Part shown: in pieces, positions 1-64,000 of the stretch
Position numbering within the stretch: the first letter of the stretch is position 1
How the letters are laid out: every line of letters begins with the position of its first letter
Source: Thermoanaerobaculia bacterium
Lineage (GTDB): Bacteria > Acidobacteriota > Thermoanaerobaculia > Multivoradales > UBA5704
Direction of reading: 5' to 3'
Length of the DNA stretch: 64,000 bases
Assembly (NCBI GenBank): GCA_036002325.1
Contig: DASYTJ010000012.1
Location: 61,457-125,456 of the forward strand
Translations under genes and position numbers: made by a program
The notes under the pieces: generated by a model
What the model was told of the DNA's origin: nothing
Seen by the model: only the letters and a program-made list of their open reading frames with translations
Database searches by the model: none

Positions 1-335
1 CCGTTCTTCTTCGAGCCTTTGAGCGGAATGGAGATGTCGGCGGTGCCCGACGGGCCATTGGTCTCGACGTTACCGCTCACCCACCAGCCTTCGCGGACGG
101 GCTCGCCCAGCTCGGCCCGCACTTCCGGGTTCGCTTTGGCCCGTTCGGTGACGTCGCGGAAGACGTCCGTCGAGCGGATCACCGAGAAGACGAAGAAGAC
201 GATGGAGAGGATGAACAGGGCGAGAAGGACGACGGCCGAGCCGCAGCCGACGGGGATGAACCACTTCCAGTTCCGCTGCCACCAGTTGCGCGGCGGCACC
301 GCGGTCGGAGTAATGGTGGGATCTGAGATCGTCAT
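1..335 (-). CDS. Partial (3' end off window) membrane-anchored protein, Coa1/Tim21-like fold candidate
   Basis: Reverse-complement translation from CAT at 333-335 gives MTISDPTITPTAVPPRNWWQRNWKWFIPVGCGSAVVLLALFILSIVFF...NPEVRAELGEPVREGWWVSGNVETNGPSGTADISIPLKGSKKN: N-terminal TM anchor then NPEV..LG.P....G motif typical of Coa1-like assembly factors; runs off window start so not in ORF track. Confidence 0.4.
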   Translation of the reverse strand, partial: MTISDPTITPTAVPPRNWWQRNWKWFIPVGCGSAVVLLALFILSIVFFVFSVIRSTDVFRDVTERAKANPEVRAELGEPVREGWWVSGNVETNGPSGTADISIPLKGSKKN

Positions 336-362
336 CCGAGCTCTCCTTTCTGGCGGATCGAA

Positions 363-998
363 TCACTCCCGCACGGCCGCGCGCACGGCGAACTCCAGGT
401 ACTGCTCGCCTTCGATGAGATAGGTCCGCTTGGGATCGACGGTGAAGACGAGGACGATCTCCGGCCGCGGATCTTCCTGCTGAAGGAGTTGTTGCAGGGC
501 CGGCGGAAGGTCCTCGAGCGCGTAGACCCAGGACTCCAGCGAGAGCGTATGGGTCTGGACGGCGTGAGGGGCTCCTGCTTTTCCCGGGTTCCAGGCGGGG
601 ACCTTCTTCTGGCTATAGCGCAGCACGGGCGGCGGACCGAGGAGGATGAGCGCCCGGCCGCGGTCCGTGAGGCTGCCGCGGGTGCCGCCTTCCGAGTACA
701 GGCGGTCGGCGGCCTCGACCCGTTCGTAGAACAGCTTGGAGAACTCGTTGCCGGGAGTGTTGGGGTCCGGATCGCGGCGGCGCCAGAACGTCTCGACGAA
801 ATCGATCGCGTCCCGGGAGCTCTGGAGGTGACGAAGCTGCCGCTGCTCGTCGGGAAGCATCAGCCAGCGGGTGGGGCCATCGCCGAGCCCGGCGCCGCCG
901 GGGGGGCGAGCCGGAGCGGACCCGCAGCCCAGAGCGAGCCAGGAGAGCAGGGGCAATGCGGCGGCGAGCCGCCGGCCTGCGCGGATGCCTCCAGCCAT
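363..998 (-). CDS. GWxTP domain-containing lipoprotein
   Basis: 211 aa; lipoprotein signal LALGCGS; conserved FWRRRDPDPNTPGNEF / GWxTP-family motifs. Confidence 0.6.
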   Translation of the reverse strand: MAGGIRAGRRLAAALPLLSWLALGCGSAPARPPGGAGLGDGPTRWLMLPDEQRQLRHLQSSRDAIDFVETFWRRRDPDPNTPGNEFSKLFYERVEAADRLYSEGGTRGSLTDRGRALILLGPPPVLRYSQKKVPAWNPGKAGAPHAVQTHTLSLESWVYALEDLPPALQQLLQQEDPRPEIVLVFTVDPKRTYLIEGEQYLEFAVRAAVRE

Positions 999-1062
999 AT
1001 TCGGTCCAACCGCCTCCCAAAAACAAGAAACCGCAACCCGGGCGTGAGTGCGCCCGGGTGAA

Positions 1063-1344
1063 TCAGTGCACGCTATCGCCGCCGACCGGCTCCGGCGCTT
1101 CCTGAATCGTTCCGAAGGCTTCCTCGTAGCGTTCCAGGTTGGCGGCGAGAGCGCGGATGATGCGCTTGAAGTGTCCCGGACTGGTCACGATCCGGGAGGT
1201 CACGATGCCCTGCGGCGGAGCGAGGTTGATGAAGTCGAGGATGAACTCCTCGCGCGTATGGGTGATGCGGAGCAAATTGGAGTAGCGGCCTTTCAGCTCC
1301 TCGTCGCTGATCTTGACGTTGAGGCCCGCCTCGGGCTCGTCCAT
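1063..1344 (-). CDS. DUF3467 family protein
   Basis: 93 aa; KGRYSNLLRITHTREEFILDF motif characteristic of DUF3467. Confidence 0.55.
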   Translation of the reverse strand: MDEPEAGLNVKISDEELKGRYSNLLRITHTREEFILDFINLAPPQGIVTSRIVTSPGHFKRIIRALAANLERYEEAFGTIQEAPEPVGGDSVH

Positions 1345-1434
1345 GAGATCTCCCTGTAGTTGAGTGTCCCGATGCTATCCCAATGGGGGCAAGAGCGCTC
1401 AGTGAGGCGTCTTGCCCGCGCGACCGCCAAGACA

Positions 1435-2706
1435 CTATGCCTTCGCCGCCCGAAGATACACCGCCAGATCGCCGACATTCGTCCCGGTCGAGCCGGTTTC
1501 GAGCAGCGCGCCCGGCACGGCGGCGAGCGCTCGGCGGGAATCGTGGCCCGCGAGGGCGGCGTCAGGATCGATTCCGGCTCGCCGGACCGCCTCCCAGGTA
1601 CCGCCGTCCACCGTCGCGCCGGCGTAGCGGGTGGGACCGTCCTCGCCGTCGGTCGCCACGGTGAAGACGAGCTCGCCCGCACCGCCGGAGAGCTCCCGCG
1701 CCGCCGCCAGCGCTAACTCCTGGTTGCGCCCGCCGCTGCCGGCCCGTTCTCCCAGCGTGACGGTCGTTTCGCCGCCCAGGACGAGCGCCGCTCCGGCGTC
1801 CCCCGTCTCGCGGGCGAGGGAGCGCCCCCTCTCGACCAGCTCGCGGCCGGCCTTCGCCGCCTCGCCTTCCAGCCCGCCGTCGGCGACGTGGAAGCCTCGC
1901 CGCCGCGCCGCCGCCAGCGCCGCCGCCGCCGCCGTCCACGCGCTCCCGAGCAGAATCGTGTCCACGTTGGCGAGCGAGGGATGGCCCGGTTTCAGGGTCT
2001 CGGGGATCTCGCCCTGCGCTCCGGCCGCGAGGTGGCGCCGGACGCTCTCCGGCACGCGCAGGCCGCCGACGGCCGCGAGAGCCTCGGCGAAGGTCGTCGG
2101 GTCCGCCGTGAAGGGGCCGGAGGCGATCGCGGCGGGATCGTCTCCCGGCACGTCGGAGAGCAGCAGGAGAAGGACGCTCGGCAGGCGATCGCCCGCTATG
2201 CGCAGAGCGCCGCCGCCCTTCAGCCGCGAGAGGTGCTTGCGGACGGCGTTGACAGTCTGGATCGGCAGGCCCGCGGCCAGCAACGCGCGCTGGGTGGCCG
2301 CGAGATCGTCGAGAGTGAGGTCTCCGGCGGGCGCTTCCACGCAGGCCGAGGCGCCGCCGGAGATCAGGGCGAGGAGAGGCCGGGCGGGAATCTCGGCCAG
2401 CCATCGCTCCAGGCGCTCGCCGGCGGCGAGGCTCTGCCGGTCGGGAAGAGGATGGCCGCCGGTCTTCTGCTCCCATCCCGGATCGAGCAGCGACGACGAG
2501 AGGAGGGGACGGATCAGCAGCCGCCGCGCTCCGGGCTCCAGCGCCGCGCGCACGCCGCGGCCGAGCGCCGCACCGGCCTTGCCCAGGGAGAGGACGGCGC
2601 TGAATCGCTCTCCCCGCCGGGCCAGCTCTTCGCGCGCCAGCCGCTCCGGATCCACCGCCGCGAAAGCGGCGGCGGTCATCTGCCGGGCGAGATCGTGGAG
2701 ATCCAT
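1435..2706 (-). CDS. Glycerate kinase (MOFRL/glycerate 2-kinase family)
   Basis: 423 aa; ALISGGASACVE..., HLSRLKGG, LSDVPGDDPAAIASGPF, GGETTVTL...GRNQE motifs of hydroxypyruvate-reductase-associated glycerate kinase (MOFRL). Confidence 0.75.
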   Translation of the reverse strand: MDLHDLARQMTAAAFAAVDPERLAREELARRGERFSAVLSLGKAGAALGRGVRAALEPGARRLLIRPLLSSSLLDPGWEQKTGGHPLPDRQSLAAGERLERWLAEIPARPLLALISGGASACVEAPAGDLTLDDLAATQRALLAAGLPIQTVNAVRKHLSRLKGGGALRIAGDRLPSVLLLLLSDVPGDDPAAIASGPFTADPTTFAEALAAVGGLRVPESVRRHLAAGAQGEIPETLKPGHPSLANVDTILLGSAWTAAAAALAAARRRGFHVADGGLEGEAAKAGRELVERGRSLARETGDAGAALVLGGETTVTLGERAGSGGRNQELALAAARELSGGAGELVFTVATDGEDGPTRYAGATVDGGTWEAVRRAGIDPDAALAGHDSRRALAAVPGALLETGSTGTNVGDLAVYLRAAKA

Positions 2707-2794
2707 TTGGAAGGCTTAAGGATAGCTCCGATCGGATCGGCTATGATGAGCTACCGGCAAGATCGCATCGCAGACGGTTCCCGGAGGAAGCACT

Positions 2795-5700
2795 GTGGAA
2801 GCATTCTTCGTCCTCGTCGGGCTCGGGCTTTTGGGCATGGTGGCCGCAGCGCCGGTTCTGGCTATCATCGCCCTCGGGCGTGCGCGGCGTCTGGAGGCGC
2901 GCGTCGACATCCTGCAGACCGAGCTGACGGTCCTCAGGAGACACGTCGAGGCCTTCAAGACGGCGCCTTCCAGCCTGCCTGACGTTGAGGCGGTCGCCGC
3001 GCCGCGGCCTGAGCCGCCGCCGAAGCCGACCCCGCCGCCTGTTCCTGCCGTCGCGCCCGCGATGCCGGCCGCACCGCCGCCGGCCGCCACCGTGCCGCCG
3101 CGCCCCGTGCCGCCGATGACGGCTCCGGCGCCGCGGGTTGAGGCGAGAATCGAGCCGCGGCTCGAGCCGTCTCCGCCAATGCCTCCCGCTCCGCCGGCGC
3201 CTGCGGCGCCGCGGTTCGACTGGGAGAGCCTGCTGGGGCTGAAGGGAGCCGCCTGGCTGGGCGGCATCACGCTGGTCATCGCCGGCATCTTCCTCGCCAA
3301 GATGGCCTACGACGCCGGCTTCTTCAATCCCACGTTGCGCGCCGCCGCCATGGTGCTCGCCGGCGTCGGCGGGCTCATCTGGGCCGAGGTCAGCCTGCGC
3401 CGCGGCTATGTCACCACGGCCAACGCCGTCTCGGGCGCGGCCATCGCCGTCCTCTACACCGCCTTCTACGCGGCCCACGCCGTCTGGCACCTGCTGCCGC
3501 TCGGGCTCACTTTCCTGATGATGGCGCTGGTCACGGTGGTCGCCGGAGTGGTGGCCATCCGCTACGACGCGCTGTTCAGCGCCCTGCTCGGCCTGCTCGG
3601 CGGCTTCGCCACGCCGATCCTGCTGTCGACCGGCGAAGACCGGCCGGTGAGCCTCTTCTCCTACATCCTGCTGCTCAACCTCGGGCTCATGGCGGTCGCT
3701 GCGAAGAAGCGCTGGCATGGCCTCGTGCTGCTGGGGCTCGCCGGCACCTTTTTCATCGAGGCCGGCTGGGCCGCGAAGTTCCTGGCGCCGGAAAAGCTGA
3801 CGATCGGACTGCCGGTGTTCCTGATTTTCGGGCTGCTCTACCTCTTACTGCCGGCGATCGCCAAGCAGGAAGAGTCGCCGTCGTTGCTGCGGGCCGGCGC
3901 CGGGGGCATCGCCGTGCCGTTCCTCTTCGGCCTCTTCCTCGCCGGCAGCGCCCGCTACACCGGCGAGTGGCCGTTGCTCTTCGGCTATCTCGCGCTGCTC
4001 GACGCGGCGCTGATCGCCATCGCGCTGCTCCGCGGCCGGACCATCCTGCTGATCGGCGGCGCCGTCGCCACCGGCTTGACGCTGCCGCTCTGGGCGTTTC
4101 AGGGCCTCCGGCCGGCGGCGCTCTGGGGCCCGACGCTGGCGGTGATCGGCCTGGCGGCGCTGCTCAACCTGCCGGCGCGGCTGGCGCGACGGCTCGCGCC
4201 GCAGCGGCTGGAAGAGGACCGGGACGCCTACGAAGGCGCCGGCATCACGGCGGCGGCCGGCCTCGGCATCTACGCGCTCATCCTGGCGGAACGGGCGGCC
4301 GAACCGCCGTGGCCGTTCGCCGTCCTGCTCGCGGCGCTCACCCTTCTCCTCCTCGAACGTACCGGCGAGGAACGCCTGCGCTTCGTGATGCCCGTCGGCG
4401 CGACCGGCCTCGCGTTCCTGACGCAGATCTGGTTCCATCACGGCACGGCGGGCCCGACGCTGTGGCGCAACCTCGCCGTGCCGGTGCTCTTGGCGATCGT
4501 GCTGTCGCTCGTCGCCGCCCGCCGCGCCCGCGCGCCCATCAACGCCCTCGAGGACGAAGGAGGCGCGGTCGGGGCCACCATCGTCTCCGTACTCGGCTTG
4601 ATGGGCTGTCTGACCCCCGAGCTGGCAGCAGATCCCCTGCCGCTCTTCGCCGCGCTCGCCGTCTACGCCGTCCTGCTCGTCGTCTCGGCCCGGCGGCGGG
4701 ACTGGACTCCTCTCGTCGCGGCGGCTCTCGTTCTTTCGGCGGCCTTCGCCGTGGGATGGCAGGAAGGCTATTTCGAGGCGGCGGGCGGTGATCTCGCGGT
4801 CGTGCTGTCGATCTACGGCGTCTTCTATCTGGCGTTCCTCGTCCTGCCCTTCGCGCTCGCCGCGACGGTGGCTCCGGAGTGGCAGGAACGGCGGCTGCCG
4901 TGGATCAGCTCGGCGCTGGCCGGCCCGGCCTTCTTCCTGCCGCTCTACCGGGCGGTGTCGATCGGCTGGGGGAAGGCCTACATCGGTGCGCTGCCGCTGC
5001 TCCTGGCGGCGCTCAGCGTCGCGGCCGTGGCCGGCGTGAGGCGCCGCTTCGCCGCCGCGCCCGAGGGGACGCCGGAGGCGGGCCGCCGCCTCGGGTATCT
5101 GGCGCTCTTCTCCGCCGTCGCGCTCGGCTTCATCGCCGTGGCGATCCCGCTGCAGCTCCACCGCCAATGGATCACGGTCGGCTGGGCCCTCGAGGCCGCC
5201 GCGGTCTGGTGGCTGTTCGGCAAGCTGCCGCACCCGGGCCTGAAGTACTTCGGCGCGCTGCTCTTCGCCTTCGCGGGTGTGCGGCTGCTGGCGAATCCGG
5301 AGGTGCTGCGCTACGAGGAGCGCGGCCTGCCGATCGTCAACTGGCTGCTCTACACCTACGGCGTTCCGGCCCTCTGCTGCCTCGTCGGCGCCGTCTGGTT
5401 GAAGCGGGCGGAGGCGGCGCGGCAGGGCGCGCCGGACTACGACTTCCTCGCCGGAGACCGGAAGGTCCTGCCGCCGGCCGCGGCGGGCCTCGGCCTCATC
5501 CTTCTTTTCGCATTGATCAACCTGGAGATCATCGACTTCTTCTCCACCTCCCGGTACGTGGAGCTCAGCACGGAGCGCCAGCTCGCCCGCGACCTGACGA
5601 TGTCGTTGGCCTGGGGGCTCTACGCCATGGCGCTGCTGTTGACGGGCCTCTGGCGCAAGCTGCGGGCGCTGCGCTTCCTCTCCCTCGGCTTCCTGCTGCT

Positions 5701-5845
5701 GACCGTGGCCAAGGTCTTCCTCTACGACCTCTCGAACCTGGAAGGCGGCTACCGGATCCTCTCCTTCCTGGGTCTCGGCGTGGCGCTGATCCTCGTTTCC
5801 CTGCTCTACCAGCGCTTCATCCTGGTGCAGGAACGCTCGTCCTGA
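2795..5845 (+). CDS. DUF2339 family large polytopic membrane protein
   Basis: 1016 aa; N-terminal TM, coiled-coil, Pro-rich linker, then about 20 predicted TM helices; WESLLGLKGAAWLGGITLVIAGIFLAKMAYD region typical of DUF2339. Confidence 0.65.
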   Translation: MEAFFVLVGLGLLGMVAAAPVLAIIALGRARRLEARVDILQTELTVLRRHVEAFKTAPSSLPDVEAVAAPRPEPPPKPTPPPVPAVAPAMPAAPPPAATVPPRPVPPMTAPAPRVEARIEPRLEPSPPMPPAPPAPAAPRFDWESLLGLKGAAWLGGITLVIAGIFLAKMAYDAGFFNPTLRAAAMVLAGVGGLIWAEVSLRRGYVTTANAVSGAAIAVLYTAFYAAHAVWHLLPLGLTFLMMALVTVVAGVVAIRYDALFSALLGLLGGFATPILLSTGEDRPVSLFSYILLLNLGLMAVAAKKRWHGLVLLGLAGTFFIEAGWAAKFLAPEKLTIGLPVFLIFGLLYLLLPAIAKQEESPSLLRAGAGGIAVPFLFGLFLAGSARYTGEWPLLFGYLALLDAALIAIALLRGRTILLIGGAVATGLTLPLWAFQGLRPAALWGPTLAVIGLAALLNLPARLARRLAPQRLEEDRDAYEGAGITAAAGLGIYALILAERAAEPPWPFAVLLAALTLLLLERTGEERLRFVMPVGATGLAFLTQIWFHHGTAGPTLWRNLAVPVLLAIVLSLVAARRARAPINALEDEGGAVGATIVSVLGLMGCLTPELAADPLPLFAALAVYAVLLVVSARRRDWTPLVAAALVLSAAFAVGWQEGYFEAAGGDLAVVLSIYGVFYLAFLVLPFALAATVAPEWQERRLPWISSALAGPAFFLPLYRAVSIGWGKAYIGALPLLLAALSVAAVAGVRRRFAAAPEGTPEAGRRLGYLALFSAVALGFIAVAIPLQLHRQWITVGWALEAAAVWWLFGKLPHPGLKYFGALLFAFAGVRLLANPEVLRYEERGLPIVNWLLYTYGVPALCCLVGAVWLKRAEAARQGAPDYDFLAGDRKVLPPAAAGLGLILLFALINLEIIDFFSTSRYVELSTERQLARDLTMSLAWGLYAMALLLTGLWRKLRALRFLSLGFLLLTVAKVFLYDLSNLEGGYRILSFLGLGVALILVSLLYQRFILVQERSS

Positions 5846-5907
5846 AGCAGTATTGAGACCGCGCACCGGAAAAGACTGAGCCGCGGGCCGGCCGCCGGGG
5901 CTCGCTG

Positions 5908-6020
5908 CTAGCTCTTATCCCCGCCGCCCTTTGCCAACAGCCTCGCCCTCCCGCCGCGCCAGCTCCACCGTTGCGGCTTCCTTCCTGGCGGCTTCGCAGA
6001 ACATCCGCTTGCCCGCCTGC
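5908..6020. repeat. Direct repeat copy A (about 110 bp) flanking methyltransferase gene
   Basis: about 85% identical to 6785-6900, with a perfect ~55-nt core (cgccgcgccagctccaccgttgcggcttccttcctggcggcttcgcagaa). Confidence 0.8.
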
Positions 6021-6026
6021 GCAGGT

Positions 6027-6773
6027 CTAGATTGCGGCCTTCGAGTTTCTCCAGACCATGGTGATGCCTTCGCGAAGGGAGCTCGGCAGGAGCCGGTAAA
6101 CAGCGTTTTTGAGAGCTCCTAGGGCCACCTTCCGTCCCGCGGCCTCTCCGGATTCGTGATGCGCGAATCTCGCGTCGAAGTAGAAGGCCACCGTACACTG
6201 CTCGACTTGAAATCCCAGCTCAGCCGCCAATCCGGCGAGCTCTCTACGGGTGTACTCCCGGAAATGACCAGGATTCTGGGGGTCCAAGCGAATCATCTGG
6301 GAGGGGTTACGACCGAGCAGCAGCTTCAACCTCTTGGGCAGCGAGGCGGCGTTGGGCGTTTGCAGAACGAGACGACCACCGTCGCTCAACAGCGTCCGAA
6401 CGAAGCTCAGCACCAACTGAGGAGACGTGTAAAGGTGCTCGAGAACCTCGGCCATCACCACAAAGTCATATCTCGGGAGGTCGCGCCGCCAATTTTCTCT
6501 TCGCTGAGCCAGATTCAGATCGAACGCGAAGTGCCTGCCTTCGGCGGTCACTCGGTCCTCGCCGAACCCTAGCGAGTCGACCGCGATGCCGAATCTCTCC
6601 CGGATGAGCGTGGTCAACCGCGACGGGCCGATGTCCAGAACCTTCGAGTCTGTTCCAAGACCGTGTTTGGCCAGCACCTCCAGCAGGTAGGCATACCGCG
6701 CCGCGTGATAGGCCACATATCCTTGATCGTCGCCTCGGATGGCGCGCGCTGACAGCTCCGACGCCCTTCTCAT
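6027..6773 (-). CDS. Class I SAM-dependent methyltransferase
   Basis: 248 aa; VLDIGPS (motif I), FDFVVMAEVLEHL, GGRLVLQTPN; visibly lower GC than neighbours. Confidence 0.7.
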   Translation of the reverse strand: MRRASELSARAIRGDDQGYVAYHAARYAYLLEVLAKHGLGTDSKVLDIGPSRLTTLIRERFGIAVDSLGFGEDRVTAEGRHFAFDLNLAQRRENWRRDLPRYDFVVMAEVLEHLYTSPQLVLSFVRTLLSDGGRLVLQTPNAASLPKRLKLLLGRNPSQMIRLDPQNPGHFREYTRRELAGLAAELGFQVEQCTVAFYFDARFAHHESGEAAGRKVALGALKNAVYRLLPSSLREGITMVWRNSKAAI

Positions 6774-6784
6774 CGACGCCTAGC

Positions 6785-6900
6785 CCTTATCCCCCACCCC
6801 CCTCTGCCTCTTGCCGAAAGCCTCGCCCGCCCGCCGCGCCAGCTCCACCGTTGCGGCTTCCTTCCTGGCGGCTTCGCAGAATATTCGCCTGCCTGGGAGA
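6785..6900. repeat. Direct repeat copy B flanking methyltransferase gene
   Basis: See copy A; lies between methyltransferase start and GH47 stop. Confidence 0.8.
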
Positions 6901-6950
6901 TCCCATCGTGGTTCAGGTCCGCAGCTCGCAGCCATCCACGCCGGCCAGGC

Positions 6951-8318
6951 TCACCGGCTCCGTTTCAACGGGTGCGCTTCCGTGTTGAATACCACTTTTT
7001 TGAGGTCGAGCGTGTCGTCGGGCGCGAAGAGGAGGTAGAGGTACTTGAGCGTCTCGGCCAGGAAGTAGCTCGGCATCAGGTCGCCCTTCTCCTTGGTGGT
7101 GACGTCTTTGAGGACCGTGTAGCCGGCGTCGGTGCGGCAGTGGGCGGCGAGCCCCTCGACGAAGGTCTTTCCCATCTCCAAGTATCGCGGATCCTTCGTC
7201 AAGCGGTGGAGGATGTAGGCCGACTCCATGATCTCCGGCCGCAGTTGGTAGCCGGGCGAGGTGATCTTCATCGTCTTGTAGTCGAGGACCTCGGGCTCGA
7301 TGCCTTGGAGGTTCCACATCTTGTAGGCGGAAGCCTGGAGGCGGCGGGCGCGGCCGAGATCGCCGCCGAGCGCCAGGACCGCCGGCAGGAAGGCGTGCAG
7401 GGCGCCGAACTCGGTGGCCGTTCGCTTCCCCGTCCTCATGTCGGCCTGCCCGTACCAGAGTCCCGTCGGCGCGTCGTCGGCCAGGCGCCGGTCGAGCGCG
7501 CGGCGGCTCTCCCGCCACATCCGGTCGCAGTCCTTGTCGCCGAAGAGGAGCGAGCACTTCAGAAGGTACTCGTAATAGGAGTCGATGCCGCCGCCTACGT
7601 GGCTGGCCGGGCTCACCCACTCGCCGGTCTCGACGTCGATCTCCTCGCCGACGAGGCCGAGCGGCGAGCGGCGGTTGTAGAGCTGGACGAGGGCGTTCTT
7701 GGCCTTGTCGAAGAAAACCGGCTTGCCGGTGAGCCGCGCCAGGGTGCCGAATTCGAGGACGAGCGTGCCGATCTCGGCGGGGTTGGAGCGGGCGCCGGAG
7801 GTCTTGCCCGTCTTCAGGTTGACGTACATGTAGGGCATGCCGGTCGGCGAGCTGAAGGCGGGTAGGAGGCGCGTCCCCAAATCCTCGGCGAGGCGCAGCA
7901 GCCGCGGATCGCCGGTCATCTGGTAGCCCGAGAGCAGTCCGCCGAGGAGCCGGATGGTGATCTCGAAGTTCTTGACCGGGACGTCCTGGTCGAAGGAGAG
8001 CTTGTCGCCGACCAGCGCCTGTGCCTTCGCCGCCTCGTCCTTGAGGCCCATCAGCAGCAGCGTGTCGAGGGCGTCGACCGGCGTCATGAGCAGGGAGCCG
8101 GCGTGCCAGTCGCGCGGCGCTTTGCTCAGGGGCCGGAGCTCGTCGTGCCCCCAGGCATACTGCTCATAGGCCTGCCAGGCATGGAGCATCTCGGCGCGGA
8201 CGCGGCCGGCCATCTCGGCGCGGTTGACGGGACCGGGGCCCGCGGACGGACCGGCGCCGGCCGATGCTTCAAATAAGGAGAGGACGAGGATGGCGGGGAC
8301 AGCGGGGCGGAGTTTCAT
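6951..8318 (-). CDS. Glycoside hydrolase family 47 (alpha-1,2-mannosidase-like), secreted
   Basis: GH47 motifs (AWQAYEQYAWGHDELRP, FEITIRLLGGLLS, GGGIDSYYEYLLK, ETLKYLYLLF); likely start at MKLRPAVPAILVLSLF signal peptide (8318); ORF track extends to 8393. Confidence 0.7.
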   Translation of the reverse strand: MKLRPAVPAILVLSLFEASAGAGPSAGPGPVNRAEMAGRVRAEMLHAWQAYEQYAWGHDELRPLSKAPRDWHAGSLLMTPVDALDTLLLMGLKDEAAKAQALVGDKLSFDQDVPVKNFEITIRLLGGLLSGYQMTGDPRLLRLAEDLGTRLLPAFSSPTGMPYMYVNLKTGKTSGARSNPAEIGTLVLEFGTLARLTGKPVFFDKAKNALVQLYNRRSPLGLVGEEIDVETGEWVSPASHVGGGIDSYYEYLLKCSLLFGDKDCDRMWRESRRALDRRLADDAPTGLWYGQADMRTGKRTATEFGALHAFLPAVLALGGDLGRARRLQASAYKMWNLQGIEPEVLDYKTMKITSPGYQLRPEIMESAYILHRLTKDPRYLEMGKTFVEGLAAHCRTDAGYTVLKDVTTKEKGDLMPSYFLAETLKYLYLLFAPDDTLDLKKVVFNTEAHPLKRSR

Positions 8319-8491
8319 GGGAACGAATTCTGACAGACGCCGAGGCGAAGCACCACGGCAGGCAATCGGCAATCCAAAGGTGAAATTCCGCATGGAGACG
8401 GCAATTTAAAGATTTCTCGTGATTCTCCGCGACGGCGCCTCCCTTGCTGGAAGGCAGCACAGAAGCCCATACCGGCGGTACGTTTCTTGTC

Positions 8492-8497
8492 TATAAT
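8492..8497 (+). promoter_or_regulatory. Putative -10 element (TATAAT) in divergent promoter region
   Basis: TATAAT preceded by TGTC; located in 8394-8748 intergenic region between divergent GH47 and sensor kinase genes; no clear -35. Confidence 0.25.
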
Positions 8498-8748
8498 GGT
8501 AAGGTTGGCCTTTGGCGAGCGGGGGGGATTTAAATGTATTTCAGGCGGCCCCCCGGGTTATGGCTGCTTCGCGCAGAGCGCGGCTCCCCAGTGCACATCC
8601 TTGCTGTTTGATTCTTGCTCCGTCCGCCTCTTCCGGGGGGAGTACGGCCGCTCCCAGGAGTTGCGATGCGGAAGAATTTAGAATATTCTGACTCAAGCAG
8701 TACGAAAGTTTCGTCCGGGATCGGCGGCCGGGTCCGGGGTGGCAGGTC

Positions 8749-10440
8749 ATGGCGGTGAAGAAGCACGCGCAGCCGCGGCGGACGACGCCGACGCTCGAGC
8801 TGGGGATCGCGGGCTGGCGCGTGCCTCTCCATGCCCACATCGCCTATCTGTGGGAGACGGAAGCGGACTTCGCCGCCGCGCTGGGCTTCGTGGAGGCCGG
8901 CCTGCGGGGCGGCCAGCACAGCGTGGTGATCGTCGCTCCGCAGGACGGCGACAGGATTCGCGCCATTCTCCGCGAGCGCGGCTTGGAGGTCGAGAGCGTT
9001 CAGGTGCGCGGGCGGCTGAGCATGATCGAGCGCGGCCAGACGGCGCAGCAGATGCTCGACGAGATCGCCGCGACGTTCGAAGCGGCGCTCGCGGCCGGGG
9101 CGCCGCACGTTCGTCTCTTCGGCGACGTCGGCTGGGGCCGCGCGAACAGCACGCCCGACGCCGAGCTGCTCTCCTATGAAGCCCGGCTTACCGACATCGC
9201 GGAGAGATTTCCCTGCGTCATTCTCTGCACTCACGAGGTGCACTCCCTGACCGGCCTGATCGCGCGTCACGGCGTGTTCGCCACCCACCCGCGGATCCTG
9301 GAGGAAGGCGGGGTCCTCGGCAATCCGTACTTCGTGCCGCTCGACCGGTTCCGCGAGCGGCTCGGCGCGATCGGCGCCGATCTGGCGGAACGCCAGCGGG
9401 AGCGGGAAGCCCTGCGGCGGCAGACCGAGATCCTGCAGGCCATCTTCGCCAACAGCCCGGCGATGATCGCGTTGATCGATCCCGCGGGACGCCTGATGCT
9501 GGCCAACCGGGAGTGGGAGCGGGTGCTCGGTTGGACGCTCGAAGAAGCGCAAAGGATCGACATCGGGGCGGAGCTCTATCCCGATGCGGAATATCGCGCC
9601 GAGATGCGCCGCAGGACCGACCAGGCGGAGCGCCGCTGGACCGAGCTCACCATGCGGACGCGGGACGGCAGGACGATCGAAGCGTCATGGGCGTGGACGC
9701 GCCTCTCGGACGGCAGCCGGATCTGGTTCGGTAGGGACGTCACGGAGCGCAGGCGGGCCGAGGAAGCCCTGCGGCAGTCCTATGACGAGCTGCGGGCCTT
9801 GTCGGAGCGGTTGCGCGCCGTGCGGGAGGAGGAGAGCGCGCGCATCGCGCGCGAGGTGCACGACGAGGTGGGCCAGTCGCTGACCGCCGTGCGCCTCGAC
9901 GCGGATTGGCTGCAGAAGCACCTCGCCTCCGCGACCGGCGCCGCGGGCGGAGAGATCCCCGGCAAGCTGCGGTCGATGGTCGAGCTGCTCGATAGCGCGC
10001 TGGACTCGGTGCAGCGGGTGGTCACCGAGCTGCGGCCGGGGGTTCTCGACGAGCTGGGTCTCGAAGCCGCCGTCGAATGGTACGTGAAAGAGTTCCAGCG
10101 GCGCAGCGGCCTCTCCTGTACGCTGCGGTCCAACCTGGGCGACGCGCCGCTCGATCCCGACCGCGCGACGGCGCTGTTCCGCATTCTCCAGGAAGCGCTC
10201 ACCAACGTGGTGCGCCACGCCGAGGCCACGGCGGTCGAGATCCGGCTGTCGGCCGAGGAGGGCCGCATCGTCCTCGCGGTGAGCGACAACGGGCTGGGCA
10301 TTCCCGAGGAGAAGCTCGCGAGCTCCCGGTCGCTGGGCCTGGTCGGCATGCGCGAGCGGGCGCGCTCGCTGGGCGGTGAGGTCGCGATTCGCAGGGCTGC
10401 CGGCCGTGGCACCACGGTCGAGGCGAGCCTGCCGCTATGA
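8749..10440 (+). CDS. Sensor histidine kinase with N-terminal MEDS domain, PAS domain and HisKA_3/HATPase_c (NarX/DegS-type)
   Basis: 563 aa; MEDS-like N-terminus (HIAYLWETEADFAAALGFVEAGLRGGQHSVVIV), PAS (AIFANSPAMIALIDPAGRL), H-box VHDEVGQSLTAVRLD, ATPase G-boxes (DNGLGIP, GLVGMRERA). Confidence 0.75.
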   Translation: MAVKKHAQPRRTTPTLELGIAGWRVPLHAHIAYLWETEADFAAALGFVEAGLRGGQHSVVIVAPQDGDRIRAILRERGLEVESVQVRGRLSMIERGQTAQQMLDEIAATFEAALAAGAPHVRLFGDVGWGRANSTPDAELLSYEARLTDIAERFPCVILCTHEVHSLTGLIARHGVFATHPRILEEGGVLGNPYFVPLDRFRERLGAIGADLAERQREREALRRQTEILQAIFANSPAMIALIDPAGRLMLANREWERVLGWTLEEAQRIDIGAELYPDAEYRAEMRRRTDQAERRWTELTMRTRDGRTIEASWAWTRLSDGSRIWFGRDVTERRRAEEALRQSYDELRALSERLRAVREEESARIAREVHDEVGQSLTAVRLDADWLQKHLASATGAAGGEIPGKLRSMVELLDSALDSVQRVVTELRPGVLDELGLEAAVEWYVKEFQRRSGLSCTLRSNLGDAPLDPDRATALFRILQEALTNVVRHAEATAVEIRLSAEEGRIVLAVSDNGLGIPEEKLASSRSLGLVGMRERARSLGGEVAIRRAAGRGTTVEASLPL

Positions 10441-11069
10441 CCCGGATCCTGCTGGTCGACGATCACACGGTCGTACGTCAGGGATTGAAGCAGATCCTCG
10501 GCGAGACGGCGGAGGCCCTCGACTTCGGCGACGCGGCGAACGGCGCGGAGGCTCTCCAGCAGGCGCGCAGCGGCGAGTGGGATCTCGTCGTTCTCGACAT
10601 GTCGCTGCCGGACCGGAGCGGGCTCGACGTGTTGAAGGAGCTGCGGCAGATCCGGCCGCGGCTGCCGGTCCTCGTGCTCAGCATGCATCCGGAGGAGCAG
10701 CTCGCGGTGCGGGCCTTGCGGGCGGGAGCGGCCGGCTACGTGACCAAGAGGACGGCCGCCGCGGACATCGCGACGGCGGTCAACCGGGTACTGGCGGGCG
10801 GCCGGTACGTCAGCCCGGCGCTGGCCGAGCGGCTGGCGGCGGAGCTCCGGGCCGGCGATGGGAAGGCGCCGCACGAGACGCTCTCCGACCGCGAGTACCA
10901 GGTCTTCCGCCTGCTGGCGGCGGGGCACACGGTCAAGCACATCGGCGGGCAGCTCCGCCTGAGCCCGCAGACGGTGAGCACCCACCGCTCGCGGATCCTG
11001 GAGAAGATGGGGCTCTCGACCAACGCCGAGCTGACCCAATATGCGATCCAGAACCGTCTCCTTGGGTGA
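10437..11069 (+). CDS. Response regulator, NarL/FixJ (LuxR-HTH) family
   Basis: 210 aa; REC domain (ILLVDDH...DLVVLDMSLPDRSG) plus LuxR HTH (LSDREYQVFRLLAAGHTVKHIGGQLRLSPQTVSTHRSRILEKMG); 4-nt overlap with upstream kinase. Confidence 0.85.
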   Translation: MTRILLVDDHTVVRQGLKQILGETAEALDFGDAANGAEALQQARSGEWDLVVLDMSLPDRSGLDVLKELRQIRPRLPVLVLSMHPEEQLAVRALRAGAAGYVTKRTAAADIATAVNRVLAGGRYVSPALAERLAAELRAGDGKAPHETLSDREYQVFRLLAAGHTVKHIGGQLRLSPQTVSTHRSRILEKMGLSTNAELTQYAIQNRLLG

Positions 11070-11255
11070 TTTCCCTCACCCCGATCGTACGGCGTACGAG
11101 GCCGAAATCGTCGCGCCGCCGATACCGGCTCCTCGAAGCGGAACGGTACCCTAAGCTAGGGGAGAGGCGGGAGGTGGCAACAAGTGCTTGACCTTGGAGT
11201 CATGTCCAGGTTTTACGTTTTCCTTCATGAGGTATTTCTTCCGCCTTCAGGCAGG

Positions 11256-11693
11256 ATGAGCCATGAGCTCAAGATCGGCGAGCTCGCGGAGCGTTGCGGG
11301 GTTTCGCGAGACGCATTGCGCTTTTATGAGCGCGTGGGATTGCTGCGTCCGCCGCGCCGGACGCCGTCGGGACACCGCGTTTACGACCAGGATGCGGTGC
11401 AGCGCCTGGAGCTCATCCGGCGCAGCCAGCAGATCGGTCTCACGCTCGACGACATCCGCGAGCTGCTGCGGGTCCAGGGGCTGCCTGGGGACGAGGCCCG
11501 TGAGCGGGTCGCCGAGCGGCTGCGCGCGCGCATCGAAACGGTGGACCAGCAGCTCGCGACCTCCGGGACCTTCCACCGCAAGCTGGCCGAGGCCCTCGAG
11601 CTCTGCGAGAGCGCGCCGGCGGAATCGGAATCCTTCTCCCTTCTCGACCTCCTCACGCGGGTCTCGGAGAGCGCGGCCGGGCCGGGGCATTGA
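11256..11693 (+). CDS. MerR family transcriptional regulator
   Basis: Start at MSHELKIGELAERCGVSRDALRFYERVGLL (MerR HTH), C-terminal coiled-coil. Confidence 0.75.
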   Translation: MSHELKIGELAERCGVSRDALRFYERVGLLRPPRRTPSGHRVYDQDAVQRLELIRRSQQIGLTLDDIRELLRVQGLPGDEARERVAERLRARIETVDQQLATSGTFHRKLAEALELCESAPAESESFSLLDLLTRVSESAAGPGH

Positions 11694-11702
11694 TGTGCGC
11701 TG

Positions 11703-13314
<1,612 letters not shown>

Positions 13315-13325
<11 letters not shown>

Positions 13326-13692
13326 AACGATCCTGATCGTCGACGACAACCCGGCGAACCTCAAGCTCGCCCGCGTGGTGCTCACCTCTCAAGGCTACGA
13401 CGTGCACACCGCCGCCGACGCCGAGGAGGCGCTGGATGCGCTGCGCAGCTTCACGCCGCGGCTGATCCTGATGGACATCCAGCTCCCCGGCATGGACGGT
13501 CTGGAGCTGACGCGGCGGCTGAAGGCCGATCCCGACCTGCGCGGCATGGTCATCGTCGGCCTGACCGCCTACGCCATGAAGGGCGACGAGGACAGGGTGC
13601 TCGCGGCGGGGTGTGACGGCTACATCGCCAAGCCGATCGACACCCGGCGCTTTCCGGAGCAGATCGCGGAGTACCTCAAGGCGTCGCCATGA
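13315..13692 (+). CDS. Single-domain response regulator (CheY-like receiver)
   Basis: Start [23 protein letters not shown]...[20 protein letters not shown]...GYIAKP; overlaps upstream kinase stop by 11 nt. Confidence 0.8.
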
Positions 13693-15665
13693 AAGTGCTC
13701 GTCGTCGACGACATGCCGCTCAATCGCAAGCTCCTGCGCGTCACACTCACCACCGGCGGGCACGAGACGGCGGAGGCCGCCGACGGTCTGGAGGCGCTTG
13801 AGCGGCTCGCCGACGGCGGCTTCGACGCCGTCATCACGGACATCCTGATGCCGCGGATGGACGGCTACCGGCTGTGCTACGAGATCCGCAAGGACGAGGA
13901 CTACCGCGACATCCCGATCATCGTCTACAGCTCCACCTACGTCTCGGATGCGGACGAGCACCTGGCATTCACCGTCGGAGCCGACCGCTTCATCCGCAAG
14001 CCGGCCGCCGCGGAGGTGATCCTCGGCGCCCTGGCGGAGCTGCGGCGGGCCCGTCCGGCGCGGCCGGAGCCCGCCCGTCCGGCGCGGGACCTCGAGACGC
14101 TCAAGGAGTACAGCGAAAACCTGGTCCGCAAGCTGGAAGAAAGGAACCGCGAGCTGGAGGCCAGCGAGGAGCGGTATCGCACGCTCTTCGAGCTCAATCC
14201 GTTTCCGATGTGGGTCTACGATCCGGAGACGCTCGCCATCCTGGCGGTGAACGCCGCGGCGGTGGAGCACTACGGCTACTCGCGCGACGAGTTCCTCACG
14301 ATGACCCTCAAGGACGTCCGGCCGGCGGAGGAGGTCTCCAAGCTTCTGGCGGTCGACCGGAGCTCGCCCAACCGCCGTGCCGCAGGACTGTGGCGGCACC
14401 GGAGGAAGGACGGCACGCTGATCGACGTCGAGGTATACACCCATGAGGTGGTGCTGGAAGGCCGGCCCCTGCGGCTCGCCATCCTCCACGACGTCACCGA
14501 GCAGAAGAAACTGGAGGAGCAGTTCCGGCAGGCGCAGAAGATGGAGGCCGTCGGCCGGATGGCGAGCGGCATCGCGCACGACTTCAACAATATGTTGACC
14601 GTGATCCTCGGCTATAGCGACCTGCTCGCCCGGCGGGTGGGAGACCGCGGGCCGTTCAGTCAGGAGCTCCTGGAGATCCGCAAGGCGGGAGATCGGGCAG
14701 CGGCGTTCACCCGGCAGCTCCTCGCCTTCAGCCGCAAGCAGGTGCTGATGCCCGAGGTTCTCGATCTCAACACCGTGGTGACCGAACTCGAGAAGATCCT
14801 CCACCGGCTGCTCGGCGAGGACTTGGAACTGCGGGCGGTGCTCGATCCCGATCTCGGCCATGTCAAGGCCGATCCCAGCCAGATCGAGCAGGTGATCATG
14901 AACCTCGCCGTCAACGCACGGGACGCGATGCCGGCCGGCGGCAGGCTGACGATCGAGACCCGAAACGTCGAGCTCGACGAGGACTACGCACGGGAGCACG
15001 CCGCCGTGCGGCCGGGACCGCACGTGATGCTGGCGGTGAGCGACACGGGCACGGGCATGGACGAGGACACGCGCTCCCGCATCTTCGAGCCCTTCTACAC
15101 CACCAAGGAGCCGGGGAAAGGGACCGGGCTGGGACTGTCGACGACCTACGGCATCGTCAAGCAGAGCGGCGGCAGCATCTGGGTCTACAGCGAGTTGGGC
15201 CACGGCACGACGTTCAAAATCTATCTGCCGCGGGTCGAGGAGCCGCTGGGGAAGGAGACGCGGGAGGCACCGGCCGGCGCCGCGAGGAGCCTGGGAGGAT
15301 ACGAGACCGTCCTCGTCGCCGAAGACGACGAAGCGATCCGTCTGCTGGCCCGGCTGGCCCTCGAAAGGCACGGCTATTCCGTGCTGATGGCGAAAGGCGG
15401 AGCCGAAGCCCTGGAGGTCGTGCGTGGCCATCGCGGACCCATCCACGCCTTGGTGACCGACATGCTGATGCCCGGGATGAGCGGCCGCGAGCTGGCCGCA
15501 CAGGTGAGGGTCCTGCGGCCCGATCTCAGGGTTCTCTTCGTCTCGGGCTACTCGGAGACCGCGGTCGGCGGCGACGGGGAGCTCGGTGAAAAGTCGGCCT
15601 TCCTGGAGAAGCCCTTCACGACCGAGGCCCTGGCGCGCAAGGTCCGGCAGTTGCTGGGCGGCTGA
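13689..15665 (+). CDS. Hybrid REC-PAS-histidine kinase-REC signalling protein
   Basis: 658 aa; N-terminal REC ([15 protein letters not shown]...VITDILMPRMDGYRL), PAS, HisKA (IAHDFNNMLTVILGYSDLL), HATPase (DTGTGMD, GTGLGLSTTYGIV), C-terminal REC (VLVAEDDEAIR...LVTDMLMPGMSGREL). Confidence 0.8.
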   Translation: MKVLVVDDMPLNRKLLRVTLTTGGHETAEAADGLEALERLADGGFDAVITDILMPRMDGYRLCYEIRKDEDYRDIPIIVYSSTYVSDADEHLAFTVGADRFIRKPAAAEVILGALAELRRARPARPEPARPARDLETLKEYSENLVRKLEERNRELEASEERYRTLFELNPFPMWVYDPETLAILAVNAAAVEHYGYSRDEFLTMTLKDVRPAEEVSKLLAVDRSSPNRRAAGLWRHRRKDGTLIDVEVYTHEVVLEGRPLRLAILHDVTEQKKLEEQFRQAQKMEAVGRMASGIAHDFNNMLTVILGYSDLLARRVGDRGPFSQELLEIRKAGDRAAAFTRQLLAFSRKQVLMPEVLDLNTVVTELEKILHRLLGEDLELRAVLDPDLGHVKADPSQIEQVIMNLAVNARDAMPAGGRLTIETRNVELDEDYAREHAAVRPGPHVMLAVSDTGTGMDEDTRSRIFEPFYTTKEPGKGTGLGLSTTYGIVKQSGGSIWVYSELGHGTTFKIYLPRVEEPLGKETREAPAGAARSLGGYETVLVAEDDEAIRLLARLALERHGYSVLMAKGGAEALEVVRGHRGPIHALVTDMLMPGMSGRELAAQVRVLRPDLRVLFVSGYSETAVGGDGELGEKSAFLEKPFTTEALARKVRQLLGG

Positions 15666-15678
15666 GCCTCGCGATTTC

Positions 15679-15708
15679 GTAGGGGCGGCCCCGCAGGGCC
15701 GCCCCTAC
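15679..15708. terminator. Perfect palindrome GTAGGGGCGGCCC-cgcag-GGGCCGCCCCTAC (REP-like, related to MLRPY element)
   Basis: 13-bp stem/5-nt loop immediately after hybrid kinase stop (15665); shares GTAGGGGCG...CGCCCCTAC arms with the 26835/62258 element. Confidence 0.5.
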
Positions 15709-15760
15709 ATTCCCGGCCGAATCGGAGTACCCTGTAAGAAATCGCTGGGAGGCGCGTTTC

Positions 15761-16342
15761 ATGGGCGAAGGAGAAAGGAGGGCAGGAGGCGTGCAAGCCG
15801 CTGCTTACGAGAAACCGCTCGACGCCCCCCCGGAAGCCCTGGAAGCGCTCTTCCGGGAGAATCACGGGGCGGTTTACCGCGCCGCGTACCGGATCACCGG
15901 CGACGCCATGGACGCGGAGGACGTGCTGCAAACCGTTTTCACCCGACTCCTGCGGCGAGAGGAGCAGCCGGATCTCTCGGAGAGCGCGGGGAGCTACCTC
16001 CACCGGGCGGCGGTCAACGCCGCTCTCGACCTGATGCGGCGGCGCAAGCGGTCGCGCAGGGTCGACCTGGAGGAGGTCGGCGAGAGCCTCGTGGACCGGT
16101 CGGATCCGGGTCCTGAGCGCGCCCGGGGCAACCGCGAGCTGAAAACGCGGTTGCGGGAGGCGCTGTCGCGCCTCTCCCCCCGTCAGGCCGAGATCTTCAC
16201 CCTGCGTTACCTCGCAGGGATGGGCAACCTGGAGATCGCCCGCCTGCTCGGCGCCTCCCAGACCTCCATCGCCGTACTACTGCATCGTGCGCGGCACCGG
16301 CTCCAGAAGGAGCTCGGGCCGCTTGAAGGAGAACTGTCATGA
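15761..16342 (+). CDS. ECF (sigma-70 family, group 4) RNA polymerase sigma factor
   Basis: 193 aa; region 2 (VYRAAYRITGDAMDAEDVLQTVFTRL) and region 4 (RQAEIFTLRYLAGMGNLEIARLLGASQTSIAVLLHRARHRL). Confidence 0.8.
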   Translation: MGEGERRAGGVQAAAYEKPLDAPPEALEALFRENHGAVYRAAYRITGDAMDAEDVLQTVFTRLLRREEQPDLSESAGSYLHRAAVNAALDLMRRRKRSRRVDLEEVGESLVDRSDPGPERARGNRELKTRLREALSRLSPRQAEIFTLRYLAGMGNLEIARLLGASQTSIAVLLHRARHRLQKELGPLEGELS

Positions 16343-18978
16343 GCCTGTTCAAGAAGCACGACGACCTTCTGGACGACGCGATCGGCCAGGTGGCGAACGA
16401 GCCCATCGACCCTCGCCAGGTCGAAGCGGCGGCGGCCCGTGTCTGGGCGCGGCTGGCGCAGGGCGGAGCTGCCGAAACCGCCGCGCCGGCGGTGGCCGAA
16501 GCCGCTCCGATCTCCGGCAGCCTGCACGGCTGCGAGGACTTCCAGTCCCTGATCCCCGCCTATCTGCGGGGCGAGCTGTCCCCGGCGCGCGCGCTGCTCG
16601 TCGAGGACCATACGCGGAGCTGCGTGCCCTGCCGCCGGGCGCTCCGTGAGGCCCGTGAGGGCCACAAGGTGGCGGCCGCGCGGCCGGCGGCGGCGAAGTC
16701 TTGGAGCCGCGACCGCCGGGTGTGGATGCCGCTCGCCGCGGCTCTGGCCGTGGTCCTCGGCTACGGCCTGCTGGTGGTGATTCAGGAGATGCTGGCCGGC
16801 GGTGCCCGCATGGCCCGCATCGAATCCGTGGCAGGCACGATCTACCGGGTCGCCGCCGATTCCAGCCGGCCGTTGGCCGCCGGCGAGACGATCGACGAGG
16901 GCGAGGAGATCCGCACGGCGAAAGGCTCGACGGCGGTGGTGCGCATGGCGGACGGCTCGCTGATCGAGATGGGCGAGCGGGCGAGCTTCGCGCTCGACGC
17001 CGGCCGCAAGGGCAACACCATCGAGCTGGCGCGGGGCAAGGTGATCGTCCAGGCCGCCAAGCAGCGCCGCCGGCACCTGTTCGTGGCCACCCGCGACGCG
17101 CTGGTCTCGGTGACCGGCACGATCTTCTCCGTCAACTCCGGCACCAAGGGCTCGCGCGTGTCGGTGATCGAGGGCGAGGTGCGGGTCAAGCAGGCGCGGA
17201 CCGATGCGATCCTCCACCCGGGCGACCAGGTGACGACGCACACCAGCGTCGAGACCGTGCCGATCCGCGAGGAGATCGCCTGGAGCCGCAACGCCAAGCA
17301 GTACGACGAGCTCCTGGCCGAGCTGACCGCCCTGGGCAAGGAGATCGACGCGCGGGTGGAGCGGCCGGGACTGCGCTACTCGACGCGGCTGCTGGATCTC
17401 GCCCCTGAAGGGACGACGGTCTGGATCGCGCTGCCGAACCTGTCGCGCAGCCTCGACGAGACGCAGCGCATTCTCGATCAGAAGATCGCCGAGAGCCCGT
17501 CGCTCGCCCAGTGGTGGAGCGAGACGCTGCGCTCGACCGGCAACGAGCAGAAGTTCCACGACATGATCGAGAAGATCGGCGCCCTCGGCCGCTATCTGGG
17601 CGACGAGGTGGCCGTGGCCATGGCGGCCGGCGGCAACGACGACTGTGAGCCCGTGCTGCTGGCCGAAGTGACGAATGAGGCGTCCTTCCGCGCCACCCTC
17701 GAGCAGGAGCTCGCGGGTATCAACGCCAAAGAAGGCAAGCCGGTGCGGATCGTGGACGATCTCGCCACCGCTCCCGAGGGCGCGGGCATGCTGCTGTGGA
17801 TCCACGACGGTCTGCTCATCGCCTCGCCCGATATCGCCGAGCTGCGCGAGGTGGCGGCGATCACCGCCGGCGGCTCCAACCCGTTCACCGGCTCCAGCTT
17901 CCATGGCCGCATCGCCCAGGATTACCGCGACGGCGCCGGCTGGCTGTTCGCGGCCGATCTCCACACGCTGGTGCGCAAGGGGCAGGAGAAGGAATCTTCC
18001 GAGTCGCAGCAGATGGCCGAGAAGCTGGGCGTGCTCGACCTCGACCACTTCATCATCGACCGGCGGGAGATCGACGGCCGGGCCGAGACCCGCGCCGCCT
18101 TGACCTTCGACCAGCCGCGGCGGGGGATCGCCTCCTGGATCGCCGCGCCGGCGCCGATGGGCAGCTTGAGCTTCTTCTCACCTGACGCAAACCTTGCGGC
18201 GGCTTTCGTCGTAAAGAGCCCTGTGACGATTCTCGACGAGTTGCTCGCCATCAATCCCGAGTTCGCCCGCGAGCTGGCGGAAGCGCAGGCCAAGCACGGC
18301 TTCGATCTGCGCAGCGATCTCGCGGCGCCTCTGGGCGGCGAGATCGCCGTCGGCGTCGACGGGCCGGTGCTGCCCATGCCCTCCTGGAAGCTGGTGGCCG
18401 AGGTGTACGATCCGGCGCGCTTGCAGCAGACGTTCGAGCGGGCGGTTTCCCGCCTCAACGACGAGCTGCGGGCTGAAGGCAAGGCCGGGGTTCAGATCAC
18501 CAACGAGCAGAGCGGTGGCCGCACCTTCTACGCCGTCCAGGGGACCGAGCCGAAGGTCGAGCTCCATTACGTCTTCGAGGACGGCTACCTGCTGGCCGGC
18601 CCCAGCCGGGCGCTGCTCGAGCGGTCGCTCCAGCAGCGGGACTCGCGCGTGACGCTGGCCACCACGGCCAAGTTCCGCGACCTCCTGGGTCCGGACGGTC
18701 AGGTGAACGTCTCGGCCCTGGTCTACCACAACGTGGCGCCGCTGGCGAAATCCGCCTCCAAGGTGCTGCCGGAAGCCGCCACCCATCCGCGCGGCGGCCC
18801 CGACATCGGCAAGTTCCTGGCGTCGCAGGGGCCGACGCTCTACTACGCCTACGCCGAGCCGGACCGCATCGTCTTCGCCGGCAGCAACCAGAACCCTCTG
18901 GGCCTGAACCTCGGCACGCTGGCCGGCCTCGGCGGCATCGCGGGGTTGGCGAACTCGGGGCACGAGGAGGCCCATTAG
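16339..18978 (+). CDS. Anti-sigma factor: N-terminal zinc-finger (HxxxCxxC), TM helix, FecR-like periplasmic domain plus about 550-aa C-terminal extension
   Basis: 879 aa; [17 protein letters not shown]-like motif, TM ([20 protein letters not shown]), FecR-like beta segment ([20 protein letters not shown]...GKVIVQA); 4-nt overlap with sigma gene. Confidence 0.65.
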
Positions 18979-18994
18979 GCGGTCCGCGGGCCGC

Positions 18995-19960
18995 GTGGAG
19001 CAGCACATGTCCGATCCGAGCACGCCCGTCGTCGAGCTCCAGGGCCTGGAGGTGCGGTTCGGGAAGCGTCCGATCCTCAAAGGATTGAACGCCACCCTGA
19101 ACGGCCGCTGCATCGGCCTCCTGGGTCCCAACGGCGCCGGCAAGACGACGCTGCTCCATACTCTCCTCGGTTTCCACCCTCCAGCCGCGGGGACCGCCCG
19201 CGTCTTCGGCCACGACATCCGGGCGGAGACGCGGGCCATCCGCGGTCTGATGGGTTACATGCCCGAGAGCGACGCCTTCATCTCCGGGATGACCGCGGTG
19301 CGGTTCGTCCGGCTGATGGGCGAGCTCTCGGGTCTGCCTTCCGAGCGCGCGCTCGAACGGGCCCACGAAACCCTGTTCTACGTCGGCCTGGGCGAGGCCC
19401 GCTACCGCAAGGTGGAGACCTACTCGCTGGGCATGAAGCAGCTCGCCAAGCTCGCTCAGGCGCTGGTCCACGGCCCGCGGCTCCTCTTCCTGGACGAGCC
19501 CACCAACGGCCTCGATCCGACGGCCCGCGAGCGCATGCTCAAGCTGATCCGCGACATCCGCGACACCGGCGAGGTGAACATCATCCTCTCCTCCCACCTG
19601 TTGCGGGACGTCGAGGAGTGCTGCGAGGAGGTGCTGGTTCTGAAGCAAGGCAGCATCGCCACCTACTGCAATCTCGAGGAGGAGCGCCGGGCCAACCGCA
19701 AGTTCCTGGAGCTGGAGATCCGCGGCGACGGCGACGAATCCTTCGCCGCCGCCGTCGAAGCCCTGGGGGTTGAGATGGCGGTAGGCGGCAAGCAGCGCAT
19801 GAAGATCGTGCTGCCGGAAGGCGTCGAGATCCGCGACCTCTATCGGCTGGCCGCCGAGCGCCAGGTGCAGATCCGCCGGCTCGACTACAAGCGGGATTCC
19901 TTGCAGGACATCTTCCTCAAGGCGATGGATATGGAGGTCGGCGACCATGGCCGTGTATAA
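18995..19960 (+). CDS. ABC transporter ATP-binding protein
   Basis: Walker [10 protein letters not shown], signature LSGGMKQ-like ([15 protein letters not shown]), Walker [13 protein letters not shown]. Confidence 0.85.
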
Positions 19961-20822
19961 GAGCAACTATGGGCGGTACCGCGGCGCCCTGACGCCGGCC
20001 TGGTCGCGCTTCACGATCCTGCCGCGGTACGCCTTCGGCGAGGTGTTTCGGAGCCGCGGCTTCGTGGCCTTCTTCACCCTCTGCTTCGCCGCGCCGTTCG
20101 CCGGGCTGCTGATGATCTATCTGCACCATAACCTGGCGGCGCTCAAATTCCTCAACCTGCCGCTGGACCAACTGAAGGAGGCGTTGCCGATCAACGCCAA
20201 GTTCTTCCGCGGCGGCTTGGAGTGGCAGGGGTCGCTCTGCTTCCTGCTGTCGCTGTTCGTGGGGCCGGCGCTCGTCGCGCCCGACCTGCGCAACAACGGG
20301 CTGCCGCTCTATCTCTCGCGGCCCTTCACCCGCTCCGAGTACGTGCTGGGCAAGATGACGGTGCTGGTCGCCCTGCTGTCGCTGATCACCTGGATTCCCG
20401 GTCTGCTGCTGTTCCTCTTCCAGGGCTATCTCGAAGGGGCCGGCTGGTTGGGAGCCAATCTCAGGATTGCGGCGGCCCTCTTCGTCGGCAGTTGGGTGTG
20501 GATCCTGGCGCTGTCGCTGGTCGCTCTGGCGATCTCGGCCTGGGTGAAGTGGAAGCCGGTGGCGCGCATTTCGCTGCTGATCGTCTTCTTCGTCTTCTCC
20601 GGCTTCGCCCGGGCGCTCAACGAGGCGCTGGACACCTGGTGGGGTTGGTTCGTCTCGCTTTGGGCGGCGGTGCAGAACATCTGGGCTTCGCTCTTCGGCC
20701 TCGAGATCGACTCGGACTTGGCGGTGCCGATCTGGGCCGCCTGGCTGACGCTCCTCGCCGGCTGCACCCTCTGCCTCTGGCTGCTCTCCCGCCGCATCCG
20801 GGCCTATGAGGTGGTGCGATGA
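19947..20822 (+). CDS. ABC-2 type transporter permease
   Basis: 291 aa, about 6 TM helices; overlaps upstream ATPase gene end. Confidence 0.6.
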
Positions 20823-21814
20823 TCGCCAACGGAACCGCCCTGCCGAGCACCGAGCCGGCTGCGGGCGGCGGCGACCGCCGGGTGGTCTTCGAAAACGTCT
20901 CGAAGTTCTACGGCGACGTCCTGGGAGTGAACCGGGTGAACCTCTCGATCCCGCCGGGCATCACCGGCCTGGTGGGGCCGAACGGCTCCGGCAAGACGAC
21001 GCTGATGAACCTCATGGTGGGGCTGATCCGTCCGTCGCGAGGTCGCATCTCCGTGCTCGGCCTGGCGCCCGACGACGCCGAGCGGCTGTTCCGCCAGGTG
21101 GGCTACGCCTCGCAGTACGACGCCTTTCCGCCGGGCCTGACCGGTTATCAATTCATCGAGTCCTACCTGCGGGTACACGGCTTTGCCGCAAAGGAGGCGG
21201 AGGCCCTGACCTGGAAGGCTCTGGAGCGCGCCGGGCTGATCGACGCGGCCGGACGCAAGGTGGCCGGCTATAGCAAAGGCATGCGGCAGCGGGTGCGCCT
21301 CGCGCAGGCGATCTCCCATCAGCCCTCGGTGCTGGTGCTCGACGAACCGTTAAACGGGCTCGATCCCATGGCGCGCGCCGAGGCGATCGCCCTCTTTCGC
21401 GAGCTGGCGGACGGCGGGCTGCACGTCATCGTCTCGAGCCACATCCTGCACGAAGTCGATCTGATTTCCGACCAGGTGGTGCTCATCAACGGCGGCTACA
21501 TCGTGGCTGAGGGCGAGATCGCCGAAGTGCGTGACGAGATGGAGGAGCAGCATCCGGTGCAAGTGCTGATCCGCTGCGACCGGCCGTCGCTGCTGGCCTC
21601 GCGCGTCTTCGAGCAGGACCACGTGGTGGAAGCCCGCATCCTCGAGGACGGCCGGGGCTTGCTGGTGCGCACCCGCGACGCCGACCGCTTCCACCTGGTG
21701 TTGAACGAGATCGTGCTCGGCAGCGGCCTCGCCGTCGAGGCCATAGCGCCGGCCGACGCCGACGTCCACGCCGTTTATCAATATCTGATCGGTTCGAACG
21801 GAGAGAAGTCGTGA
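20819..21814 (+). CDS. ABC transporter ATP-binding protein (second copy)
   Basis: Walker [10 protein letters not shown], signature [15 protein letters not shown], Walker [13 protein letters not shown]. Confidence 0.85.
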
Positions 21815-22665
21815 GCGATATCGCGAGCGCGGCCGTGCCCGCCCCGAGCAGCCTTCCCTGGGGTCACTGGTGGCGCCAGGTCCGCGCCATCCTGCGACTG
21901 GAGCTGCGCAAGGGCTTCCGCCGGTCCTATGGACTGTACCTGCTGGCGCTCGCTCCGCTCTTCATCCTGCTGCTGCGGACGGTCATTCCCGACGCGGTCC
22001 GCGATGCCAGCGACATCTCGGGAGCGACCGAGTTCTATGCCGGCCTCTACCAGGCGTTCATCCTGCGGATCGTGGTCTTCCTTGCCTGTGTCGCCATCTT
22101 CGGCAACCTGATCCGCCGCGAGACGCTGGACCGCAGCCTGCATTACTACTTCCTGTCGCCCCTGCGGCGCGAGCTGCTGGTTGCCGCCAAATATCTGACC
22201 GGCCTGGTGGTCTCGTTCTTCCTCTTCGGCGCTACTACGGTTGTCGGTTTCTTTCTGGCCTACCTGCCGCATGAATCGACGGCGGTCCGGCAGTTCATCC
22301 TCCATGGACCGGGGATGGGGCACTTGGCGTCCTATCTGCTGGTGACGCTGATGGCCTGCATCGGCTACGGCGCCGTTTTCCTCTTCTTCGGTTTCTTCTT
22401 CAAAAGCCCGGCCCTGCCGGCCCTCGCCGTGTTCGGCTGGGAGACGATCCACTTCCTGCTGCCGCCGCTGCTCAAGAAGGCGAGCGTCATCCACTATCTC
22501 CAGTCGCTCTGTCCGGTGCCGGTGTCCGAGGGTCCTCTCGCCCTGCTGGCCGACGCTCCCTCGCCCTGGATCGCCATTCCCGGGCTGCTCCTCCTGGCCG
22601 CCATCCTCGTCGCCGTTTCGGCCTGGAAGATCCGCGGGATGGAGATCAGCTACGAGGAATCGTAG
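21811..22665 (+). CDS. ABC-2 type transporter permease (second copy)
   Basis: 284 aa polytopic membrane protein, translationally coupled to upstream ATPase. Confidence 0.6.
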
Positions 22666-22784
22666 CCGCAGGGAACTTCCCGCCGGCGCCTGCGTATACA
22701 GCGAAACAGGGTGACGCCCGGCCTTGCTTCCGGTATCCTGGCGCGGTTCGTCGCAACGCATTCAACCCGATCGAGGAGGACCCA

Positions 22785-23555
22785 ATGTTTCGCAAGACCT
22801 TTGCGTGGCTGCTCTTGGCCGGCCTGACCAGCGCCGCCGCCTGGGCCCAGACCGCAGACGAGATCATCGAGAAGCACCTGCAGGCGATGGGAGGCAAGGA
22901 AAAGCTCAAGGCGGTGCAGAGCGAGCGCATCACCGGCAAGATGGTGATGGGCCAGGGGATGGAAGCGCCTTTCACCATGGAGATGGCGCGGCCCAACAAG
23001 ATGCGTATGGAGTTCACCATCCAGGGCATGACTGGCGTCCAGGCCTTCGACGGCAAAACCGGCTGGTCGGTGATGCCTTTCATGGGCAAGACCGAGCCGG
23101 AAGCCATACCGGACGAGGACGTGAAGCGGATGGAGGAGCAGGCGGACATCGACGGCCTGCTGCTGGATTACAAGGAGAAAGGCCGCCAGGTCGAGTATGC
23201 CGGCAAGGAAGACCTAGAGGGCACGCCGGTGCACAAGCTCAAGGTGACCCAGAAGAACGGTGATGTGGTCTACGTGTATATCGACGCCGAGCAGTACCTG
23301 CAGCTCAAGCAGTCCGGCAAGACGAAAATCCGCGGCCAGGAGGTGGAGAGCGAGACCACCTTTGGCGACTTCAAGCCGGTCGAGGGCCTGGTCTTCCCGC
23401 ACTCGATCGAGCAGAAGGCCCAGGGCATGCCGTCCGGCATGGTGATGACCATCTCGAAGATCGAGGTGAATCCCGGTCTCACCGATAGCCGCTTCACCAT
23501 GCCCGCCGCCGAGAAGAAGGAAGCCCCGGCGCCGCCGAAGCCGCCGACGCGGTAG
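22785..23555 (+). CDS. LolA-like / outer-membrane lipoprotein-sorting fold protein (secreted)
   Basis: 256 aa; signal peptide MFRKTFAWLLLAGLTSAAAWA; beta-rich with pattern typical of LolA/RseB-like DUF proteins often found with ABC transporters and ECF systems. Confidence 0.45.
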   Translation: MFRKTFAWLLLAGLTSAAAWAQTADEIIEKHLQAMGGKEKLKAVQSERITGKMVMGQGMEAPFTMEMARPNKMRMEFTIQGMTGVQAFDGKTGWSVMPFMGKTEPEAIPDEDVKRMEEQADIDGLLLDYKEKGRQVEYAGKEDLEGTPVHKLKVTQKNGDVVYVYIDAEQYLQLKQSGKTKIRGQEVESETTFGDFKPVEGLVFPHSIEQKAQGMPSGMVMTISKIEVNPGLTDSRFTMPAAEKKEAPAPPKPPTR

Positions 23556-23641
23556 ATCGCCTTAAACCTGACGGGCGGGCGCCGCGAGGACGCCCCCCCA
23601 GAGCTCTCAGATCTTCTCCCATCTTTTGGAAGGGGACGCGT

Positions 23642-26600
23642 ATGCAATGGAAACCCAAGATGATTCTCTGCCTGGCGGCGGCCGGTCTGGCGATCATGGC
23701 CGGAGCGGCGCGTGGCGCCGAGGTGGAGATCGACTCGAACACCTTCGGCGGGCTGGAAGCCCGCTCCATCGGCCCCGCCGTCATGGGCGGCCGCATCGCG
23801 GCCATCGACGCCGTGCCCCAGGATCCGCTCACCATCTACGTGGGAGCGGCGGGAGGCGGAGTCTGGCGATCGAACGACGGCGGCGTGGCCTGGAAGCCTG
23901 TCTTCGACGAGCACGTGCAGTCGATCGGCGCGATTGCCATCGATCCCAAGAACCCCAAGACCGTCTGGGTCGGCACCGGCGAGTCGTGGACACGCAACAG
24001 CACCTCGGTCGGGGACGGTCTCTATAGATCGACCGATGGCGGGGACACCTGGCAGCGGGTGGGGCTCGAAAACTCGGAGCGCATCGCCCGCATCCAGGTG
24101 AGTCCGGCCGACGGCAATACCGTCTGGGTCTGCGCCACCGGCCATCTCTGGGACAGCCACGAGGAGCGCGGCGTCTACAAGACCAGCGACGGCGGCAAGA
24201 CCTGGAAGCGGGTGCTCTACGCCGACGCCGATACCGGCTGCTCCGATCTGGCGGTCGATCCCCAGGACCCGGCGATCCTGTTTGCGGGCCTGTGGCAGTT
24301 CCGGCGTAATCCCTGGTCGTTCAGCTCCGGCGGCAAAGGGAGCGGCCTCTACAAGTCGACCGACGGCGGCGAGACCTGGCGGCCCCTCGCCAGCGGGCTG
24401 CCGGCCGGAGAGAAGGGCCGCATCGCCGTTGCCGTAGCGCCGTCGCGGCCGAGCGTGGTCTATGCCCTGGTGGAGGCGGAGAAGACGGCCCTCTACCGCT
24501 CGGACGACGTGGGCGAGAGCTGGCGCGAGGTCAACTCGTCGTTCAACCTGCAAGTGCGCCCTTTCTACTTCGCCCGCCTCGCCGTCGATCCCACCGATTT
24601 CAAGACCATCTACAAGCCGGGCCTGATGCTGACCGTCAGCACGGACGGCGGTAAGACCTTCACCGCCGCCATCGGCCTGGGAGGTCTTTCCGGCCCGCAC
24701 GGTGATCACCATGCGCTCTGGATCAACCCGCAAAATCCGAGCGAGCTGGTGCTCGGCACCGACGGCGTCGTCTACATGTCTTACAACAAGGGTCTGCGGT
24801 GGCGCTTCCTCCGGGCACTGCCGGTCTCGCAGTTCTACCACGTCAGCTACGACATGAACCGGCCCTACCGGGTCTACGGCGGCCTGCAGGACAACGGCTC
24901 ATGGTCCGGGCCGTCGTCCGCCATCGGCGGCATCCAGAACCGCGACTGGTTCAACATTGGCGGCGGCGACGGCTTCTGGGCTTACAGCGACCCCACCGAT
25001 CCCGACCTGGTCTACGCCGAATACCAGGGCGGCGAGATCTCGCGCCGGCGGGTGTCGACGGGCGAGGAGAAGTCGATCAAGCCGCTGCCGGGCGCCGGTG
25101 AGCCGCCCTACCGTTTCAACTGGAACACCCCCATCGCCCTCAGCCCGAACGAGCCGGGGACCATCTACATGGGTGCGCAGTTCCTCTTCCGCTCGCGCGA
25201 CAAGGGCGACTCCTGGGAACGCATCTCGCCCGACCTCACCACCAACGATCCGAAGAAGCAGCAGCAGCTCAAGTCGGGAGGCCTGACGCGCGACAACTCG
25301 ACGGCCGAGAATCACACCACGATCTTCGCCATCAGCGAGTCGCCGAAGAACGGCAAGGTGCTCTGGGTGGGAACGGATGACGGCAACCTGCAGGTGACCC
25401 GCGACGGCGGCGCGCACTGGACGAACGTGGCGCCGAACGTCCCCGGCCTCCCCAAGGCGACCTGGGTGTCGTGTGTCGAGTCCGGACGTTTCGATGAGGG
25501 GACCGCCTTCGCCACCTTCGACGGTCATCAGGCCGGCGACATGAAGACCTACGTCTACCGTACGGCCGACTTCGGCAAGACCTGGACGCCGCTCGCCAGC
25601 GACGCCCTCTCGGGCTATGCCCACGCGATCCGTCAGGATCTGGAGAACCCGGAGCTCCTCTTTCTGGGAACCGAGATGGGTCTCTTCGTCTCCGTCGACG
25701 GCGGCGCCCGCTGGGCCCGCTTCACGGGCAAGCTCCCCATGGTCGCGGTGCGCGACATCGCCATCCACCCTCGCGAGTCGGACCTGATCCTCGCCACCCA
25801 TGGCCGCGGTGTCTACATCGTCGACGACATCACGCCGTTGCGAAAGCTGACCCGCGAAGCGCTCGAAGCGGACGTGACAATGCTGCCGTCGCGCACGGCT
25901 ACGATGGCCATTCCCGCCGGCGTGCAGGAGTTTCCGGGCGACGACGAGTACTTCGCAGCCAATCCCGAGGAGGCCGCCACCATCACCTATTACCTGAAGA
26001 AGCGGCATCTCTTCGGCGACCTGAAGGTCGAGGTTTACGACGCCAAGGGCCAGCTCATCTCAACCCTGCCCGGCGGCAAGCGGCGCGGCATCAACCGCGT
26101 GAGCTGGCCGATGCGCCTGCCGCCACCCAGGCTGCCGCCGGCGAACTCCCTGGTGATCGGATCCCAGTACGCGCTGTTCGGACCGCGCGTCCTCCCCGGC
26201 ACCTACACGGTCAAGCTCATCCAGGGCGATAAGACCTACACGAGCGAGGTGCGGCTCGTGCCGGATCCCCGCTCCCGGCACTCGGACGAAGATCGCGCGG
26301 CGCAGCACGAGACGGCGATGGAGCTCTACGGCATGCTCGGGCGCCTCACCTACGTCGCCGATACCGTCAAGGCTCTTGGAGATGCGGCCCAGAAGCGGGT
26401 CGAGGCCCTGCCGAAGGCAGACAGGCTGCGCCAGCAGCTCGGCTCGCTCGCCGGCGCTCTGGAGAGCTTCCGCGCCACTCTCGTCGCCACCAGCGAGGGC
26501 GGCTGGCTCTCCGGCGAGGAGCAGCTCCGCGAGAAGATGGCCAAGGTCTACGGCGCTGTCAACGGTTATGACGGCCGCCCGACCCGGCCGCAGCTCGATC

Positions 26601-26824
26601 AAACGAAGGTGCTGGCCGATCAGCTCGGCAAGGCCGAGAGCCGGCTGGAGGCGTTCGAGCGCGGTGAAGTGGCGGCGGTCAACCGCGAGCTGGCGAAGCG
26701 CAAGCTCGAGCCGCTGACGGCCAAGAGCCGCGAGGAATGGGAGAAAGAACAGGGCCAGCGAACGGCGGCGCTACCCGCCTGGCTGCCGTTCTCGTTTCTG
26801 GCTCTAGAGGTCGCGGCGGACTGA
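23642..26824 (+). CDS. BNR/Asp-box repeat beta-propeller protein (sortilin/VPS10-like), secreted
   Basis: 1060 aa; signal peptide; at least 10 Asp-box motifs (SNDGGVAWK, STDGGDTWQ, TSDGGKTWK, STDGGETWR, SDDVGESWR, SRDKGDSWE, TRDGGAHWT, TADFGKTWT, SVDGGARWA). Confidence 0.65.
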   Translation: MQWKPKMILCLAAAGLAIMAGAARGAEVEIDSNTFGGLEARSIGPAVMGGRIAAIDAVPQDPLTIYVGAAGGGVWRSNDGGVAWKPVFDEHVQSIGAIAIDPKNPKTVWVGTGESWTRNSTSVGDGLYRSTDGGDTWQRVGLENSERIARIQVSPADGNTVWVCATGHLWDSHEERGVYKTSDGGKTWKRVLYADADTGCSDLAVDPQDPAILFAGLWQFRRNPWSFSSGGKGSGLYKSTDGGETWRPLASGLPAGEKGRIAVAVAPSRPSVVYALVEAEKTALYRSDDVGESWREVNSSFNLQVRPFYFARLAVDPTDFKTIYKPGLMLTVSTDGGKTFTAAIGLGGLSGPHGDHHALWINPQNPSELVLGTDGVVYMSYNKGLRWRFLRALPVSQFYHVSYDMNRPYRVYGGLQDNGSWSGPSSAIGGIQNRDWFNIGGGDGFWAYSDPTDPDLVYAEYQGGEISRRRVSTGEEKSIKPLPGAGEPPYRFNWNTPIALSPNEPGTIYMGAQFLFRSRDKGDSWERISPDLTTNDPKKQQQLKSGGLTRDNSTAENHTTIFAISESPKNGKVLWVGTDDGNLQVTRDGGAHWTNVAPNVPGLPKATWVSCVESGRFDEGTAFATFDGHQAGDMKTYVYRTADFGKTWTPLASDALSGYAHAIRQDLENPELLFLGTEMGLFVSVDGGARWARFTGKLPMVAVRDIAIHPRESDLILATHGRGVYIVDDITPLRKLTREALEADVTMLPSRTATMAIPAGVQEFPGDDEYFAANPEEAATITYYLKKRHLFGDLKVEVYDAKGQLISTLPGGKRRGINRVSWPMRLPPPRLPPANSLVIGSQYALFGPRVLPGTYTVKLIQGDKTYTSEVRLVPDPRSRHSDEDRAAQHETAMELYGMLGRLTYVADTVKALGDAAQKRVEALPKADRLRQQLGSLAGALESFRATLVATSEGGWLSGEEQLREKMAKVYGAVNGYDGRPTRPQLDQTKVLADQLGKAESRLEAFERGEVAAVNRELAKRKLEPLTAKSREEWEKEQGQRTAALPAWLPFSFLALEVAAD

Positions 26825-26834
26825 GGGGTGGTCC

Positions 26835-26864
26835 TGTAGGGGCGCAGCATGCTGCGCCCCTACA
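26835..26864. terminator. REP-like perfect palindrome (cctGTAGGGGCGCAGCATGCTGCGCCCCTACaa), bidirectional terminator candidate
   Basis: 28-30 nt perfect palindrome between convergent BNR gene (ends 26824) and rpsU (ends 26930); identical 33-nt copy at 62255-62287, variant at 46467-46488. Confidence 0.6.
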
Positions 26865-26929
26865 AAGCAAAACGGGAGGAAGCTCAGAGGCTCCCTCCCG
26901 TCTGCTGGCGCTCGGACGGAGCTACCGTC

Positions 26930-27139
26930 TCAAGCCAGGCCCTGGCGGCGCTCCTCCGCCAGCTTGCGCAGGATCTTCTTGCGCGCTTGAACCGCCTTGC
27001 GCTTGCGCTTCACCGAGGGCTTCTCAAAGTGCTGGCGCTTGCGCAGCTCGGTCAGAATTCCCGACTTCTCGACCTTGCGCTTGAAGCGGCGCAACGCGTT
27101 CTCGAAGCTCTCTTCCTCGCGCACGTGCACAACAGGCAT
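26930..27139 (-). CDS. rpsU: 30S ribosomal protein S21
   Basis: 69 aa [48 protein letters not shown]... canonical S21. Confidence 0.9.
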
Positions 27140-27229
27140 CCGTTCTCACCTCTTTTCTTTTGCCGGATAAAGTTGCTCCCCGATTCTAGAGAGCGCAGCA
27201 CGCAAATTTCGCTCAATTCTGGGCAAAAG

Positions 27230-28003
27230 TCAAGTCGTGCTGCGCGGCACCGCGGGAGGCGCGGCTGCCGGCGAGCGCGGCCGCAGGGCGTCGAAGTCGA
27301 GCAGATAGACGGTAGACCGGCCCTCCTCGTCGTGGAACCACACGGCGGCGGCGGCGCCGCTCGCGTCCTTGGGGTAGAACCAGCCGACGACGTGCCGCTC
27401 CGGGTACTCGCGCACATTGTGGAGGTTGGGCTGGCCGAGGAGGCGGCGAACCTCCTCCTGGCTCATCCCTTCCTTGACCTGGGCGAAGGTCTCCGCGGTC
27501 ATGTAGCGCCGTGCCTGGGCCCGCGCGAGCTCCTGCCGGAGCTGCGGGTTGCCGGGATCCACCAGCAGCGCTTCCTTGAAGATGTCGATCGCGCGCTGGT
27601 AGTCCCCTGCCTCTGCGATGAACTGCCGGGCGAGCCGGATGTCCTCGTCGCTCTTCATGCGGATCGCCGCCCGCTGCCGCTCGCTCAACGGCTCGCCCTG
27701 CACCGGCGGATCGGCGTTGATGAGCTCCACGAGCCGGCGGTTGAACTCGGTCGCGAGGGCTTCGCTCTGGCGAGCGAGCTGCGGATCAGACGCAGCTCCG
27801 CCGCCGAGCCTGGCCCGCTGGTCGTCGAGGGTCCGCTTGGCCTGCTGCAGCCAGGCCCAGTCGGCTTCTCGGACCGGGCTCTGACGCGCCGTCTGGCGTT
27901 CCTCGGCCGCCGGGCCGCAGGCGACCGCCGCGCTGAGCAGCCAGCCGCCGAGAATCAGCGCCACGCGCTTGCGGGACCGAAGACGTGCGCGGCGCTGGCT
28001 CAT
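27230..28003 (-). CDS. Hypothetical lipoprotein
   Basis: Start at MSQRRARLRSRKRVALILGGWLLSAAVACG (lipobox); helical repeat-like middle region; no recognisable catalytic motifs. Confidence 0.4.
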   Translation of the reverse strand: MSQRRARLRSRKRVALILGGWLLSAAVACGPAAEERQTARQSPVREADWAWLQQAKRTLDDQRARLGGGAASDPQLARQSEALATEFNRRLVELINADPPVQGEPLSERQRAAIRMKSDEDIRLARQFIAEAGDYQRAIDIFKEALLVDPGNPQLRQELARAQARRYMTAETFAQVKEGMSQEEVRRLLGQPNLHNVREYPERHVVGWFYPKDASGAAAAVWFHDEEGRSTVYLLDFDALRPRSPAAAPPAVPRSTT

Positions 28004-28196
28004 CGATGATCTCCTCTGTTGCGCGCGGCACCGTAGCACAGGCCGCCGGGACCGGCAAGGCGAACCTCTCGCTAAGCCCTTGTTCCAGAGGGATTTTCGC
28101 GAGCTCTCAGCTTGACACTGCGTGCCGGGCTACAGAATAATCAAACTTCTTTGGATGGAATCGAGATCGCCAGTGGACGGCCGCGGAGAGTCATGG

Positions 28197-29855
28197 ATGT
28201 CGCTTTCTGAGAGTATCCACCATCTGAACCGCGAGATCGGCGCCACGGTCGAGCGTGCGATTGCCGATCTGCGGCGGGAGATTTCGCAGCGGCTGCGCGC
28301 CGGCAACGAAGAGATCCAGCGGCGGCTCGACGAGCTCGCGCCTAAGTTGCCGGCCGCTTTCCTCTCCCACGCAGACTTCGCCCACGCCGAGCGCGAGTTG
28401 GGGCTCGATGCCCGGCGCGGCACCCTGCGCGATCTGCGCGACGGCTTCGCCGCCATCGACCGTGCGCGCTCTCAGGGGGAGATCCTCACCGTGCTGCTGC
28501 ACGAGGCGTCGCGGTACGCCTCGCGCGCGGCCGTGCTGCTGGTACGCGGCGGCGAGCTGCGGGGCTGGGGGAGCGAAGGCTTCGGAGAGGCGGAGCCATC
28601 GATCCGCGGCCTGGTCCTCGAAGCGCAGGACGGCCCGTGGGGCCAGCTGATCCAGGGCCAGGGCGCGGTGAGCCTCGCCGCCGCCGATTGCGCCGGCCTG
28701 TGCAGTCGCATCGAAAGCCCGCTGCCCCGCGAGGGCGTGCTGGTGCCGCTGGTGCTGCGTGACCGCGTGGCGGCGGCCCTCTACGCCGATCGGTTGGACG
28801 GCGGCGAGCTCGACGTCGAGGCGCTGCAGATCCTCGCCCACGGAGCAGCTCAGGCGATTGAAACGCTGCCGTTCCGCGAGCGCGCCGCCACTCCGACGTT
28901 GACTCTGGCCACGGAGGGTGCCGCGGGCGGCGCCGCGCCGGCGGTCGTCATGCCGCCTCGGGAGCCGGAGAGAGCCGAGACGCCCGCCGCGGCGCCGGCT
29001 GCCGTCTCGGCGGAGCCTGAGGCTGAGGCCGAGCCCGAGGTAGAGGTGGAAGCCGAGCCGGAGCCGGCGTACCCGATAGCGGAGCCGCAGGCCATGGCGG
29101 GAACCCCCTGGACCGAAGAAGACGAGCGCTTCGCCGTGCCGGTCGAATCGGCGGAGGTCCCAGCCGCGCGCGAAAGCTGGGAGATCCCGTCGCCGCGCTA
29201 CACCGCGGAGCTGCCCGTGCCCGCCGGCGCCGAGACCGCTGCGATCCCGGCCACGCAAGAGAGCCGGCAGAGCGCCGCCGGGATGACGGAAGAAGTGCCC
29301 CGGTATCCACGCTCCGTGGAGCCGGAGCCCACGGCGCCGGTGCCGATTCCCAATCTGAGTCCGGAGGCCACCGTCCTCCTGGAGCGGCCGTCCTTTCAGC
29401 AGACGGAGCCCGAGCCAGCCGCTCCTCCGCCACAACCGCTGCGGCCCGTGCCGGCCCCCGAACCCTCCGCCGCCGGCATGGAACCGGCGGAGCGGCCGTC
29501 GCCGCTGGTCTCCGGCACGCCCGAAGTTCACCCGCCGAGCGACGTCGAGGGGCCCGGATGGGCTTTCGCGACGACCCGCGTGCCCGTTGCCTCTTTCGGC
29601 AACGAGGCGCAGCACGAGGAAGCCCGGCGGCTGGCACGGCTGCTGGTGAGCGAGATCAAGCTGTACAACGAGGAGCAGGTCGAGGAGGGTCGGCGCAACC
29701 GCGACATCTACGAGCGGCTGAAGGAGGACATCGACCGCTCGCGCCAGATGTACGACGAACGCGTCGACCCGCAGATCCTGCGCTCGACGGATTATTTTTA
29801 CCAGGAGCTGGTGCGCATCCTGGCCGCAGGCGATTCGAAAGCGCTGGGCATCTGA
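28197..29855 (+). CDS. Hypothetical protein: N-terminal GAF-like region, long acidic Pro/Glu-rich linker, conserved helical C-terminal domain
   Basis: RBS GGAGAG upstream of ATG 28197; C-terminus EARRLARLLVSEIKLYNEEQVEEGRRNRDIYERLKEDIDRSRQMYDERV is non-low-complexity and likely a conserved domain. Confidence 0.45.
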   Translation: MSLSESIHHLNREIGATVERAIADLRREISQRLRAGNEEIQRRLDELAPKLPAAFLSHADFAHAERELGLDARRGTLRDLRDGFAAIDRARSQGEILTVLLHEASRYASRAAVLLVRGGELRGWGSEGFGEAEPSIRGLVLEAQDGPWGQLIQGQGAVSLAAADCAGLCSRIESPLPREGVLVPLVLRDRVAAALYADRLDGGELDVEALQILAHGAAQAIETLPFRERAATPTLTLATEGAAGGAAPAVVMPPREPERAETPAAAPAAVSAEPEAEAEPEVEVEAEPEPAYPIAEPQAMAGTPWTEEDERFAVPVESAEVPAARESWEIPSPRYTAELPVPAGAETAAIPATQESRQSAAGMTEEVPRYPRSVEPEPTAPVPIPNLSPEATVLLERPSFQQTEPEPAAPPPQPLRPVPAPEPSAAGMEPAERPSPLVSGTPEVHPPSDVEGPGWAFATTRVPVASFGNEAQHEEARRLARLLVSEIKLYNEEQVEEGRRNRDIYERLKEDIDRSRQMYDERVDPQILRSTDYFYQELVRILAAGDSKALGI

Positions 29856-29909
29856 CGCGCCGGCCCATGTTGCAGGGCTCCGGGCGACCGGAGCCGAAGT
29901 TGGAGTACC

Positions 29910-32126
29910 GTGAGAAGTCGAAAGCCGATCCGCCATCGCGCCGCGCTCATCCTGCTGGTTCCCCTGCTGCTGGGCTCCTCCGCCACGTCCTCGCCGCCAC
30001 GCCACGAGATCGCCGGACCTCTTCCCGGACATTCGGACCGGGCTTCGCTCGCCTACGCGGACGCCGCCGCCGCCGCACGCCGGAAAGACTGTGACGCCGC
30101 CTACAAGGCGCTCGCCCCGGTTCTCGCCGGCAAGAGCTCCGAAGCCTCCTTCGCCCGCCTCCTGCTCGGCTTCTACGCCCACTCCTGCGAGCAGACGGCC
30201 TACGCCGAGGATCGGCTGTTCGCAGCCGTCGATCCCGATGGTCCGCTGGAGGACTGGCGGCTCTATATCCTGAGCGACAACGCCGCCGCGCGCGGGCACA
30301 TCCTGCTCGCCCAGACCTCCCTCGCGAGGCTCCTGGGAGACTACCCGGGCTCCGTGCTGCGGCCCCGGGCGCTGCTCAAGGCGGCGACGCTCGCCTGGCA
30401 GCGCGGCGACGCGCGGCGTGCTCTCGAGCACATCGCGGCTGGACGGAGCGAAGCGCTGCGCGGCGACGAGGCGGCCCAACTCGAGGCCCTTGCCTGGGAG
30501 ATCGGCGGCCGGCTGGCCGACCGCGGCGTGCAGTCCGAGGCCGCGCGCCGGCTGCTGGTGAATTTCCCCCTCAAGGCCGCCGAGCTCAAGGTCGTCGAGA
30601 TCTTCCGCGATCCCAGCGGCTCTCTCCCATGGCCGGATTTCCTCACCGGCGATCAGCTCAAGCGCCGGGCGCAGGCTCTGCTGGACCTGCGGCTGGATCC
30701 CAGCGCCCTGGCGACGCTCGACGTCATAGGCGCGGCGGACCGCGACCTGCAGTGGTATCTGCTCGAAGCGCAGGCGCTCACCCGCGCCCACCGGGGCAGC
30801 GACGCCCTGGAGCTGCTCGCTGACAAGGAAGCGCAGGATCCCCGCCAGGCGGCGGCTCTCGCATGGGCCCGCGCCATGTCAGCCGACGACGCCGCCACGG
30901 CCCAGCGGGGCCGGGCGAACCTCGGCTCGGCCGAGCGCAAGCGGCTGCGCCTCCTCTCGCAGCAGTATCTGGAGAAAGCGACCCAGACCGGCGCCGACCC
31001 CGATCTGGCCGCCAGAGCGCTCAAGTCGCTCTACGCCGGCTATCTTGAGGACGACCTCTTCGACCGCGCCATGGACGCGCTGCGCCGCCTGCGCCGCCTC
31101 GACCCGCGGGACACGACCGGCGCCGCCAATCTGTGGCAGGCCGGCTGGCAGGAGTATGGCCGCGGCAACTATACGGGCGCCATCGGCTATTGGACGGAGC
31201 TGTTCTCTCTCTATCCGGAGGATGCCAACGCTCGCCGGGGCCGCTATTGGACGGCGCGGGCTTTCGACGCGCTGGGGGAGGACGAACGGGCGCAGCAGAT
31301 CTACAACGAGATCGCTCAGGCCGACACGGCGGACTTCTACCGCCGGAACGCCATCGGCCGCCTGCGCGGCAAGCCGGCCGCCCTGGCTGCGGCGGCGCGG
31401 GCCCAGGAGCCCTGGCCCTCCGATCCGGCCCTCGGCCGCGCGCGGCTGCTGACCGACCTCGGCCTCGACGATCTGGCCTTGTCCGAGGCGGAGCTGGTGC
31501 GGGACAAGGTGCAGCAGCGTCCGTGGCAGGCCCTGCAAGCGATCGTCCTGGCGCGCCGTGGCGAGCGCCGCAAGAGCGTCCAGGTGATCCGCGACGCCTT
31601 TCCCGCCCTGGGAGGACCCTTCCAGGCCTCTCTGCCGGAGGAGGCTCGCCGCCTCTACTATCCGATCGATTACCTGGAGCCGATCCGCACCTGGTCGGCG
31701 ATGAACCGCCTGCCCTCCTACCTGGTGTTCGGGATCATCCGCCAGGAGAGCGCCTTCGACCGCTACGCCCAGAGCTGGGCGGGAGCCCGCGGCCTGATGC
31801 AGCTCATGCCGGCTACCGCGCGCGAGCTGGCGCTCAAGAACGGCCTTTCCTATTCGCATGACCTGCTCTCCGATCCGGCGTTCAACGTGCGGTTGGGGAC
31901 CACCTACTTCCGGCAGGTGTTCAGCATGTTCGACGAGAACCTGGAGCTGTCGTTGGCCGGCTACAACGGCGGGCCCTATCGCATCAAGCGCCTGTGGAAT
32001 GAATCCAGCGGCAGGGAGACCGACCGCTTCCTCGAGGGATTGGGCCTGGAGGAGCCGAAGACCTACGTCAAGCGGATCCTCGTCCTCTCGGACAGTTACC
32101 GCCAGCTCTATCCGCAGGCCGGGTGA
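29910..32126 (+). CDS. Soluble lytic murein transglycosylase (Slt70-like; superhelical TPR-like N-domain plus SLT catalytic domain)
   Basis: 738 aa; signal peptide; SLT domain motifs IIRQESAFDRYAQSWAGARGLMQLMPATA and GYNGGPYRI. Confidence 0.8.
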   Translation: MRSRKPIRHRAALILLVPLLLGSSATSSPPRHEIAGPLPGHSDRASLAYADAAAAARRKDCDAAYKALAPVLAGKSSEASFARLLLGFYAHSCEQTAYAEDRLFAAVDPDGPLEDWRLYILSDNAAARGHILLAQTSLARLLGDYPGSVLRPRALLKAATLAWQRGDARRALEHIAAGRSEALRGDEAAQLEALAWEIGGRLADRGVQSEAARRLLVNFPLKAAELKVVEIFRDPSGSLPWPDFLTGDQLKRRAQALLDLRLDPSALATLDVIGAADRDLQWYLLEAQALTRAHRGSDALELLADKEAQDPRQAAALAWARAMSADDAATAQRGRANLGSAERKRLRLLSQQYLEKATQTGADPDLAARALKSLYAGYLEDDLFDRAMDALRRLRRLDPRDTTGAANLWQAGWQEYGRGNYTGAIGYWTELFSLYPEDANARRGRYWTARAFDALGEDERAQQIYNEIAQADTADFYRRNAIGRLRGKPAALAAAARAQEPWPSDPALGRARLLTDLGLDDLALSEAELVRDKVQQRPWQALQAIVLARRGERRKSVQVIRDAFPALGGPFQASLPEEARRLYYPIDYLEPIRTWSAMNRLPSYLVFGIIRQESAFDRYAQSWAGARGLMQLMPATARELALKNGLSYSHDLLSDPAFNVRLGTTYFRQVFSMFDENLELSLAGYNGGPYRIKRLWNESSGRETDRFLEGLGLEEPKTYVKRILVLSDSYRQLYPQAG

Positions 32127-33558
32127 GGCCGGGCGTCTGCGTAGACCGATCGCTTCGCGGCTGGCGGTCACCGGGCTTCTCGTTCTTGTCGCCTGCAACC
32201 CCGGGACGCGGCACGACGGCCCCATCGTCCTCGTCACCTTCGACTCGCTGCGAGCCGACGTCGTCGGCGGGCTCGGCGGCCAACGGGGGCTGACGCCCCA
32301 CCTCGACGCCCTCCTCCGTCAGGCGGACTGGGCGGGACGCGCGATCGCTCCGTCGAGCTGGGGAGTGCCGGCCATGGCGTCCCTGTTCACCGGCCTGCGG
32401 CCCTGGCAGCATCAGGTCCTGCAACGAGAAAGCCGCCTCTCTCCCGCTCTCCTCACACTGGCGGAGGCGCTGCAGGCTCAAGGATATGCGACGCGCGGCT
32501 TTACCGGCGAGCCCGCGTACTCGAAGGCTGCCGGCTACGAGCAGGGATTCGATCTCCTGGGGGAGCTCGGCAAAGGCGCCGAAGCCGCCGCCGAGCTGAA
32601 GAGACTGGGCGACGACAGCCGGTTCGTCTGGATCCACATCCCCGAGCCCAAGGCGCCCTACTTCCGGCGGCCGAAGTTCGCTTCCCGGCTCGACACGGGG
32701 CGGCTCGACCTTCCTTTCCGGGTGCTGCCGCATCAGCTCGCGCCCTACTTCGACCCCGGGGTGTTCCTGCCGCCGGCCAAACGGCGGCGCTTCTGGACGA
32801 TGTACCGCTTCAACGTGGCCTGGGCCGACGAGCGGTTCGGCCGCCTCGTCGCCGCCCTGCGCGAGAGCGGCCAGTGGGATCGGACGCTGCTCGTCGTGAC
32901 CTCCACCCATGGCGAGGAGTTCGGCGAGAAGGGACAGATTCTGAATGGCGGCAACCTGGGCCGCCAGCTCATCGAAGTGCCGCTCGCCGTCAAGTTGCCG
33001 GTTGGCTTCAACCGCGCGATCGCCGCGCCGAGGGATCGCAGGGTGGCGGCGGCGGGCCTCTGGGCGACTCTGGTGGAGGCGGCAGGCGGCGAGGTCCCTC
33101 CGGCGGCGGCGCCCAGCCTCTTCCGGAAGGCTCCGGATGCCATTCTCTCGGAGCTGTACTTGACCAACGGCACCAACCAATTCTCTCTCCTAACCGGCGA
33201 CGACCAGCTCCTCTGGGAGTCGAGCTTCGCGGCGCCGGAACCGGAGTACTACCGGGCCCGTCTGGCGCTGATGAGCCGGGGCAACGCCCGCCTCGCGCGC
33301 GCCGAGCTCTCCGTGCCGCCGGCCGAGATCTTCGGCCGGCTGCTCGCCGGTTTCCTGGTCACGCCTCCGCTCACCGGCAACGGCGAGCCGCGGTTGACTC
33401 TCGAGCGATGGCTGGAGCGAGGCAGCCGCCGCGTCGACGATCCCCGGCGGACGGCCGAGCTGGCGCGGCTCCTGGCGCATACCTGGAACGAGTTTCTGCC
33501 GGCCGAGCTGACGCCCAGGGAGGAAGCCCGCGAGTGGTATACTGCCGATTCGCCCTGA
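32125..33558 (+). CDS. Sulfatase/alkaline-phosphatase superfamily lipoprotein
   Basis: VLVTFDSLRADVVGG, LTPHLDAL, VVTSTHGEEFGEKG; lipoprotein signal LAVTGLLVLVAC just after Slt stop; no canonical ATG/GTG near it, so start uncertain (possible CTG 32134 or unusual initiation). Confidence 0.55.
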   Translation, partial: EAGRLRRPIASRLAVTGLLVLVACNPGTRHDGPIVLVTFDSLRADVVGGLGGQRGLTPHLDALLRQADWAGRAIAPSSWGVPAMASLFTGLRPWQHQVLQRESRLSPALLTLAEALQAQGYATRGFTGEPAYSKAAGYEQGFDLLGELGKGAEAAAELKRLGDDSRFVWIHIPEPKAPYFRRPKFASRLDTGRLDLPFRVLPHQLAPYFDPGVFLPPAKRRRFWTMYRFNVAWADERFGRLVAALRESGQWDRTLLVVTSTHGEEFGEKGQILNGGNLGRQLIEVPLAVKLPVGFNRAIAAPRDRRVAAAGLWATLVEAAGGEVPPAAAPSLFRKAPDAILSELYLTNGTNQFSLLTGDDQLLWESSFAAPEPEYYRARLALMSRGNARLARAELSVPPAEIFGRLLAGFLVTPPLTGNGEPRLTLERWLERGSRRVDDPRRTAELARLLAHTWNEFLPAELTPREEAREWYTADSP

Positions 33559-33573
33559 AGGGGGGCTCTCCCC

Positions 33574-33646
33574 GGGTCCATAGCTCAGCGGTGAGAGCGT
33601 CCGGCTCATAACCGGCAGGTCCCTGGTTCGAATCCAGGTGGACCCA
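33574..33646 (+). tRNA. tRNA-Met (anticodon CAT; could be tRNA-Ile2 if lysidinylated)
   Basis: Cloverleaf: acceptor GGGTCCA/TGGACCC, D arm GCTC-AGCGGTGA-GAGC, anticodon loop CTCATAA, T arm CCTGG-TTCGAAT-CCAGG; CCA not encoded. Confidence 0.85.
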
Positions 33647-33733
33647 CTTCGGAAGCGCTCCGAGCCATCATGACGATGCGGCCGCGCGGCAGGGAGTGCG
33701 ATGATTTTTCTTGGAGAGGAGCGGACCTTCTCG

Positions 33734-34474
33734 ATGAATCAGAACCTCCAGAACATCCTGGAGCTGCAGGCCGCGCTCACCCGCCTGCGTGAAGCCGAGG
33801 CGCGGCTGAGCGGGATCCCCGACTGGATGCGAGAGCTGCACCAGGAGCACGAGACGCGCAAGGCGGAGATCGCCGCCCTCGAAGAGACCGCCGAAGAGGC
33901 GACCCGGCAGCGGCGGGCGGCGGAGGCGGCGGTCCAGGATGCGCAGGAAAAGCTCAAGAAATACCAGCAGCAGATCAACCGGGTGAGCACGCAGCGCGAG
34001 TATGGCGCGCTGTTGCAGGAGATCGACACCGTCAAGGGGCAGATCTCCAGCCAGGAGGACCAGGCCTTCTCCTCGCTCGAGCACCACGAACAGGCGCAGA
34101 AAGAGCTGGCGGCGCTGCGCGAGAGCTTTCGCGACGTCGAGGAGCGTTATGCCGTCGAGCTGGCCCGTTGGGAGAGCGAAAAGCCGGAGATCTCGCGCCA
34201 GGCGGACGACCTGCGCGGGCGGATCGCGGACCTCAAGCAGCGTCTCCCCCGCAGCCTCGTCTCCCAGTTCGAGCGCATCCTGGACCGGTATCCCTCGGGG
34301 GCGATAGCTCCGGTGCGGCCGATCGAGCGTCCGGGGCGAGGCCAGCGCGAATGGCACTGCGCCGCCTGCAATTACCGGGTGCGCCCCCAGGCCGTCGTCG
34401 AGATCCGCAACGGCGGCAGCCTCGTCCAGTGCGACGCCTGCAAGCGCATCCTCTATCTGGAGGAGCAGGCCTGA
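33734..34474 (+). CDS. C4-type zinc-ribbon domain protein (COG1579/DUF164 family)
   Basis: Coiled-coil N-terminal region then CAACNYRV...CDACKRIL zinc ribbon; RBS GGAGAGGAG upstream of ATG 33734. Confidence 0.7.
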   Translation: MNQNLQNILELQAALTRLREAEARLSGIPDWMRELHQEHETRKAEIAALEETAEEATRQRRAAEAAVQDAQEKLKKYQQQINRVSTQREYGALLQEIDTVKGQISSQEDQAFSSLEHHEQAQKELAALRESFRDVEERYAVELARWESEKPEISRQADDLRGRIADLKQRLPRSLVSQFERILDRYPSGAIAPVRPIERPGRGQREWHCAACNYRVRPQAVVEIRNGGSLVQCDACKRILYLEEQA

Positions 34475-35160
34475 AGGGCGTCGCCGAGCACCTGGCGGGG
34501 ATCAACGCGCGCATCGCGGAGGCCTGCCGGCGCGCCGGCCGGTCCGCCGGAGAAGTGGTCCTGGTGGGCGCCAGCAAGACCCAACCCGCCGCCGTGATCG
34601 CCGAGGCCTGGCAGGCCGGCCTCACCGTGTTCGGCGAGAACCGGGTTCAGGAAGCGCTCGCCAAGAGCCGCGAGCTGCCGCCGGGGATCGAGTGGCACCT
34701 CATCGGTCCCTTGCAATCCAACAAGGTCCGTCCCGCCTTGGATCTGTTCCGCACCGTCCACTCCATCGACCGACTCCCGATCGCCGAGGCCCTGGACCGC
34801 GGGGCCGGCGCTCGAGGCATCGAGATCGCCGGCTTTCTGGAGATCAACCTCGGTGTCGAGGAGAGCAAGCACGGCTTTCCGCCCGCGGGATTGGCCGCAG
34901 CGGTCGGCCCGCTCAGCCGCCTGGAGCATCTGCGGATCGTCGGCCTCATGGCCATCCCTCCCCAAGGCGACGCGCCCGAGGACTCCCGCCCCTGGTTCCG
35001 CAAGCTGCGCGAGCTGCGCGACGATCTCGCCTCCCGCCCCGAGTGGGCGGGCTTCCCCGGCCGGCTCTCGATGGGGATGAGCGATGACTTCGAGGTGGCG
35101 ATCGAAGAGGGTGCCACCCACGTGCGGGTGGGCACGGCCCTCTTCGGACCGCGGCATTGA
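34471..35160 (+). CDS. yggS: YggS family pyridoxal-phosphate homeostasis protein
   Basis: VVLVGASKTQPAAVIAEAWQAGLTVFGENRVQE, WHLIGPLQSNK, HVRVGTALFG; alignment with E. coli YggS puts start at CTG 34471 (overlaps upstream TGA), alternative GTG 34429. Confidence 0.75.
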   Translation: MKGVAEHLAGINARIAEACRRAGRSAGEVVLVGASKTQPAAVIAEAWQAGLTVFGENRVQEALAKSRELPPGIEWHLIGPLQSNKVRPALDLFRTVHSIDRLPIAEALDRGAGARGIEIAGFLEINLGVEESKHGFPPAGLAAAVGPLSRLEHLRIVGLMAIPPQGDAPEDSRPWFRKLRELRDDLASRPEWAGFPGRLSMGMSDDFEVAIEEGATHVRVGTALFGPRH

Positions 35161-35260
35161 GCAAGGCGTTCCCCCAATACCTATGCTAGGATAGCTATCC
35201 TTTTTCGAAGCTGATTCTCGGCAAGATACCGGCGCGAGCCCCGTGGAAGGAGATCCCAGG

Positions 35261-35767
35261 ATGGCCATCACTCCGCTCGAGATCCAGAAGATGCGCTTCT
35301 CGCAGAAGATGCGGGGGTACGATCCCACGGAGGTGGAGGGCTTCCTCTCGCTGCTCGCCGAGGAGCTGGCCGCCCGCGTCGCCCAGGCGGAGAAGCTGGA
35401 GCGCGAGAACCGCTACTACCGGCAACGGCTGGAGGAGACCGAGCATCGGGAGCATCAGCTCCAGCAGACGCTGCTGCGGGCGCAGAAGGTGTCGGACGAC
35501 ATCACCGCCAACGCCCGCCACGAGGCGGAGCTGCTGGTGAAGGAGGCCGAGATCGCGGCCGACAAGATCGTGCAGCAGGCCATCGAGCAGTCCGCCCGCT
35601 TCGAAGCGAAGATTACCGATCTGCGCACCGCCCGGCGCGAGCTGCAGCTCAAGTTCAGGAACACCCTCGACCTTTTCCAGCGCATCCTGGAGGCCGAGAT
35701 GGAGGACGAGCGGACCACGGCCACCGTCCTGACCCTGCCGCGCAAGCGGCGGGAATCTGGAGCTTGA
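35261..35767 (+). CDS. divIVA: DivIVA domain-containing protein
   Basis: MAITPLEIQKMRFSQKMRGYDPTEVEGFL N-terminal DivIVA motif followed by coiled-coil. Confidence 0.75.
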   Translation: MAITPLEIQKMRFSQKMRGYDPTEVEGFLSLLAEELAARVAQAEKLERENRYYRQRLEETEHREHQLQQTLLRAQKVSDDITANARHEAELLVKEAEIAADKIVQQAIEQSARFEAKITDLRTARRELQLKFRNTLDLFQRILEAEMEDERTTATVLTLPRKRRESGA

Positions 35768-36048
35768 GCCTTCCCGCGGCGACGCGGCGCCTCTTTCCGG
35801 ACTGCGACGAAGCGGACCTCACTCCGGAACGAGCGGGCTCTCTGCTGATGGCCCGCGTGCTCGAAGACGGCGACGCGGCGGATCTCGCCTGGCTTCTCGC
35901 AACCATCCCCGAACCTGCTCTCGCCGAGTGGTTCGCCCGCCACGGCGGACGGCAGCTCTCGGTCCGCAGCCGCGCCTTCTGGGAGATCGTGCTCGGGCGC
36001 GCGGCCGGACCGGCCCACTCGGCAGCCGAAGCCCTATGGCCGCTCTGA
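35764..36048 (+). CDS. Small hypothetical protein, candidate cognate antitoxin/partner of downstream nucleotidyltransferase
   Basis: 94 aa; ATGA overlap with divIVA stop and 13-nt overlap with downstream gene, so translationally coupled; no recognisable DNA-binding motif by eye. Confidence 0.35.
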   Translation: MSLPAATRRLFPDCDEADLTPERAGSLLMARVLEDGDAADLAWLLATIPEPALAEWFARHGGRQLSVRSRAFWEIVLGRAAGPAHSAAEALWPL

Positions 36049-36707
36049 CCCTCGCTCACCCCGAAGCGCTCTCGCCGCGTTCCCAGGAGCTGCTGGCGCG
36101 CCTGGCCGAGCGTCCCTGGGCCGAAGAACTCTATCTCGCCGGCTCGGCCGCCCTGGCGCTCTACACCGGCCACCGCCCGGTCACCGATCTCGACCTGATG
36201 AGCAACGCCAACCGGCTCACCGGTCCCGAGCGGCGCGACCTCCTCGGCGAGCTGCTGGCGCTCGACTCCGGCACCGAGGTGGAGACAGCCCGCGACGGCT
36301 ATCTCTTCGCCCGCCTGGGCGGCGTCGGTCTCCGGCTCTTCTACTACCCTTATCCGCTCGTCCGGCCCTTCGAGGACTTCGCCGGGCTCGCCGTCGCCTC
36401 CGCCGTGGACCTCGGCCTGATGAAGCTCGGCGCCGTCATCAGCCGCGGCACGCGGCGCGACTTCGTGGACCTCTATCTCCTCTGCCGCGAGCTGCCTCTC
36501 GCCACGCTGTTCGACCTCGCGGAGGACAAGTTCGGCCACGTCCGCGACTTTCCCCTCCAGGCCCTCAAGGGACTCGCCGACCTCTCGCAGATCGAAGGCG
36601 AGCCCATGCCTCGCCTCGCCCGCCCGCTGGAGTGGAGCGAGGTCGAAGAGTGGCTCCGCTCGCAGGTGCGGGAGATGGGGCGGGCGCACGTGGGACTGAA
36701 TCGGTGA
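36036..36707 (+). CDS. Nucleotidyltransferase, AbiEii/AbiGii-like (type IV toxin-antitoxin toxin family)
   Basis: 223 aa; LYLAGSAALALYTGHRPVTDLDLM (GS...D.D nucleotidyltransferase motif), FYYPYPL, VDLGLMKLGAVISRGTRRDFVDLYLL typical of AbiEii family. Confidence 0.55.
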   Translation: MAALTLAHPEALSPRSQELLARLAERPWAEELYLAGSAALALYTGHRPVTDLDLMSNANRLTGPERRDLLGELLALDSGTEVETARDGYLFARLGGVGLRLFYYPYPLVRPFEDFAGLAVASAVDLGLMKLGAVISRGTRRDFVDLYLLCRELPLATLFDLAEDKFGHVRDFPLQALKGLADLSQIEGEPMPRLARPLEWSEVEEWLRSQVREMGRAHVGLNR

Positions 36708-36747
36708 GGTTGATCGACAGGTTCGCCCGCGAAACCTCACCCCCTGG

Positions 36748-36776
36748 CCCCCTCTCCAGCTAAGCTGGAGAGGGGG
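36748..36776 (+). terminator. Strong hairpin CCCCCTCTCCAGC-taa-GCTGGAGAGGGGG
   Basis: 13-bp perfect stem 40 nt after nucleotidyltransferase stop, just before hutI start; no U-tract. Confidence 0.4.
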
Positions 36777-36787
36777 AACGCGAAATC

Positions 36788-38044
36788 ATGTCCGACCTGC
36801 TGATCCACAATCTCGCGGAAGTGGCCACTCCGGAGGGCCCCACTCCGCTGCGTGGGGCGGAGCAGCGCCGGGTGCGACGGATTCGCGATGCCGAAGTGGT
36901 CTGCCGCGACGGCCGGATCGTCTTCGTGGGGACGGCGGAGGAGCGGCTGCGCCTCTTCGGCGAGGTTTCCGACGCCGAGCGGCTGGACGGCCGCGGCGGC
37001 ACGCTGATCCCCGGGTTCGTCGATCCGCATACCCACCTTCCCTGGGCCGGCAACCGCGAGGAAGAGTTCGCGGCGCGGCTCGCGGGCAAGACCTACCAGG
37101 AGATCGCGGCGGCCGGTGGCGGCATCCTCTCCACCGTGGCGGCCACGCGCCGGGCGAGCGAGGAGGAGCTCGCCGCCAACGTCCTGCGGCGGATGGACCG
37201 CATGCTCGCCTGGGGCACCACCACCGCCGAAGCGAAGAGCGGCTACGGCCTCACCCGCGGCGACGAGCTGAAGCAGCTCCGCGCCATCCACCGCGCCTCC
37301 GAAAACCACGCCGTAGACCTCGTGCCGACCCTCCTCGCCGCGCACGAGGTTCCGCCCGAGCACCGGCAGGACCGCCGCCGCTATCTCGACCTGATCTGCG
37401 ACGAGATCGTGCCGGCCGCCGCCGAGGCCGGGCTCGCCCGCTTCTGCGACGTCTTCTGCGAGGAGGGCGTATTCACCGCCGCGGAGTCCCGCCGGGTGCT
37501 CGAAGCCGGCGTCCGCCGGGGGCTTGCCCCCCGCCTCCACGCCGACGAGTTCGCCGATTCCGGCGGCGCCGAGCTGGCGGCCGACTTGGGAGCGCTCTCC
37601 GCCGACCACCTGATGGCCGTGTCGCCGGCCGGCGTCGAGGCCCTGGCGCGCTCGGGCGTGACCGCCGTGCTGCTGCCCGGCACCAGCTTCTTCCTCATGA
37701 AGCACCGCTACGCTCCCGCCCGCAAGCTCGTCGAAGCCGGCGTGCCGGTCGCCCTGGCGACCGACTGCAACCCGGGCTCTTCGCATACCGAATCCATGCC
37801 CATGGTGGTCGTGCTGGCCGTCTTCGAGCTCGGCCTGACGATCGAAGAGAGCCTCACGGCGGCCACCCTGAACGCCGCCTGCTGCCTCGGCCTCGGCGCG
37901 GAGATCGGCTCCGTCGAGGCCGGCAAACGGGCCGATCTCGTCCTGCTCGACGCTCCCAACCTCCTTCACCTCGTCTACCATTACGGCATCAATCCGGTCG
38001 CCGCGGTCGTCAAGCGGGGACAGGTGGTCCATCGGGCCATTTGA
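36788..38044 (+). CDS. hutI: Imidazolonepropionase (amidohydrolase family)
   Basis: FVDPHTHLPWAGNREEEF, KSGYGL, HADE, DCNPGSS motifs characteristic of HutI. Confidence 0.7.
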   Translation: MSDLLIHNLAEVATPEGPTPLRGAEQRRVRRIRDAEVVCRDGRIVFVGTAEERLRLFGEVSDAERLDGRGGTLIPGFVDPHTHLPWAGNREEEFAARLAGKTYQEIAAAGGGILSTVAATRRASEEELAANVLRRMDRMLAWGTTTAEAKSGYGLTRGDELKQLRAIHRASENHAVDLVPTLLAAHEVPPEHRQDRRRYLDLICDEIVPAAAEAGLARFCDVFCEEGVFTAAESRRVLEAGVRRGLAPRLHADEFADSGGAELAADLGALSADHLMAVSPAGVEALARSGVTAVLLPGTSFFLMKHRYAPARKLVEAGVPVALATDCNPGSSHTESMPMVVVLAVFELGLTIEESLTAATLNAACCLGLGAEIGSVEAGKRADLVLLDAPNLLHLVYHYGINPVAAVVKRGQVVHRAI

Positions 38045-38102
38045 CGTAGAATCGACCCTTCACCTCGCATCGAGGCAGTCGACTCCCCAAGGAGGCTCGA
38101 CC

Positions 38103-38576
38103 ATGCACCCGAAGATCCTCCCCCGCATCCTCTTCACGGCCGTCCTGTTGACCGCCGCGTTGCTGCTCCCCGCCTTCGCCGGCCAGGCTCCCGCTCAGCC
38201 CGCCGCCAAAGAAGTCAAAGAAGTCGTCACCCCCTCCGGCCTTAGAGTCATCGACCTCAAGATCGGCCAGGGGGAAGAAGCCGCCCCCGGCAAGATCGTC
38301 GAGGTCCAGTACGTCGGCTGGCTGGAAAACGGCACCCGCTTCGACACCAGCCGCGAGCATCAGCCCTTCACTTTCCGGCTCGGCGCCGGCGACGGCATCA
38401 AGGGGTGGGACGAAGGGCTCGTCGGCATGAAGGTGGGCGGCAAGCGCAAGCTCGTGATTCCTCCCGAGCTCGGCTTCGGCAAGCAGGGCGTGGGCAGCGT
38501 GGTGCCGCCCAACGCGGTGCTGGTCTACGAGTTCGAGCTGCTGCAGGTCCGGGAGGCCTCGGGCCGGTCACGATAA
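38103..38576 (+). CDS. FKBP-type peptidyl-prolyl cis-trans isomerase, secreted
   Basis: Signal peptide; VQYVGWLENGTRFDTS...FRLGAGDGIKGWDEGLVGMKVGGKRKLVIPPELGFG canonical FKBP. Confidence 0.85.
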   Translation: MHPKILPRILFTAVLLTAALLLPAFAGQAPAQPAAKEVKEVVTPSGLRVIDLKIGQGEEAAPGKIVEVQYVGWLENGTRFDTSREHQPFTFRLGAGDGIKGWDEGLVGMKVGGKRKLVIPPELGFGKQGVGSVVPPNAVLVYEFELLQVREASGRSR

Positions 38577-38579
38577 CGT

Positions 38580-40280
38580 CTACTTTTCCGCCTCGTACAC
38601 CGGCCTGATATCCACCGGCACGTCTCCCAGGCGGGCGATGGCCTCGCGGAGCGGCGGTGTCGCCTTGCCGTAGGTGTCGAGGAAGCGCTTCGTCCCCTCG
38701 TAGTCTCCCATAGCCTGCAGCATCAGCATGTCGTGCAGCAGGTCGCGGATGGCGCCGGGGAACTTCGCGGAGACGGCGTGGACGCGGCCGCTGGCGTCGA
38801 TCTCCAGCGCTCCCTTCTCCCGCAGGTAGTTGAACTGCGCCACCACGCCCTGGCCGTGCGCCTCGTCGACGCCGAAGCGGGCGGAGCGGAACAGGCCGGC
38901 GACGTAGGTCGGCTCCAGCGACCGCCGCAGCTCGGCCGGCATCTCGTTGCGGCCGATCAGCGCCAGGATGTTGTAGATCCCCATCACGTCCGCCTTGGCT
39001 TCCTCCAGGGTGGAGTAGAGATCTTTCAGCTCCAGCCGCACTTCGGTCTTGCGGCCGTTCACCGTGATGGTGCCCGGCCCCAAGCCGTGCGACAGCTCGT
39101 GATGGAGCACCTCGTTGAAGTAGGCGTCGAACGAGACGTCCTTCACCTGCGACGGATCGAGCACGCGGTCGGCGATCGGCAGCAGGATGCGGTCGTACTT
39201 GGCCCGCATCGTGTTGTGCAGCAGCACCTTCTTCGAGCCCTTGGCCTCGCGCACCCGTTCGTCGTTCGGCAGATTGAAGGCGATCGTCTGCACGCCGGCG
39301 CGGGTCTCGCCGCTGCTGTAGACCGCGTCCACCACCCGGATCGGGCTCTCGGTGCCGCGGTTCAGGTTCTTCTGCTCGTCGGGGATCGGCAGGTTCCGCT
39401 CCAGCCAGGGGAGCCGCTCCTTGTAGCGCGCCAGCGCCGCCGACTCCTGCGGCAGGTTCACGGTGACGAACGACTCGAAGGCGGCCTTGTAGCCGAAGAG
39501 CTCGTCCTCGTAGGTCTCGTAGGGGCCGATGGTGACCTCCACCGGCGCGTCGAGGTCCATCCAGGCGACGTCGCTCGCGTAGTAGTCGTCGCTCGCGAAC
39601 GCGGCGGCGCGCAGCTCCAGGAACTTCTTGAGCGAGGCGTTGCCGGTGAGGGCGGCGGCCTCGCGCAGCAGCCGGGCCGCCGGCGTCAGCCACTCCGCGT
39701 ACTCCCGCGAGTAGGGCACGGCGGTCAGGCCCCGGTCCGCGCCGCGGCGGATCTCCGTCACCGTCGAGGTGAGCTTCTCCTTGTCCCCCGGATGTTTGGC
39801 GATCCAGCCCTCGAGCTCCTCTTTCGCCATGTCCTCGGGATAGTGGCCCGCGCCCGGCGGATGCGGCTTGTCGCCGATGAACGGCTGGCGCTCCGCCAGG
39901 CGGTCCCACGGACCGAAGTTGAGCGTGAAGTACTGCCGCGCCGCGTCCGCGTGCTCACCCTGGTAGCTCTGAAGCTGGTCACGCAACGCGGGATTGCCGG
40001 TCCACGCCTGGCGCAGGAAGATCTCGTTCATCAGCTTGCTGGCCTCCACCAGCTTGGCCAGCACCTGCCGGTCCTCGTCAGTCAGCGACGTGAGGTCCGC
40101 CGTGAGGGGAACCGGGGCGAACTGCGCCAGCCGCTTCTCGACGTCCGGCGCGATCCGCAATCCCTGCTCCTGCCTCTGGCGAGTCGCGCTATCCGAGGTC
40201 ATATCGTCCGACGCCCCGTCATGCGAGGGGCGACACGCCAAAATCGCCAGCATCGTCAAGCCGATCACCATGAGGCGCAT
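38580..40280 (-). CDS. Zinc-dependent peptidase, M49 (dipeptidyl-peptidase III)-like family lipoprotein
   Basis: 566 aa; lipoprotein signal MRLMVIGLTMLAILAC; HHELSHGLG (HExxH-like) and downstream EEAKADVMG second zinc-ligand region as in DPP3-like enzymes. Confidence 0.5.
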   Translation of the reverse strand: MRLMVIGLTMLAILACRPSHDGASDDMTSDSATRQRQEQGLRIAPDVEKRLAQFAPVPLTADLTSLTDEDRQVLAKLVEASKLMNEIFLRQAWTGNPALRDQLQSYQGEHADAARQYFTLNFGPWDRLAERQPFIGDKPHPPGAGHYPEDMAKEELEGWIAKHPGDKEKLTSTVTEIRRGADRGLTAVPYSREYAEWLTPAARLLREAAALTGNASLKKFLELRAAAFASDDYYASDVAWMDLDAPVEVTIGPYETYEDELFGYKAAFESFVTVNLPQESAALARYKERLPWLERNLPIPDEQKNLNRGTESPIRVVDAVYSSGETRAGVQTIAFNLPNDERVREAKGSKKVLLHNTMRAKYDRILLPIADRVLDPSQVKDVSFDAYFNEVLHHELSHGLGPGTITVNGRKTEVRLELKDLYSTLEEAKADVMGIYNILALIGRNEMPAELRRSLEPTYVAGLFRSARFGVDEAHGQGVVAQFNYLREKGALEIDASGRVHAVSAKFPGAIRDLLHDMLMLQAMGDYEGTKRFLDTYGKATPPLREAIARLGDVPVDIRPVYEAEK

Positions 40281-40464
40281 GCCTTCTCCTTTCCGTCCGT
40301 TGCCTCCCGCCTTCCCTCATCCGCCGTAGGATGGCACACCGCTCGCAGCCCGGCCAAGCAGGACACTCGCGGCAGCACCCGAAGGATTCCAGGCTTCCGT
40401 GCATCCAACACCACAGTGGGAGTTGGACCTCGAACCAAGCAAGGGTCAAAAAAGGAGTGTCCCG

Positions 40465-41226
40465 ATGAAGACTCAGGCGGCAAGCGGCCTTCGCAACGGT
40501 CCTCGTGCATGGCGGCTCGCGGTGGTGTTGGCGGCCGGCTTAGCGCTTCCGCAGGCACCCGGCTGGGCGGCGGCGCAGTTCACGAATGATTTTTTGCTGG
40601 AGAACTGCACCTGGTCGGCGTGGGGCCGACAGAATCCCTACCTCAGCCTTCGTCCCGGCCGCCAACTGGTGCTCGAAGGCGAGGAGGACGGCGAAGAGAT
40701 CCGGGCGGAAATCACCGTGCTGCAGCAGCTCGAAACCATCTCCTTCGTCACCGCGAGAGGCGTGCCCCTGACCGTCGTCGCCCGGGTCGTCGAGGAACGG
40801 GAATTCGCAGGCGGCGTGATCGTCGAAGTCTCGCGGAACTGGTTCGCCCGCTGCGTCGAGACCGGCAACATCTTCTACTTCGGCGAAGAGGTCGACCTCT
40901 ACGAGGACGGAGTGCTCGTGGGCCACGAAGGCGCCTGGCGGGCCGGAGAAGAGGGCGCGCAACCCGGTCTCATCATGCCGGCGTCGTTCCTTCTCGGCGC
41001 ACGGTATTTCCAGGAGATGGCGCCCGACGTGGCCGAAGACCGGGCCGAAAACACCCGCATGGGACTGCGGGTGACCGGCCCGGCCGGCACCTTCACCGAT
41101 TGCGTTGAGGTCCAGGAGACCACTCCGCTCTCGCCCAGCTCCAAGGACATCAAGGTCTACTGTCCCGGCGTGGGAGTCGTCAAGGACGAGGCGCTGAGCC
41201 TGGTCGACATCAACATCGTGCCCTAG
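40465..41226 (+). CDS. Hypothetical secreted protein
   Basis: RBS AAGGAG upstream of ATG 40465; signal peptide MKTQAASG...LALPQAPGWAA; no recognisable motifs. Confidence 0.4.
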   Translation: MKTQAASGLRNGPRAWRLAVVLAAGLALPQAPGWAAAQFTNDFLLENCTWSAWGRQNPYLSLRPGRQLVLEGEEDGEEIRAEITVLQQLETISFVTARGVPLTVVARVVEEREFAGGVIVEVSRNWFARCVETGNIFYFGEEVDLYEDGVLVGHEGAWRAGEEGAQPGLIMPASFLLGARYFQEMAPDVAEDRAENTRMGLRVTGPAGTFTDCVEVQETTPLSPSSKDIKVYCPGVGVVKDEALSLVDINIVP

Positions 41227-41315
41227 CGGCGGCGTGCACGTGGCACACCCCTCGCATCACCGCGGGTAGTTGCCTCTCCGCGCCCGGAGAGGCGCGCCGA
41301 CGCGAGGATCGAACC

Positions 41316-41789
41316 ATGGCCGAGAGAGTCAAACCCTATAAGTCCGCGATCAACTACTGGCTGCTCGCCACCGATCCGGACGAATACAGCTACTACGATC
41401 TGGAGCGCGACACTGCCACGGTCTGGGACGGCGTCACCGATTACGAGGATCTGAAGACCCTGCGGGACGTCGAGCCCGACGAGGAGGCGCTCATTTTCCA
41501 CGCGGGCACGGAGCTCGCAATCGTCGGCATCGCCCGCATAACCTCGGATCCCTATCCGAACCCTCAGGGCACGAGCCCCGACGAAGTCGTGGTCGACGTC
41601 GTCCCCGAGCGGCGTCTGGAACGACCGTTACCGCTCGTCGAGTTCGAGGATCTTCCCGAGTTCGAGGACTTCGACCTGGTGGCAAACCCCGACCTCTCCG
41701 TCGTGCCCGTCACGCCGGAGCTCTGGAACCGGCTTCTCGAGCTGAGCGGGGCCGCGCTGGCGCTGTCCACACAGGAGGATCAGGAGTAG
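41316..41789 (+). CDS. EVE (PUA-like) domain protein
   Basis: 157 aa; NYWLLATDPDEYSYYDL...IARITSDPYP pattern of EVE domain. Confidence 0.65.
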   Translation: MAERVKPYKSAINYWLLATDPDEYSYYDLERDTATVWDGVTDYEDLKTLRDVEPDEEALIFHAGTELAIVGIARITSDPYPNPQGTSPDEVVVDVVPERRLERPLPLVEFEDLPEFEDFDLVANPDLSVVPVTPELWNRLLELSGAALALSTQEDQE

Positions 41790-41825
41790 GCCCCCTCGAG
41801 AGCCACGGTCAAGAACCTCTTCCGA

Positions 41826-42235
41826 ACAAGCTTCAGGCGAGCCGATGCAAGCTTGTGGCGAGCCGATGCAAGCCTGAGGTGACGCGACTGAAGCTTGAAG
41901 TGGCGCAATTGAAGGCGCAAGTGACGCGACGACTGCTTGAAGTGGCGCGGCTGAAGCTTGCGGCGAGCGGGTCGAAGCTTCCAGCGAGGCGGCGGAAGCT
42001 TGCGGGATTTCCGGCAAGCTTCAGCCGCGACGGCGCAAGCTTCAGGCGAGTGGGCACAAGTTTGCGGCGTGACGCGCGAAGCTTGCGGTGACCCGGTTGC
42101 AGCTTGCCGGGAGACGCCTGAAGCTTCTGGCGAGCCGATTGAAGCTGCAAACGAAGCGCCTGAAGCTTGCGGGATCTCCGGCAAGCTTGAACCGCAGCGC
42201 CGCAAGCTTTCTCCCGAGCCGCCTGAAGCTTGCCG
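41826..42235. repeat. Tandem array of about 20 imperfect 21-bp repeats each beginning AAGCTT (HindIII palindrome)
   Basis: Units such as caAGCTTcaggcgagccgatg, caAGCTTgtggcgagccgatg, AAGCTTgcggcgagcgggtcg, AAGCTTcaggcgagtgggcac; occupies whole convergent intergenic gap between EVE gene and esterase gene; generates frame-shifting KL-heptad pseudo-ORFs on both strands. Confidence 0.85.
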
Positions 42236-42236
42236 C

Positions 42237-42986
42237 TCACCACCCCATCCAGTCGATCGCGTACGGCAGCATCTTGCGCCACCACGGCCAATCGTGGTTC
42301 ACGTCGTGGCCCCAGATGTCGAGGAAGTGGGGAATCCCCTTGCTGAACAGGAGATCCGAGAGCCGCCGCGAGGCGTGCGGCGCCTCGTAGGCGCCCTGGC
42401 CGGTGAGGATGTGGATCTTGCACGCCGTCTGCAGCAGATGAAGCTGCTGGCCCGCCAGGTTCGGCAGATACCAGGCGGGGTTGTTGAAATAGCAATTGTC
42501 GTCGCTGTAGCCGTGCAGATAGTCCGGCTCCAGATCGTAGAAGCCGCTCATGGCGATGACGGCGTCGAAGAGGTCCGGCCGTCGAAAAAGGATATTGGCC
42601 GCGTGGAAGGCGCCGAAGCTGGCGCCGCAGGTGGCGATGCGGAGGTCGGGCGTCTGGCAGGCCTGGCGGATGAAGGGGACGACCTCCTCCTCCACGTAAC
42701 GGGCGTAGAGGGCCTGCCGGCGCGCCTGCTCGGGCACCGGCAGGCTGCGGTCCATCCAGGCCTGCTGGTTGATGCTGTTGATCGAGAAGATCCGCACCCG
42801 GCCGGCGTCGAGAGCCTGGTCGGCCGCCCCGATCAGATGGAAGCGCTCGTTCTCCAGGAAGTCCGCGGCGGCCGTGGGAAAAAGCAGCAGCGGGTGACCC
42901 CAGTGGCCGTAGGAGACGATGGGCATGTCCTGCCCCAGGATCGGGCTGTGCCAGCCCGCAATCTCGCGCCGATCGCCATACCCCAT
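42237..42986 (-). CDS. Esterase family alpha/beta hydrolase (putative esterase PF00756-like)
   Basis: Start at MGYGDRREIAGWHSP with RBS; GASFGAFHAANILF (G-x-S-x-G nucleophile elbow variant), C-terminal His. Confidence 0.6.
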   Translation of the reverse strand: MGYGDRREIAGWHSPILGQDMPIVSYGHWGHPLLLFPTAAADFLENERFHLIGAADQALDAGRVRIFSINSINQQAWMDRSLPVPEQARRQALYARYVEEEVVPFIRQACQTPDLRIATCGASFGAFHAANILFRRPDLFDAVIAMSGFYDLEPDYLHGYSDDNCYFNNPAWYLPNLAGQQLHLLQTACKIHILTGQGAYEAPHASRRLSDLLFSKGIPHFLDIWGHDVNHDWPWWRKMLPYAIDWMGW

Positions 42987-43099
42987 GGTCCTGGCCTCCT
43001 GCGGCTGAGCCCCGCGGAAAGAAATTGCGCCGGAGGATAACACTCTTGCTTGGCGAGGGCTGCCGGTGTCACAGTCCAACTTCCAGAGAGACCGGAGCC

Positions 43100-43867
43100 A
43101 TGGAGAGAATCCCCGTCGTCGCGAACGGCCGCGAGGTGTCCCACCTCGCCGTGCGCTTCGATCCGCCTGCGAAAGGTCAGGGAACCACAGTCCTCTACCT
43201 CCACGGATTTGGCTCCGAGCAATCGGGGGAGAAGGCCGAGTTCTTTCGCCGGCAGGCGCTCGCGGCAGGCTTCGGATTCTGCTCCTTCGACTTCCAAGGC
43301 CACGGACTCTCCGGCGGCGAGATCGGCTCCCTCACCCTGACGCGCAACTTGGAGGACGTCCGCCGCGTCCACGATTTCCTGCGCGCCCGCGGGCAGGAGC
43401 GGCTCGTCCTCGTCGGCTCGTCGATGGGCGGCGGCACGGCGCTCTGGTACTCGGCGCTCCATCCCGAGGACATCGTCGCCGGCCTGCACATCGCTCCGGC
43501 GCTGGAATTGGAGCGCGGCCTCCTCGCCTGGGCGGGGCCGGAGAGGGAGCGCATCTGGCAGGAAACGGGAACCATCCATTTTGAGAACGAGTTCGTCTCC
43601 TGCGAGCTCGGCTGGTCGCTGATCGATGACCTGCGCGCCCATCCTGTCGAGGCGCTGCTCGCCCATTACCGCACTCCCTGCCTTCTGCTCCAAGGCAAGC
43701 AGGACCCCTCGGTCCCCTGGCGCGGCGTCGCCGAGTTTGCCACGCGCTGTACTTTTCAGGAGATCGAGCTGCATCTCTTTGCGGACGGCGATCACCGCCT
43801 GACCGACCGCAGGGAGAGACTCTGGGAGCTGATGATGGAGTTCCTGCAGGGGCGGGGATTGATCTAG
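43100..43867 (+). CDS. Alpha/beta hydrolase
   Basis: Start MERIPVV; HGFGSEQSG, GSSMGGGTALWY (GxSxG), C-terminal DGDHRL (catalytic His). Confidence 0.7.
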   Translation: MERIPVVANGREVSHLAVRFDPPAKGQGTTVLYLHGFGSEQSGEKAEFFRRQALAAGFGFCSFDFQGHGLSGGEIGSLTLTRNLEDVRRVHDFLRARGQERLVLVGSSMGGGTALWYSALHPEDIVAGLHIAPALELERGLLAWAGPERERIWQETGTIHFENEFVSCELGWSLIDDLRAHPVEALLAHYRTPCLLLQGKQDPSVPWRGVAEFATRCTFQEIELHLFADGDHRLTDRRERLWELMMEFLQGRGLI

Positions 43868-43915
43868 CATGGGGGCGTCAGGGTTTGCGATGAAACTTCA
43901 CCCCCACGACGCCCC

Positions 43916-43948
43916 TGCTCCGAGAGCTCCTGGATTCTCCGCGAAAGC
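43916..43948. repeat. 33-nt perfect direct repeat copy 1 (tgctccgagagctcctggattctccgcgaaagc)
   Basis: Identical copy at 44196-44228; lower-GC non-coding-looking region. Confidence 0.8.
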
Positions 43949-44195
43949 GATTGAAGCCCGTCTTGGAAACTCATCTGGTTGGTAAGGCGCTTGTCAACTT
44001 GTCGATAGCTCTTCGTTGGGAGATTATTCGACGCAGTACGCGAGCCTCGCGTAGCAGCTACCGCCTCGCATAATTTGGTCGAGTTCCTTGCGACCGCCGG
44101 CCATGTCTTGTTGGCCCAGAAGCTACTCGCTCAGGTTCGTCCCTTCTACCAGTTGTTCCGAGAGCCACAGTTCCAATGCCGACGTTTGTGGGCGG

Positions 44196-44228
44196 TGCTC
44201 CGAGAGCTCCTGGATTCTCCGCGAAAGC
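44196..44228. repeat. 33-nt perfect direct repeat copy 2
   Basis: Identical to 43916-43948. Confidence 0.8.
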
Positions 44229-44707
44229 CGCGATCTGGCCTCCGCCGTGCTCGAGTCATGCTGATCTCGCGGTGCAGAAGGGCTTGGGGTCACATCTCTC
44301 TTCAAAGCAACTGGGAAGCTTAGCCGAATCGCCGCGACACGGCAGATATAGATAAAAGCAAATATTGATGCCGGGTTGCCGGCGGGCGCGGCTTTTGTAC
44401 TGTATATTATCGGCGCCGACAACTTCCGGGCGCGGGAAGGTGGGAGGGCAGGGACAGACTACGGATGTGACGTTACCGGGAGCGAGGCATACGTGACGAC
44501 GCGGGATAGATTCTTCTCCGTGAAATGCCAGCCGGGGTAGGGAATCGATCTAGCGTAGACTAGCCTCGCCCAAGCCGGACTCCTAAAGCAGGCGAGGATC
44601 CCCTCGATATCGGATCCTCTGTTCGCCAGAGTGCGCTGCTCACACGAGGCAATCCTCGCGTGGCCGGGGTGGCCGCCGGGGTGGTTGCCCAAGGAGGGAG
44701 AGAGTTC

Positions 44708-44953
44708 ATGTCCCGTAAGATTCGATTCGCCGTCGCCTTGACCCTCGCAGTACTCACCTGCGGAAGCCTGGGGGCTCTGCCCCTGGGCTCCCCCATCGCC
44801 TCTGCCGAGAGAGGTGACTTTCTCACCGCGATTGTGGAGTGGATCGTCTCCGTTTTCGTGCCGGAGCAGCCCTCGGAAGGTGCCCCCAAGCCTGCACAGC
44901 TCAAGGACAACGGCACGATGGACCCCAACGGCGGAACGGGCGGCGGTCACTAG
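44708..44953 (+). CDS. Small secreted peptide precursor (81 aa) of unknown function
   Basis: Strong RBS AAGGAGGGAG 7 nt upstream of ATG; signal peptide MSRKIRFAVALTLAVLTCGSLGALPLGSPIASA; mature about 48 aa with amphipathic stretch and Gly-rich C-terminus NGGTGGGH; lower GC than genome. Confidence 0.4.
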   Translation: MSRKIRFAVALTLAVLTCGSLGALPLGSPIASAERGDFLTAIVEWIVSVFVPEQPSEGAPKPAQLKDNGTMDPNGGTGGGH

Positions 44954-45037
44954 TCCGCTGCGTGGACGGGAGCACTAATGTGCTCCCGCCTTGTCCCGTT
45001 TTACCCTCCTCAAGCAACCATGTTTAGTAGGGAGGGC

Positions 45038-46435
45038 ATGCCGTATTCTCTAGTTCTGGGAGGGCCTAGAGTGAAGCTTCACCCCCATGATTTGTTGCTG
45101 CAGGAGTTCGCCGCCACCTTTTCGGAAGATCGCGCGGACTGCCTCGATCACCTCATTCGGTGCCCCCGCTGCCGGAAGCAGTTCAGATCACTGCTTCACT
45201 TGCAGCTGAACCCGCTTGCCGAAAACGTCGTCCCTCTCTGGCGCCAGCAGCCTGGGCCTGTAGACTACGAGCCGGGCTTGGCCAGGGTCTCTCGAGATCT
45301 CAAGCATCTTCCTTCTGCCTACGAGAAAGAGAGGGTGGAAGCGCTAGGGCTCTTTTCGGAGCTGTCGTCTTACCACCCCAGCAAGCAGTCGCTCATGGTG
45401 CGGAACTTTGAGCGGTTCCATACCTGGGGTCTCTGCGAGCTCCTTTTGCAGCGCACTCTGGAGCAGAACTTCCAGAATCCCTCTCTCGGCGAGAGTTTCG
45501 CCCTGCTGGCTCTCGAGATCTCAGATTACCTCGCAGACACCTACTATGGCGCCGAAGCGATCGAAGACCTAAGAGCGCGAGCTTGGGCTTACGTGGCAAA
45601 TGCGCGCCGGCTAAAGGCTGATCTGCGGGGAGCCGAAGAGGCGTTTGCCCTGGCGTTTGCCTGCCTCAGGCGAGGAACTCTGCACCCGATGGAGAAGGCT
45701 GTACTTCTCGATCTTCAGGCTTCACTCCTGAGAGCGCAACGGCGCTTCGGCAAGTCGTTGTCCCTTCTTCGACGTGCCGCGTCGATCTTCCGGAAACTTG
45801 GTGAGAAGCACCGCGCCGGCCGAGTTTTGATCAACATGTCCACGGTCTTCTACGTCGCAGGTGAGCCCAAGAAAGCTATCCCTCTGATCTATGAGGCGCT
45901 CGAGCTGATTGATCCGGCCAGGGAGCCACGCCTGCTGCTGAGCGTTTGGCATAATCTCATCTACAATCTCACCGAAATCGGCCAATTCATGGAAGCACAG
46001 CGGCTTTTCGTGAGGGCCAGGCCGCTTTACCGGCAATTCCCTGAGCCCTGGGCACAGAATCGTAGCGCGTGGGCTGAAGGCCGAATCGCTCGCGGCTTGG
46101 GTTTGCGGGAGCAGGCGGAAGATCTCTTCCTCGCGGCGCGTGCCGGCTTTCTTGCCGCGAAGGCTCCTTACGAGATGGCCCATGTCTCTCTTGAGCTCGC
46201 CTCTCTCTACGCGGAGGAAGGCCGGACGGCTGAGCTGAAGCAGCTCGCCGAGGAGATGATGCCCATCTTCTCCTCCCGTCAGATCCACCGTGAGGCGCTC
46301 GCGGCCCTCGCTTTCTGGAAGCAGGCGGTCGAGACGGAGAAGGCGGGACTGGAACTTGTAACGGGAGTGGCGTCCTTCCTCAAACGGGCACAGCACGATC
46401 CCGAGCTGCGATTCGAGCGGCCCAAAGAATCGTAG
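45038..46435 (+). CDS. TPR-repeat regulator with N-terminal HxxxCxxC zinc-finger (ZAS-like)
   Basis: RBS GGGAGGG upstream of ATG 45038 (alternative GTG 45071 at conserved VKLHPHD); LDHLIRCPRCRKQF zinc motif; multiple TPR-like helical repeats; lower GC (about 57%). Confidence 0.55.
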   Translation: MPYSLVLGGPRVKLHPHDLLLQEFAATFSEDRADCLDHLIRCPRCRKQFRSLLHLQLNPLAENVVPLWRQQPGPVDYEPGLARVSRDLKHLPSAYEKERVEALGLFSELSSYHPSKQSLMVRNFERFHTWGLCELLLQRTLEQNFQNPSLGESFALLALEISDYLADTYYGAEAIEDLRARAWAYVANARRLKADLRGAEEAFALAFACLRRGTLHPMEKAVLLDLQASLLRAQRRFGKSLSLLRRAASIFRKLGEKHRAGRVLINMSTVFYVAGEPKKAIPLIYEALELIDPAREPRLLLSVWHNLIYNLTEIGQFMEAQRLFVRARPLYRQFPEPWAQNRSAWAEGRIARGLGLREQAEDLFLAARAGFLAAKAPYEMAHVSLELASLYAEEGRTAELKQLAEEMMPIFSSRQIHREALAALAFWKQAVETEKAGLELVTGVASFLKRAQHDPELRFERPKES

Positions 46436-46466
46436 CGCCAATCTGCCAATAGAGGAAAAGCGGCTG

Positions 46467-46488
46467 GGGGCGCAGCATGCTGCGCCCC
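46467..46488. terminator. REP-like palindrome variant GGGGCGCAGCATGCTGCGCCCC
   Basis: Between convergent TPR gene (ends 46435) and cupredoxin-like gene (ends 46500). Confidence 0.5.
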
Positions 46489-46499
46489 ACTTAAGAGGT

Positions 46500-47270
46500 T
46501 TACGCCTTCGGCTTGAAGTCGAAGGTGACCGTCGCGGTCTGGTTGGGGGCGATTGTCACTTCCTGGGTCTGGGTGCCCAGCTTCTCGTGCCAGGCCTCGA
46601 GGGTGTACTTGCCGGGAGGTAGCTTGTCGATCGAGAAGGAGCCGTCCTCGCCGCTGACCGCGTAGTACGGATGCGGCACCACGCCGACCCAGGCGGTCAT
46701 CCAGGGGTGGACGTCGCACTTGATGTGAACCGCCACCTCCGGCTTGTCGAAGACCTTGTCGATCGGCGGCAGACCCTGCGGCTGCGCCTGGTTGAACTCC
46801 TGGTTCGTCGTCGGCAAGGCATGGACGTTGTGCAGCGTCGCGTCGGTGTTCTTGACCGACAGCGTCTGGCCCGTCTGCATGCCCTGGACGCGCGGCGTAT
46901 ATTGGCAGCCGACCTGGTCGATCTCCTTCTTCTCCGCCGGCGCCGGGAAGGTTTTCCCCTCGAGGCCGGTCTTGACGTAGACGAAGACGTTGCCCAGCTT
47001 GCCGTCCTTGACAGCGATCTCGTTGGTGTCGACCGGGGTCGGGTGCAGGCCGGCGCAGATCGGATCGGCGTTCATGGCGATCGGCGTGTCGGTGTCCGGC
47101 CCCGCGTAGGTGACCGTACCGCTGATGCCGCCGGCATCGGCCGGCGCCGCAGCCGGCGCGCTGGCCGCCGGGGCCTCCGTGGTCTGCTCCTCATCCTTGG
47201 CTCCCCCGTGGCAACCTGCCAGCACCGGCAGCGCGCAGAGCGCCAGAATCCACAATCTGTTCCTGCTCAT
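46500..47270 (-). CDS. Cupredoxin-like (type-1 copper site candidate) lipoprotein; carboxypeptidase-regulatory-like beta-sandwich
   Basis: 256 aa; RBS AAGGAGG; lipobox LAGC; candidate Cu ligands HNVH ... C-DV-H-PW-M (C-x2-H-x2-M); last gene of cytochrome bc operon; ORF track merges it into a 1297-aa artefactual ORF. Confidence 0.5.
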   Translation of the reverse strand: MSRNRLWILALCALPVLAGCHGGAKDEEQTTEAPAASAPAAAPADAGGISGTVTYAGPDTDTPIAMNADPICAGLHPTPVDTNEIAVKDGKLGNVFVYVKTGLEGKTFPAPAEKKEIDQVGCQYTPRVQGMQTGQTLSVKNTDATLHNVHALPTTNQEFNQAQPQGLPPIDKVFDKPEVAVHIKCDVHPWMTAWVGVVPHPYYAVSGEDGSFSIDKLPPGKYTLEAWHEKLGTQTQEVTIAPNQTATVTFDFKPKA

Positions 47271-47389
47271 ACGAAAACCTCCTTGTTGGGGTGGAAGACT
47301 TTGTCGATAGGGAGAAATCCTGCAAGACGCGAGCCGGCCGCGGTAGCACCGTGGCCCGGACTCCGGCTCAAATTTACTACAACTCACGG

Positions 47390-50300
47390 TCAACGGCCGC
47401 CGGCTCCTCCCGCAGTGACCGCCGCCCCGGGAGCCGCGACGGGGACCATCGGCTGGCGGCCGCCGGAGATCGCCCAGATATGGTCGCGCAACGCCGTCGA
47501 GACCTTGTCCGCATCGGCAAGCCAGGCGTTCATCTCCGCCTCGGAGGAGAACCACCGGAGGATCTGCTGCTTCTGGGCGGCGAAGGCCGGCGAGGCGAGC
47601 TGGAACGGCACGGGGGACACGAGCTTGCCGGAGGGATCTCGCGAGAAGAAGTTCGGCATCCGCGTGCTCGGCACCCAGGCTTGCGGATCCTGAATCCACA
47701 ACGGCACCCAATCGTAGCGCAGGCGGTCGTGGGCCATCAGCAGCGATGGCGCCAAATCCCCCGAGGCCGCCGCCGCCGAAACCGGCGCGGTCGGATGGCA
47801 GCGCGCGCACTGCAGCATGCCGAACACCACGCCGCCCACGGCGAGGCTCCGCGGATCGGGTGCCGGCGGCTCGGAGAGGAAAGGCGAGCGCTGCTCGCGG
47901 GCCTGGAAATAGGAGATGACGGTGTTGGCCTGGTCGTCCGTGAAGCCGAACGTCGGCATGCGGACGGTGAGCCACGGCCGCATCTTCACCCGGCTCGGGT
48001 CGTGCAGATAGCTGAACAGCCAGTCGCCCTGCACGCGCGCCCCTTCGGCGGCGAGGTTCGGCGGCAACGAGGCTTCGTTGTCGCCGAGCAGGCTCTTGAT
48101 GGCGCGGCCGTGCCCCTCGATCAGGTGGCAGCCCTGGCAGTTGTAGCGGGTGATCAGCTTGCGCCCCTCGGCGAGCGCCGCCGTCCGCGCGTCGTTGCCG
48201 GCGCGGCGGGGCGCGAGCGCCGATTCCTTGGTGAAGCCCATGACGTTGGCGAGCACCGCCGTGGCCTCGCGCTGCGACATGCCGAAGTTCGGCATCTTGA
48301 GCAGCTCGTTGTAATCCTTGGCGGCCTCCTTGCCTTCGTCCCACATCCGCGGCCGCAGCAGCTTGTTGAACACCCAGTCCTGCCGCGTGTGCGGCACTTC
48401 GTGAACGTGGCCGAAGTCGAGCTGGTGGAGCGGCTTCGAGCCCTCCTGCGTCAGCTCGGTGCCGATCGGCTTGGTGTTCTCGAAGCCCTTGATGTCGTGG
48501 CAGCCGTAGCAGCCATACTTGGCGATCGTCTGCTCGCCGAGATAGACGTTGCGCTCGGCCTCTGACATGGCGGCGAGCTTGGCGCGGCTGCGATCCATGG
48601 TGTAGAGGTTCTGGAGATAGCCGAGCGCCAGCTCGTCGCGCACGCCGCGGTCGACGGCCGGCAAGGCCGCGTTCTCGTACGCGCGGTTGTGGTTCGGCGC
48701 GTCGAGCAGGTACGCCGTGATGTCCGCCGCCTCCTGATCGGTCAGGCGGAGGTTCGGCATGTTGGTGTCGGGGAAGTACTGCTTCGGGTTCCTGATCCAG
48801 GCGTAGAGCCAGCCGCGCGACACCTTGCTGCCGGTGTTGACCAGGTTCGGGCCGTGCAGGCGGTTGATCAGAGGAAAGAAATCGTCGCGCTTGGCCTTGG
48901 CGTCGAGGAGATGGCAGCCGCCGCAGCCCACAGTCTCGAAGAGCTGCTTGCCGTGCGCCGGATCGCCCATCGGCACGGCCACGTCGTCGTAGACCGGCCG
49001 CTCCGACTTCGCCCACAGGTAGGAGACGATGCCGTTGATCTCCGCCTGCTGCCGCTTCAGGTTGGCCGGCGTGGTGGTGTTCTCCTGGTTGAAGAAGTGG
49101 GGCATCCAGGTCGTGGGATGGAAGTTGCGCGGCGCCTCGATCCACTTGTAGGCCCAGCCGGGATTCGTCTTGCCGGCGAGGCGCAGCAACGAAGGGCCCG
49201 CCTTGCGCAGGCCCGTGAAGCCCGGCAGGTTGATGTTGTGGCAGCCGTAGCAGCCCATGTGCGCGATCAGCTCGCGCCCCACCTCCTGCTCGTCCGACTT
49301 CGGCGTCCAGACGCCGCTGGCGTGACAGCCGACGCAGCCGGACTCGGCGAGGTTGGCCGGCAGGATGGGGTAGTCGAGGAACTGCGGCTGCGACCAGCCC
49401 CACTTCCGCTGCCACTCCCCCTTCTTCTCCTCCCAGGCCTTCTTCGACGCCTCGTCGTGAGCCTGCAGCAACGGCAGGTTGTGGCCGGCGCGGGCGAATT
49501 CGGTGGCGCGGTCGAGGCCGCCGTGGCAGATGGTGCAGCCGAAGCGGCTGTAGGGGTGGGGCGAGGAGTCGCCCACGAACAGGTCGATCCGCGGATGGCT
49601 GCGGAACGGCTCCGGCCACTCCACCTCTTTGGTGTTCGGGTCGTCCAGGAAGCCCGGACGGTTCGCCGCCACGTGGCAGGTCATGCAGCGGTCGACGCGG
49701 TCGATGTTGGTGAAGTTGATGTTCTGGTAGAGCCCCGGCAGGATGACCTGCTCGACCTTGAGGCTCGGCTTCAGGAAATCCATCAGCGGCGCGTTGAGGA
49801 GGAAGTAGTCGACCCCTTTGCCGAGGCTGGCGATGCGCGTCTCGATATTTTCGACGCCGCTCTGCAGGTCCTTGAGTTTCTTCTCCGCGCCGGTGAGCAG
49901 CGCCTGCTTGTCGGCCAGCCGGCGCTGCGCGTCGTCGAGGCCGTCCTGCGCCTCCTCCTTCTTGTGCTGGGCGTCGATGAACGCCTTCCGCGCCTCCTCG
50001 TAGTCCTCTGCCGCCGCCGCCGCGGCGCCCTTGTCGCCCGTCTGCAGCGCCGTGTCGTACTGGAACTTGTAGGCGTCGGAGCGCGCCTTGGCGCCCTTCC
50101 ACGCCGTATCGGCGATGTTGTACTGGGTCTTGCGGTCCTTGATCTCGTCCTCCAGCTTGTCGAGATCCTGGCGGTGCTGGTCGAGCTCCGCCTGCGCCCG
50201 CTGAATCTCCTGCTTGAGCTGCGCGAGGTCGTTCTGGTTCAGCCGCTGCTTCTCCGCCTCGGCCTCCTTCTCCAGCTTCTGCCGCTCCAGGCTGCGGAAC

Positions 50301-50461
50301 TCCGACTGGATCCGCTTCCACGGCTGCGCGTAGTCCGCGAAGGCCATCCACAGCGTCACCGCCAGCAGCGCGAGGGAGCTGATGGCGAACCACATGTTCA
50401 TACGGCCGAAGTTGTAGTGGCGGTCGGGACGCTTCTCAGGCGGTGTAGTGGGCGGTGTCAA
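47390..50461 (-). CDS. Octaheme c-type cytochrome with N-terminal TM anchor and coiled-coil
   Basis: 1023 aa; eight CxxCH motifs (CMTCH, CTICH, CVGCH, CYGCH, CGGCH, CYGCH, CQGCH, CARCH). Confidence 0.8.
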
Positions 50462-50476
50462 CGTGGAGCTCCTGTG

Positions 50477-51556
50477 CTAGATATTGAAGAAGTACTCCTG
50501 GACGTGGACGAAATACTTGAGGTTGAACAGCCAGCGGCAGTACATCTTGATCGGCAGCAGCATCATGAACAGGAACAGCGTCACGCCGACGTAGTAGCGG
50601 GGCGGCCCCATCTTCTCGTAATACTTCTTGAACCATTTGGTACGGCGCAGCAGCACCGGCAGGCCGATGAAGTAGAAGCCGATGAGCAGGATGCCCGGCA
50701 GCTCGCGCACGAACCAGTTGCCGGGCAGGCCGACGTTCAACAGCTTGATCCAGAAGTACTCCGAGAGGTCGACGTTGACCAGCGCCTCGACCTTGTTCTG
50801 GTCCCAGAACTCGTACGGCCCGAAGAAGTTCCAGTTGGGGCCGCGCAGGAAGGTGCCGATGACGATCATCTGGCTCCACAGCACCAGCCAGCCGAAGAAG
50901 AAGAGCGTGATCTCCACCTTGCGCTCGCGGAAGGTGTAGTAGCCGTTGCCCTTCGGGTTGGTGTCGATGTAGGGGATCGCCATCAGCCCGAGGATGATGA
51001 GCCCCGGCAGCACGACGCCGGCGAGCCAGGGGTCGAAGTAGACGAGCATCTCCTGCAGGCCGAGGAAGTACCACGGTGCCTTCGAAGGGTTCGGCGCCAG
51101 CGCCGGGTTCGCCGGCTCCTCCAGCGGCGCCCTCAGGACGATCGACCAGACGACCATCACGACCGTCAGGATCACCATGCAGATGAACTCGGAGAAGACG
51201 AGGTCCGGCCAGGTGAAGATGCGGTCCTCCACCTCGGTGGTCTCGAACAGCGGCTCGCCGTTGGCGGTCCGCGCGTCGTTGGCGGTGGCCTTGCTCATCG
51301 CGAACCAGACGAAGAAGCCCACCAGGAAGACCATCATCACGATCGGCACGTTGTCCGGCTTGGCCACGATCGAACGGAAGTTCGGATCGAGCAGCGAGGC
51401 GAGGAAGTAGGCGGTGCCGGCCGCCAGCAGGATGAGGCCCCCCCGCTTCGTCCACAGCCGCTTCGACCGCAGCATGAGGATGAAGAGGATCACCGACAGG
51501 GTGAACGACCAGTAGGGATACGCGAGGACGTTGATGGCTTGCTTGATGAAGTCCAT
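50477..51556 (-). CDS. Cytochrome b C-terminal domain protein (subunit IV-like, extended)
   Basis: 359 aa polytopic; PEWY-type motif [11 protein letters not shown]. Confidence 0.75.
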
Positions 51557-51577
51557 GGCTGTCTCCGCCCTCCTCGA

Positions 51578-52357
51578 CTACATGGGCCCCGAGATGCCGC
51601 CGTCCTTGCGGACGCGCCAGAAGTGGACGGCGATCAGGAACGCCGCTACCAGCGGAATCCCCACACAGTGCAGCACGTAGAAGCGGATCAGCGTGGCGTT
51701 GCCGATCGTGCGGCCGCCGATCAGCGCGAAGCGTGCGTCGCTGCCGGCGTGGATCAGACGTTGCCCCCCCAGCTTGAGGAGGGCGGCACCCGGTCCCTCG
51801 TTGCCTAACAGCGGTGTCGCCCGCGCCATGTTGGAGCCCACGGTGATCGCCCAGATGGCGAGCTGGTCCCAGGGCAGCAGGTAGCCGGTGAAGGAGAGCA
51901 GCAGGGTCAGCACCAGCAGGATGACGCCGACGTTCCAGTTGAACTCGCGGGGCGGCTTGTAGGAGCCGGTCATGAAGACGCGGAACATGTGCAGCCAGAC
52001 CGCGATCACCATGGCGTGGGCGCCCCAGCGATGCAGCTCGCGCATGATGCCGAAGGCGGCGGCCTCGCGCAGGTCAACGATGTCCACGAAGGCGTACTCC
52101 ACGGACGGCCGGTAGTAGAACATCAGCAGCAGTCCGGTGATCGTCTCGACGAGGAACAGGAAGAACGCCGTTCCCCCCATGCACCAGGTGTAGCTCATCC
52201 GGATGCCGGACTTCTTCACCTTGATCGGGTGCAGGTGAAGCACCACGTTGCCGAGCATGGCGAGGGCGCGCTTGCGGTTGTCCGTCGGGATGCCCACCCG
52301 AAAGATGGACCTCCAGATCTGTGACTTGGTGACGCTCTTGGACAGGTTGCCGATCAT
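51578..52357 (-). CDS. Cytochrome b N-terminal domain (b6-like, heme-binding)
   Basis: 259 aa; His ligand pairs in helices B and D (HRWGAH...H, HCVGIP...HFWRVR); [11 protein letters not shown]. Confidence 0.8.
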
Positions 52358-52373
52358 GAGTCCTCTTTCGTGG

Positions 52374-53060
52374 TCAGGCGGCCGGGATGAAGGCGTTGGG
52401 GTCTTCCCACTGCCCCAGCTCCCATTGGAACTTCTGCGACTTGTCGACGACGATCTGGCCGTCGTCGGGGCTGATGAAGATGCGCGCGCGCTCCAGCGGC
52501 CGCGGCGTCGGCCCCTCGAAGTTGACGCCGCTCTTGTAGTAGCCGCTGCCGTGGCAGGGGCACTTGAACTTGTTCTGCGTCTCCAGCCAGGCAGGCGGGC
52601 AGCCCAAGTGGGTGCAGATGGCGATCAACGCGTAGATCCGCCCCTGGTCGTGGACGATCCACACGCCATACTTGTCGACGAAACGTGTATCCACCACGCC
52701 CGCCTGAAAGTCCTCCGGCTTGCCGACCTTGAAGCTGGTCGGCGGCTCGAACAGCACGTTGGGGAACATGAAGCGGGTCATCGCTGTGACGCAGCCGCCG
52801 ATCGCCACCGTGAAGCCGACCCAGGCCACGGCGGCCCAGGAGAAGAAACCGCGGCGCGTCATGTCCGCCGCGGCGGCCGGCTTGGCCGCCGGCGCAGGTT
52901 TGGGCGCAGGTTTGGTGGCGGGAGAGGCAGGCGCGGAAACTGCGGCCGGGCTCGTCACCGGCGAAGCGGACGCAGCCGTAGCTTCCCCGCCGGCCTGGGC
53001 GCTGGGCGCCTGTGGAGCGGTCGGTTGGGACGGAGGGCTGCCTTCGGGTTCGTCAGCCAT
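52374..53060 (-). CDS. Rieske [2Fe-2S] iron-sulfur protein
   Basis: CTHLGC...CPCHGS boxes; N-terminal Ala/Pro-rich region and TM. Confidence 0.8.
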   Translation of the reverse strand: MADEPEGSPPSQPTAPQAPSAQAGGEATAASASPVTSPAAVSAPASPATKPAPKPAPAAKPAAAADMTRRGFFSWAAVAWVGFTVAIGGCVTAMTRFMFPNVLFEPPTSFKVGKPEDFQAGVVDTRFVDKYGVWIVHDQGRIYALIAICTHLGCPPAWLETQNKFKCPCHGSGYYKSGVNFEGPTPRPLERARIFISPDDGQIVVDKSQKFQWELGQWEDPNAFIPAA

Positions 53061-53155
53061 GGGGCCCCTTTCGTTACGACGATTCGGCTACCTCGGAGTA
53101 CATCTTTTGCGACTCTTTATGGGCTGCGCTGTTCTAAGCGAAACGCCGTAAGGTG

Positions 53156-54040
53156 TCAAGAGCGTCCTCGCGCGTCAACCGCCTGGCGGGCCTCGATCGC
53201 CGCCTGGCGGACCTTGAGGCTGGGGTCGTCCTTGGCGAGGGCCTCGAACGTCGGCCGATAGCGCACGCCTCCGACCACGGCTAGCGCTCGTATGGCGCTC
53301 ACCATCGCTTCCTCCTGCTGCTCGCGGGTGATGTCGGGTACCTGTGTGAGCAGCCGGCGATCCACCATGGTCTCCAGCACCGGCAGCCCGGCGTCGCTCC
53401 CCAGGCGGGCGAGCGCCAGGGCGGCGTTCCAGCGCACGTCGGCCGCCGCGTCGTCGAGCGCCGCCGTCAGGCGAGGTACGGCGGCGCGGTCGCCCATCTC
53501 GCCGAGGGCGAAAGCGGCGATCTTGCGCAAACCCGGGTCTTGATCCTCCAGCGCGGTCTCGAGGGCCGCCCGGCCGCGTGGATCGCCCAGCGTGCCGAGC
53601 GCCCAGAGGGCGTAGATGCGGGTCTTGTCGTCGGGATCCTGGAGCGCTGCGAGCAGCAGGGGCACGGCCTCGCGATCGCGCGTCCGGCCCAGCACCAGAG
53701 CCAGGTATTGCCGCATCTCCGGTTCTCTGGTTTCGAGGAAGAGCCGCCGCACCTCCTGCTTCGCGCCGGACTCTTCATCGAGCGCCCGGGGATCGGAGAC
53801 CAGGATCTTCGACAGCTCGTAAGCCGCCTGTACCCGCCGCGGCTTCCACCACGACTGCAGGTCGTTGACATAGTCGCCGGTCGTCTGCCGATCGTAGGCG
53901 ATCCAGCCAAAGCCGATGAAGACGGCGACGCAGAGAATGACGACCAGCAGCGGGACGATGAAGAGGCCGAGGAACGAGCGCAGAGCGCCGCTCCCGGCCT
54001 CTTCGCTTACTTCCTCGGGGGGTACCTCCGGTTCGGACAT
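53156..54040 (-). CDS. HEAT-repeat (PBS lyase-like) protein with N-terminal TM anchor
   Basis: Repeated AVPLLLAALQDPDDKTRIYALWALGTLGD / AVPRLTAALDDAAADVRWNAALALARLG units. Confidence 0.65.
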   Translation of the reverse strand: MSEPEVPPEEVSEEAGSGALRSFLGLFIVPLLVVILCVAVFIGFGWIAYDRQTTGDYVNDLQSWWKPRRVQAAYELSKILVSDPRALDEESGAKQEVRRLFLETREPEMRQYLALVLGRTRDREAVPLLLAALQDPDDKTRIYALWALGTLGDPRGRAALETALEDQDPGLRKIAAFALGEMGDRAAVPRLTAALDDAAADVRWNAALALARLGSDAGLPVLETMVDRRLLTQVPDITREQQEEAMVSAIRALAVVGGVRYRPTFEALAKDDPSLKVRQAAIEARQAVDARGRS

Positions 54041-54091
54041 CGGGAGCTCAGCATAGCCGAACGGCGGATCGGCTGCCAGGGAGTTCAGAGG

Positions 54092-54895
54092 TCAAGCCGG
54101 CTCGCCCGCGAGGCGGGCCCTGAAGCGGCGCCATACGTCGGAGATCCCGCCTCCCGCCGCGCCGCCGCCGAGCAGGACGTCGAAGCGGGCCGGTTCGCGG
54201 GCGAGCGACTCCGTGGCCAGCGCCTCGAGCGCTGCGTCGAGGGCGTCCTCCAGCACGGCCGTCCAGTCGCTCGCGCCCATGCCGGCGTCTCCCGTCGGGA
54301 TCTCCTCGCCGAAGCGGGCCAGGATTTCCGGTAGCTGCTCTTCCCAGAAAGGGACTTCCAGGGCGAGCGGCAGCAGAACGGCTTGACGTGCTCGCGCCGC
54401 GAGATGGCCGATTCCTGAACGTACGCGGACGGGCCGCTCGCGCGGATCGGTGAAGCGCCCCTCGGCGGGTATCCACAAGGCCGAATCGGGCCGCGAGAGG
54501 ATCTCCCGCGAGAGGGTGAGAAAGCGCCGCGCGCCGCGCGCCGTGGCGGGGTCGACGCCGATGAAGCCCATGCGTTCGAAGAAACGGTACCGGTTGATAC
54601 CCGCATCGATCGGGCCATAGTGCCGGCGGTCGGGAAAGAGATGTGCCGCGAGCTGCAGACAGATCAGCGGATCCCACCACGAAGGGTGGTTGAGATAGAT
54701 GATCAGCGGCTTGCCGCGGGCGGCCACGAGATCCGGCCGTTGCGCTTTGGAGAGGCGGAGGGTGTTGAAGTGCCGGGCGAGATGACGCTCGCTGTAGCCT
54801 CCGAAGAGAGAAACGAGCAGCGGCGAGACCTCGTTCGCCTTGCGTGACCGCTCCTGCCGGCTTTCCGGCGGTCGCTTCTTGTCCGCCTCATCCAT
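54092..54895 (-). CDS. Lysophospholipid acyltransferase (PlsC/LPLAT family)
   Basis: NHPSWWD (HX4D acyltransferase motif), IPAEGR. Confidence 0.65.
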   Translation of the reverse strand: MDEADKKRPPESRQERSRKANEVSPLLVSLFGGYSERHLARHFNTLRLSKAQRPDLVAARGKPLIIYLNHPSWWDPLICLQLAAHLFPDRRHYGPIDAGINRYRFFERMGFIGVDPATARGARRFLTLSREILSRPDSALWIPAEGRFTDPRERPVRVRSGIGHLAARARQAVLLPLALEVPFWEEQLPEILARFGEEIPTGDAGMGASDWTAVLEDALDAALEALATESLAREPARFDVLLGGGAAGGGISDVWRRFRARLAGEPA

Positions 54896-54910
54896 CGTTA
54901 CAGTCTACTG

Positions 54911-55708
54911 CTAGGAGGGTGCCTCCATGGTGAACGGCCGCAGATTCAGCTTCACCTGATGCTGGGGGGCCGCCGTTCCCGACGGCGAGGTGCCGTGGAA
55001 GTAGTGCCTCTGCCACTGGGTCTCCACGACTGTAGGATCGCGGCGTTGCAACCCTTCGTTGAAGCGTTCCCGTTCGCTGCTCCACCGGCGGTAGGCCAGC
55101 TCTAGGTCCGGATCGCTCGCGATGGCGCGCACCGCCGGGTCGAATCGTTCGAGGTCGTAACGCGGTTGCGGCACGATCATCGCGACCGGAAAGCCCTTGG
55201 GGAAGACTACCTCGCAGTCCGGCCGCGTCAACTGCCAGTTCATGGTGAACGTGGCGACCGACCAGTCCGCCTCGACGATCCCCTCGAGCGGCGAGGCGCC
55301 GTCCAGCGGCCAGTTGGCCGGTCCGCGCACCAGGAGGTTGTAGCCGGGAGGCGTACGGAAGAGATAGGGAATGTGCCAGGTGAGGATCCCCGAGCCGAAA
55401 TGACTTCCGGCGACCGCCGGCGGCCCGGCGGGATCAGACAATACCTGGACATCCTCTTTCCTCACGCCGCCGTTCCATCTGGCACGGACCTCGGCCCCGG
55501 CGGTGATGGACCAGCCGGCCTGATTGGCGACGACCATGGGAAGGCAGCGATAGGCGAATCGCTCGGGAGTGTGGTCCATCCAAGGGCGATGGTAGGCCGC
55601 CGGCACGACGTCGAATGGCCCGCCGGAAACCCGGTAAGCCGTGAGCGCCGGACGGGGCTGATCGGGGTGCGCAGCTTCAGCAGGGGAAGGGCCCATAGCA
55701 TCCTCCAC
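54911..55708 (-). CDS. Hypothetical conserved protein (DUF-type)
   Basis: 265 aa, non-repetitive, good coding periodicity; no catalytic motif recognised. Confidence 0.4.
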   Translation of the reverse strand: MEDAMGPSPAEAAHPDQPRPALTAYRVSGGPFDVVPAAYHRPWMDHTPERFAYRCLPMVVANQAGWSITAGAEVRARWNGGVRKEDVQVLSDPAGPPAVAGSHFGSGILTWHIPYLFRTPPGYNLLVRGPANWPLDGASPLEGIVEADWSVATFTMNWQLTRPDCEVVFPKGFPVAMIVPQPRYDLERFDPAVRAIASDPDLELAYRRWSSERERFNEGLQRRDPTVVETQWQRHYFHGTSPSGTAAPQHQVKLNLRPFTMEAPS

Positions 55709-55757
55709 TTCTCGCGGACTTACGGTCCGCCGTAAATGTACGACAGTCTGGGGAAGG

Positions 55758-56387
55758 CTAGATGAATAGGCGCTGCAGCCAACCTCTCCAACCTGTGAAG
55801 AGATTCGGCTTCTCGATGCGGAAGAGGATCCAGCACTCCTCGTCGGGCTCGGTCAGCGGGCGATGGCGGGTCCCTGGGGCATAGGAGGCGAAGGAGCCGG
55901 CTTCAAAGGTCCCGAAGTGATCAGCGTAGCCGCCGGCCAGGACGAGCACGTCTTCAGGCCCTTGATGCAGATGCTCGGGAAAGAATCGCCGGGCGGGCAT
56001 GTGGCCGGCGTAAAGGGCGCTTCCGGAAAGCGGATCGCGGAGGAGCGCAGCGTAACGAGCGCCGCGTGCCGGCAGAGGCCGCCAGCGGACCGTGCCGAGC
56101 TCCGGCAGCTCGCGCCGCGATCCCGCGGGCAGAGGGATCTCCGCCAGGAGCGGGCACTCGGTCACCGGCTGAGAAGTGGCGATCCGCGCCTGCAGGCGCT
56201 GCCAGAGATCGTCCGGCGGAGGCTCGGCGGGGAGGCTGAAGAGGAAGGCCCCGCCGGAGGCGCTCAGCTCGCCCAACGCGGTGCGGCAGGAGGAGCAGGT
56301 ATCGAGGTGCCCTTCCACCAGCACCCGGTGCGGAAGATCGGCTTGTCCGGAGGCCACGGCGAGCAGGATCTCTTCGGAAGGGTGCAT
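55758..56387 (-). CDS. ChrR-like anti-sigma factor (zinc-binding N-domain plus cupin C-domain)
   Basis: HLDTCSSCR zinc motif, C-terminal cupin-like region; start at MHPSEEILLAV. Confidence 0.55.
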   Translation of the reverse strand: MHPSEEILLAVASGQADLPHRVLVEGHLDTCSSCRTALGELSASGGAFLFSLPAEPPPDDLWQRLQARIATSQPVTECPLLAEIPLPAGSRRELPELGTVRWRPLPARGARYAALLRDPLSGSALYAGHMPARRFFPEHLHQGPEDVLVLAGGYADHFGTFEAGSFASYAPGTRHRPLTEPDEECWILFRIEKPNLFTGWRGWLQRLFI

Positions 56388-56503
56388 GGCGGCGGTCGGC
56401 GTCAGCGGCTTTCCAGCACGGTCACGTGAGCGCACGGAGTCGGCCGGCGTAGACGCTCGCGCTCTCTGCCTCTACGTAAGCATCGGGCGGTTCGGATGAC
56501 GGA

Positions 56504-57067
56504 TCAGAGGACCTCCGCGCCCTGGCTCTCCAGTTCGAGCAGCCAGAGCTTCCGCTTGCAGCCGCCGACGTACTCGCCCAGCCCGCCGTCCTCGGCGATG
56601 ACGCGGTGACAGGGGATCACCACCGGAATCGGATTTTCGCGCAGGATCGCAAGCACCTCAGGGCGGCACTCCGACCGGCCGCAGGCCTCGGCCACCTCTT
56701 GATAGGTGCGAGTCCTGCCGTAGGGGATCTTGGTGGTCTCCCTGAGCACCCGGCGGACGAACGCGGCGACTCCGCACACCGCCAGATCGAATTCCAGGTC
56801 GAGCTTGCGCCGGGCGCCGGCGAAGTACTCGGCAAGCCGGCCGAAGATCTCGTCAAGGGAGTCCGATCCATCGAGAAGGTGGAGTGGCACGAACGACGAG
56901 CGGTCGGGCTCTGCCGGCTCGATCGTCAATCGCGTCAAGGCCGTGCCCAAGAGCTCGACTCCCAGCGATCCAATGGGCGAAGGCATCAGCACCCGCAGGA
57001 AATTCGCCGGGGACTCCGGCACAGGAGTGATCCGCGGCTGGGCTTCCATCACCAAAGAGGTTAGCAC
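56504..57067 (-). CDS. ogt: Methylated-DNA--protein-cysteine methyltransferase
   Basis: IPYGRTRTYQEVAEACG...VVIPCHRVI (PCHR active site). Confidence 0.8.
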   Translation of the reverse strand: MLTSLVMEAQPRITPVPESPANFLRVLMPSPIGSLGVELLGTALTRLTIEPAEPDRSSFVPLHLLDGSDSLDEIFGRLAEYFAGARRKLDLEFDLAVCGVAAFVRRVLRETTKIPYGRTRTYQEVAEACGRSECRPEVLAILRENPIPVVIPCHRVIAEDGGLGEYVGGCKRKLWLLELESQGAEVL

Positions 57068-57300
57068 GGTCAGCGTGTCCAGGTACCCCAGCCGCGCGCC
57101 ACGAAGCCGCTTCTATTACAGCTCTCAAACATTTCCGCGGCAGGCCTCTTTCTTGCCGATTGAGCGGCCGAACGCAAGGTAAAGAGATCTACAAACGGCA
57201 ATAACTCTCCTCAACAGGAAACGGAGCGCTTCGTCCAAATCTTTCGCGACAAAGGACTTACGCTTGCCGAGCGCAGGGTCTCCCGGATACATTCCCCGGC

Positions 57301-57843
57301 GTGCAAATGTTCGACCTGATCGGCGAGACCCTGCGGCGGCTGCGTAAAGAGCGCGGCTTGACGCTGGAGGATCTGCGCACGGCGGCCGGCCTCGGCCGCG
57401 GCCAGCTTTCGCGCATCGAGAACCGCAAGCAGGAGGCGACGCTCTCGACGCTCGCCAAGATTCTCGAGTGCCAGGGAGTGAGCCGGCGCGAGTTCCTCCG
57501 CCGCTACGAGCTCGTGGAGGCGGAGGCTTTGGCGGTCGAGCGCCAGGAATCGGGAGCAAGCGCTGAAAAGGAGGACTGGCCTGAGGAGGTCCGCGCTGTT
57601 CTGAGCAAGGTCGATTCCTTCGTCCACATGACTCTCGACCAGCCGCGCTCGGTCGCTCAAGGGGCCATCGAAATCGGCGATCTGATGGTCCTCTTCCGGG
57701 TAGTTCCGAAGGACGCCGCAGCTCCGCAGGTCAAGCCGAAGGGCGAGACCGGCGAGCTGCTCAAGTCACGCGCGTCGAAGCTCAGGACCGCCGGCAAACC
57801 CGGCCGACCGGCCGCATCTTCCGGCAGGAAAAGGAAGCGTTGA
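57301..57843 (+). CDS. XRE-family helix-turn-helix transcriptional regulator
   Basis: LRKERGLTLEDLRTAAGLGRGQLSRIENRKQEATLSTLAKIL HTH_XRE; basic C-terminal tail. Confidence 0.7.
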   Translation: MQMFDLIGETLRRLRKERGLTLEDLRTAAGLGRGQLSRIENRKQEATLSTLAKILECQGVSRREFLRRYELVEAEALAVERQESGASAEKEDWPEEVRAVLSKVDSFVHMTLDQPRSVAQGAIEIGDLMVLFRVVPKDAAAPQVKPKGETGELLKSRASKLRTAGKPGRPAASSGRKRKR

Positions 57844-58057
57844 CGGGCTTTACTTCCCCCTTCGAGCACCATCCTCTCACACCATCATTCGGCGCCGGAT
57901 CAGGGGCGCAATTGGCCCGATCGGCCACGCTTGACTGTGTTGCGTTTCTTGAACGCGCTACTAATCGCCGTTATCAGATACGGATCTTCGGCTGTAAGTA
58001 TTGTGATTTCAGGTACTTGTGCTTGCATCGTACCCCTGAAGCCGCTACATTTCGCCG

Positions 58058-58567
58058 GTGGCCATGTTTGGCAACATTCCATTGACGCTCAGCATCCTCC
58101 GCGAGCTGCGGAGGAAGAGCCAGGCCGGCCTCGCCCGGGACGCCGGTATTGGCAAGAGCCAGCTCTCGAAGTATGAGACGGGCAAGGAGCTGCCGAAGCT
58201 CGACTCTCTGGAGAAGGTACTGAACGCCCTCCAGGTCAGCTATCCCGAGTTCTTCTACGCTCTGCGTCTGGTGGATCGCTTATGTTCCGAGCTGGCGGAA
58301 GGCAAAGGCCGGGGCGCCGCCGAGAGCGGTAAGCCGCTTGCTCTGCCGGCCCTGATGGAAGGGCCCTCCGTGCTGGGCGAGAACACCCGGCAGGCGTTCA
58401 CTCAGGTCTTCTCCGACCTGCTTCATCTCCATCAACGGATGATCGAGCAGACGGTGCTCGCCGGCGGCCCGGCTCAAGCCTCCCGGCCGCGCTCCGCGAC
58501 GCGAAGGCGCAAATCTTCCCATCGCGCGGCCGCGAGCTCGCCCCCAAGATCCGCGTCTCCACGATAG
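58058..58567 (+). CDS. XRE-family helix-turn-helix transcriptional regulator (paralog)
   Basis: [39 protein letters not shown]; C-terminal about 30 aa overlap convergent gene and may be read-through. Confidence 0.6.
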   Translation: MAMFGNIPLTLSILRELRRKSQAGLARDAGIGKSQLSKYETGKELPKLDSLEKVLNALQVSYPEFFYALRLVDRLCSELAEGKGRGAAESGKPLALPALMEGPSVLGENTRQAFTQVFSDLLHLHQRMIEQTVLAGGPAQASRPRSATRRRKSSHRAAASSPPRSASPR

Positions 58568-59190
58568 ACGCGGCGCGGGATGCGCCGGCACGGAACCTTG
58601 AAGCTGGTAGCCCCCGCCAAGGGACAAGGATCGAGAGCGATCTCTCCGTTTCGCGGCTCGATCCGTATTCCGTACCGCTCGACGGGTTCCTGCCAGTTGC
58701 TGCACGCGGCAAGCGAGATCTGATCGGCAAGATCGATCAACCGGTAGTCGTCCTCCAGCGCCTGCCGCGTCACCCCGGTCTCCTCCAGCAGGCCGTGCGC
58801 GAAGTCGTCGAGGAAAGCGACGAACGAGGACCATCCCTCCTCTCGGCGCCGACTTCCAAAGAGGTTGACGGCGTGGCGCGTGATCAGCAGGGCGGCATAG
58901 GGGCGTTCGGCGGCGAACCTGCAGGCGCCGCGCTGCCAGATCTCGATCCGATCCTCTCTGGGAAGGGTGAGGAAGTCGTGCGGCCGGCCGCGATCCGCGT
59001 CCCAACGCGGCGCGGCATCCGCCTCCCGCCAGCCGTTATCGTGCTCGCGCGCGGCGAAGATCAGGTCGTCTCGCCGCGGGTGAGCCGCGAGTCCGCCGGC
59101 CCGCCAGAGGGAGAGCAGCTCGCCCGAAAAATGGGCGTGGTCGGGCTGGGTGATGAAGCGAAGGCTGGAATCCTCCGGAACGACGATCAC
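58474..59190 (-). CDS. DUF3891-like hypothetical protein
   Basis: 238 aa; MIVVPEDSSLRFITQPDHAHFSGELL...REHDNGW pattern. Confidence 0.45.
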   Translation of the reverse strand: MIVVPEDSSLRFITQPDHAHFSGELLSLWRAGGLAAHPRRDDLIFAAREHDNGWREADAAPRWDADRGRPHDFLTLPREDRIEIWQRGACRFAAERPYAALLITRHAVNLFGSRRREEGWSSFVAFLDDFAHGLLEETGVTRQALEDDYRLIDLADQISLAACSNWQEPVERYGIRIEPRNGEIALDPCPLAGATSFKVPCRRIPRRVYRGDADLGGELAAARWEDLRLRVAERGREA

Positions 59191-59231
59191 GTCGCAAGCT
59201 TATCCGCTCCGCGAGATAAGATCTGCTCGTC

Positions 59232-61511
59232 ATGAGCCCGAAGAAGATCAGCCGCGAGGATGCGCTTGCCTATCACTCCCATGGGAGGAAGGGCAAGATC
59301 CAGGTCGTTCCGACAAAGGCCACCGCCACGCAGTGGGACCTCTCGCTCGCCTACAGTCCGGGCGTTGCGTTCCCCTGTAAGGACATCGAGAAAGATCCGC
59401 TTTTGGCCTACGACTACACCGCCAAAGGCAATCTGGTGGCGGTGATCAGCAATGGCACGGCGGTGCTGGGGTTGGGCAACATCGGCGCCCTTGCCGGCAA
59501 GCCGGTGATGGAGGGCAAGGGGGTTCTGTTCAAGCGCTTCGCGGATATCGACGTTTTCGATATCGAAGTGGCGACCACCGATCCCGAGGAGTTCATCCGC
59601 ACCGTGAGGCTGCTCGAGCCGACCTTCGGCGGCATCAATCTGGAGGATATCCGCGCTCCCGATTGCTTCGAGATCGAACGCCGTCTGAAGGCGGAGATGG
59701 GTATTCCCGTGTTCCATGACGATCAGCACGGCACGGCCATCATCTCGGGCGCCGCGCTGCTCAACGCTCTCGCGATCGTCGGCAAGCGGCTCGAAGAGGC
59801 GCGTATCGTCTTCTCCGGCGCGGGGGCGGCGGCCCTCTCCTGCGCTCGGCTCTACGTGCAGCTCGGGGCGCGGCGCGAGAACATCGTGCTGATCGATCGC
59901 GGCGGGGTCATCTACCATGGTCGGCAGGAGCACATGGACCCCTACAAGGAGGAGTTCGCCGCCGACACCCCGGTGCGCACTCTGGCCGAGGCGATGGCGG
60001 ACGCCGACGTGTTCATCGGCCTCTCCGTCGCCGGTATGGTGACGCCCGAAATGGTGCGCTCGATGGCGCGCGATCCGATCGTCTTCGCCATGGCCAATCC
60101 CGATCCCGAGATCGGTTACGAGGAGATCCGGTCGGCGCGGCCGGACGCCATCGCCGCCACCGGCCGCAGCGACTACCCGAATCAGGTCAACAACGTCCTC
60201 GGCTTTCCCTTCCTCTTCCGCGGAGCCCTCGACGTGCGGGCGAGCGACATCAACGAGCCGATGAAGCTCGCCGCGGTGAAAGCCCTCGCCGAGCTGGCCC
60301 GCGAGGACGTACCGGATGCGGTGCTGCGGGCCTACGGCCTCAAGTCGCTCCGCTTCGGCCGCGAGTATCTGATCCCCAAGCCTTTCGATTACCGAGTGTT
60401 GCTGCGCGTTCCTCCGGCGGTGGCGCAGGCGGCCATGGCAAGCGGCGTGGCGCGGGTGCCGATCCAGGATTTCGCAGCCTACCAACGGCGGCTGGAGACC
60501 CTGATCTCGCGCCGCCTGGAGCTGATGCGCGGCGTCATCGACCGGGCCAGGCATTCACCGCGGCGCGTGGTTTTCCCCGAAGGCGAGCACGAGCAGATCC
60601 TTCGGGCGGCGAAGATCCTGGTCGAGGAGGGAATCGCCCACCCCATCCTCCTCGCCCGCCGCGAGATGATCGCCGACCGGCTGCGCGAGCTCGATCTGCC
60701 AGAGGAGCGCCTCACCGTCATCCACAACGAGAGCAGCGACCGCTTCGACGTCTATGCCCGGCGCTTCCATGAGCTGCGGCGGCGCGATGGCATCACCCTC
60801 TCGGATGCCCGCAAGCGGATGCGCCTGCGCAACTACTTCGGCACGATGATGGTCGAGGCGGGAGACGCCGACGGTCTGATCTCGGGCCTCACCCAGCATT
60901 ATCCTGACACCATCCGCCCGGCGCTGGAGATCGTCGGTACGCGCGGCGACGTCAAACGGGTCTCCGGCACCTATGTTCTCATCCTCCAGGACCGCGTCTT
61001 CTTTCTCGCCGACACGACGGTGAACATCGAACCCACGCCCGAGGATCTGGCCGAGACCGCCCTCCTCACCGTGGAATTCGTCCGCCGCTTCGGCATCGTG
61101 CCGCGGGTGGCGATGCTCTCGTTCTCCAACTTCGGCTCCAACAAACATCCGTCGGCGCGCAAGGTGCGGCGCGCCGTCGAGATCGTCAGCGCCGCCGACC
61201 CGGAGCTGGAGATCGACGGCGAGATGCAGGCCGACACGGCCGTCTTCGAGCAGATCCTGCAGGAGAACTATCCCTGGAGCCGCCTGAGGCAGCCGGCCAA
61301 CGTGCTGATCTTCCCCGAGCTGCAGTCAGCCAACATCGCCTACAAGCTGATCTGGCGCCTGGCCGGTGCCGAAGCGATCGGGCCGATCCTGCTGGGCATG
61401 GCCAAACCGGTGCACGTGCTGCAGGCCGGTCTCGAGGTGAGCGACATCGTCAATATGGCGGCCCTCTGCGTCGTGGACGCGCAAGAGCTGGAGAGGTCTG
61501 AGGACCTTTAG
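59232..61511 (+). CDS. maeB: NADP-dependent malic enzyme (malic enzyme domain plus phosphotransacetylase-like domain)
   Basis: 759 aa; [47 protein letters not shown](P) site, C-terminal PTA-like domain. Confidence 0.9.
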
Positions 61512-61604
61512 TGGGGCCTTCGAATGAGGGAAGGAGTGGAAGACGAGCGTTGTTCCGGGTTAGACTTACCCGAAAGCATTGTCATTCCTGAAGGAGGCTC
61601 ACCC

Positions 61605-62237
61605 ATGAAGCGTATTTCGACCCTCGCCCTCTGCGCCGCTCTGCTCCTCGCGATGTTCGCGGCGCCGAACCTGACTCGGGCGGCCGGCAAGAGCGACAAG
61701 CCGCGCCTCGCCGTCCTGGAGTTCAAGAACAAGGCTGATAATCAATGGTGGTGGCACGGCGGCGCCGAGGCGGCGCAGGACGTGTTCGTCACCGAGCTCG
61801 TCAAGAGCGGCAAGTTCCGCGTCGTCGAGCGCGAGCAGCTCCAGGCCCTGATGCAGGAAAAGAACCTGACTCTCTCCGGCGATGTCGATCCGGCGACGGC
61901 GGTGAAGGTGGGCAAGCTCCTGGGCGTCAACTACCTGCTGACCGGCGCCGTGACCGAATACGGAGTGACCGACAAGAGCGCTCATGGTTCCGGCGTCGGC
62001 CGCCTCCCCGGCTTCTCTGCCGGCAAGCGCAGCTTCGTCGCGGCCCTGAACGCCCGGCTGATCGACACCTCGACGGGCGAGATCGTCTGGGCTGACGAGG
62101 CGAGCGAGGAAGAGAGCAGCGTGAAGGTCTCGGTGGGCGGCTTCGGCGGCGGCGTCGACGACGACCGGATGTTCGACAAGGTCATGAAACCCTGCATCCA
62201 GAAGCTCACCGCCAGCCTCAAGGCGGCCGACCTGTAA
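61605..62237 (+). CDS. CsgG-like (curli production assembly/transport component family) lipoprotein
   Basis: RBS GGAGG; signal MKRISTLALCAALLLA; LAVLEFKNKA, VVEREQLQALMQE, YLLTGAVTEY typical of CsgG/DUF fold. Confidence 0.55.
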   Translation: MKRISTLALCAALLLAMFAAPNLTRAAGKSDKPRLAVLEFKNKADNQWWWHGGAEAAQDVFVTELVKSGKFRVVEREQLQALMQEKNLTLSGDVDPATAVKVGKLLGVNYLLTGAVTEYGVTDKSAHGSGVGRLPGFSAGKRSFVAALNARLIDTSTGEIVWADEASEEESSVKVSVGGFGGGVDDDRMFDKVMKPCIQKLTASLKAADL

Positions 62238-62257
62238 GCCTCCGCCTCCTCGCCTCC

Positions 62258-62287
62258 TGTAGGGGCGCAGCATGCTGCGCCCCTACA
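62258..62287. terminator. REP-like perfect palindrome, identical copy of 26835-26864 element
   Basis: Between convergent CsgG-like gene and kinase-TonB gene. Confidence 0.6.
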
Positions 62288-62293
62288 ATGGTC

Positions 62294-64000
62294 CTACCGC
62301 AGCGGCGGCTTGAAGTTCACCCGCATGGTCCGCCACATCTTCACGCGGATCCCATCCTTGGTGGCAGGCTGGAACACGGCCCGCCGGGCGGCGTCGAGGG
62401 CCGCCTCATCGAAACCGAAACCGGCCTTCGCTCCCAGCAGCTCGGCATCCAGAACCCGGCCCCGCTCGTCGACAAGAACCTTGATATCCACCTGAGCCGA
62501 ACGGTTCAGCCGCTGCGCCGCCGGCGGATAGCGGGGATCGGGCTGCGAGACGAGCTTCGGCGCGACCACACCCGGACCCGTCTGCACCAGATCTCCAACC
62601 TGCACCTGCGGCTGTCGCGGAGGAGCGGACTGGACCGGCGCCGGGTTGGCCGGCGCCGTGGCGCTGTCGACCTTCGTGTCTCCTTGGCTGCTGGCGGCAC
62701 CCGGCTGCGGAGCGGGCGCGCTGGTCTGCGGCGGCGCCGGCGCCGCCGCCGCGGGCTCGGTGCGCTGGGCGGCGCGGGTGTCCGCGGGCGCCGGCGTCGG
62801 CTCCTGCTGAAGCGCCGGCCGTTCCTGCCTCGGCGCCTCGGCGGTCGCCCGCTTGCTGTCCTCGAGCTGCTGTTGGAGCTGCTTGATGCGGTCGTCGTAC
62901 TGCGCCTTGTACTTGGCCTCCATCTCCTTCTGACGCGCCTCGAACATCTGCTGGATCTGCGCCTGGATCTCCTCGGGCGTCAGCGCGGCCTGCGTGGGGG
63001 GCGCGCCGACGGGAGGAACGGCGGCTCCCGGCATGGTGGCTGGCTGCGCGGCGGGCGAAACCGCGGGCGCTGGCGGCTTCGCCGCCGGTTGGGCGGACTT
63101 TTTGCCGCCGGACTGGACCCACAGGAAATAGCCGCCGACGGCGAGGGCGATCACGGCGGCCGCCGCGATGCCGATCCATAGCGGCTTCCGCGAAGGCTCG
63201 GCTTCCTTCGCCACCTGCGCCCTCGTCCCCGGCCAGGTGGCTTCGCGCACTCCGGTTACCTCGCGCAGATCCTGCGGCGCCGGGGCCGGCGCGACCGTCG
63301 GCGCCGTGACGACCGGGCGCTGCGGCAGCTCGAGCTTCTTCTCAGCCTGGATCTCCTGGTTCTCCCGCTCGATCTCGTCGCGGAAGAGGTTGTGCATGAA
63401 GAAAGCCAGATTGAAGGTGGTCGGGCTGAAGTGGCCGTCGATCATCAGCTTCGACAGCGTCTTGTGCCAGGTGACGGCATCGGCGATCCGCTGTTCGCGG
63501 GGCACCAGGCTCTTCTTGAGGAGGGCCGCGACGGGAGCCGGAAACGGCGTGCCGTCGTTGGCCAGGACGGCGCCGTCGATCCGCGCGCCGTGCCCTTCCG
63601 GCGGCGCGGCGGGGAGCCGCTCGCCGGTCAGCAGCTCGAAGAGAATGGCGCCGAGGGAGTAGACGTCGTCTGCCTTTGTGAGCGGCGCGCCGGTCAGGGT
63701 CTCTGGCGAGAGATAGGGGCGGATCGAGTCGTCCTGCCAGCCGCCTGCCTGATCGCGCAGGCCGGGCGCCACCTCGAAGCCGAGCAGGCGGGTCTCGCCC
63801 TCGTTGGAGATCATCACCAGGTGCGGCACCACGAAGCCGTGCAGCACCCGTTCGTCCTGCATCCGGCTCTCGTGGGCGGCGGCGAGGGCGAGCGAGATGC
63901 GCTCAGCGATCAGCAGCGCATGGTCGGTGGGAATCGGAGAATGCTGCCGGGCGGCCTGCGCGAAGAGAGTCGCCAGGTTCTTGCCCGAGATGTAATCGTA
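62294..64000 (-). CDS. Protein-kinase-like (likely pseudokinase) domain / TM / Pro-rich linker / TonB C-terminal domain fusion; 5' end beyond window
   Basis: In-frame translation continues upstream of the first Met to the window edge (YDYISGKNLATLFAQAARQHSPIPTDHALLIAERISLALAAAHESRMQDERVLHGFVVPHLVMIS...DVYSLGAILFELLTG); catalytic HRDLKPxN replaced by HGFVVPHLV; C-terminus matches TonB_C. Confidence 0.6.
   Translation of the reverse strand, partial: YDYISGKNLATLFAQAARQHSPIPTDHALLIAERISLALAAAHESRMQDERVLHGFVVPHLVMISNEGETRLLGFEVAPGLRDQAGGWQDDSIRPYLSPETLTGAPLTKADDVYSLGAILFELLTGERLPAAPPEGHGARIDGAVLANDGTPFPAPVAALLKKSLVPREQRIADAVTWHKTLSKLMIDGHFSPTTFNLAFFMHNLFRDEIERENQEIQAEKKLELPQRPVVTAPTVAPAPAPQDLREVTGVREATWPGTRAQVAKEAEPSRKPLWIGIAAAAVIALAVGGYFLWVQSGGKKSAQPAAKPPAPAVSPAAQPATMPGAAVPPVGAPPTQAALTPEEIQAQIQQMFEARQKEMEAKYKAQYDDRIKQLQQQLEDSKRATAEAPRQERPALQQEPTPAPADTRAAQRTEPAAAAPAPPQTSAPAPQPGAASSQGDTKVDSATAPANPAPVQSAPPRQPQVQVGDLVQTGPGVVAPKLVSQPDPRYPPAAQRLNRSAQVDIKVLVDERGRVLDAELLGAKAGFGFDEAALDAARRAVFQPATKDGIRVKMWRTMRVNFKPPLR

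Follow-up and report, generated by a model that had tools for sequence, protein, structure and literature searches.

Direct repeats resembling the 3' end of an XRE-HTH/TPR regulator gene bracket a methyltransferase gene between convergent GH47 and DUF2339 genes in Thermoanaerobaculia

In the stretch of DNA analysed here (64 kb, referred to as the window), two convergent genes enclose a spacer that is occupied by a third gene. One wall of the spacer is a GH47 glycoside hydrolase gene (6951..8393, minus strand; Pfam Glyco_hydro_47, 1e-123) and the other is the gene of a DUF2339 membrane protein (2795..5845, plus strand; Pfam DUF2339, 2e-90). The third gene (MT; 6027..6773, minus strand) encodes a class I SAM-dependent methyltransferase of 248 aa (Pfam Methyltransf_23) and is a single-copy insert between two direct repeats: R_A, downstream of MT (5908..6026, minus strand), and R_B, upstream of it in the sense of MT (6780..6906, minus strand). 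R_A begins directly after the MT stop codon, and R_B stops 6 nt short of the MT ATG, a geometry that fits the "cassette-like" wording of an earlier note on this DNA. The genes called within about 4 kb on each side are GH47, DUF2339, a histidine kinase, a response regulator, and a glycerate-kinase-like gene; no integrase, transposase or reverse transcriptase is found in this annotated neighbourhood.

The direct repeats round MT, first pointed out in that note, are real. Their main extents are 5908-6020 and 6780-6900, and beyond 6020 and 6900 the likeness weakens, reaching about 6026 and 6906. The earlier placement of copy A and of the end of copy B at 6900 stands, but copy B starts with CTAG at 6780, not at 6785. 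Both copies begin with TAGCyCTTATCCCC and contain GGCGGCTTCGCAGAA, as described. In a gapped alignment of R_A with R_B, 11 of the 109 columns are mismatches and gaps take up 8 nt. The flanks are about 20% different and carry an 8-nt indel, whereas the core is perfect over 52 nt (5950..6001 in R_A, identical to 6830..6881 in R_B, both on the minus strand); the earlier estimate had been about 85% identity with a perfect core of about 55 nt. The mosaic is statistically marked: the core has 0 mismatches in 51 positions and the flanks have 11 in 58 (Fisher P = 0.0007), and if 11 mismatches were placed at random, an unbroken match of 52 nt or more would arise with P = 0.006 (run-length test).

The 51-nt core has two matches in the window, with none expected from shuffles. 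A check for a dispersed intergenic repeat of the REP or MITE kind likewise gave only these two R copies within the 64 kb. An exact 24-mer and an exact 22-mer of the core had no match in the JGI metagenome (metagenome_contigs) and viral (viral_contigs) collections scanned, and a search for viral relatives of the core peptide found none, which, within these collections, speaks against R as a widespread element. The whole R-MT-R arrangement is present at 100% identity over 1.1 kb in a JGI contig (L084, 3300036861) that was assembled separately, possibly from reads common to both assemblies. Neither the RNA folds nor the ssDNA folds of the two copies, computed for each strand, exceeded the stability of shuffled sequences (z +0.2 to +2.1), and R matches no Rfam family, so that a structured RNA, riboswitch or sRNA was rejected. 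A scan found no promoter-like site or terminator inside R either, and these results lend no support to the earlier suggestion that R is a repeated regulatory element.

The assignment of MT is clear at the level of the fold. It scores 55 bits against Pfam Methyltransf_23 (cut-off 27; 1e-14), and its AF2 model (pLDDT 86) has the Rossmann methyltransferase fold, with top Foldseek matches that are all class I methyltransferases. The nearest solved structures (3cc8 and 2p7h) are both uncharacterised methyltransferases, and the best PDB matches are uncharacterised or small-molecule methyltransferases. Motif I is a family-wide variant, LDIGPSRLT. Homologues number 664; the 120 listed are 57-85% identical to MT and come from several phyla. 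An antibiotic-resistance or rRNA methyltransferase, one of the options raised earlier, found no support: among curated NCBIfam families MT gives only sub-threshold matches, to UbiG, OvoA, and Tam. A phage origin of MT was rejected, there being no viral relatives and no defence-system match.

MT is lower in GC than its neighbours, as had been noticed at the outset: its GC and GC3 are 0.604 and 0.72, compared with 0.666 and 0.90 for GH47 and 0.713 and 0.92 for DUF2339. Its GC3 is the second lowest among the 37 ORFs of the window (mean 0.844, sd 0.064). This is weak evidence for a recent arrival, since in 6/6 other hosts checked the MT homologue is poorer in GC than the genes beside it. R_B supplies the 5' leader of MT, with AAGGG and AGG as weak SD-like elements. 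Transcripts that run on from GH47 probably cover MT and end after R_A, where a terminator-like hairpin and T-run (5869..5893, minus strand) likely closes a GH47-MT transcript, as suggested by a consensus scan that gave 1 site where 1.1 were expected.

Comparison with relatives indicates that the spacer has been a site of insertion. The GH47/DUF2339 synteny is found also in L004 and L096. In L096, whose GH47 and DUF2339 proteins are 85% and 84% identical to those of the window, the site is empty: the GH47 stop is followed by 75 nt and the DUF2339 stop, with neither MT nor R. The spacer is filled by a GDSL/SGNH hydrolase gene in L004, L095, and L081 and by an alpha/beta hydrolase gene in L067; R has no similarity to either kind of gene and was rejected as a remnant of them. 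The closest GH47 proteins in the databases are about 85-91% identical, and R-like DNA was present at 0/80 GH47 loci of other species. The spacers of L096 and the window are too diverged for the insertion boundaries to be aligned precisely. The empty site, the differing contexts of MT in other genomes and its lower GC3 all support the earlier proposal that MT was inserted into the GH47/DUF2339 spacer. The accompanying idea, that the insertion duplicated the target intergenic sequence, is contradicted by L096, by the 80 GH47 loci, and by the regulator ancestry of R described below; an empty site with GH47 next to DUF2339 was indeed found, but the single repeat copy anticipated there is missing. 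We read R-MT-R as a lineage-specific insertion of about 1.05 kb into a spacer whose contents vary among relatives.

The origin of R can be read from its minus strand. Small ORFs on the plus strand of each repeat, pointed out earlier, exist, but the informative reading frame is on the other strand. There, in the sense of MT, the core encodes RIFCEAARKEAATVELARR, the conserved C-terminal motif of XRE-HTH/TPR regulators, a family of RNPP-like architecture (Pfam HTH_3 + TPR_12). The R_B core encodes (I)FCEAARKEAATVELARR, and the longer readings, each ending at a stop codon, are ..DLPGRRIFCEAARKEAATVELARRAGEAFGKRQRGVGDKG* for R_B in minus frame 2 and ..AQAGKRMFCEAARKEAATVELARREGEAVGKGRRG* for R_A in frame 2. 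The core peptide matches the L089 regulator at 17/19 aa, and the core DNA is 84% identical over 51-58 nt to the motif-coding DNA of L089 and L088. In reciprocal tblastn, the C-termini of the regulator family match in the window only a true paralogue and the two R copies (E 1e-8 to 1e-6); a whole-library phmmer search gave one match (E = 5e-4). The R_B region also aligns, weakly, with the last 50 or so aa of the L097 regulator (tblastn; 21/51 identities), and the identities upstream of the motif include W, S, G, E, and L. A possible further relic of the regulator lies 5' of R_B, outside the repeat (6907..6941, minus strand; WMAASCGPEPRWDL; homology faint). By sequence comparison, R stems from the 3' end of a gene of this XRE-HTH/TPR family.

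R is a fragment and not a member of the family, since it carries the C-terminal motif alone. Unlike the regulators it has neither HTH nor TPRs, it is attached to no longer ORF, and the relic takes up no more than about 52 codons between the GH47 stop and MT. It is in the core that homology to family members can be detected in the DNA, and in the flanks beyond it the family likeness is only faint. R_A and R_B have derived states in common, G(K/R)R before the motif and (A/E)GEA(F/V)GK after it, which indicates descent of both from one copy that was already truncated or divergent. The paralogue elsewhere in the window (44978..46435, plus strand; 485 aa, TPR_12) is full-length and divergent, with the lowest GC3 of the window (0.69); its motif region, ALAFWKQAVETEKAGLELVTG, is different, and it is therefore not a recent source of R. 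Frame 2 of R_B happens to be in frame with GH47, 171 nt past the GH47 TGA. Because the R_A motif is out of frame with MT and the GH47 domain is complete, we take this as coincidence and reject a read-through that would fuse the motif to GH47.

The contexts of MT in other genomes connect it with the same regulator family. Homologues of 69-85% identity occupy six other, unrelated contexts, and the place differs in every genome examined. In L097 and L098 there is an intact module of a regulator gene, a 96-aa gene, a 217-aa gene, and MT, in which the 96-aa gene lies on one strand and the other three on the opposite one. In L092 and L093, MT adjoins a decayed regulator and a 213-aa gene, the orthologue of the 217-aa gene; the orientation of MT relative to the module is inverted in L092 compared with L097. 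MT and a regulator are adjacent in only 2/6 of the other contexts. Flanking repeats were seen around none of the other MT homologues examined; L003 carries an unrelated 72-nt duplicate of the 5' end of HupE. A homology of the R 3' end with about 25 conserved nt upstream of MT in L003, L085, and L087 was rejected, the alignment being unconvincing. In another metagenome (P0121/L091), a stand-alone ORF of 63-72 aa with two tandem copies of the motif adjoins a small XRE gene. The literature yielded nothing relevant on the regulator/MT module.

The explanation that we favour, and hold with about even confidence, is that MT moved along with a piece of a regulator 3' end and that this piece was duplicated via homologous recombination, the conserved core being the exchange or conversion tract. 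MT would have arrived together with the regulator 3'-end piece or recombined at it. Homologous recombination between two diverged copies would then have duplicated the piece, most simply through Campbell-type integration, in which a circular R+MT segment enters a resident R by a single crossover. The 52-nt identical core would mark the exchange or gene-conversion tract, within the motif-coding stretch, and the remainder of the regulator gene would have been lost. The outcome would be a relic of about 115 nt, present twice, with a "nomadic" class I SAM methyltransferase gene as cargo. In our best reading R-MT-R is thus largely an ordinary recombination scar and not a new kind of mobile element, and the supply of the MT 5' leader by R_B is incidental; the R copies probably have no function of their own today. 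Since direct repeats flank MT, it should be deletable by recombination.

This route is reconstructed from the sequences, and several observations weigh against it. A resident R has been seen in no relative, so that the Campbell route needs an unobserved earlier state, and neither a circular form nor a recombinase was detected. An internal deletion of about 1.3 kb, from the regulator stop to the MT start, has to be assumed relative to the L097 layout. The core shows 0 synonymous differences between R_A and R_B in 17 codons, which also fits selection at the nucleotide level. The low number of contexts with a regulator beside MT and the faint family likeness of the R flanks count on the same side.

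Elements of the Campbell type, on integrating into a gene 3' end, leave flanking direct repeats, attL and attR. R-MT-R follows this paradigm in being a single-copy insert between direct repeats made of a gene 3' end. Both copies carry the regulator motif-coding sequence in the same orientation, with identical cores and diverged yet homologous arms, and recombination between the repeats should be able to excise the insert. Unlike such elements, the insert is one 747-bp ORF without integrase or excisionase, the regulator gene that would have been the target is not intact upstream of R_B, and the recombination may be a simple RecA-type exchange at the 52-nt identity. The arrangement is also reminiscent of integron cassettes, with a promoterless MT ORF placed tightly between similar repeats of about 115-120 nt. 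Unlike attC, R is a fragment of a protein-coding gene and has no imperfect-palindrome structure or R'/R'' boxes; there is no IntI, and one gene goes with two repeats. The sequences GTTRRRY/RYYYAAC are not conserved at the boundaries of the MT insert, GCCAAC being present only in R_A, with GCCGAA in R_B, and GTTGCGG not conforming to GTTRRRY. Since its ssDNA does not form a hairpin and the core boxes are missing, R was rejected as an attC site.

Like the TR/VR pairs of diversity-generating retroelements (DGRs), the repeats are two of about 110 nt, about 85-90% identical, with one at a gene 3' end. Unlike them, the mismatches are not adenine-specific in either copy (the 11 are of the kinds G/C, G/A, A/G, A/C, G/T, T/C, and C/G, in both directions) and the centre is invariant, not variable; with no reverse transcriptase nearby, this candidate was rejected. 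Nor does the locus look like the target-site duplication of a transposon insertion, since its repeats are diverged and about 115 nt long, the insert ends have no inverted repeats, and there is no transposase. In genomic setting there is a likeness to gene remnants in variable intergenic hot spots between convergent genes, where one relative has an empty slot, others carry unrelated genes in it, and an acquired gene of atypical composition, here MT, can lie beside pseudogene debris of a former neighbour. Unlike the usual remnants, the debris here is duplicated, brackets MT and has the conserved-motif core perfectly preserved.

Of the alternatives, an old in-situ duplication of the R-MT block fares best, although we consider it rather improbable. 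The block would have been duplicated, for example in tandem, with the second MT lost and no mobility of R+MT; the flanks would have decayed neutrally while repeated gene conversion kept the core identical, either between the two copies at their distance of 880 bp or with an intact paralogue at another genomic locus as donor. It accounts for the derived residues and the approximate 5' breakpoint common to R_A and R_B. In the upstream flanks, R_A keeps the ancestral A-8 and A-6 and R_B keeps L-7, which suggests independent decay after duplication. The core, moreover, is exactly the part homologous to other family members and hence convertible by them. Against this, more steps are needed (a duplication and a precise deletion of the second MT), and no donor with the same core exists in the 64-kb window, where the sole paralogue differs in the motif. 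The two sequences alone do not separate this history from the Campbell route.

It is unlikely that R is functional, that is, that selection keeps the core invariant because the copies encode mini-proteins with the regulator C-terminal helix motif (51 aa in R_B, 29 aa in R_A), for example as decoys or partners of XRE-HTH/TPR regulators, or because R is a cis-acting DNA or RNA site. ATG-initiated ORFs are present in the motif frame of both copies, the GC3 of frame 2 is coding-like, the flanks drift while the core stays invariant, and the tandem-motif ORF beside the small XRE gene in P0121/L091 offers a parallel. Selection on the peptide should, on the other hand, leave synonymous differences, and the 17 codons have none. 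The start codon is not conserved (ATG in R_A corresponds to ATA in R_B), a convincing SD sequence is missing, and the flank substitutions are spread 3/3/4 over the codon positions, indicating no coding signature. The 51-aa ORF had no protein candidate in a 5.8-billion word index, and the folding and Rfam results also speak against a functional R.

Slightly less probable still is that R+MT is a minimal homology-guided gene cassette for which the motif-coding 3' end of a multi-copy regulator family serves as portable landing pad. An 880-bp R+MT circle may then hop among family members and their relics by recombination through the 52-nt core, which, if true, would explain why nearly every genome harbours the MT family at another site. 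A softer form of this reading would have the R copies encode stand-alone mini-proteins mimicking the C-terminal helix of the regulator. A site-specific mini-cassette, in which R is the attachment site of a recombinase encoded elsewhere and the same circle targets the conserved 3' ends of regulator-family genes, as integron cassettes or islands at gene 3' ends do, seems to us distinctly improbable. The tight, ORF-only insert, the attL/attR-like pattern of core and arms, and the new placement of MT in every genome, with its inversion in L092, are what such a cassette would give; the repeat-free MT homologues, the neighbourhood devoid of integrase and transposase, the missing attC-like hairpin and boxes, the lack of an intact target gene upstream of R_B, and the failure of the core 24-mer to turn up in the collections scanned are not. 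A chimeric joining of strain variants in metagenome assembly is very improbable as the source of the duplicated R, for although the source is a MAG and the identical core (52-63 nt) is below read length, the NCBI TPA MAG and the JGI assembly agree over the whole 1.1 kb, an intact MT ORF adjoins either copy, and reads spanning each copy would be distinguishable by their differing flanks.

The favoured explanation, duplication of a regulator 3'-end piece by homologous recombination, implies that cassette-like direct repeats can surround a foreign-looking gene without being target duplications or the ends of a mobile element; they can be debris of a former neighbour, duplicated by recombination. 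The case documents, for Thermoanaerobaculia, an insertion hot spot with three states flanked by two convergent genes, together with a widespread, strongly conserved and GC-poor methyltransferase family that is differently placed in every host, and a recurrent link of this family with an uncharacterised XRE-HTH/TPR regulator module. Should the cassette reading hold, single genes would have a simple, integrase-free way to move.

The direct repeats that bracket the minus-strand ORF at 6027-6773 are real, and the region is as the earlier note described it, with one correction: copy A starts at 5908, as given there, and runs to about 6020-6026, but copy B starts at 6780, 5 nt before the 6785 of that note, and ends at about 6900-6906. 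Aligned with gaps that add up to 8 nt, the two copies span 109 columns, of which 11 are mismatched. Identity is mosaic, with 0 of 51 positions mismatched in the core and 11 of 58 in the flanks (Fisher's exact P = 0.0007). The perfect run common to both copies is 52 nt long (5950-6001 and 6830-6881); when 11 mismatches are placed at random, a run of at least this length has P = 0.006. The 51-nt core has exactly two matches in the window and none in shuffles. The sequence comes from a Thermoanaerobaculia (Acidobacteriota) MAG. In a JGI contig from a separate assembly (L084) this 1.1 kb is 100% identical, which makes an assembler-specific artefact unlikely.

The methyltransferase gene lies in the spacer between a complete GH47 gene (6951-8393, minus strand) and a DUF2339 gene (2795-5845, plus strand). 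In a GH47 protein scan with one genome per species, R-like DNA and the methyltransferase gene (R being the repeat) were absent next to GH47 in all 80 loci. The content of the spacer 3' of GH47 differs among the closest relatives, which share 85-91% GH47 identity, with none closer in the protein collection. It is a GDSL/SGNH hydrolase gene followed by DUF2339 (77% identity) in L004 (GH47 identity 87%), an SGNH hydrolase followed by an unidentified gene in L095 (89%), an SGNH hydrolase followed by an alpha/beta hydrolase in L081 (91%), and an alpha/beta hydrolase in L067 (90%). In L096 (85%) only a 75-nt spacer precedes DUF2339 (84% identity); this site is empty, with neither the methyltransferase gene nor a repeat, and a second JGI contig, for which no DNA was given, is counted with it. 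The MAG that holds L004 carries a methyltransferase homologue (85% identity) on another contig (L001), behind a PilR-like gene. The variable spacers, the empty site and this second location indicate that the methyltransferase gene is an insertion, as the earlier note proposed. Its suggestion that the repeats are duplicated native intergenic target fails, since neither the empty site nor any of the 80 GH47 loci has a repeat. At 6913-6953 of the window, GH47 ends in EAHPLKRSR, while all close relatives end in EAHPLRRTW; 20-36 nt past its stop codon in the window is CTGCGGACCTGA, which resembles the relatives' terminal CTGCGGCGGACCTGGTAG, a likeness that could stem either from a rearrangement at this junction or from chance.

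The inserted gene encodes a class I SAM methyltransferase (Pfam Methyltransf_23). Its GC content is 0.604 and its GC3 0.72, the second lowest among 37 long ORFs (window mean 0.844, sd 0.064). The lower GC noted earlier is thus confirmed, but it does not prove recent arrival: homologues are GC-poorer than their neighbours in six of six other hosts, so low GC is a trait of the family. Conservation in the family is strong: among 40 homologues 45 columns are invariant, and all homologues have an unusual motif I, LDIGPSRLT in place of the GxGxG SAM-binding loop. Further strongly conserved blocks are QTPNAAS, GRNPYEMIR..NPGHFREYT and FYFDARFA; the window protein differs in a few places that are otherwise nearly invariant (HAARY instead of HAPRY, NPSQM instead of NPYEM). 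Among curated families the matches, all of them sub-threshold, were to UbiG, OvoA-C and Tam, and the closest structures to the AF2 model (pLDDT 86) are the uncharacterised structural-genomics methyltransferases 3cc8 and 2p7h, together with small-molecule methyltransferases. Neither search gave any sign of an rRNA or resistance methyltransferase, a possibility raised earlier, and no defence system was matched.

Several known classes of repeat do not account for the two copies. On both strands they fold no better than shuffles, either as RNA (z +0.2 to +2.1) or as single-stranded DNA (z +0.7 to +1.9); their mismatches are not adenine-specific, as those of a DGR pair would be; and an origin as remnants of the genes that fill the spacer in relatives was rejected. 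No attC-type boxes were found in them, no inverted repeats at the ends of the insert, and no integrase, transposase or reverse transcriptase among the called neighbour genes. The alternative offered earlier, a repeated regulatory element, is not borne out, as the repeat contains no sigma-70-like promoter or terminator, matches no Rfam family and lacks a structure signal.

The repeats instead read as a duplicated relic of the last 40-50 or so codons of a regulator gene, as judged from the sequence comparisons that follow. When metagenome contigs were scanned with a back-translated pattern of the 51-aa minus-strand ORF of copy B, three loci were found, and each time the matching part was the C-terminal end of a long protein with an XRE-type HTH (HTH_3/HTH_31) and TPR_12 repeats. 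The L089 protein (582-597 aa) ends in EALKALRIFCEAARQETATVELARRIVRYLYRAQGDPELRFEEAGAE; minus frame 2 reads GRRIFCEAARKEAATVELARRAGEAFGK in copy B, matching 17 of 19 residues of that motif, and GKRMFCEAARKEAATVELARREGEAVGK in copy A. At the DNA level the repeat is 84% identical to the motif-coding DNA of L089 and L088 over 51-58 nt (window 5951-6008), a stretch that coincides with the perfect core. When family C-termini were searched against the six-frame window, only a divergent paralogue (44978-46435) and the two repeats matched (E 1e-8 to 1e-6). The copy B region can be aligned over about 50 residues with the C-terminal part of the L097 regulator (21/51 identities); the identical residues include W, S, G, E and L on the N-terminal side of the motif and Q, G and K on its C-terminal side. 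Both copies have G(K/R)R ahead of the motif and (A/E)GEA(F/V)GK behind it, derived states found in no family member, and so descend from a single copy that was already divergent or truncated. The plus-strand small ORFs described earlier are antisense to this relic. A full HMMER search of 1.84 billion representative proteins returned a single significant match (E = 5e-4). This match, at 415-633 of L091, is a small ORF of 63-72 aa that is divergent from an adjoining 122-aa XRE HTH gene and consists of two tandem motif copies (ALAALRLFCDAALQEAATVELA and WIFKAQGLHKESLAALKLFCEAARREEATAKLAREV); the motif-coding segment has thus been duplicated independently elsewhere.

The paralogue at 44978-46435 is a full-length 485-aa TPR member of the family in which a Cys-rich N-terminus (CPRCRKQF) replaces the XRE HTH. 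Its GC3, 0.69, is the lowest in the window, and that of the L097 regulator is likewise low (0.74). Directly after its stop, at 46460-46493, lies a 74% copy of a REP- or terminator-like 34-nt perfect palindrome, TCCTGTAGGGGCGCAGCATGCTGCGCCCCTACAA, present in two identical copies at 26832-26865 and 62255-62288; a similar hairpin, GTAGGGGCGGCC, occurs at 3100-3179 of L003, a contig with a methyltransferase homologue. A degenerate tandem array at 41806-42209 (21-bp period, about 15-19 units, consensus approximately CAAGCTTCAGGCGAGCCGATG) lies between a 157-aa ORF (41316-41789, plus) and an esterase-like ORF (42237-43079, minus) and looks non-coding.

Six other contexts with methyltransferase homologues (69-85% identity) were examined. 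The gene lies behind PilR in L001; in L003 and L085/L086 its neighbours are HupE and gas-vesicle genes on either side, and in one case an IS truncates it; in L087 it follows a repeat-rich ORF; in L092/L093 it is fused behind an FAD/BBE oxidase gene; in L094 it comes after CstA fragments; and in L097/L098 it adjoins an Rhs toxin gene. None of these copies has flanking repeats. In L003, 72 nt from the 5' end of the neighbouring HupE gene are duplicated ahead of the homologue (5550-5621 and 5827-5898, 92% identity), and the IS (DDE_Tnp_1, 6616-7785) truncates its 3' end; in L087, at least nine tandem 41-nt units (41-461), in a called 185-aa ORF, lie immediately 5' of it. The regulator family is present in two of the six contexts. 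In L097/L098 the regulator is intact (491 aa, 48% identity to that of L089) and is followed by a 96-aa gene, a 217-aa HTH-like gene and the methyltransferase gene, all on one strand except the 96-aa gene; immediately downstream of this module comes an SpvB/TcdB/RHS-repeat toxin gene that is very large and has an RNase_A_bac tip (an arrangement seen at 6538-10810 of L097). In L092/L093 a 213-aa gene orthologous to the 217-aa gene (60% identity) overlaps the methyltransferase 3' end, and a decayed regulator lies 1 kb away. L089 and L088 show the beginning of the same module before the contigs end. Like the regulator in L097, copy B is upstream of the methyltransferase gene on the same strand. 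The simplest reading of these gene orders is that the methyltransferase gene arrived together with remains of the gene that used to be next to it.

As to how the repeat became double, a single-copy insert, direct repeats, an identical centre and diverged homologous arms fit a single crossover. We propose that a circular segment carrying one repeat and the methyltransferase gene recombined with a resident repeat (Campbell-type integration), and that heteroduplex repair would have homogenised the exchange tract. The identical tract falls on the motif-coding DNA, the part in which homology to family members can be detected at the DNA level. About as good a fit is a local duplication that is old and was later followed by gene conversion; two sequences do not separate it from the Campbell-type route. 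It is conceivable that the repeat functions as a mini-protein or cis element; however, the core has no synonymous differences between copies, start codons differ (ATG versus ATA), substitutions in the flanks favour no particular codon position, and the structure signal is absent. A dedicated system for site-specific recombination is less probable, as no other examined copy of the gene is repeat-flanked and no recombinase is nearby, and a homology-guided mini-cassette using the regulator tail as a landing pad seems quite improbable.

At present the methyltransferase gene is probably co-transcribed with GH47, since no promoter-like site of its own was found and the sole terminator-like hairpin with a T-run follows copy A (5893-5879, minus strand). 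The gene starts 6 nt after copy B, whose last bases supply AAGGG and AGG as weak SD-like sequences. Recombination between the direct repeats is predicted to remove the gene now and then, which would leave one repeat behind. The event itself is of an ordinary type, a horizontally moving gene with a recombination scar; the twist is that the scar appears to be the conserved tail of the methyltransferase's usual regulatory neighbour.

Follow-up and report, generated by a model that had tools for sequence, protein, structure and literature searches.

Within the 64,000-nt stretch of DNA analysed here (hereafter the window), exact searches placed the palindromic 28-mer GTAGGGGCGCAGCATGCTGCGCCCCTAC at positions 26836–26863 and 62259–62286, and its 22-nt core GGGGCGCAGCATGCTGCGCCCC at 26839–26860, 46467–46488 and 62262–62283. 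Dinucleotide shuffles gave 0 matches for the 28-mer and for the core, and the chance expectation for the three copies in the window is none. A preliminary description, made from the letters of the window without database searches, had reported the palindrome twice and a shorter variant at 46467–46488, and both observations were reproduced, the variant being the exact core with its feet missing. Its statement that two of the copies (here copies 1 and 3) share an identical 33-nt context needs correction: the shared context is real, but it spans 34 nt (TCCT, the 28-mer and AA), and the perfect palindrome measures 30 nt (TGTA...TACA), with copy 1 extending over 26835–26864.

All three copies lie between convergently transcribed genes. 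Copy 1 (26836–26863), a double-foot 28-mer of the structure GTAG-GGGCGCAGCATGCTGCGCCC-CTAC, separates a Sortilin/BNR gene (plus strand, stop at 26824) from rpsU (minus strand, stop at 26930); it begins 12 nt past the Sortilin/BNR stop and ends just outside the rpsU terminator. The latter is a canonical intrinsic terminator (26870–26903, minus strand) with a 14-bp stem followed by TTTTGCTTTG, and is not part of the element. Copy 2 (46467–46488), an exact match to the core, sits between a gene for a TPR protein (plus strand, stop at 46435) and a minus-strand ORF ending at 46500 that encodes a CarboxypepD_reg-like C-terminus. It lacks the GTA/TAC feet, being flanked by CTG...ACT instead, and has probably decayed beyond mobilisation. 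Copy 3 (62259–62286), again a double-foot 28-mer, is found between CsgG (plus strand, stop at 62237) and a gene for a kinase/TonB_C protein (minus strand, stop at 62294). The ORFs 26849+, 26620− and 61599−, all initiating with MLRPY and already described as spurious, begin at the central ATG of the palindrome. In single-stranded DNA, copy 1 folds into a hairpin of −16.5 kcal/mol (z = −5.1), and for the 28–30 nt palindrome z ranges from −5 to −6.

A fourth element, which the preliminary description had missed, lies at 15679–15708 (GTAGGGGCGGCCCCGCAGGGCCGCCCCTAC). It carries the same double GTAG feet around a different interior and is located in a unidirectional gap, with a hybrid histidine kinase gene ending 14 nt before it and an ECF sigma factor gene following downstream. 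A half-element related to GTAGGGGCGGCCCCGCAGGGCCGCCCCTAC is present in the orthologous BNR/rpsU spacer of one relative (L142). This palindrome suggests a second REP family in the source lineage. The window also contains an unrelated, near-perfect 29-nt palindrome at 36748–36776 (CCCCCTCTCCAGCTAAGCTGGAGAGGGGG, a single occurrence) and a tRNA gene at 33574–33646, the latter being the only family match when the whole window was scanned against Rfam 15 at the gathering threshold. On the minus strand, 46500–50461 is covered by two long overlapping ORFs in different frames (46500–50393 and 47390–50461), of which the second encodes cytochrome c domains. ORF 46500–50393 is probably far longer than the actual gene that ends at 46500, because its sole match is the C-terminal CarboxypepD_reg-like one.

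The copy next to rpsU can be compared with orthologous sites. Metagenome contigs of relatives with a 77–86% identical BNR protein have kept the BNR-rpsU arrangement as well as the rpsU terminator. The element itself is absent from the orthologous spacer in L125, L127, L130 and L132–L135, and the megablast alignments of L127 and L133–L135 resume at window position 26864, the first base past the 28-mer. Without the 28-mer the window reads ...GGTCCT followed directly by AAAGCAAAACGGG, and the corresponding sequence in L125 is ...CGCCCT followed by AAAAGCGAAACGGG. To judge from these alignments, the empty sites are consistent with a clean 28-nt insertion. Different GTAG-footed palindromes occupy the same spot in L126, L139 and L142, and no copy of the core was present in about 120 kb of DNA from the relatives L125–L151. 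Among 85 double-foot copies from the wider sample described below, flanking direct repeats were no commoner than expected by permutation; thus, insertion involves no target-site duplication, as expected of a Y1 HuH enzyme.

Small repeats have a hot spot in the orthologous BNR-rpsU spacer of these relatives. In L137 it holds a long palindromic insert rich in CCCTCTCC/GGAGAGGG, in L150 and L151 hairpins of the AGCCCCGAAGGGGCG type, and in L129 and L131 duplicated CCGAGGTGGTCACAGCCTGTGACCACCTCGG hairpins; in the last two, rpsU is no longer the adjacent gene.

Scanning species-representative genomes with the 22-mer yielded at least 119 loci with at least 125 copies among the matches listed. The main hosts among these were Gemmatimonadota, Acidobacteriota and Chloroflexota, followed by Binatia, Planctomycetota, Bacteroidota, Myxococcota, Desulfuromonadales, Cyanobacteria, Armatimonadota, Verrucomicrobiota, Zixibacteria, Calditrichota, Acetothermia and others. 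At least 15 phylum-level groups share the identical 28-mer. Among the matches listed, G+C content varied from 39% to 73% between loci, and several metagenome-assembled genomes (MAGs) had three to four loci each among these matches. Neighbouring genes and G+C content differ between loci. Most carrier genomes are MAGs, and a few carry doubtful taxon labels (Gracilibacteria and Patescibacteria at 59–66% G+C); Trichloromonas acetexigens is an isolate, and matches were also located on contigs of 0.7–7 Mb from Acidobacteriota, Gemmatimonadota, Chloroflexota, Planctomycetota and Armatimonadota.

Aligning the 254 flanks of 127 copies delimited the element. Directly outside the core stands TAC (GTA at the opposite end), its three positions being conserved in 87, 85 and 91% of the flanks, respectively, and no sequence conservation was detected past the GTAG/CTAC feet in this alignment. 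Both feet are present in 85 of the 127 copies and one foot in 33, and nine copies are footless. The stem base consists of G-C pairs (GTAG-GGGC...GCCC-CTAC). In three copies (L084 at 5742, L075 at 1536 and L108 at 5945) the flanks lengthen the palindrome by 5 to at least 12 nt. Extensions of at least 5 nt were expected in 0.2 cases; these copies may have been inserted at the centre of a pre-existing hairpin.

The gene context was assigned for 128 copies with a home-made ORF heuristic. By this measure 55 copies are located in unidirectional gaps, 28 in convergent and 8 in divergent ones, and 21 are apparently intragenic, the remaining 16 being too near the end of their locus. The element thus prefers unidirectional and convergent gaps to divergent ones, which it avoids, and is not specific to convergent junctions. 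The earlier observation that the copies sit exactly at convergent junctions applies to all three in the window but not to the larger sample, which is mostly unidirectional, and the suggestion of an insulator specific to such junctions is ruled out by the same counts.

All 14 intragenic copies inspected are translated in the frame that yields VGAQHAAPL, and none (0) uses the other open frame, RGAACCAPT. Pfam searches of eight intragenic cases showed genuine genes whose domains flank or enclose the insert (loci L004, L026, L036, L056, L059, L101, L103 and L110). They encode glutamate synthase (gltB), an amidohydrolase, tryptophanyl-tRNA synthetase (TrpRS), Mfd/TRCF (mfd), a Mur ligase in a genome of 39% G+C, SRP54 (ffh), an M20 peptidase and a Ser/Thr kinase. 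For annotation, the element marks short in-frame inserts within real proteins. It also explains, and allows the removal of, spurious ORFs containing MLRPY, GAACCAPT or VGAQHAAPL as well as N-terminal over-extensions, which are common in soil MAGs.

The sole gene family recurrently linked to the element encodes RAYTs (REP-associated tyrosine transposases, TnpA_REP). The preliminary description had proposed looking for such a gene: it was found in other genomes, but not by tblastn in the 64-kb window, and the window showed no synteny with the RAYT-bearing contigs. Three of the 119 loci among the matches listed contain a RAYT-like gene touching the element. In L020 (Gemmatimonadota) the gene (7000–7602, minus strand) has 28-mers on both sides, at 6971 and 7611. 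The gene of L107 (a Desulfuromonas MAG) contains an in-frame 28-mer, read as VGAQHAAPL, about 15 aa past HuH, and a second copy lies 55 nt upstream. In L108 (Dehalococcoidia), the RAYT gene (5969–8000) is located 20 nt from a 28-mer and is split by an IS3-family element, with orfA/orfB at 6414–7834 and the RAYT N-terminus at 7845–8000. The L107 protein matched the NF047646 model (REP-associated tyrosine transposase) with an E-value of 1.5e-18 and 67.1 bits, below the curated cut-off of 80 bits, and its match to PF01797 was just under the cut-off.

The L020 protein, used as a database query, retrieved 1405 homologues, among them several that JGI labels “REP element-mobilizing transposase RayT”. 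Of the 52 closest, about 22 had gene calls into which the upstream 28-mer had been read, so that it appeared as N-terminal MLRPY, GAQHAAP or GAACCAP. Contigs fetched for four homologues all show the arrangement of RAYT and 28-mer. The L124 gene (10001–10630) has five copies around it, L155/L156 have one copy on each side (9709 and 10449), L122 has one copy in the gene and one 1.4 kb upstream, and L121, the T. acetexigens isolate, combines an in-gene copy with REPIN-like doublets on both sides. In the latter genome the predominant form is an inverted doublet, GTAG-GGGCGCAGCATGCTGCGCCC-(~22 nt)-GGGCGCAGCATGCTGCGCCC-CTAC, with one foot per hairpin, present at about five sites in 20 kb (3079–3152, 9807–9880, 10622–10694, 17482–17554 and 17651–17723); a single 28-nt singlet lies at 7532. 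The 28-mer looks like the product expected from a central deletion in such a REPIN-like doublet.

In-frame copies between HuH and Tyr were found in the RAYTs of L107 and of the homologues P0066, P0071, P0079, P0081, P0091, P0097, P0099, P0109, P0115 and P0117, so that VGAQHAAPL stands 15–25 aa past HuH in L107 and in 10 of 120 homologues. In other homologues the same loop carries VGARHAVPL, RGTACRAPT or GEGSEPSPT, likewise encoded by palindromes. The type of palindrome in the gene equals the dispersed type nearby at the QHAA-type loci L107, L121 and L122; at L152 and L153, two RAYT loci with other in-gene types (at 10284–10311 and 10274–10302, respectively), no such agreement was evident within 20 kb, and the 28-mer itself was absent over the same distance.

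Among homologues P0055–P0120, the variable loop after HuH consists of translations of other GTAGGGG...CCCCTAC palindromes. VGARHAVPL and RGTACRAPT both derive from GTAGGGGCACGGCATGCCGTGCCCCTAC, read in two frames, and further loop-encoded types are GEGSEPSPT, AGFKPAPT and GRGEAFAANASPL.

The motifs of the L107 protein (NHVH, WQ and YIAANP in 197 aa) fit the signature of transposase subclass 2.4, and so do those of P0109. The L020-like clade has DHVH in place of NHxH, together with WQ and YIRDNP, and may belong to subclass 2.4 or to subclass 2.7, which it also resembles. The RAYTs of L020 and L107 are only about 44% identical, yet they are flanked by the identical 28-mer.

We consider it highly probable that the palindrome is a double-foot, GTAG-tagged REP, a non-autonomous element mobilised by a RAYT/TnpA_REP. 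This reading is well supported because the element has GTAG feet, flanks RAYT genes elsewhere, has an empty counterpart at the window locus and matches a published class, and the REP-type interpretation of the preliminary description has held up on the same grounds. Anatomy, RAYT linkage in other genomes, orthologous presence and absence, lack of target duplication and location bias were observed directly. The G+C-rich hairpin GGGCGCAGCATGCTGCGCCC carries the guide tetranucleotide GTAG on both strands. In the mechanism that we propose, a RAYT/TnpA_REP, presumably encoded elsewhere in the genome, would recognise the folded single-stranded hairpin together with its GTAG foot. RAYTs are HuH-Y1 single-strand DNA nuclease-ligases related to the IS200/IS605 transposases; by analogy, the enzyme would cut the hairpin and ligate it at new sites, leaving no target duplication, probably at replication forks. 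For this single-strand cut-and-paste chemistry we draw on the work on E. coli TnpA_REP and IS200/IS605 as it is cited in PMC6006769. Selection would then spare copies mainly in harmless places, i.e., past stop codons in convergent or unidirectional gaps and in-frame in tolerant protein loops, and the transcribed hairpin may secondarily block 3′-exonuclease.

The preliminary description had also offered a bidirectional terminator, and a primary role as a factor-independent terminator, or as a 3′-end hairpin that blocks read-through between convergent genes, deserves consideration. The hairpin is perfect and stable on both strands, the three window copies lie at convergent 3′ ends 12–29 nt past a stop, and for E. 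coli REPs, work cited in PMC6006769 and PMC3733652 reports a stabilisation of upstream mRNA and, in some cases, attenuated transcription. However, a run of at least four T within 12 nt accompanies only 11 of the 254 flanks, and a terminator scan did not call the element, finding only the separate rpsU terminator (26903–26870, minus strand). This terminator adjoins copy 1 and is conserved in relatives that manage without the REP. Most copies in the wider sample are away from convergent junctions, and a terminator would leave the RAYT linkage unexplained. In-frame copies also occur in gltB, mfd, ffh and the genes for Mur ligase, TrpRS and Ser/Thr kinase, where efficient termination would be lethal. 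Termination as the primary function of the element fails on the scarcity of T-runs and is very improbable.

Even less probable is an operator, or another site bound by a host protein that is widely conserved (a regulator, nucleoid protein or insulator), an interaction that would have kept the sequence identical. The perfect dyad symmetry is typical of sites of dimeric DNA-binding proteins, and an identical sequence at 39–73% G+C in many phyla could be read in the same way. Against such a site, the neighbouring genes share nothing, the divergent gaps, which contain promoters, are avoided (8 of 91), close relatives differ in presence at the same locus, copies lie within coding sequences, and the only recurrently linked gene family is RAYT. 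That the palindrome is a repeat of some other class (a DDE-transposon MITE, an integron attC site or a CRISPR-like unit), or that a shared assembly or binning artefact has feigned its spread across phyla, we regard as the least probable of these explanations. It draws on the predominance of MAGs and the few doubtful labels among the carriers. A MITE with target-site duplication is ruled out by the permutation-level flank repeats, and 28 nt is too short for a MITE bounded by terminal inverted repeats; arrays are absent. An artefact is contradicted by the presence of the element in the T. acetexigens isolate and on the 0.7–7 Mb contigs of five phyla, and by surrounding genes and G+C content that vary between loci.

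As a double-foot REP, the element has close counterparts among known systems. Quentin et al. 2018 (BMC Genomics 19:475, PMC6006769) defined TnpA_REP subclass 2.4, which corresponds to RAYT Group 4 of Bertels et al. 2017 (PMC5581495). Its REPs have a foot at either end (5′ GT[AG]G, 3′ C[TC]AC) and a stem that begins with G-C pairs; they flank tnpA_REP and, as in no other subclass, also occur in-frame inside it, between HuH and Y. Its transposases of about 190–200 aa (around 194 aa) have the motifs NH[IFV]H, WQ and YIxxNP/YIxNNP, and the subclass is scattered over Cyanobacteria, Bacteroidetes and various other phyla (PMC6006769). The double feet, the G-C stem base, the flanking and in-gene REPs and the scattered phyla all recur here, and the protein motifs recur in L107 and P0109. 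Since every anatomical feature matches the description of subclass 2.4, this kind of element is already known. Two differences stand out: REPs are species-specific according to Quentin et al. 2018 (PMC6006769), whereas at least 15 phylum-level groups have the 28-mer in identical form, and the L020-like RAYT clade, the most tightly flanked one, has DHVH and no in-gene REP. The same authors proposed that double-foot REPs arise from doublets by central deletion (PMC6006769). Di Nocera et al. 2013 (PMC3733652) described REPtrons, GTAG-tagged REPs in several phyla, a preference of GTAG REPs for unidirectional and convergent gaps, and intragenic in-frame copies, including some in repair genes.

With the REP/BIME system of E. 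coli and its TnpA_REP (RayT; structure 4ER8), as far as it is presented through the citations in PMC6006769 (Nunvar 2010, Ton-Hoang 2012, Messing 2012), the element shares the GTAG-footed, G+C-rich hairpin, the REPtron organisation (a RAYT flanked by its own REPs) and the extragenic 3′-end bias. According to that same literature, the REPs of E. coli form imperfect, bulged hairpins with a single foot and are mostly organised in BIMEs, whereas the 28-mer is perfect, double-footed and mostly a singlet; they belong to subclass 2.2 (DHLH, WE), which is given there as confined to Proteobacteria. The inverted doublets of T. acetexigens, around the RAYT and elsewhere, resemble the REPINs of Pseudomonas fluorescens (Bertels & Rainey 2011, PMC3116915). 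REPINs are doublets, however, whereas the window and most sampled genomes contain the 28-nt singlet, and vertical inheritance within genera is described for REPIN-RAYT systems, in contrast to the 28-mer, which crosses phyla. Intrinsic terminators have in common with it a G+C-rich hairpin directly past stop codons; the element differs from them in having no U-tract, in being a dispersed identical sequence linked to a transposase, and in occurring inside ORFs. In-frame insertion in housekeeping genes, DNA-repair genes included (here mfd), is shared with Rickettsia palindromic elements and intragenic REPs (PMC3733652). These belong to another sequence family, and here a single reading frame is used (VGAQHAAPL, 14 of 14).

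A search of the literature, including the two key papers with their supplements, did not find the sequence of the 28-mer. Besides this sequence, PMC6006769 and PMC3733652 also lack the finding that 15 or more phylum-level groups share it base for base, the one unusual feature of the element. Such identity contradicts the textbook view of REPs as species-specific and vertically inherited. The element adds a REP family from little-studied soil phyla (Gemmatimonadota, Acidobacteriota, Chloroflexota) to a field based almost wholly on Proteobacteria, and, being identical to the last base in different phyla, it lends itself well to testing for horizontal REP-RAYT spread.

Regarding the origin of this identity, we tentatively raise the possibility, which we hold to be rather unlikely as it stands, that a RAYT family carrying its own substrate in the HuH-Tyr loop forms a replicator spreading horizontally between phyla, in which one transferred gene would be a self-contained seed, able to build up the same REP population again after reaching a new host. 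Alternatively, an unusually rigid protein-DNA recognition code may have frozen the REP sequence over very long times. Six matches were obtained in 2.9 million viral contigs and none in a collection of 72,556 plasmids, and thus neither collection identified a vector for horizontal transfer. A rough neighbour-joining tree of RAYT cores showed partial, incomplete clustering by the type of embedded REP, at a resolution too coarse to distinguish transfer from constraint. The cultured carrier T. acetexigens, with its RAYT, singlets, doublets and in-gene copy, offers an experimental handle.

One of the RAYT loci, L122, shows a further peculiarity. Its RAYT gene with the in-gene REP is embedded in a type I restriction-modification operon (6777–13623), between hsdS and hsdR, overlapping the start of hsdR by 4 nt, and another 28-mer is situated between hsdM and hsdS (8571–8598).

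What the first reader, a model, noticed from the sequence alone, without database searches (positions are those of the whole stretch)
35764..36707. AbiEii-like nucleotidyltransferase with a small coupled upstream ORF, translationally chained to divIVA
An AbiEii/AbiGii-family nucleotidyltransferase (a type IV toxin-antitoxin or abortive-infection toxin family) is preceded by a 94-aa ORF. That ORF overlaps divIVA by ATGA and overlaps the nucleotidyltransferase by 13 nt, so three unrelated genes appear translationally coupled. The small protein does not look like canonical AbiEi antitoxins (no obvious wHTH), so it may be a novel partner. The pair is embedded in a housekeeping neighbourhood (yggS-divIVA ... 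hutI) rather than a mobile context, and is followed by a strong 13-bp-stem hairpin.
Basis: partly seen in the sequence, partly recalled or inferred. Interest (0 to 1): 0.5.

Follow-up and report, generated by a model that had tools for sequence, protein, structure and literature searches.

The report
Toxin-like nucleotidyltransferase pair fixed beside divIVA
A small helical protein and a toxin-type nucleotidyltransferase, a pairing that is scattered like a toxin-antitoxin module in other bacteria, are here a conserved, vertically inherited part of a cell-division operon in one class of Acidobacteriota, and the enzyme has lost the serine that normally switches such toxins off.

Summary
The divIVA stop and small-ORF start overlap as TTGA, not ATGA. 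The 94-aa ORF (35764-36048) is a real gene, and the 223-aa gene (36036-36707) passes the Pfam AbiEii/DUF1814 threshold with all four catalytic motifs invariant.

The small protein is a divergent relative of DUF6922, a family I found in no searched paper. DUF6922-like genes sit next to this nucleotidyltransferase subfamily in 77 of 80 unrelated metagenomic loci, so the pairing is a widespread, undescribed two-gene module.

The Thermoanaerobaculia lineage differs from those scattered relatives:
- The pair lies at one fixed place, (CT398-)yggS-(divIVA)-small-NTase-(hutI), in all 84 loci checked (80 species-level genomes).
- The overlapping start/stop junctions are conserved.
- dN/dS is like that of the housekeeping neighbours.
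- The small protein has no HTH domain.
- The conserved Ser/Thr phospho-acceptor of MenT3/AbiEii is replaced by Val.

Best reading: a toxin-antitoxin-derived module domesticated into the divIVA operon. Its substrate, toxicity and regulation are inferred, not shown. The "strong hairpin" is one copy of a dispersed REP-like repeat. Novelty: new variant of a known kind. Interest: about 0.5.

The parts
35182..35200 (+). Conserved promoter-like block upstream of divIVA (TATGCTAGGATAGCTATCC). It reads as an extended -10 (TGcTAGGAT, -10 hexamer at 35187-35192) and contains the palindrome AGGATAGCTATCCT.
   Evidence: The block CATGCTA(G/A)GAT(A/G)GCTATC is present in the yggS-divIVA spacer of all 31 related loci printed. 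The sigma-70 two-hexamer scan found nothing. Promoter function is inferred.
35261..35767 (+). divIVA (168 aa from ATG 35261; the mechanical ORF list starts it at GTG 35243).
   Evidence: PF05103 DivIVA, E 3e-29. Homologues in related loci start at MAITPLE.
35764..35767 (+). TTGA junction: the small-ORF start codon TTG overlaps the divIVA stop codon TGA.
   Evidence: An NTGA 4-nt overlap is kept in 44 of about 74 loci that have divIVA. In loci without divIVA, the yggS stop overlaps the small-ORF start as ATGA.
35764..36048 (+). Small ORF, 94 aa: a divergent DUF6922-like all-helical protein with an invariant C-terminal LWPL. Proposed partner/regulator of the nucleotidyltransferase.
   Evidence: 144 homologue clusters. 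Invariant RLF, EDGD, W56, GR.L..S, W73 and LWPL. 690 representatives at E<=1e-3. PF21956 at 19.3 bits, and 56 of 143 relatives hit PF21956. AlphaFold2 pLDDT 87, with helices at residues 7-10, 21-35, 38-47, 50-64, 67-77 and 86-90. dN/dS 0.30.
36036..36048 (+). 13-nt overlap between the end of the small ORF (..LWPL*) and the start of the nucleotidyltransferase (ATGGCCGCTCTGA).
   Evidence: Kept in 58 of 85 loci, usually with a GTG start.
36036..36707 (+). DUF1814/AbiEii-family nucleotidyltransferase, 223 aa.
36141..36146 (+). Nucleotidyltransferase motif I, G36-S37 (hG[GS]).
   Evidence: Invariant in A2. GSA in 118 of 118 close homologues, against GGT in most non-syntenic relatives. Motif definition from PMC3985639.
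36174..36194 (+). Nucleotidyltransferase motif II, R47-P-V49-T-D51-L-D53. The position two residues before the first Asp, which is the Ser/Thr phospho-acceptor in MenT3 (S78) and AbiEii (T65), is Val here.
   Evidence: PMC7205606 and bioRxiv 10.64898/2026.01.19.700257 for the phospho-acceptor position.
36423..36470 (+). Nucleotidyltransferase motif III (K130-L-G-A-V-I-S-R137) and motif IV (R141-D142-F-V-D145).
   Evidence: K130, L131, A133, R137, R141, D142 and D145 are invariant in A2. Coordinates checked. Motif definitions from PMC3985639.
36703..36776 (+). Two hairpins after the nucleotidyltransferase stop: a 9-bp stem at 36703-36741 and a 13-bp stem with loop TAA at 36748-36776. Together they form one copy of a REP-like dispersed repeat and have no U-tract.
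   Evidence: Fold -47.5 kcal/mol, z -4.8. Unique in the window. The same AACCTCACCCC..GGCCCCCTCTCC-loop-GGAGAGGGGG unit occurs at other intergenic sites in several related loci, including L006, L016 and L045.
34474..35160 (+). yggS (PLP-binding YggS family), the conserved upstream neighbour. It directly precedes the small ORF in lineages that lack divIVA at this site.
   Evidence: TIGR00044, 183 bits. Synteny.
36788..38044 (+). hutI (imidazolonepropionase), the usual downstream neighbour.
   Evidence: TIGR01224, 462 bits. Present downstream in 72 of 84 loci.

Best explanation
This is a two-gene module of toxin-antitoxin architecture. A small DUF6922-like helical protein comes first and a DUF1814 (AbiEii/MenT-family) nucleotidyltransferase second, with overlapping reading frames. 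In the class Thermoanaerobaculia the module has been fixed and domesticated inside the (yggS-)divIVA operon.

Shown:
- Both genes are real and under purifying selection.
- They are always adjacent.
- They keep start/stop overlaps with the preceding gene and with each other.
- They lie at the same chromosomal place across the class.
- The enzyme keeps all four catalytic motifs but lacks the Ser/Thr phospho-acceptor that is invariant in its scattered relatives.

Inferred:
- The three genes are transcribed from the conserved extended -10-like element upstream of divIVA, or from yggS where divIVA is absent.
- They are translated by termination-reinitiation, so the small protein is made before, and at least as abundantly as, the enzyme.
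- The small protein binds the enzyme directly and restrains or directs it, possibly through its invariant C-terminal LWPL tail. It does not do so by triggering auto-phosphorylation at the canonical site.
- The free enzyme transfers nucleotides to an RNA 3' end, by analogy with MenT1, MenT3 and AbiEii acting on tRNA. This would tie translation capacity to expression of the division operon.
For: Reality of the genes and family assignment:
- PF08843 at 43 bits.
- Motifs I-IV are invariant.
- The small ORF has 144 homologue clusters with invariant motifs. Its model has pLDDT 87.
- It relates to DUF6922 through 56 of 143 relatives and through L088, which passes the Pfam threshold and matches our protein at E 2.7e-13.

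Module status:
- A DUF6922-like gene is adjacent on the same strand in 77 of 80 unrelated metagenomic loci. The other three have no room upstream.
- A bona fide DUF6922 protein (64.8 bits) lies upstream of the nucleotidyltransferase on Hymenobacter plasmids.
- An HTH_17+DUF6922 fusion lies upstream of the nucleotidyltransferase, next to an integrase.

Domestication:
- The small ORF is upstream of the nucleotidyltransferase in 84 of 84 loci, which include 80 species-level genomes, with CT398-yggS-divIVA-pair-hutI synteny.
- The same synteny holds in relatives with only 58-62% nucleotidyltransferase identity.
- None of the 80 non-syntenic loci has divIVA, yggS or hutI nearby.
- Median identity: nucleotidyltransferase 78.7%, against yggS 73.8% and divIVA 81.4%.
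- dN/dS: 0.22 (nucleotidyltransferase) and 0.30 (small), against 0.15-0.28 for neighbours.

Coupling:
- Junction statistics.
- Conserved promoter-like block.

Lost switch:
- Val, Ile or Leu two residues before the first Asp of motif II in about 200 syntenic sequences.
- Ser at that position in 80 of 80 non-syntenic relatives.
- That position is S78 in MenT3 (PMC7205606) and T65 in AbiEii (PMC3985639 and the 2026 preprint).

LWPL tail:
- LWPL stays at the extreme C-terminus where the genes do not overlap and after long linker insertions.
Against: - There is no experimental or structural evidence here that the two proteins interact. No multimer prediction was possible.
- Substrate, toxicity and the direction of regulation (inhibitor or activator) are unknown.
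- The model of the enzyme is only moderate (pLDDT 80). Foldseek gave no significant PDB hit, and no PDB sequence match was found even with profiles.
- The motif II comparison rests on motif alignment, not on a structure-based alignment with MenT3 or AbiEii.
- S37 in motif I, or the non-conserved T50, could serve as an alternative phospho-acceptor.
- dS is probably near saturation, so the dN/dS values are only comparative.
- The fraction of Thermoanaerobaculia genomes that carry the pair was not measured. 137 species genomes matched, but the denominator is unknown.
- One low-coverage contig (L091) has divIVA and the small ORF without a detectable nucleotidyltransferase.
Confidence: 0.6

Rival explanations
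1. An ordinary, currently active toxin-antitoxin or abortive-infection system (type IV/VII, AbiE/MenAT-like) that merely happens to sit next to divIVA. The nucleotidyltransferase is a growth-arresting toxin, the small protein is its labile antitoxin, and the role is phage defence or addiction.
For: - Antitoxin-first order with overlapping genes, and AbiEii Pfam membership.
- The same pairing occurs in variable contexts elsewhere, including a plasmid next to Fic/VbhA and tra genes, and next to an integrase.
- Weak PADLOC AbiEii hits.
Against: - The position is fixed across 80 species-level genomes and in more distant relatives.
- The conservation level and dN/dS are housekeeping-like.
- There is no HTH and no recognisable promoter of its own.
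- The conserved phospho-acceptor is lost.
- There are no relatives in viral contigs and no PHROG hit.
- PADLOC hits cover only the N-terminal part, with E no better than 3e-5.
Confidence: 0.2
2. The enzyme has been repurposed for a non-toxic housekeeping reaction, nucleotidylylation of a protein, a small molecule or a specific RNA linked to division or PLP/histidine metabolism. The small protein is then a specificity or activating subunit, not an inhibitor.
For: - Class-wide synteny with yggS, divIVA and hutI, and strong purifying selection.
- Loss of the off-switch residue.
- Linkage to divIVA persists in a different upstream context (L091), and linkage to yggS persists where divIVA is absent.
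Against: - No candidate substrate is indicated by any result.
- The closest relatives with known activity act on tRNA 3' ends as toxins (PMC7450476, PMC10435456).
- The gene order and overlap are those of toxin-antitoxin pairs.
- HTH-fused DUF6922 relatives look like autoregulating antitoxins.
Confidence: 0.18
3. The small ORF is not a gene. It is read-through or chance ORF noise in GC-rich DNA between divIVA and the nucleotidyltransferase.
For: - GC-rich sequence gives many spurious ORFs on both strands.
- The start codon is TTG.
- The Pfam hit is below threshold.
Against: - 144 homologue clusters and 690 representatives.
- Invariant residues persist at 35-40% identity.
- dN/dS is 0.30.
- The AlphaFold2 model is confident.
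- The ORF is present in 84 of 84 syntenic and 77 of 80 non-syntenic loci.
Confidence: 0.01

Closest known systems
AbiE (AbiEi-AbiEii) of Streptococcus agalactiae and Lactococcus lactis
   Same: - A DUF1814 nucleotidyltransferase with motifs I-IV (hG[GS], RxxxDhD, KLxAxxxR, +DxxD).
- A bicistronic operon with the partner gene first and overlapping genes.
- The Pfam family PF08843 is met.
   Different: - The partner is not a COG5340 wHTH protein. It is a 94-aa DUF6922-like helical protein with no DNA-binding domain.
- No autoregulated promoter is recognisable.
- The phospho-acceptor equivalent to AbiEii T65 is Val.
- The enzyme is shorter (223 aa).
- The locus is fixed and vertically inherited rather than mobile.
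MenAT1 and MenAT3 (MenT1, MenT3/TglT) of Mycobacterium tuberculosis
   Same: - MenA1 is likewise a short partner without a DNA-binding domain, encoded upstream.
- The expected chemistry is nucleotide addition to tRNA 3' ends.
   Different: - There is no detectable sequence similarity to MenT proteins by phmmer or hmmsearch.
- The partner is unrelated to MenA1 (MazE-like) and MenA3 (COG5340).
- The S78/T39-type phospho-acceptor is absent.
- Conservation extends across a whole class in one operon.
DUF6922 (PF21956) plus AbiEii-like nucleotidyltransferase pairs in other bacteria (for example Hymenobacter plasmids NZ_CP141185 and NZ_CP095054, and the many metagenomic loci found here)
   Same: - The same two families in the same order. 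The enzymes are 26-41% identical to the window enzyme.
- The small proteins share the core motifs, and many share a C-terminal Trp motif.
   Different: - Those pairs lie in variable contexts, some on plasmids or next to integrases.
- Some carry an N-terminal HTH on the small protein.
- They keep Ser two residues before the first Asp of motif II, and GGT in motif I.
- None lies next to divIVA, yggS or hutI.
- As far as the searched literature shows, this pairing has not been described or tested.
JHP933 of Helicobacter pylori (PDB 4OK0)
   Different: - Sequence identity is only 19%.
- JHP933 is encoded in a plasticity zone. I state this from memory and did not check it here.
- No DUF6922 partner is known for it.

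Membership tests
AbiEii / DUF1814 nucleotidyltransferase (PF08843) | Matches the Pfam model above its gathering score | tested here: met
   43 bits against 22.5, E 7e-11, covering profile positions 2-212 of 238. The precomputed PF08843 assignment is present on all 120 listed homologues.
AbiEii / DUF1814 nucleotidyltransferase (PF08843) | Four conserved motifs: I hG[GS]; II R-x3-D-h-D; III KLxA(a)xxR; IV +DxxD (Dy et al. 2014, PMC3985639) | tested here: met
   A35-G36-S37; R47...D51-L-D53; K130-L-G-A-V-I-S-R137; R141-D142-F-V-D145. All key residues are invariant in A2 and A4.
AbiEii / DUF1814 nucleotidyltransferase (PF08843) | DUF1814 fold (pol-beta core plus helical C-terminal domain) | tested here: met
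   [not shown]
AbiEii / DUF1814 nucleotidyltransferase (PF08843) | Conserved Ser/Thr phospho-acceptor two residues before the first Asp of motif II (MenT3 S78, AbiEii T65) | tested here: not met
   V49 in the window. Val, Ile or Leu in about 200 syntenic homologues. Ser in 80 of 80 non-syntenic relatives. References: PMC7205606 and the 2026 preprint.
AbiE system (type IV/VII toxin-antitoxin, abortive infection) | Cognate COG5340 AbiEi antitoxin with an N-terminal wHTH that represses the operon | tested here: not met
   [not shown]
AbiE system (type IV/VII toxin-antitoxin, abortive infection) | The toxin arrests growth, the antitoxin neutralises it, and the system protects against phage | not testable with these tools
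   This needs expression and phage assays.
AbiE system (type IV/VII toxin-antitoxin, abortive infection) | Patchy, mobile-element-associated distribution | tested here: not met
   Fixed synteny in 84 of 84 loci. No viral relatives. Housekeeping neighbours.
DUF6922 (PF21956) | Matches the Pfam model above its gathering score (27 bits) | tested here: inconclusive
   The window protein scores 19.3 bits, E 7.7e-4, over residues 8-47. 56 of 143 family representatives hit PF21956 at E<=0.01, best 3e-13. The L088 relative scores 27.1 bits and aligns to the window protein at E 2.7e-13. hhalign against a single Hymenobacter sequence was weak.
DUF6922 (PF21956) | Adjacent to an AbiEii-like nucleotidyltransferase (an association found here, not a published definition) | tested here: met
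HEPN/MNT toxin-antitoxin | A minimal nucleotidyltransferase paired with a HEPN protein carrying the Rx4-6H motif | tested here: not met
   There is no HEPN or NTP_transf_2 Pfam hit for either protein. From reading the sequence, the small protein has no Rx4-6H motif.

The most novel reading that the evidence does not exclude
A toxin-antitoxin-derived nucleotidyltransferase and its DUF6922 partner have been recruited as a core, division-operon-encoded regulator in Thermoanaerobaculia. Expression is hard-wired to divIVA or yggS by translational coupling. The canonical auto-phosphorylation off-switch has been discarded, and control has passed to stoichiometric binding by the small protein through its LWPL tail. 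The enzyme then links tRNA or another RNA 3'-end status, and so translation, to the cell cycle. This would be a documented case of class-wide domestication of an AbiEii/MenT-type toxin, and would give DUF6922 its first function as a fourth partner family for DUF1814 enzymes.
Probability: 0.3. Interest if true: 0.65.

Novelty: new variant of a known kind. Interest (0 to 1): 0.5.

Why it matters
DUF1814 (AbiEii/MenT) nucleotidyltransferases are among the most abundant toxin and defence enzymes, and a shared regulatory mechanism, antitoxin-induced auto-phosphorylation, has recently been proposed for them.

This locus adds two things:
- **An undescribed partner family.** DUF6922-like proteins accompany one large subfamily of these enzymes almost without exception. 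This widens the known set of partners beyond COG5340, MazE-like MenA1 and COG4861.
- **A natural experiment.** In one lineage the module became a fixed operon member next to divIVA and lost the phospho-acceptor residue. That makes the question [quoted passage not shown] directly testable. Thermoanaerobaculum is a candidate organism, because a MAG of that genus carries the pair.

Tried and rejected
- **PDB sequence searches.** Searches with the enzyme, with profiles A2 and A4, and with the Hymenobacter homologue found no MenT or AbiEii chain. No residue-level alignment to solved toxins could be printed, so the motif II comparison rests on motif patterns from the papers.
- **NCBIfam and PHROGs.** No hit for either protein. 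PADLOC gave only weak N-terminal AbiEii hits.
- **tblastn of the small ORF against plasmids.** No match.
- **Viral contig scan.** No relative found.
- **Third homologue search.** Using the Hymenobacter DUF6922 protein returned only 18 close relatives, and one look-up failed.
- **Isoelectric point.** I considered using it to separate syntenic (acidic) from non-syntenic enzymes. I dropped this because 43 of 72 non-syntenic enzymes are also acidic.
- **LWPL as an overlap artefact.** I considered that the invariant LWPL end merely reflects the embedded start codon. This is rejected because LWPL is kept where the genes do not overlap.
- **P0310 as a DivIVA-DUF6922 fusion.** This is rejected as a probable frameshifted gene call, because its middle part is out-of-frame low-complexity sequence.
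- **The hairpin as an operon-specific terminator.** This is rejected in favour of a REP-like repeat copy.
- **Mobile context for the non-syntenic modules.** A Pfam summary of their neighbours showed no dominant mobile-element signature, only heterogeneity. "Mobile context" is therefore documented for only a few examples.
Full report
**What is in the sequence**

On the + strand, divIVA ends at 35767. It probably starts at ATG 35261, and it matches PF05103 at E 3e-29. A 94-aa ORF runs from TTG 35764 to TGA 36048. A 223-aa ORF runs from ATG 36036 to 36707.

The small ORF and the next gene overlap by 13 nt. Upstream lie a CT398/CdsZ-like zinc-ribbon coiled-coil gene and yggS (TIGR00044, 183 bits). 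Downstream lies hutI (TIGR01224, 462 bits).

An exact copy of both proteins is on record from a Thermoanaerobaculia (Acidobacteriota) metagenome-assembled genome.

**The enzyme**

- It passes the Pfam AbiEii (PF08843, DUF1814) threshold: 43 bits against 22.5.
- It carries the four motifs that define the family (Dy et al. 2014, PMC3985639). These are A35-G36-S37, R47...D51-L-D53, K130-L-x-A-x-x-x-R137 and R141-D142-x-x-D145. All key residues are invariant among homologues.
- Sequence searches of the PDB found no MenT or AbiEii chain, and Foldseek was not significant.

It is therefore a remote but genuine member of the family and looks catalytically competent.

**The small protein**

It is not noise.
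- It has 144 homologue clusters in the word-indexed search and 690 representatives at E <= 1e-3 in the exhaustive search.
- Its invariant residues are RLF, EDGD, W56, G-R-x-L-x3-S, W73 and a terminal LWPL.
- Its dN/dS against the window is 0.30.
- The AlphaFold2 model is confident and all-helical (pLDDT 87).

By Pfam it is a sub-threshold DUF6922 match (19.3 bits against 27). However, 56 of 143 family representatives hit PF21956. One relative, the L088 protein, passes the threshold (27.1 bits) and aligns to the window protein at E 2.7e-13.

No paper in the searched library mentions DUF6922. The partner families reported for DUF1814 toxins are COG5340, MazE-like MenA1 and COG4861 (PMC7450476).

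**A general, undescribed pairing**

- On two Hymenobacter plasmids, a bona fide DUF6922 protein (64.8 bits) lies directly upstream of the nearest plasmid-borne relative of the enzyme. Fic/VbhA and tra genes are beside it.
- In a Pseudomonadota genome, an HTH_17+DUF6922 fusion overlaps a 40%-identical enzyme, about 1 kb from an integrase.
- A metagenome scan with these enzymes found at least 542 relatives. In the best 80 loci a DUF6922-like gene is adjacent on the same strand in 77. The other three have no room upstream. In seven loci the gene order is reversed.
- The neighbours of those 80 modules are heterogeneous: 139 Pfam families among 128 ORFs.
- None of the 80 has divIVA, yggS, hutI, CT398 or FKBP nearby.

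**What is special about this lineage**

A scan of one genome per species found 137 genomes with a close relative. The best 80 are all Thermoanaerobaculia, including Candidatus Multivoradales.

| Feature | Result |
|---|---|
| Small ORF directly upstream of the enzyme | 84 of 84 loci |
| CT398-yggS-divIVA-pair-hutI-FKBP order | most loci |
| Deeper branch lacking divIVA at this site | yggS directly precedes the small ORF |
| 13-nt overlap of small ORF and enzyme | 58 of 85 loci |
| 4-nt overlap with the divIVA stop | 44 of about 74 loci |
| ATGA overlap with yggS | four of the loci that lack divIVA |

The same arrangement holds for relatives with only 58-62% enzyme identity and 37-46% small-protein identity.

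A conserved block, CATGCTA(G/A)GAT(A/G)GCTATC, lies upstream of divIVA. It reads as an extended -10 element.

| Gene | Median identity to the window | dN/dS against the window |
|---|---|---|
| hutI | 83.6% | 0.15 |
| divIVA | 81.4% | 0.22 |
| Enzyme | 78.7% | 0.22 |
| yggS | 73.8% | 0.28 |
| CT398 | 71.4% | not computed |
| Small protein | 58.9% | 0.30 |

No relative was found in viral contigs or PHROGs.

**The lost switch**

In MenT3 the phospho-acceptor S78 lies in R76-x-S78-x-D80-x-D82 (PMC7205606). In AbiEii the acceptor T65 lies in R63-x-T65-x-D67-x-D69. Antitoxin-induced auto-phosphorylation at this residue is proposed as the common neutralisation mechanism (PMC11375011; the 2026 preprint).

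All 80 non-syntenic DUF6922-linked enzymes have Ser at this position. Many were found through a search pattern that did not specify it. The window has R47-P-V49-T-D51-L-D53, and about 200 syntenic homologues have Val, Ile or Leu there. Their motif I reads GSA instead of GGT. T50 is not conserved. S37 is invariant and could be an alternative acceptor, but that is speculation.

**The C-terminal tail**

The small protein always ends in LWPL. This holds after long linker insertions. It also holds where the enzyme start lies 13-56 nt downstream, so that no overlap constrains the codons. A Trp near the C-terminus is also common in the non-syntenic partners (49 of 77). The tail has low confidence in the monomer model. 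This fits a segment that folds on binding, which is an inference.

**Interpretation**

The best-supported reading is a toxin-antitoxin-type DUF6922/DUF1814 module that was fixed in the (yggS-)divIVA operon of Thermoanaerobaculia. It is co-expressed by translational coupling and has no autoregulatory HTH. Its enzyme is still catalytically equipped but can no longer be switched off at the canonical residue.

I infer that the small protein controls the enzyme by direct binding, and that the enzyme acts on RNA 3' ends like its characterised relatives. Neither step is shown.

Two rivals remain open:
- An ordinary active toxin-antitoxin or abortive-infection system at a stable site. This is disfavoured by the synteny, the rate of evolution, the lack of an HTH and promoter, and the lost Ser.
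- An enzyme repurposed for a non-toxic reaction, with the small protein acting as an activating or specificity subunit.

The idea that the small ORF is spurious is refuted.

**The hairpin**

The 13-bp-stem hairpin at 36748-36776 is real, as is the preceding 9-bp-stem hairpin. The combined unit, AACCTCACCCC..GGCCCCCTCTCC-loop-GGAGAGGGGG, recurs at unrelated intergenic sites in related genomes, often in inverted pairs. It occurs, for example, inside the yggS-divIVA spacer of L016. It has no U-tract. The spacing between the enzyme gene and hutI ranges from overlapping to more than 800 nt in other genomes. It is therefore a REP-like repeat copy and not a conserved part of the module.

**Verdict**

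This is a new variant of a known kind. It has an uncharacterised partner family for AbiEii/MenT-type enzymes, and a class-wide domesticated lineage that lacks the usual regulatory residue. Interest is about 0.5.

Noticed in passing
window 35182-35200 (yggS-divIVA spacer): The block TATGCTAGGATAGCTATCC is highly conserved across related genomes. It reads as an extended -10 promoter (TGnTAGGAT) and contains the perfect palindrome AGGATAGCTATCCT. It is a possible divIVA promoter or operator.
   Followed up: partly
window 36703-36776; also L006:1944-2030, L016:5061-5130, L045:1812-1904, L002:9459-9478, L003:3680-3706, L041, L042: A dispersed REP-like palindromic repeat family (AACCTCACCCC..GGCCCCCTCTCC-loop-GGAGAGGGGG), often in inverted pairs, lies at different intergenic sites in Thermoanaerobaculia genomes. 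There is only one copy in this 64-kb window.
   Followed up: partly
window 33574-33647 (+): A tRNA-Met (CAT) gene lies between the sulfatase-like gene and the CT398/CdsZ-like zinc-ribbon gene. The reverse strand gives a sub-threshold Rfam 'Plastid-ycf2' match, which is simply the tRNA read backwards.
   Followed up: no
L091:4452-5285: On a 1.97x-coverage contig, divIVA and a small-ORF homologue follow purine-biosynthesis genes. No nucleotidyltransferase is detectable downstream. This is either a real orphan partner or an assembly-error artefact.
   Followed up: partly
L113, L117, L136, L153, L162, L164, L174: In seven of the 80 non-syntenic metagenomic loci the gene order is reversed: the nucleotidyltransferase comes first and the DUF6922-like gene lies immediately downstream.
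   Followed up: no
L094:4001-4761: A bona fide DUF6922 gene is followed by a 140-aa gene with no Pfam hit instead of a nucleotidyltransferase, near an integrase-like gene and a Fic/VbhA pair. DUF6922 proteins may therefore have other partners.
   Followed up: no
protein P0310 (269 aa, from the representative library): A gene call joins a DivIVA N-terminus to a small-ORF C-terminus through out-of-frame-looking low-complexity sequence. It is probably a frameshift artefact rather than a natural fusion.
   Followed up: partly
L137, L156, L165, L169 and neighbouring loci: A subset of the non-syntenic modules share acyl-CoA dehydrogenase and enoyl-CoA hydratase neighbours. This suggests a second, smaller lineage with a stable context.
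   Followed up: no
proteins P0257-P0259, P0277, P0305-P0307: Some small-protein homologues carry 30-60-residue low-complexity insertions between the helical core and the terminal LWPL, as if the tail were tethered by a flexible linker.
   Followed up: no

Follow-up and report, generated by a model that had tools for sequence, protein, structure and literature searches.

In this study we characterize a tandem array of 20 short units, each anchored on the palindrome AAGCTT or a decayed form of it, that fills a 447-bp gap between the convergent genes for an EVE-domain protein and an esterase in a soil acidobacterium (Thermoanaerobaculia, Acidobacteriota). The array is non-coding and self-complementary, it recurs as a family in other bacteria, and its esterase-proximal end has kept a relic of a terminator. 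We tentatively read it as a REP/BIME-like self-complementary satellite that would serve as a bidirectional 3'-end structure; judged from sequence comparison, such a 3'-end role is the most likely mechanism. A preliminary description of the window (the whole 64-kb stretch of DNA that was analysed) had noted about 20 tandem repeats starting with AAGCTT in a convergent intergenic gap, and both points were borne out, by the unit count and by gene calls on opposite strands (EVE plus, esterase minus). What had been overlooked is that units lie in both orientations, that self-complementarity is strong, that there is a 167-bp higher-order duplication and that the array belongs to a recurrent family. 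The features are as follows.

41316..41789, plus strand: gene for an EVE (PUA-like) domain protein of 157 aa (Pfam PF01878, E=1.8e-29; gene call in assemblies L001/L002)
41790..41827, no strand: non-repeat leader from the EVE stop codon to the first AAGCTT, aligning with the orthologous locus L288 except for a 4-nt indel
41828..42236, no strand: AAGCTT-anchored array, 20 units with 14 exact and 6 degenerate anchors
41828..41995, plus strand: block 1, eight 21-bp units in one orientation, G-rich, GC skew +0.2
41921..42042, no strand: copy 1 of a higher-order duplication (8 units, 167-bp period, 75% identity between copies)
41996..42021, no strand: first 20-nt unit and the next anchor, AAGCTTGCGGGATTTCCGGCAAGCTT, a self-contained hairpin/palindrome and the first frame break
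42079..42209, no strand: imperfect palindrome of ~130 nt, from inverted repeats and MFE structures, centred on the degenerate anchor 42142-42147
42088..42209, no strand: copy 2 of the higher-order duplication, from repeat search
42163..42188, no strand: second 20-nt unit and the next anchor, AAGCTTGCGGGATCTCCGGCAAGCTT, a paralog of AAGCTTGCGGGATTTCCGGCAAGCTT 167 bp downstream and the second frame break
42209..42224, minus strand: terminator relic, the 16-mer AGGCGGCTCGGGAGAA in minus-strand reading, within the array's only 22-nt unit
42237..42986, minus strand: esterase / alpha-beta hydrolase gene, 249 aa (Pfam PF00756; gene call)
26835-26864 and 62258-62287: the window's own GTAG-tagged REPs, separate in sequence from the array units

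Fourteen of the 18 exact AAGCTT sites of the window lie within 41828-42231, and the six degenerate anchors are AAGCCT (41870), AAGGCG (41912), CTGCTT (41933), AAGTTT (42058), CAGCTT (42100) and AAGCTG (42142); block 1 contains three of them. Units follow head to tail at 21 bp (16 times), 20 bp (twice) or 22 bp (once), which upholds the ~21-bp period noted before and tightens its range from 18-24 bp to 20-22 bp. The unit consensus is AAGCTT-S-N-GGCGAG-N-CG-N4. The pattern AAGCTT-N14-16-AAGCTT-N14-16-AAGCTT was matched five times in the window and never in 100 dinucleotide shuffles, and TRF reported period-21 arrays at 41827-42137. The units are ~55-60% alike. As described previously, the anchor is the best-kept part: its columns are 90-100% conserved across units, against 35-80% for body columns apart from four better-kept positions (G at offsets 9 and 11, 80% each; C at offset 15, 90%; G at offset 16, 75%). 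The conserved positions are symmetric about the anchor (CG-N4-AAGCTT-N4-CG), giving a partly symmetric 18-bp dyad with a 3-bp linker. AAGCTT is not an A-tract. GC content is 62-65% throughout. In the 63.5 kb outside the array AAGCTT occurs four times versus 5-7 expected, neither avoided nor enriched, and there is no restriction avoidance of the site. The array is identical in L001 (JGI) and L002 (Logan), two further assemblies made independently, which rules out an assembly artefact. The array is a prokaryotic non-coding satellite or minisatellite, with head-to-tail repeats of at least 10 bp in at least four copies outside genes.

The preliminary description had argued that no frame is maintained, while also considering a recently frameshifted coiled-coil gene made of KL-x5 heptad repeats. 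The 21-bp period does equal seven codons, and on the minus strand one frame runs through the array without a stop (ORF 41833-42495). However, prolines and glycines abound in its translation, the frame is broken three times by the 20-, 20- and 22-nt units, and two of these breaks recur in the orthologous array L288. The best array frame has GC2/GC3 values of 0.49/0.76 and lacks the contrast of the flanking genes (GC2 0.37-0.43, GC3 0.84-0.90), substitutions between the two orthologous arrays are not 3-periodic, the six-frame translation has no Pfam match, and the array translation has no homolog among 5.8 billion proteins. Arrays of the same style have 20-bp periods, and there is no reading frame common to them because the offset from AAGCTT to the GGCGAGCC motif differs (1, 2 or 4 nt). 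The coiled-coil gene is refuted for practical purposes, with a probability close to nil, and the earlier suggestion that any function of the array would lie at the level of DNA or RNA is supported.

Other known repeat types were also rejected. CRISPR arrays have ~23-50-bp repeats with unique spacers of similar length and usually cas genes or a leader nearby. Here conservation covers 6-8 bp, the 13-15-bp bodies are divergent versions of each other (motif GGCGAGCC) rather than unique spacers, and there are no cas genes within 10 kb on either side, in agreement with the earlier exclusion of a CRISPR. ToxI-like type III toxin-antitoxin loci have two to six repeats of ~34-45 nt directly upstream of a ToxN/AbiE-type toxin gene; we found 20 copies of a 21-nt unit on which EVE and esterase genes converge. 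Rfam 15 gave no family at the gathering threshold at the array, only chance-level matches to miRNA models far below it, and Rfam gave nothing at the arrays of 11 loci. By analogy it might be thought that the array yields a 3'-UTR-derived RNA whose ~20 AAGCUU motifs would titrate a putative RNA-binding protein. CsrB and RsmZ carry many short-motif repeats in one RNA, and ~20 repeats within ~400 nt would resemble that architecture; given the 5-38 nt to the stop codons, transcription of the array as 3' UTR would be required. Besides the lack of an Rfam family, the array brings with it neither a promoter nor a terminator, it contains few of the GGA motifs that characterize CsrA sponges, the two strands look alike, which an RNA motif would not need, and some sister arrays lie in divergent promoter gaps. 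We consider such a sponge quite improbable.

The gene setting is in keeping with a 3'-end role. From the EVE stop codon it is 38 nt to the first anchor, and from the end of the last anchor 5 nt to the esterase stop codon, in a chromosomal housekeeping context (hydrolase, M49 peptidase, FKBP and cytochrome genes) with esterase orthologs 75-89% identical in named Thermoanaerobaculia. A scan of 41000-43200 gave 0 terminator-like sites, that is, no canonical (bidirectional) intrinsic terminator, and a promoter scan found none at the array. In the esterase-proximal unit, AGGCGGCTCGGGAGAA is an exact 16-nt match at the equivalent position in the relatives L124/L125 (blastn E=1.8e-4), where an intrinsic-terminator hairpin lies downstream of the esterase gene, its T-run visible in L124. 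The narrow convergent gap without a canonical terminator and the retained 16 nt of the relatives' terminator hairpin both argue for the 3'-end reading; the lack of a U-tract after any hairpin of the array argues against it.

Self-complementarity provides further support. Against dinucleotide shuffles, predicted folding of the two strands gave z-scores of -8.6/-7.2 for the array alone and -5.8/-5.5 with flanks. The dominant predicted hairpin of both strands is the ~130-nt imperfect palindrome, with units in opposite orientation on either side of its centre. Only two of the 20 units (41996 and 42163) are self-contained hairpins; the remaining pairing joins units of opposite orientation. The L288 array also folds better than shuffles (z -4.9/-5.6), as do, by far and on both strands, 13 of the 16 arrays of AAGCTT style; in L089 a unit alternates perfectly with its reverse complement (z -16). 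This both-strand excess, as far as models of folding go, speaks for the 3'-end reading. On the other side, the predicted structures are not kept in detail: 44 of the 62 changed MFE pairs are broken between the window and L288, both 20-nt hairpin units are weakened there, and covariation or complementarity of the flanks around anchors was no better than in permutations in 12 of 12 arrays. In L035, with 19 anchors, folding was no better than in shuffles, and in L074 and L108 it was weak. These modelled results count against the 3'-end reading. A 6-bp A/U-rich helix alone is also too weak to explain why the anchor is best kept.

The locus L288, whose EVE protein is 94% identical, offers the comparison of unit numbers at an orthologous site that had been called for. 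It has 21 units colinear with the 20 of the window, differing by a one-unit indel, over a silent-site divergence of ~10-15%, and a unit of the same length (20 nt) at the position matching the 41996 unit. The preliminary description had also proposed a phase-variation minisatellite. Such a contingency locus would change its unit number at high frequency, and a tandem repeat with short palindromic microhomology at each unit boundary might be expected to do so. Yet the three independent assemblies agree exactly, the two loci have kept their units colinear, units only ~55-60% alike are a poor substrate for slippage, and the array sits in a 3' gap outside any promoter or ORF. This idea is largely refuted already and scarcely credible.

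Anchors evolve differently from bodies. Between the window and L288 anchors are 87% kept versus 73% for bodies (p=0.0017), and in the internal duplication 34 of 36 anchor positions agree from copy to copy (94%) versus 58 of 86 body positions (67%, p=0.0011). The anchor variants are propagated by the higher-order repeats, and the orientation of the array is arbitrary. The constraint between orthologs is modest: 11 of 20 anchors differ, and by our arithmetic the contrast shrinks to ~86% versus 80% without five apparently replaced units.

It might also be possible that the array has no function at all. It would then have arisen as a by-product when a palindromic terminator underwent slippage or unequal exchange, or by the copying of another array in the course of the rearrangement that brought the EVE and esterase blocks together; it would be tolerated because convergent 3' gaps lack promoters, and now be decaying, with the anchor as a mark of amplification and not of a cellular role. 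In line with this, none of the relatives at 80-90% protein identity has the array, and its position is a synteny breakpoint. Array bodies diverge faster than third codon positions (27% versus 18%), anchors were lost independently (6 in the window, 8 in L288), and unit replacement, including in block 1, is visible alongside the one-unit indel. Higher-order repeats, typical of satellites, are present here and in L035, L065 and L089, and L035 and L065, two loci of one MAG (DATAHG01), have unit types in common, which suggests that arrays spread within a genome. However, conservation of 92% in anchors against ~50% in bodies is impossible by neutral decay from identical units. In a second orthologous pair, L133/L142, the array is about half as diverged as third-codon and intergenic sites (7% versus 13%, p=0.04). 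The same anchor is found in different phyla among the matches listed, and in a genome of 67% GC its A/T positions should decay faster, not slower. We regard a purely tolerated satellite as unlikely. Even so, it would still be useful as a rearrangement marker and as a warning for gene callers and assemblers.

Arrays of 20-21-bp units anchored on AAGCTT were also found, among the matches listed, in Holophagales, other Thermoanaerobaculia, Gemmatimonadota and soil metagenomes. We propose a class defined by at least 8 units, a period of 20-22 bp, intergenic location and an AAGCTT whose conservation far exceeds that of the remaining unit; its members are the window array, L288, L070, L035, L089, L065, L010, L072, L022, L133, L128, L138, L142, L074, L108 and L116. 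The window itself holds one such array. Most sister arrays adjoin a stop codon within 0-41 nt (L070, L035, L065, L133, L142, L089), which speaks for the 3'-end reading, while L128 and L074 lie between divergent gene starts and not at 3' ends, which speaks against it. No neighbour gene is common to the arrays compared, none that could encode a dedicated partner; this and the non-coding nature of the array favour the 3'-end reading. Viral contigs contained only ordinary coding-type repeats of exactly 21 nt and high identity and none of AAGCTT-array style, there was no match to the array in 72,556 plasmids, and we found no description of AAGCTT-anchored 20-21-bp arrays in the literature. Other arrays of 21-22-bp units in the same bacterial class, those of L291 and L030, have different palindromes. 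The relative L291 has, in the same place downstream of EVE, a different 21-bp array with clear stem-loop units (ATTCCC-N4-GGGAAT). By comparison of sequences this points to palindromy with a ~21-nt period, not one motif, as the common theme, and it would fit a 3'-end role at this site.

The strongest competitor of the 3'-end reading comes from the anchor itself. Each AAGCTT might be the site of a putative dimeric DNA-binding protein or AAGCTT-specific methyltransferase, with ~20 sites two helical turns apart forming a platform for high-avidity loading, titration, a roadblock or an epigenetic mark, built like sopC, the EBV FR repeats or tandem ARG boxes. Unit bodies are unrelated between arrays and the palindromic hexamer is their only common feature; its excess conservation, among units, between orthologs and between duplication copies, would be expected of a binding site, as would the tolerance of either unit orientation. 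The period is held at 20-21 bp, L035 keeps perfect anchors though it is free of structure, the conserved positions of the window array are symmetric about the anchor, and A/T-rich anchors persist in a GC-rich background. Set against this, there is no candidate binding-protein, par or rep gene nearby, and no neighbour in common. L070, L035 and L010 show no symmetry outside the hexamer, the ortholog constraint on anchors is modest, there is neither avoidance nor enrichment of AAGCTT beyond the array, and the L291 and L030 arrays use other palindromes. The preliminary description had placed all sites on one DNA face, which holds only in part: sister periods are partly 20.0-20.5 bp, and a 20.0-bp period does not keep sites on one face. 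We think that a protein platform is possible, if rather doubtful.

A bolder version is that AAGCTT arrays are a genuine, undescribed class of cis-elements of Acidobacteriota, Gemmatimonadota and related soil bacteria, the anchor being the recognition site of a dedicated putative protein. This could be (a) a dimeric nucleoid, roadblock or methylation factor loading cooperatively on ~20 phased sites or (b) a site-specific nuclease or recombinase that amplifies arrays, copies them between loci and promotes rearrangements. We hold this proposal to be unlikely as a whole; if version (b) were true, the arrays would represent a novel type of mobile satellite, comparable to REP elements with their associated RAYT (TnpA_REP) transposases but built of tandem units.

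Under the 3'-end reading, the array would have arisen or been copied in at a rearrangement junction, where it may have overwritten the intrinsic terminator that ancestrally followed the esterase gene. Because it adjoins both stop codons, transcripts of both convergent genes would carry it as their 3' UTR. Since units of both orientations present the self-complementary AAGCUU at a constant register, each of the two transcripts, and likewise each DNA strand, could fold into long imperfect hairpins. These hairpins might act as a bidirectional stop or insulator and as a shield against 3' exonucleases. What is kept would then be general foldability and the anchor register, not particular base pairs, and the anchor could possibly also be the site used by a machinery that amplifies or copies arrays.

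Acidobacteriota abound in soil, and to our knowledge their non-coding DNA has hardly been explored. A recurrent type of array that strictly keeps a 6-bp palindrome, with two helical turns as its period, may provide a handle on how transcription of convergent genes is ended or insulated in GC-rich bacteria that have no U-tract terminators there. It may equally be a handle on the existence of an AAGCTT-specific protein or methylation system, and on how arrays spread, interrupt MAG assemblies and flag breakpoints of synteny.

Among known systems, iterons are 17-22-bp direct repeats spaced ~21-22 bp and as such similar to the array, but a rep gene, an AT-rich unwinding region and DnaA boxes are absent here, and there are 20 units versus 4-9. 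The iteron array proposed earlier, and with it a replication origin, was rejected on these grounds and for want of a par gene and any plasmid context. The sopC site of the F plasmid (12 x 43 bp), the family of repeats of EBV oriP (~20 x 30 bp) and tandem ARG boxes (18-bp palindromes 3 bp apart, a 21-bp period) share with the array tandem units with a dyad-symmetric core, ~20 units or a period of integral helical turns; the ARG boxes are similar to the window array also in their 18-bp site with a 3-bp linker, partly symmetric here. Unlike sopC-type sites, the array lacks a nearby par, rep or regulator gene and its core is only 6 bp long, and sister arrays have 20.0-bp periods and asymmetric flanks. 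No ParA/ParB family genes lie within 10 kb on either side, as would mark a centromere-like partition site.

STAR elements of staphylococci (PMC3532100) and the TAACTGA repeats of Beggiatoaceae (PMC4679880) likewise reiterate a short motif in intergenic DNA with variable sequence between. In the parts of these two sources considered here, their function is unexplained or proposed to be post-transcriptional, and their motifs are different and non-palindromic, irregularly spaced, in few copies per locus and in unrelated taxa. Dispersed non-coding satellite families have been reported to be rare in prokaryotes: Subirana & Messeguer 2019 (PMC6749651) found them only in Leptospira interrogans and Methanocella conradii, with 37-69-nt units. 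These are tandem, non-coding and intergenic, with higher-order structure and families of several loci, as are the arrays studied here, but the units are longer and no palindrome-anchored 20-21-bp class is described there.

The closest relatives in kind are the REP/BIME elements of enterobacteria and Pseudomonas, with their GTAG- or CGTC-tagged families (PMC3733652). The preliminary description had likened the junction to that of the REP-like palindromes, and this is true in part only: the REPs of the window form a family of their own, single 30-bp palindromes with a GTAG tag. The array differs from REP/BIME in that its 20-21-bp head-to-tail units are mostly not individual stem-loops (2 of 20 are), in that its invariant part is a perfect 6-bp palindrome and not a GTAG or CGTC tag, and in that unit bodies vary widely within one array. 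Both, however, are extragenic and lie mostly at 3' ends or between convergent genes, as do the window array and most of its sisters. Both occur in multi-unit clusters and in two orientations that give hairpins on both strands, and both combine a brief invariant tag with a stem that varies more. REP/BIME elements occupy many loci per genome; of the arrays, two related ones (L035 and L065) lie in one MAG. The roles in termination and mRNA protection that have been proposed for REP/BIME are those that the array, on our reading, may share.

The preliminary description of an AAGCTT-anchored tandem array of about 21-bp units filling a convergent gap is borne out, and the region reads as it was described there. 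The array fills the 447 bp between an EVE-domain gene and an esterase gene, homologs of which place the host in Thermoanaerobaculia, Acidobacteriota. The identical array sequence is carried by two further assemblies (JGI 3300036861 and Logan SRR11742962), so it is real and stable. The features of the locus are, in window coordinates:

41316-41789, + strand: EVE-domain gene (Pfam and gene call)
41921-42042 versus 42088-42209: higher-order duplication of eight units, 167-bp, 75% identical
41996 and 42163: two 20-nt units, each a self-contained hairpin AAGCTTGCGGGAT(T/C)TCCGGCAAGCTT and a paralog of the other
centred on the anchor at 42142: imperfect palindrome of ~130 nt (repeat search and MFE folding)
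42209-42224, - strand: 16-nt relic AGGCGGCTCGGGAGAA in the esterase-proximal unit, the sole 22-mer
42237-42986, - strand: PF00756 esterase gene (Pfam and gene call)

Fourteen of the 18 exact AAGCTT sites in the window fall within 41828-42231 and, together with six anchors bearing one to three mismatches, make up 20 units; off the array the hexamer shows no enrichment or avoidance (4 sites against an expected 5-7). A three-anchor pattern matched five times at the array and 0 times in 100 shuffles, and period-21 repeat families were called there both by TRF and by a second repeat search. The 21-bp spacing first noted is indeed the norm (16 times), but the real spread is 20-22 bp (20 bp twice, 22 bp once). 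Anchor columns are conserved at 90-100% and the unit bodies mostly at 35-60%, apart from the better-kept offsets 9 and 11 (G) and 15-16 (CG); such a contrast (~92% vs ~50%) is incompatible with neutral decay of identical units. The unit consensus is AAGCTT-S-N-GGCGAG-N-CG-N4, which joined to the preceding unit gives a partly symmetric CG-N4-AAGCTT-N4-CG. On the left, eight G-rich units share a single orientation, the right third includes units in the opposite orientation, and the GC skew flips sign near 42100.

That the array is non-coding, as had been proposed, is confirmed by several lines of evidence. Its reading frame is interrupted at three units, its frames reach at best 0.49/0.76 in GC2/GC3 against 0.37-0.43 and 0.84-0.90 in the flanking genes, and its long ORFs have no Pfam match and no homolog in a search of 5.8 billion proteins. 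Both 20-nt units are present in the orthologous array of a relative (L288), which makes the frame breaks ancestral and rules out sequencing errors; substitutions between these two arrays show no three-base periodicity, and the class as a whole cannot be coding, given sister arrays with periods of 20 and 20.5 bp. A degenerate coiled-coil gene can thus be set aside. Unit number, which was to be compared at orthologous loci, varies little: the two arrays are colinear, apart from one additional unit in L288 and a pair of small indels at the ends. The array shows no hypervariability, and the suggested phase-variation minisatellite does not fit a sequence identical in three assemblies and colinear in L288. 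Decayed gene, VNTR and sponge RNA are, even taken jointly, very improbable.

Between the window and L288, EVE is 90.5% and the 3' part of the esterase 94.9% identical, differing mostly at third codon positions, and the array is 77% identical (anchors 87%, bodies 73%; Fisher p=0.0017). Bodies have diverged more (27%) than third codon positions (18%) and are close to neutral in this lineage. By arithmetic on the unit alignment, the contrast shrinks to ~86% vs 80% without the five most divergent units, so that anchor constraint from the ortholog evidence is modest; some units appear to have been swapped for neighbouring unit types. Anchors were lost independently, six in the window and eight in L288. 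Between the internal duplication copies, 34/36 anchor positions are identical vs 58/86 in bodies (p=0.0011), and the anchor is the best-kept feature of the array. In a second orthologous pair from metagenomes (L133 and L142), colinear over ten units, the array diverged by 7% vs 13% at third-codon and intergenic sites, about half (p=0.04). L142 845-1628 is 92% identical to L133 (reverse complement) over an ECF sigma factor gene, and this identity also covers the initial ~220 nt of the neighbouring zf-HC2 anti-sigma gene as well as the downstream array; the remaining ~800 nt of the anti-sigma gene do not align at all, which suggests that a sensor domain was swapped next to the array.

Among relatives, only L288 (EVE 94% identical) has the EVE-array-esterase arrangement. 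Where the esterase is 80-88% identical, it is followed either by DinB_2 or by an otherwise plain gap that holds a canonical terminator, and AAGCTT is wholly absent; where the EVE protein is 83-90% identical, EVE faces PIN, GWxTD or Coa1 genes at 7-66 bp, with no array beside it. The array therefore marks a synteny breakpoint and is itself restricted to a shallow clade. The relic AGGCGGCTCGGGAGAA is part of the terminator stem-loop of two relatives (L124 and L125), where it lies equally far from the esterase stop codon, so the array overwrote an intrinsic terminator. It is unlikely that the array is simply a tolerated, decaying satellite that arose at a rearrangement: this would account for the shallow distribution and the near-neutral bodies but would leave the anchor unexplained. 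Compared with L122, L123 and L289-L296, gene content downstream of the esterase and of EVE at 41790-42236 varies (DinB_2, PIN, ParE/VapB toxin-antitoxin genes, GWxTD, Coa1), and the region looks like a local rearrangement or insertion hotspot. One Thermoanaerobaculia relative (L291, EVE 86% identical) carries at 4700-5060, downstream of EVE, a 21-bp tandem array of another kind, which shows a higher order of 125 bp. All of its units form stem-loops or dyads, C(A/G)TTCCC-N4-GGGAA(T/C)G, whose centres are UNCG-like, and the array folds with z about -7.7 on both strands.

GTDB species genomes were searched for three phased AAGCTT sites. The matches listed comprise chance hits, ordinary coding repeats and long arrays in the style of the window array, and the following are among them:

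L070, Holophagales: 24 units, period 20/21
L035, Thermoanaerobaculia: 20 units of exactly 20 bp, 40-bp higher order
L065: same MAG as L035, with unit types common to both
L089, Acidobacteriota: 24 units, unit and reverse complement strictly alternating
L010 and L072: long AAGCTT arrays
L022 and L074, Gemmatimonadota: long AAGCTT arrays

Four more, L128, L133, L138 and L142, came from metagenomes scanned with a unit-specific pattern. Every sister array keeps AAGCTT far better than the remaining unit, and bodies vary from array to array, although the combination of AAGCTT with GGCGAGCC is shared by the window, L288, L089, L074, L133/L142, L128 and L138 at offsets of 1, 2 or 4 nt. Viral contigs yielded only exact-21, high-identity coding-type repeats and not this array style, and plasmids gave no match. 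Neighbouring genes are unrelated (PilZ, anti-sigma factor, dihydroorotase, QueG, methyltransferases, ZIP transporter). A stop codon lies 0-41 nt from the start or end of most arrays, and the L128 and L074 arrays sit between divergent gene starts. It is possible, with less confidence than for the reading we favor below, that the array is a phased DNA platform for a putative AAGCTT-recognising protein, as the earlier protein-binding idea had it; this would explain the anchor, the indifference to orientation and a period that stays fixed. However, there is no candidate protein, several arrays lack symmetry past the hexamer, and the measured constraint is only modest. The proposal that all sites lie on one DNA face is weakened by the sister periods of 20 and 20.5 bp.

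Some of these arrays have peculiarities of their own. L035 5769-6170 and L065 519-930 (MAG DATAHG01) are unrelated loci whose unit types agree, down to a distinctive pair at the terminus, GGAAATT(A/T)T-AAGC(C/T)(C/T)-GCCCGG(T/C)CATC, so that entire arrays are copied from locus to locus within a genome. Other palindromes occur in two incidental arrays in the same class, ATTCCC-N4-GGGAAT in L291 (21 bp) and GTCGAC-containing units in L030 (22 bp). The latter, a 3.2-kb Thermoanaerobaculia MAG contig, has tandem arrays at both ends (1-117 and 3004-3207), one AAGCTT-anchored with 100% identical 21-bp units, the other of 22-bp units TCGACGTCGACGTGGGGCACCA with GTCGAC and GACGTC palindromes, starting ~30 bp upstream of a 461-aa ORF; arrays of this type appear to break MAG assemblies. 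Units of L010 (791-1079) contain GATCACCTCC, the very sequence of the anti-Shine-Dalgarno region at the conserved 3' end of 16S rRNA in bacteria, giving 13 phased Shine-Dalgarno-like GGAGGTGATC sites on the opposite strand. AAGCTT-phased non-coding arrays of 20-22 bp also occur in Bacteroidota (L005 837-1560, Tannerellaceae; L108 585-810, Flammeovirgaceae) and in lower-GC Acidobacteriota (L116 and L040, Pyrinomonadaceae). The L108 unit is a clear hairpin, CTTGCAG-CGY-CTGCAAG, with an AAG linker, so that AAGCTT there is stem base plus linker.

The window array folds far better on both strands than dinucleotide shuffles do (z -5.8/-5.5 with flanks, -8.6/-7.2 alone), and the L288 array is on a par with it. 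Specific base pairs are not conserved between the two, since 44/62 window MFE pairs altered in L288 are broken, and anchor flanks show no covariation in 12/12 arrays. In 13/16 arrays both strands fold with z from -3.2 to -16; L035 folds no better than shuffles, and L074 and L108 are weak. Generic self-complementarity, which stems either from units lying in both orientations or from bodies that are palindromic internally, is thus common, not universal, in the class. Of three ranked explanations, ahead of the protein platform and then the tolerated satellite, we tentatively place first a REP/BIME-like self-complementary satellite, a structural bidirectional 3'-end element that would act through nucleic-acid structure at the 3' ends of both convergent genes. 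Such an element accounts for the closeness to both stop codons in place of a terminator, for two-strand foldability without pair conservation and for the related hairpin array that L291 has at the same site. It does not account well for a weak 6-bp palindrome as the best-kept feature, nor for arrays like L035.

The array is recurrent and solidly observed, and any function is putative. It fails the defining tests of CRISPR, as had been anticipated, and equally those of iterons, one of the likenesses first suggested, and of partition sites, type III antitoxin repeats, canonical terminators and Rfam families. Across the whole window, Rfam has a single match that reaches the gathering threshold, a tRNA gene at 33574-33646. 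Literature searches turned up no description of AAGCTT-anchored arrays. GTAG-tagged REP-like perfect 30-bp palindromes, TGTAGGGGCGCAGCA|TGCTGCGCCCCTACA, lie in the window at 26835-26864 and 62258-62287, with a degenerate copy at 46464-46491. At least one of them, the copy at 62258, directly follows a stop codon. The likeness in junction noted earlier is only partly true, these palindromes being a separate family unrelated in sequence to the array. REP/BIME elements would be closest in mode of working, yet the array is not a member, having neither a per-unit hairpin nor a GTAG tag. It can be classed only in generic terms, as a non-coding satellite of a prokaryote, and dispersed non-coding families are reported as rare in the one survey of prokaryotic satellites (PMC6749651).
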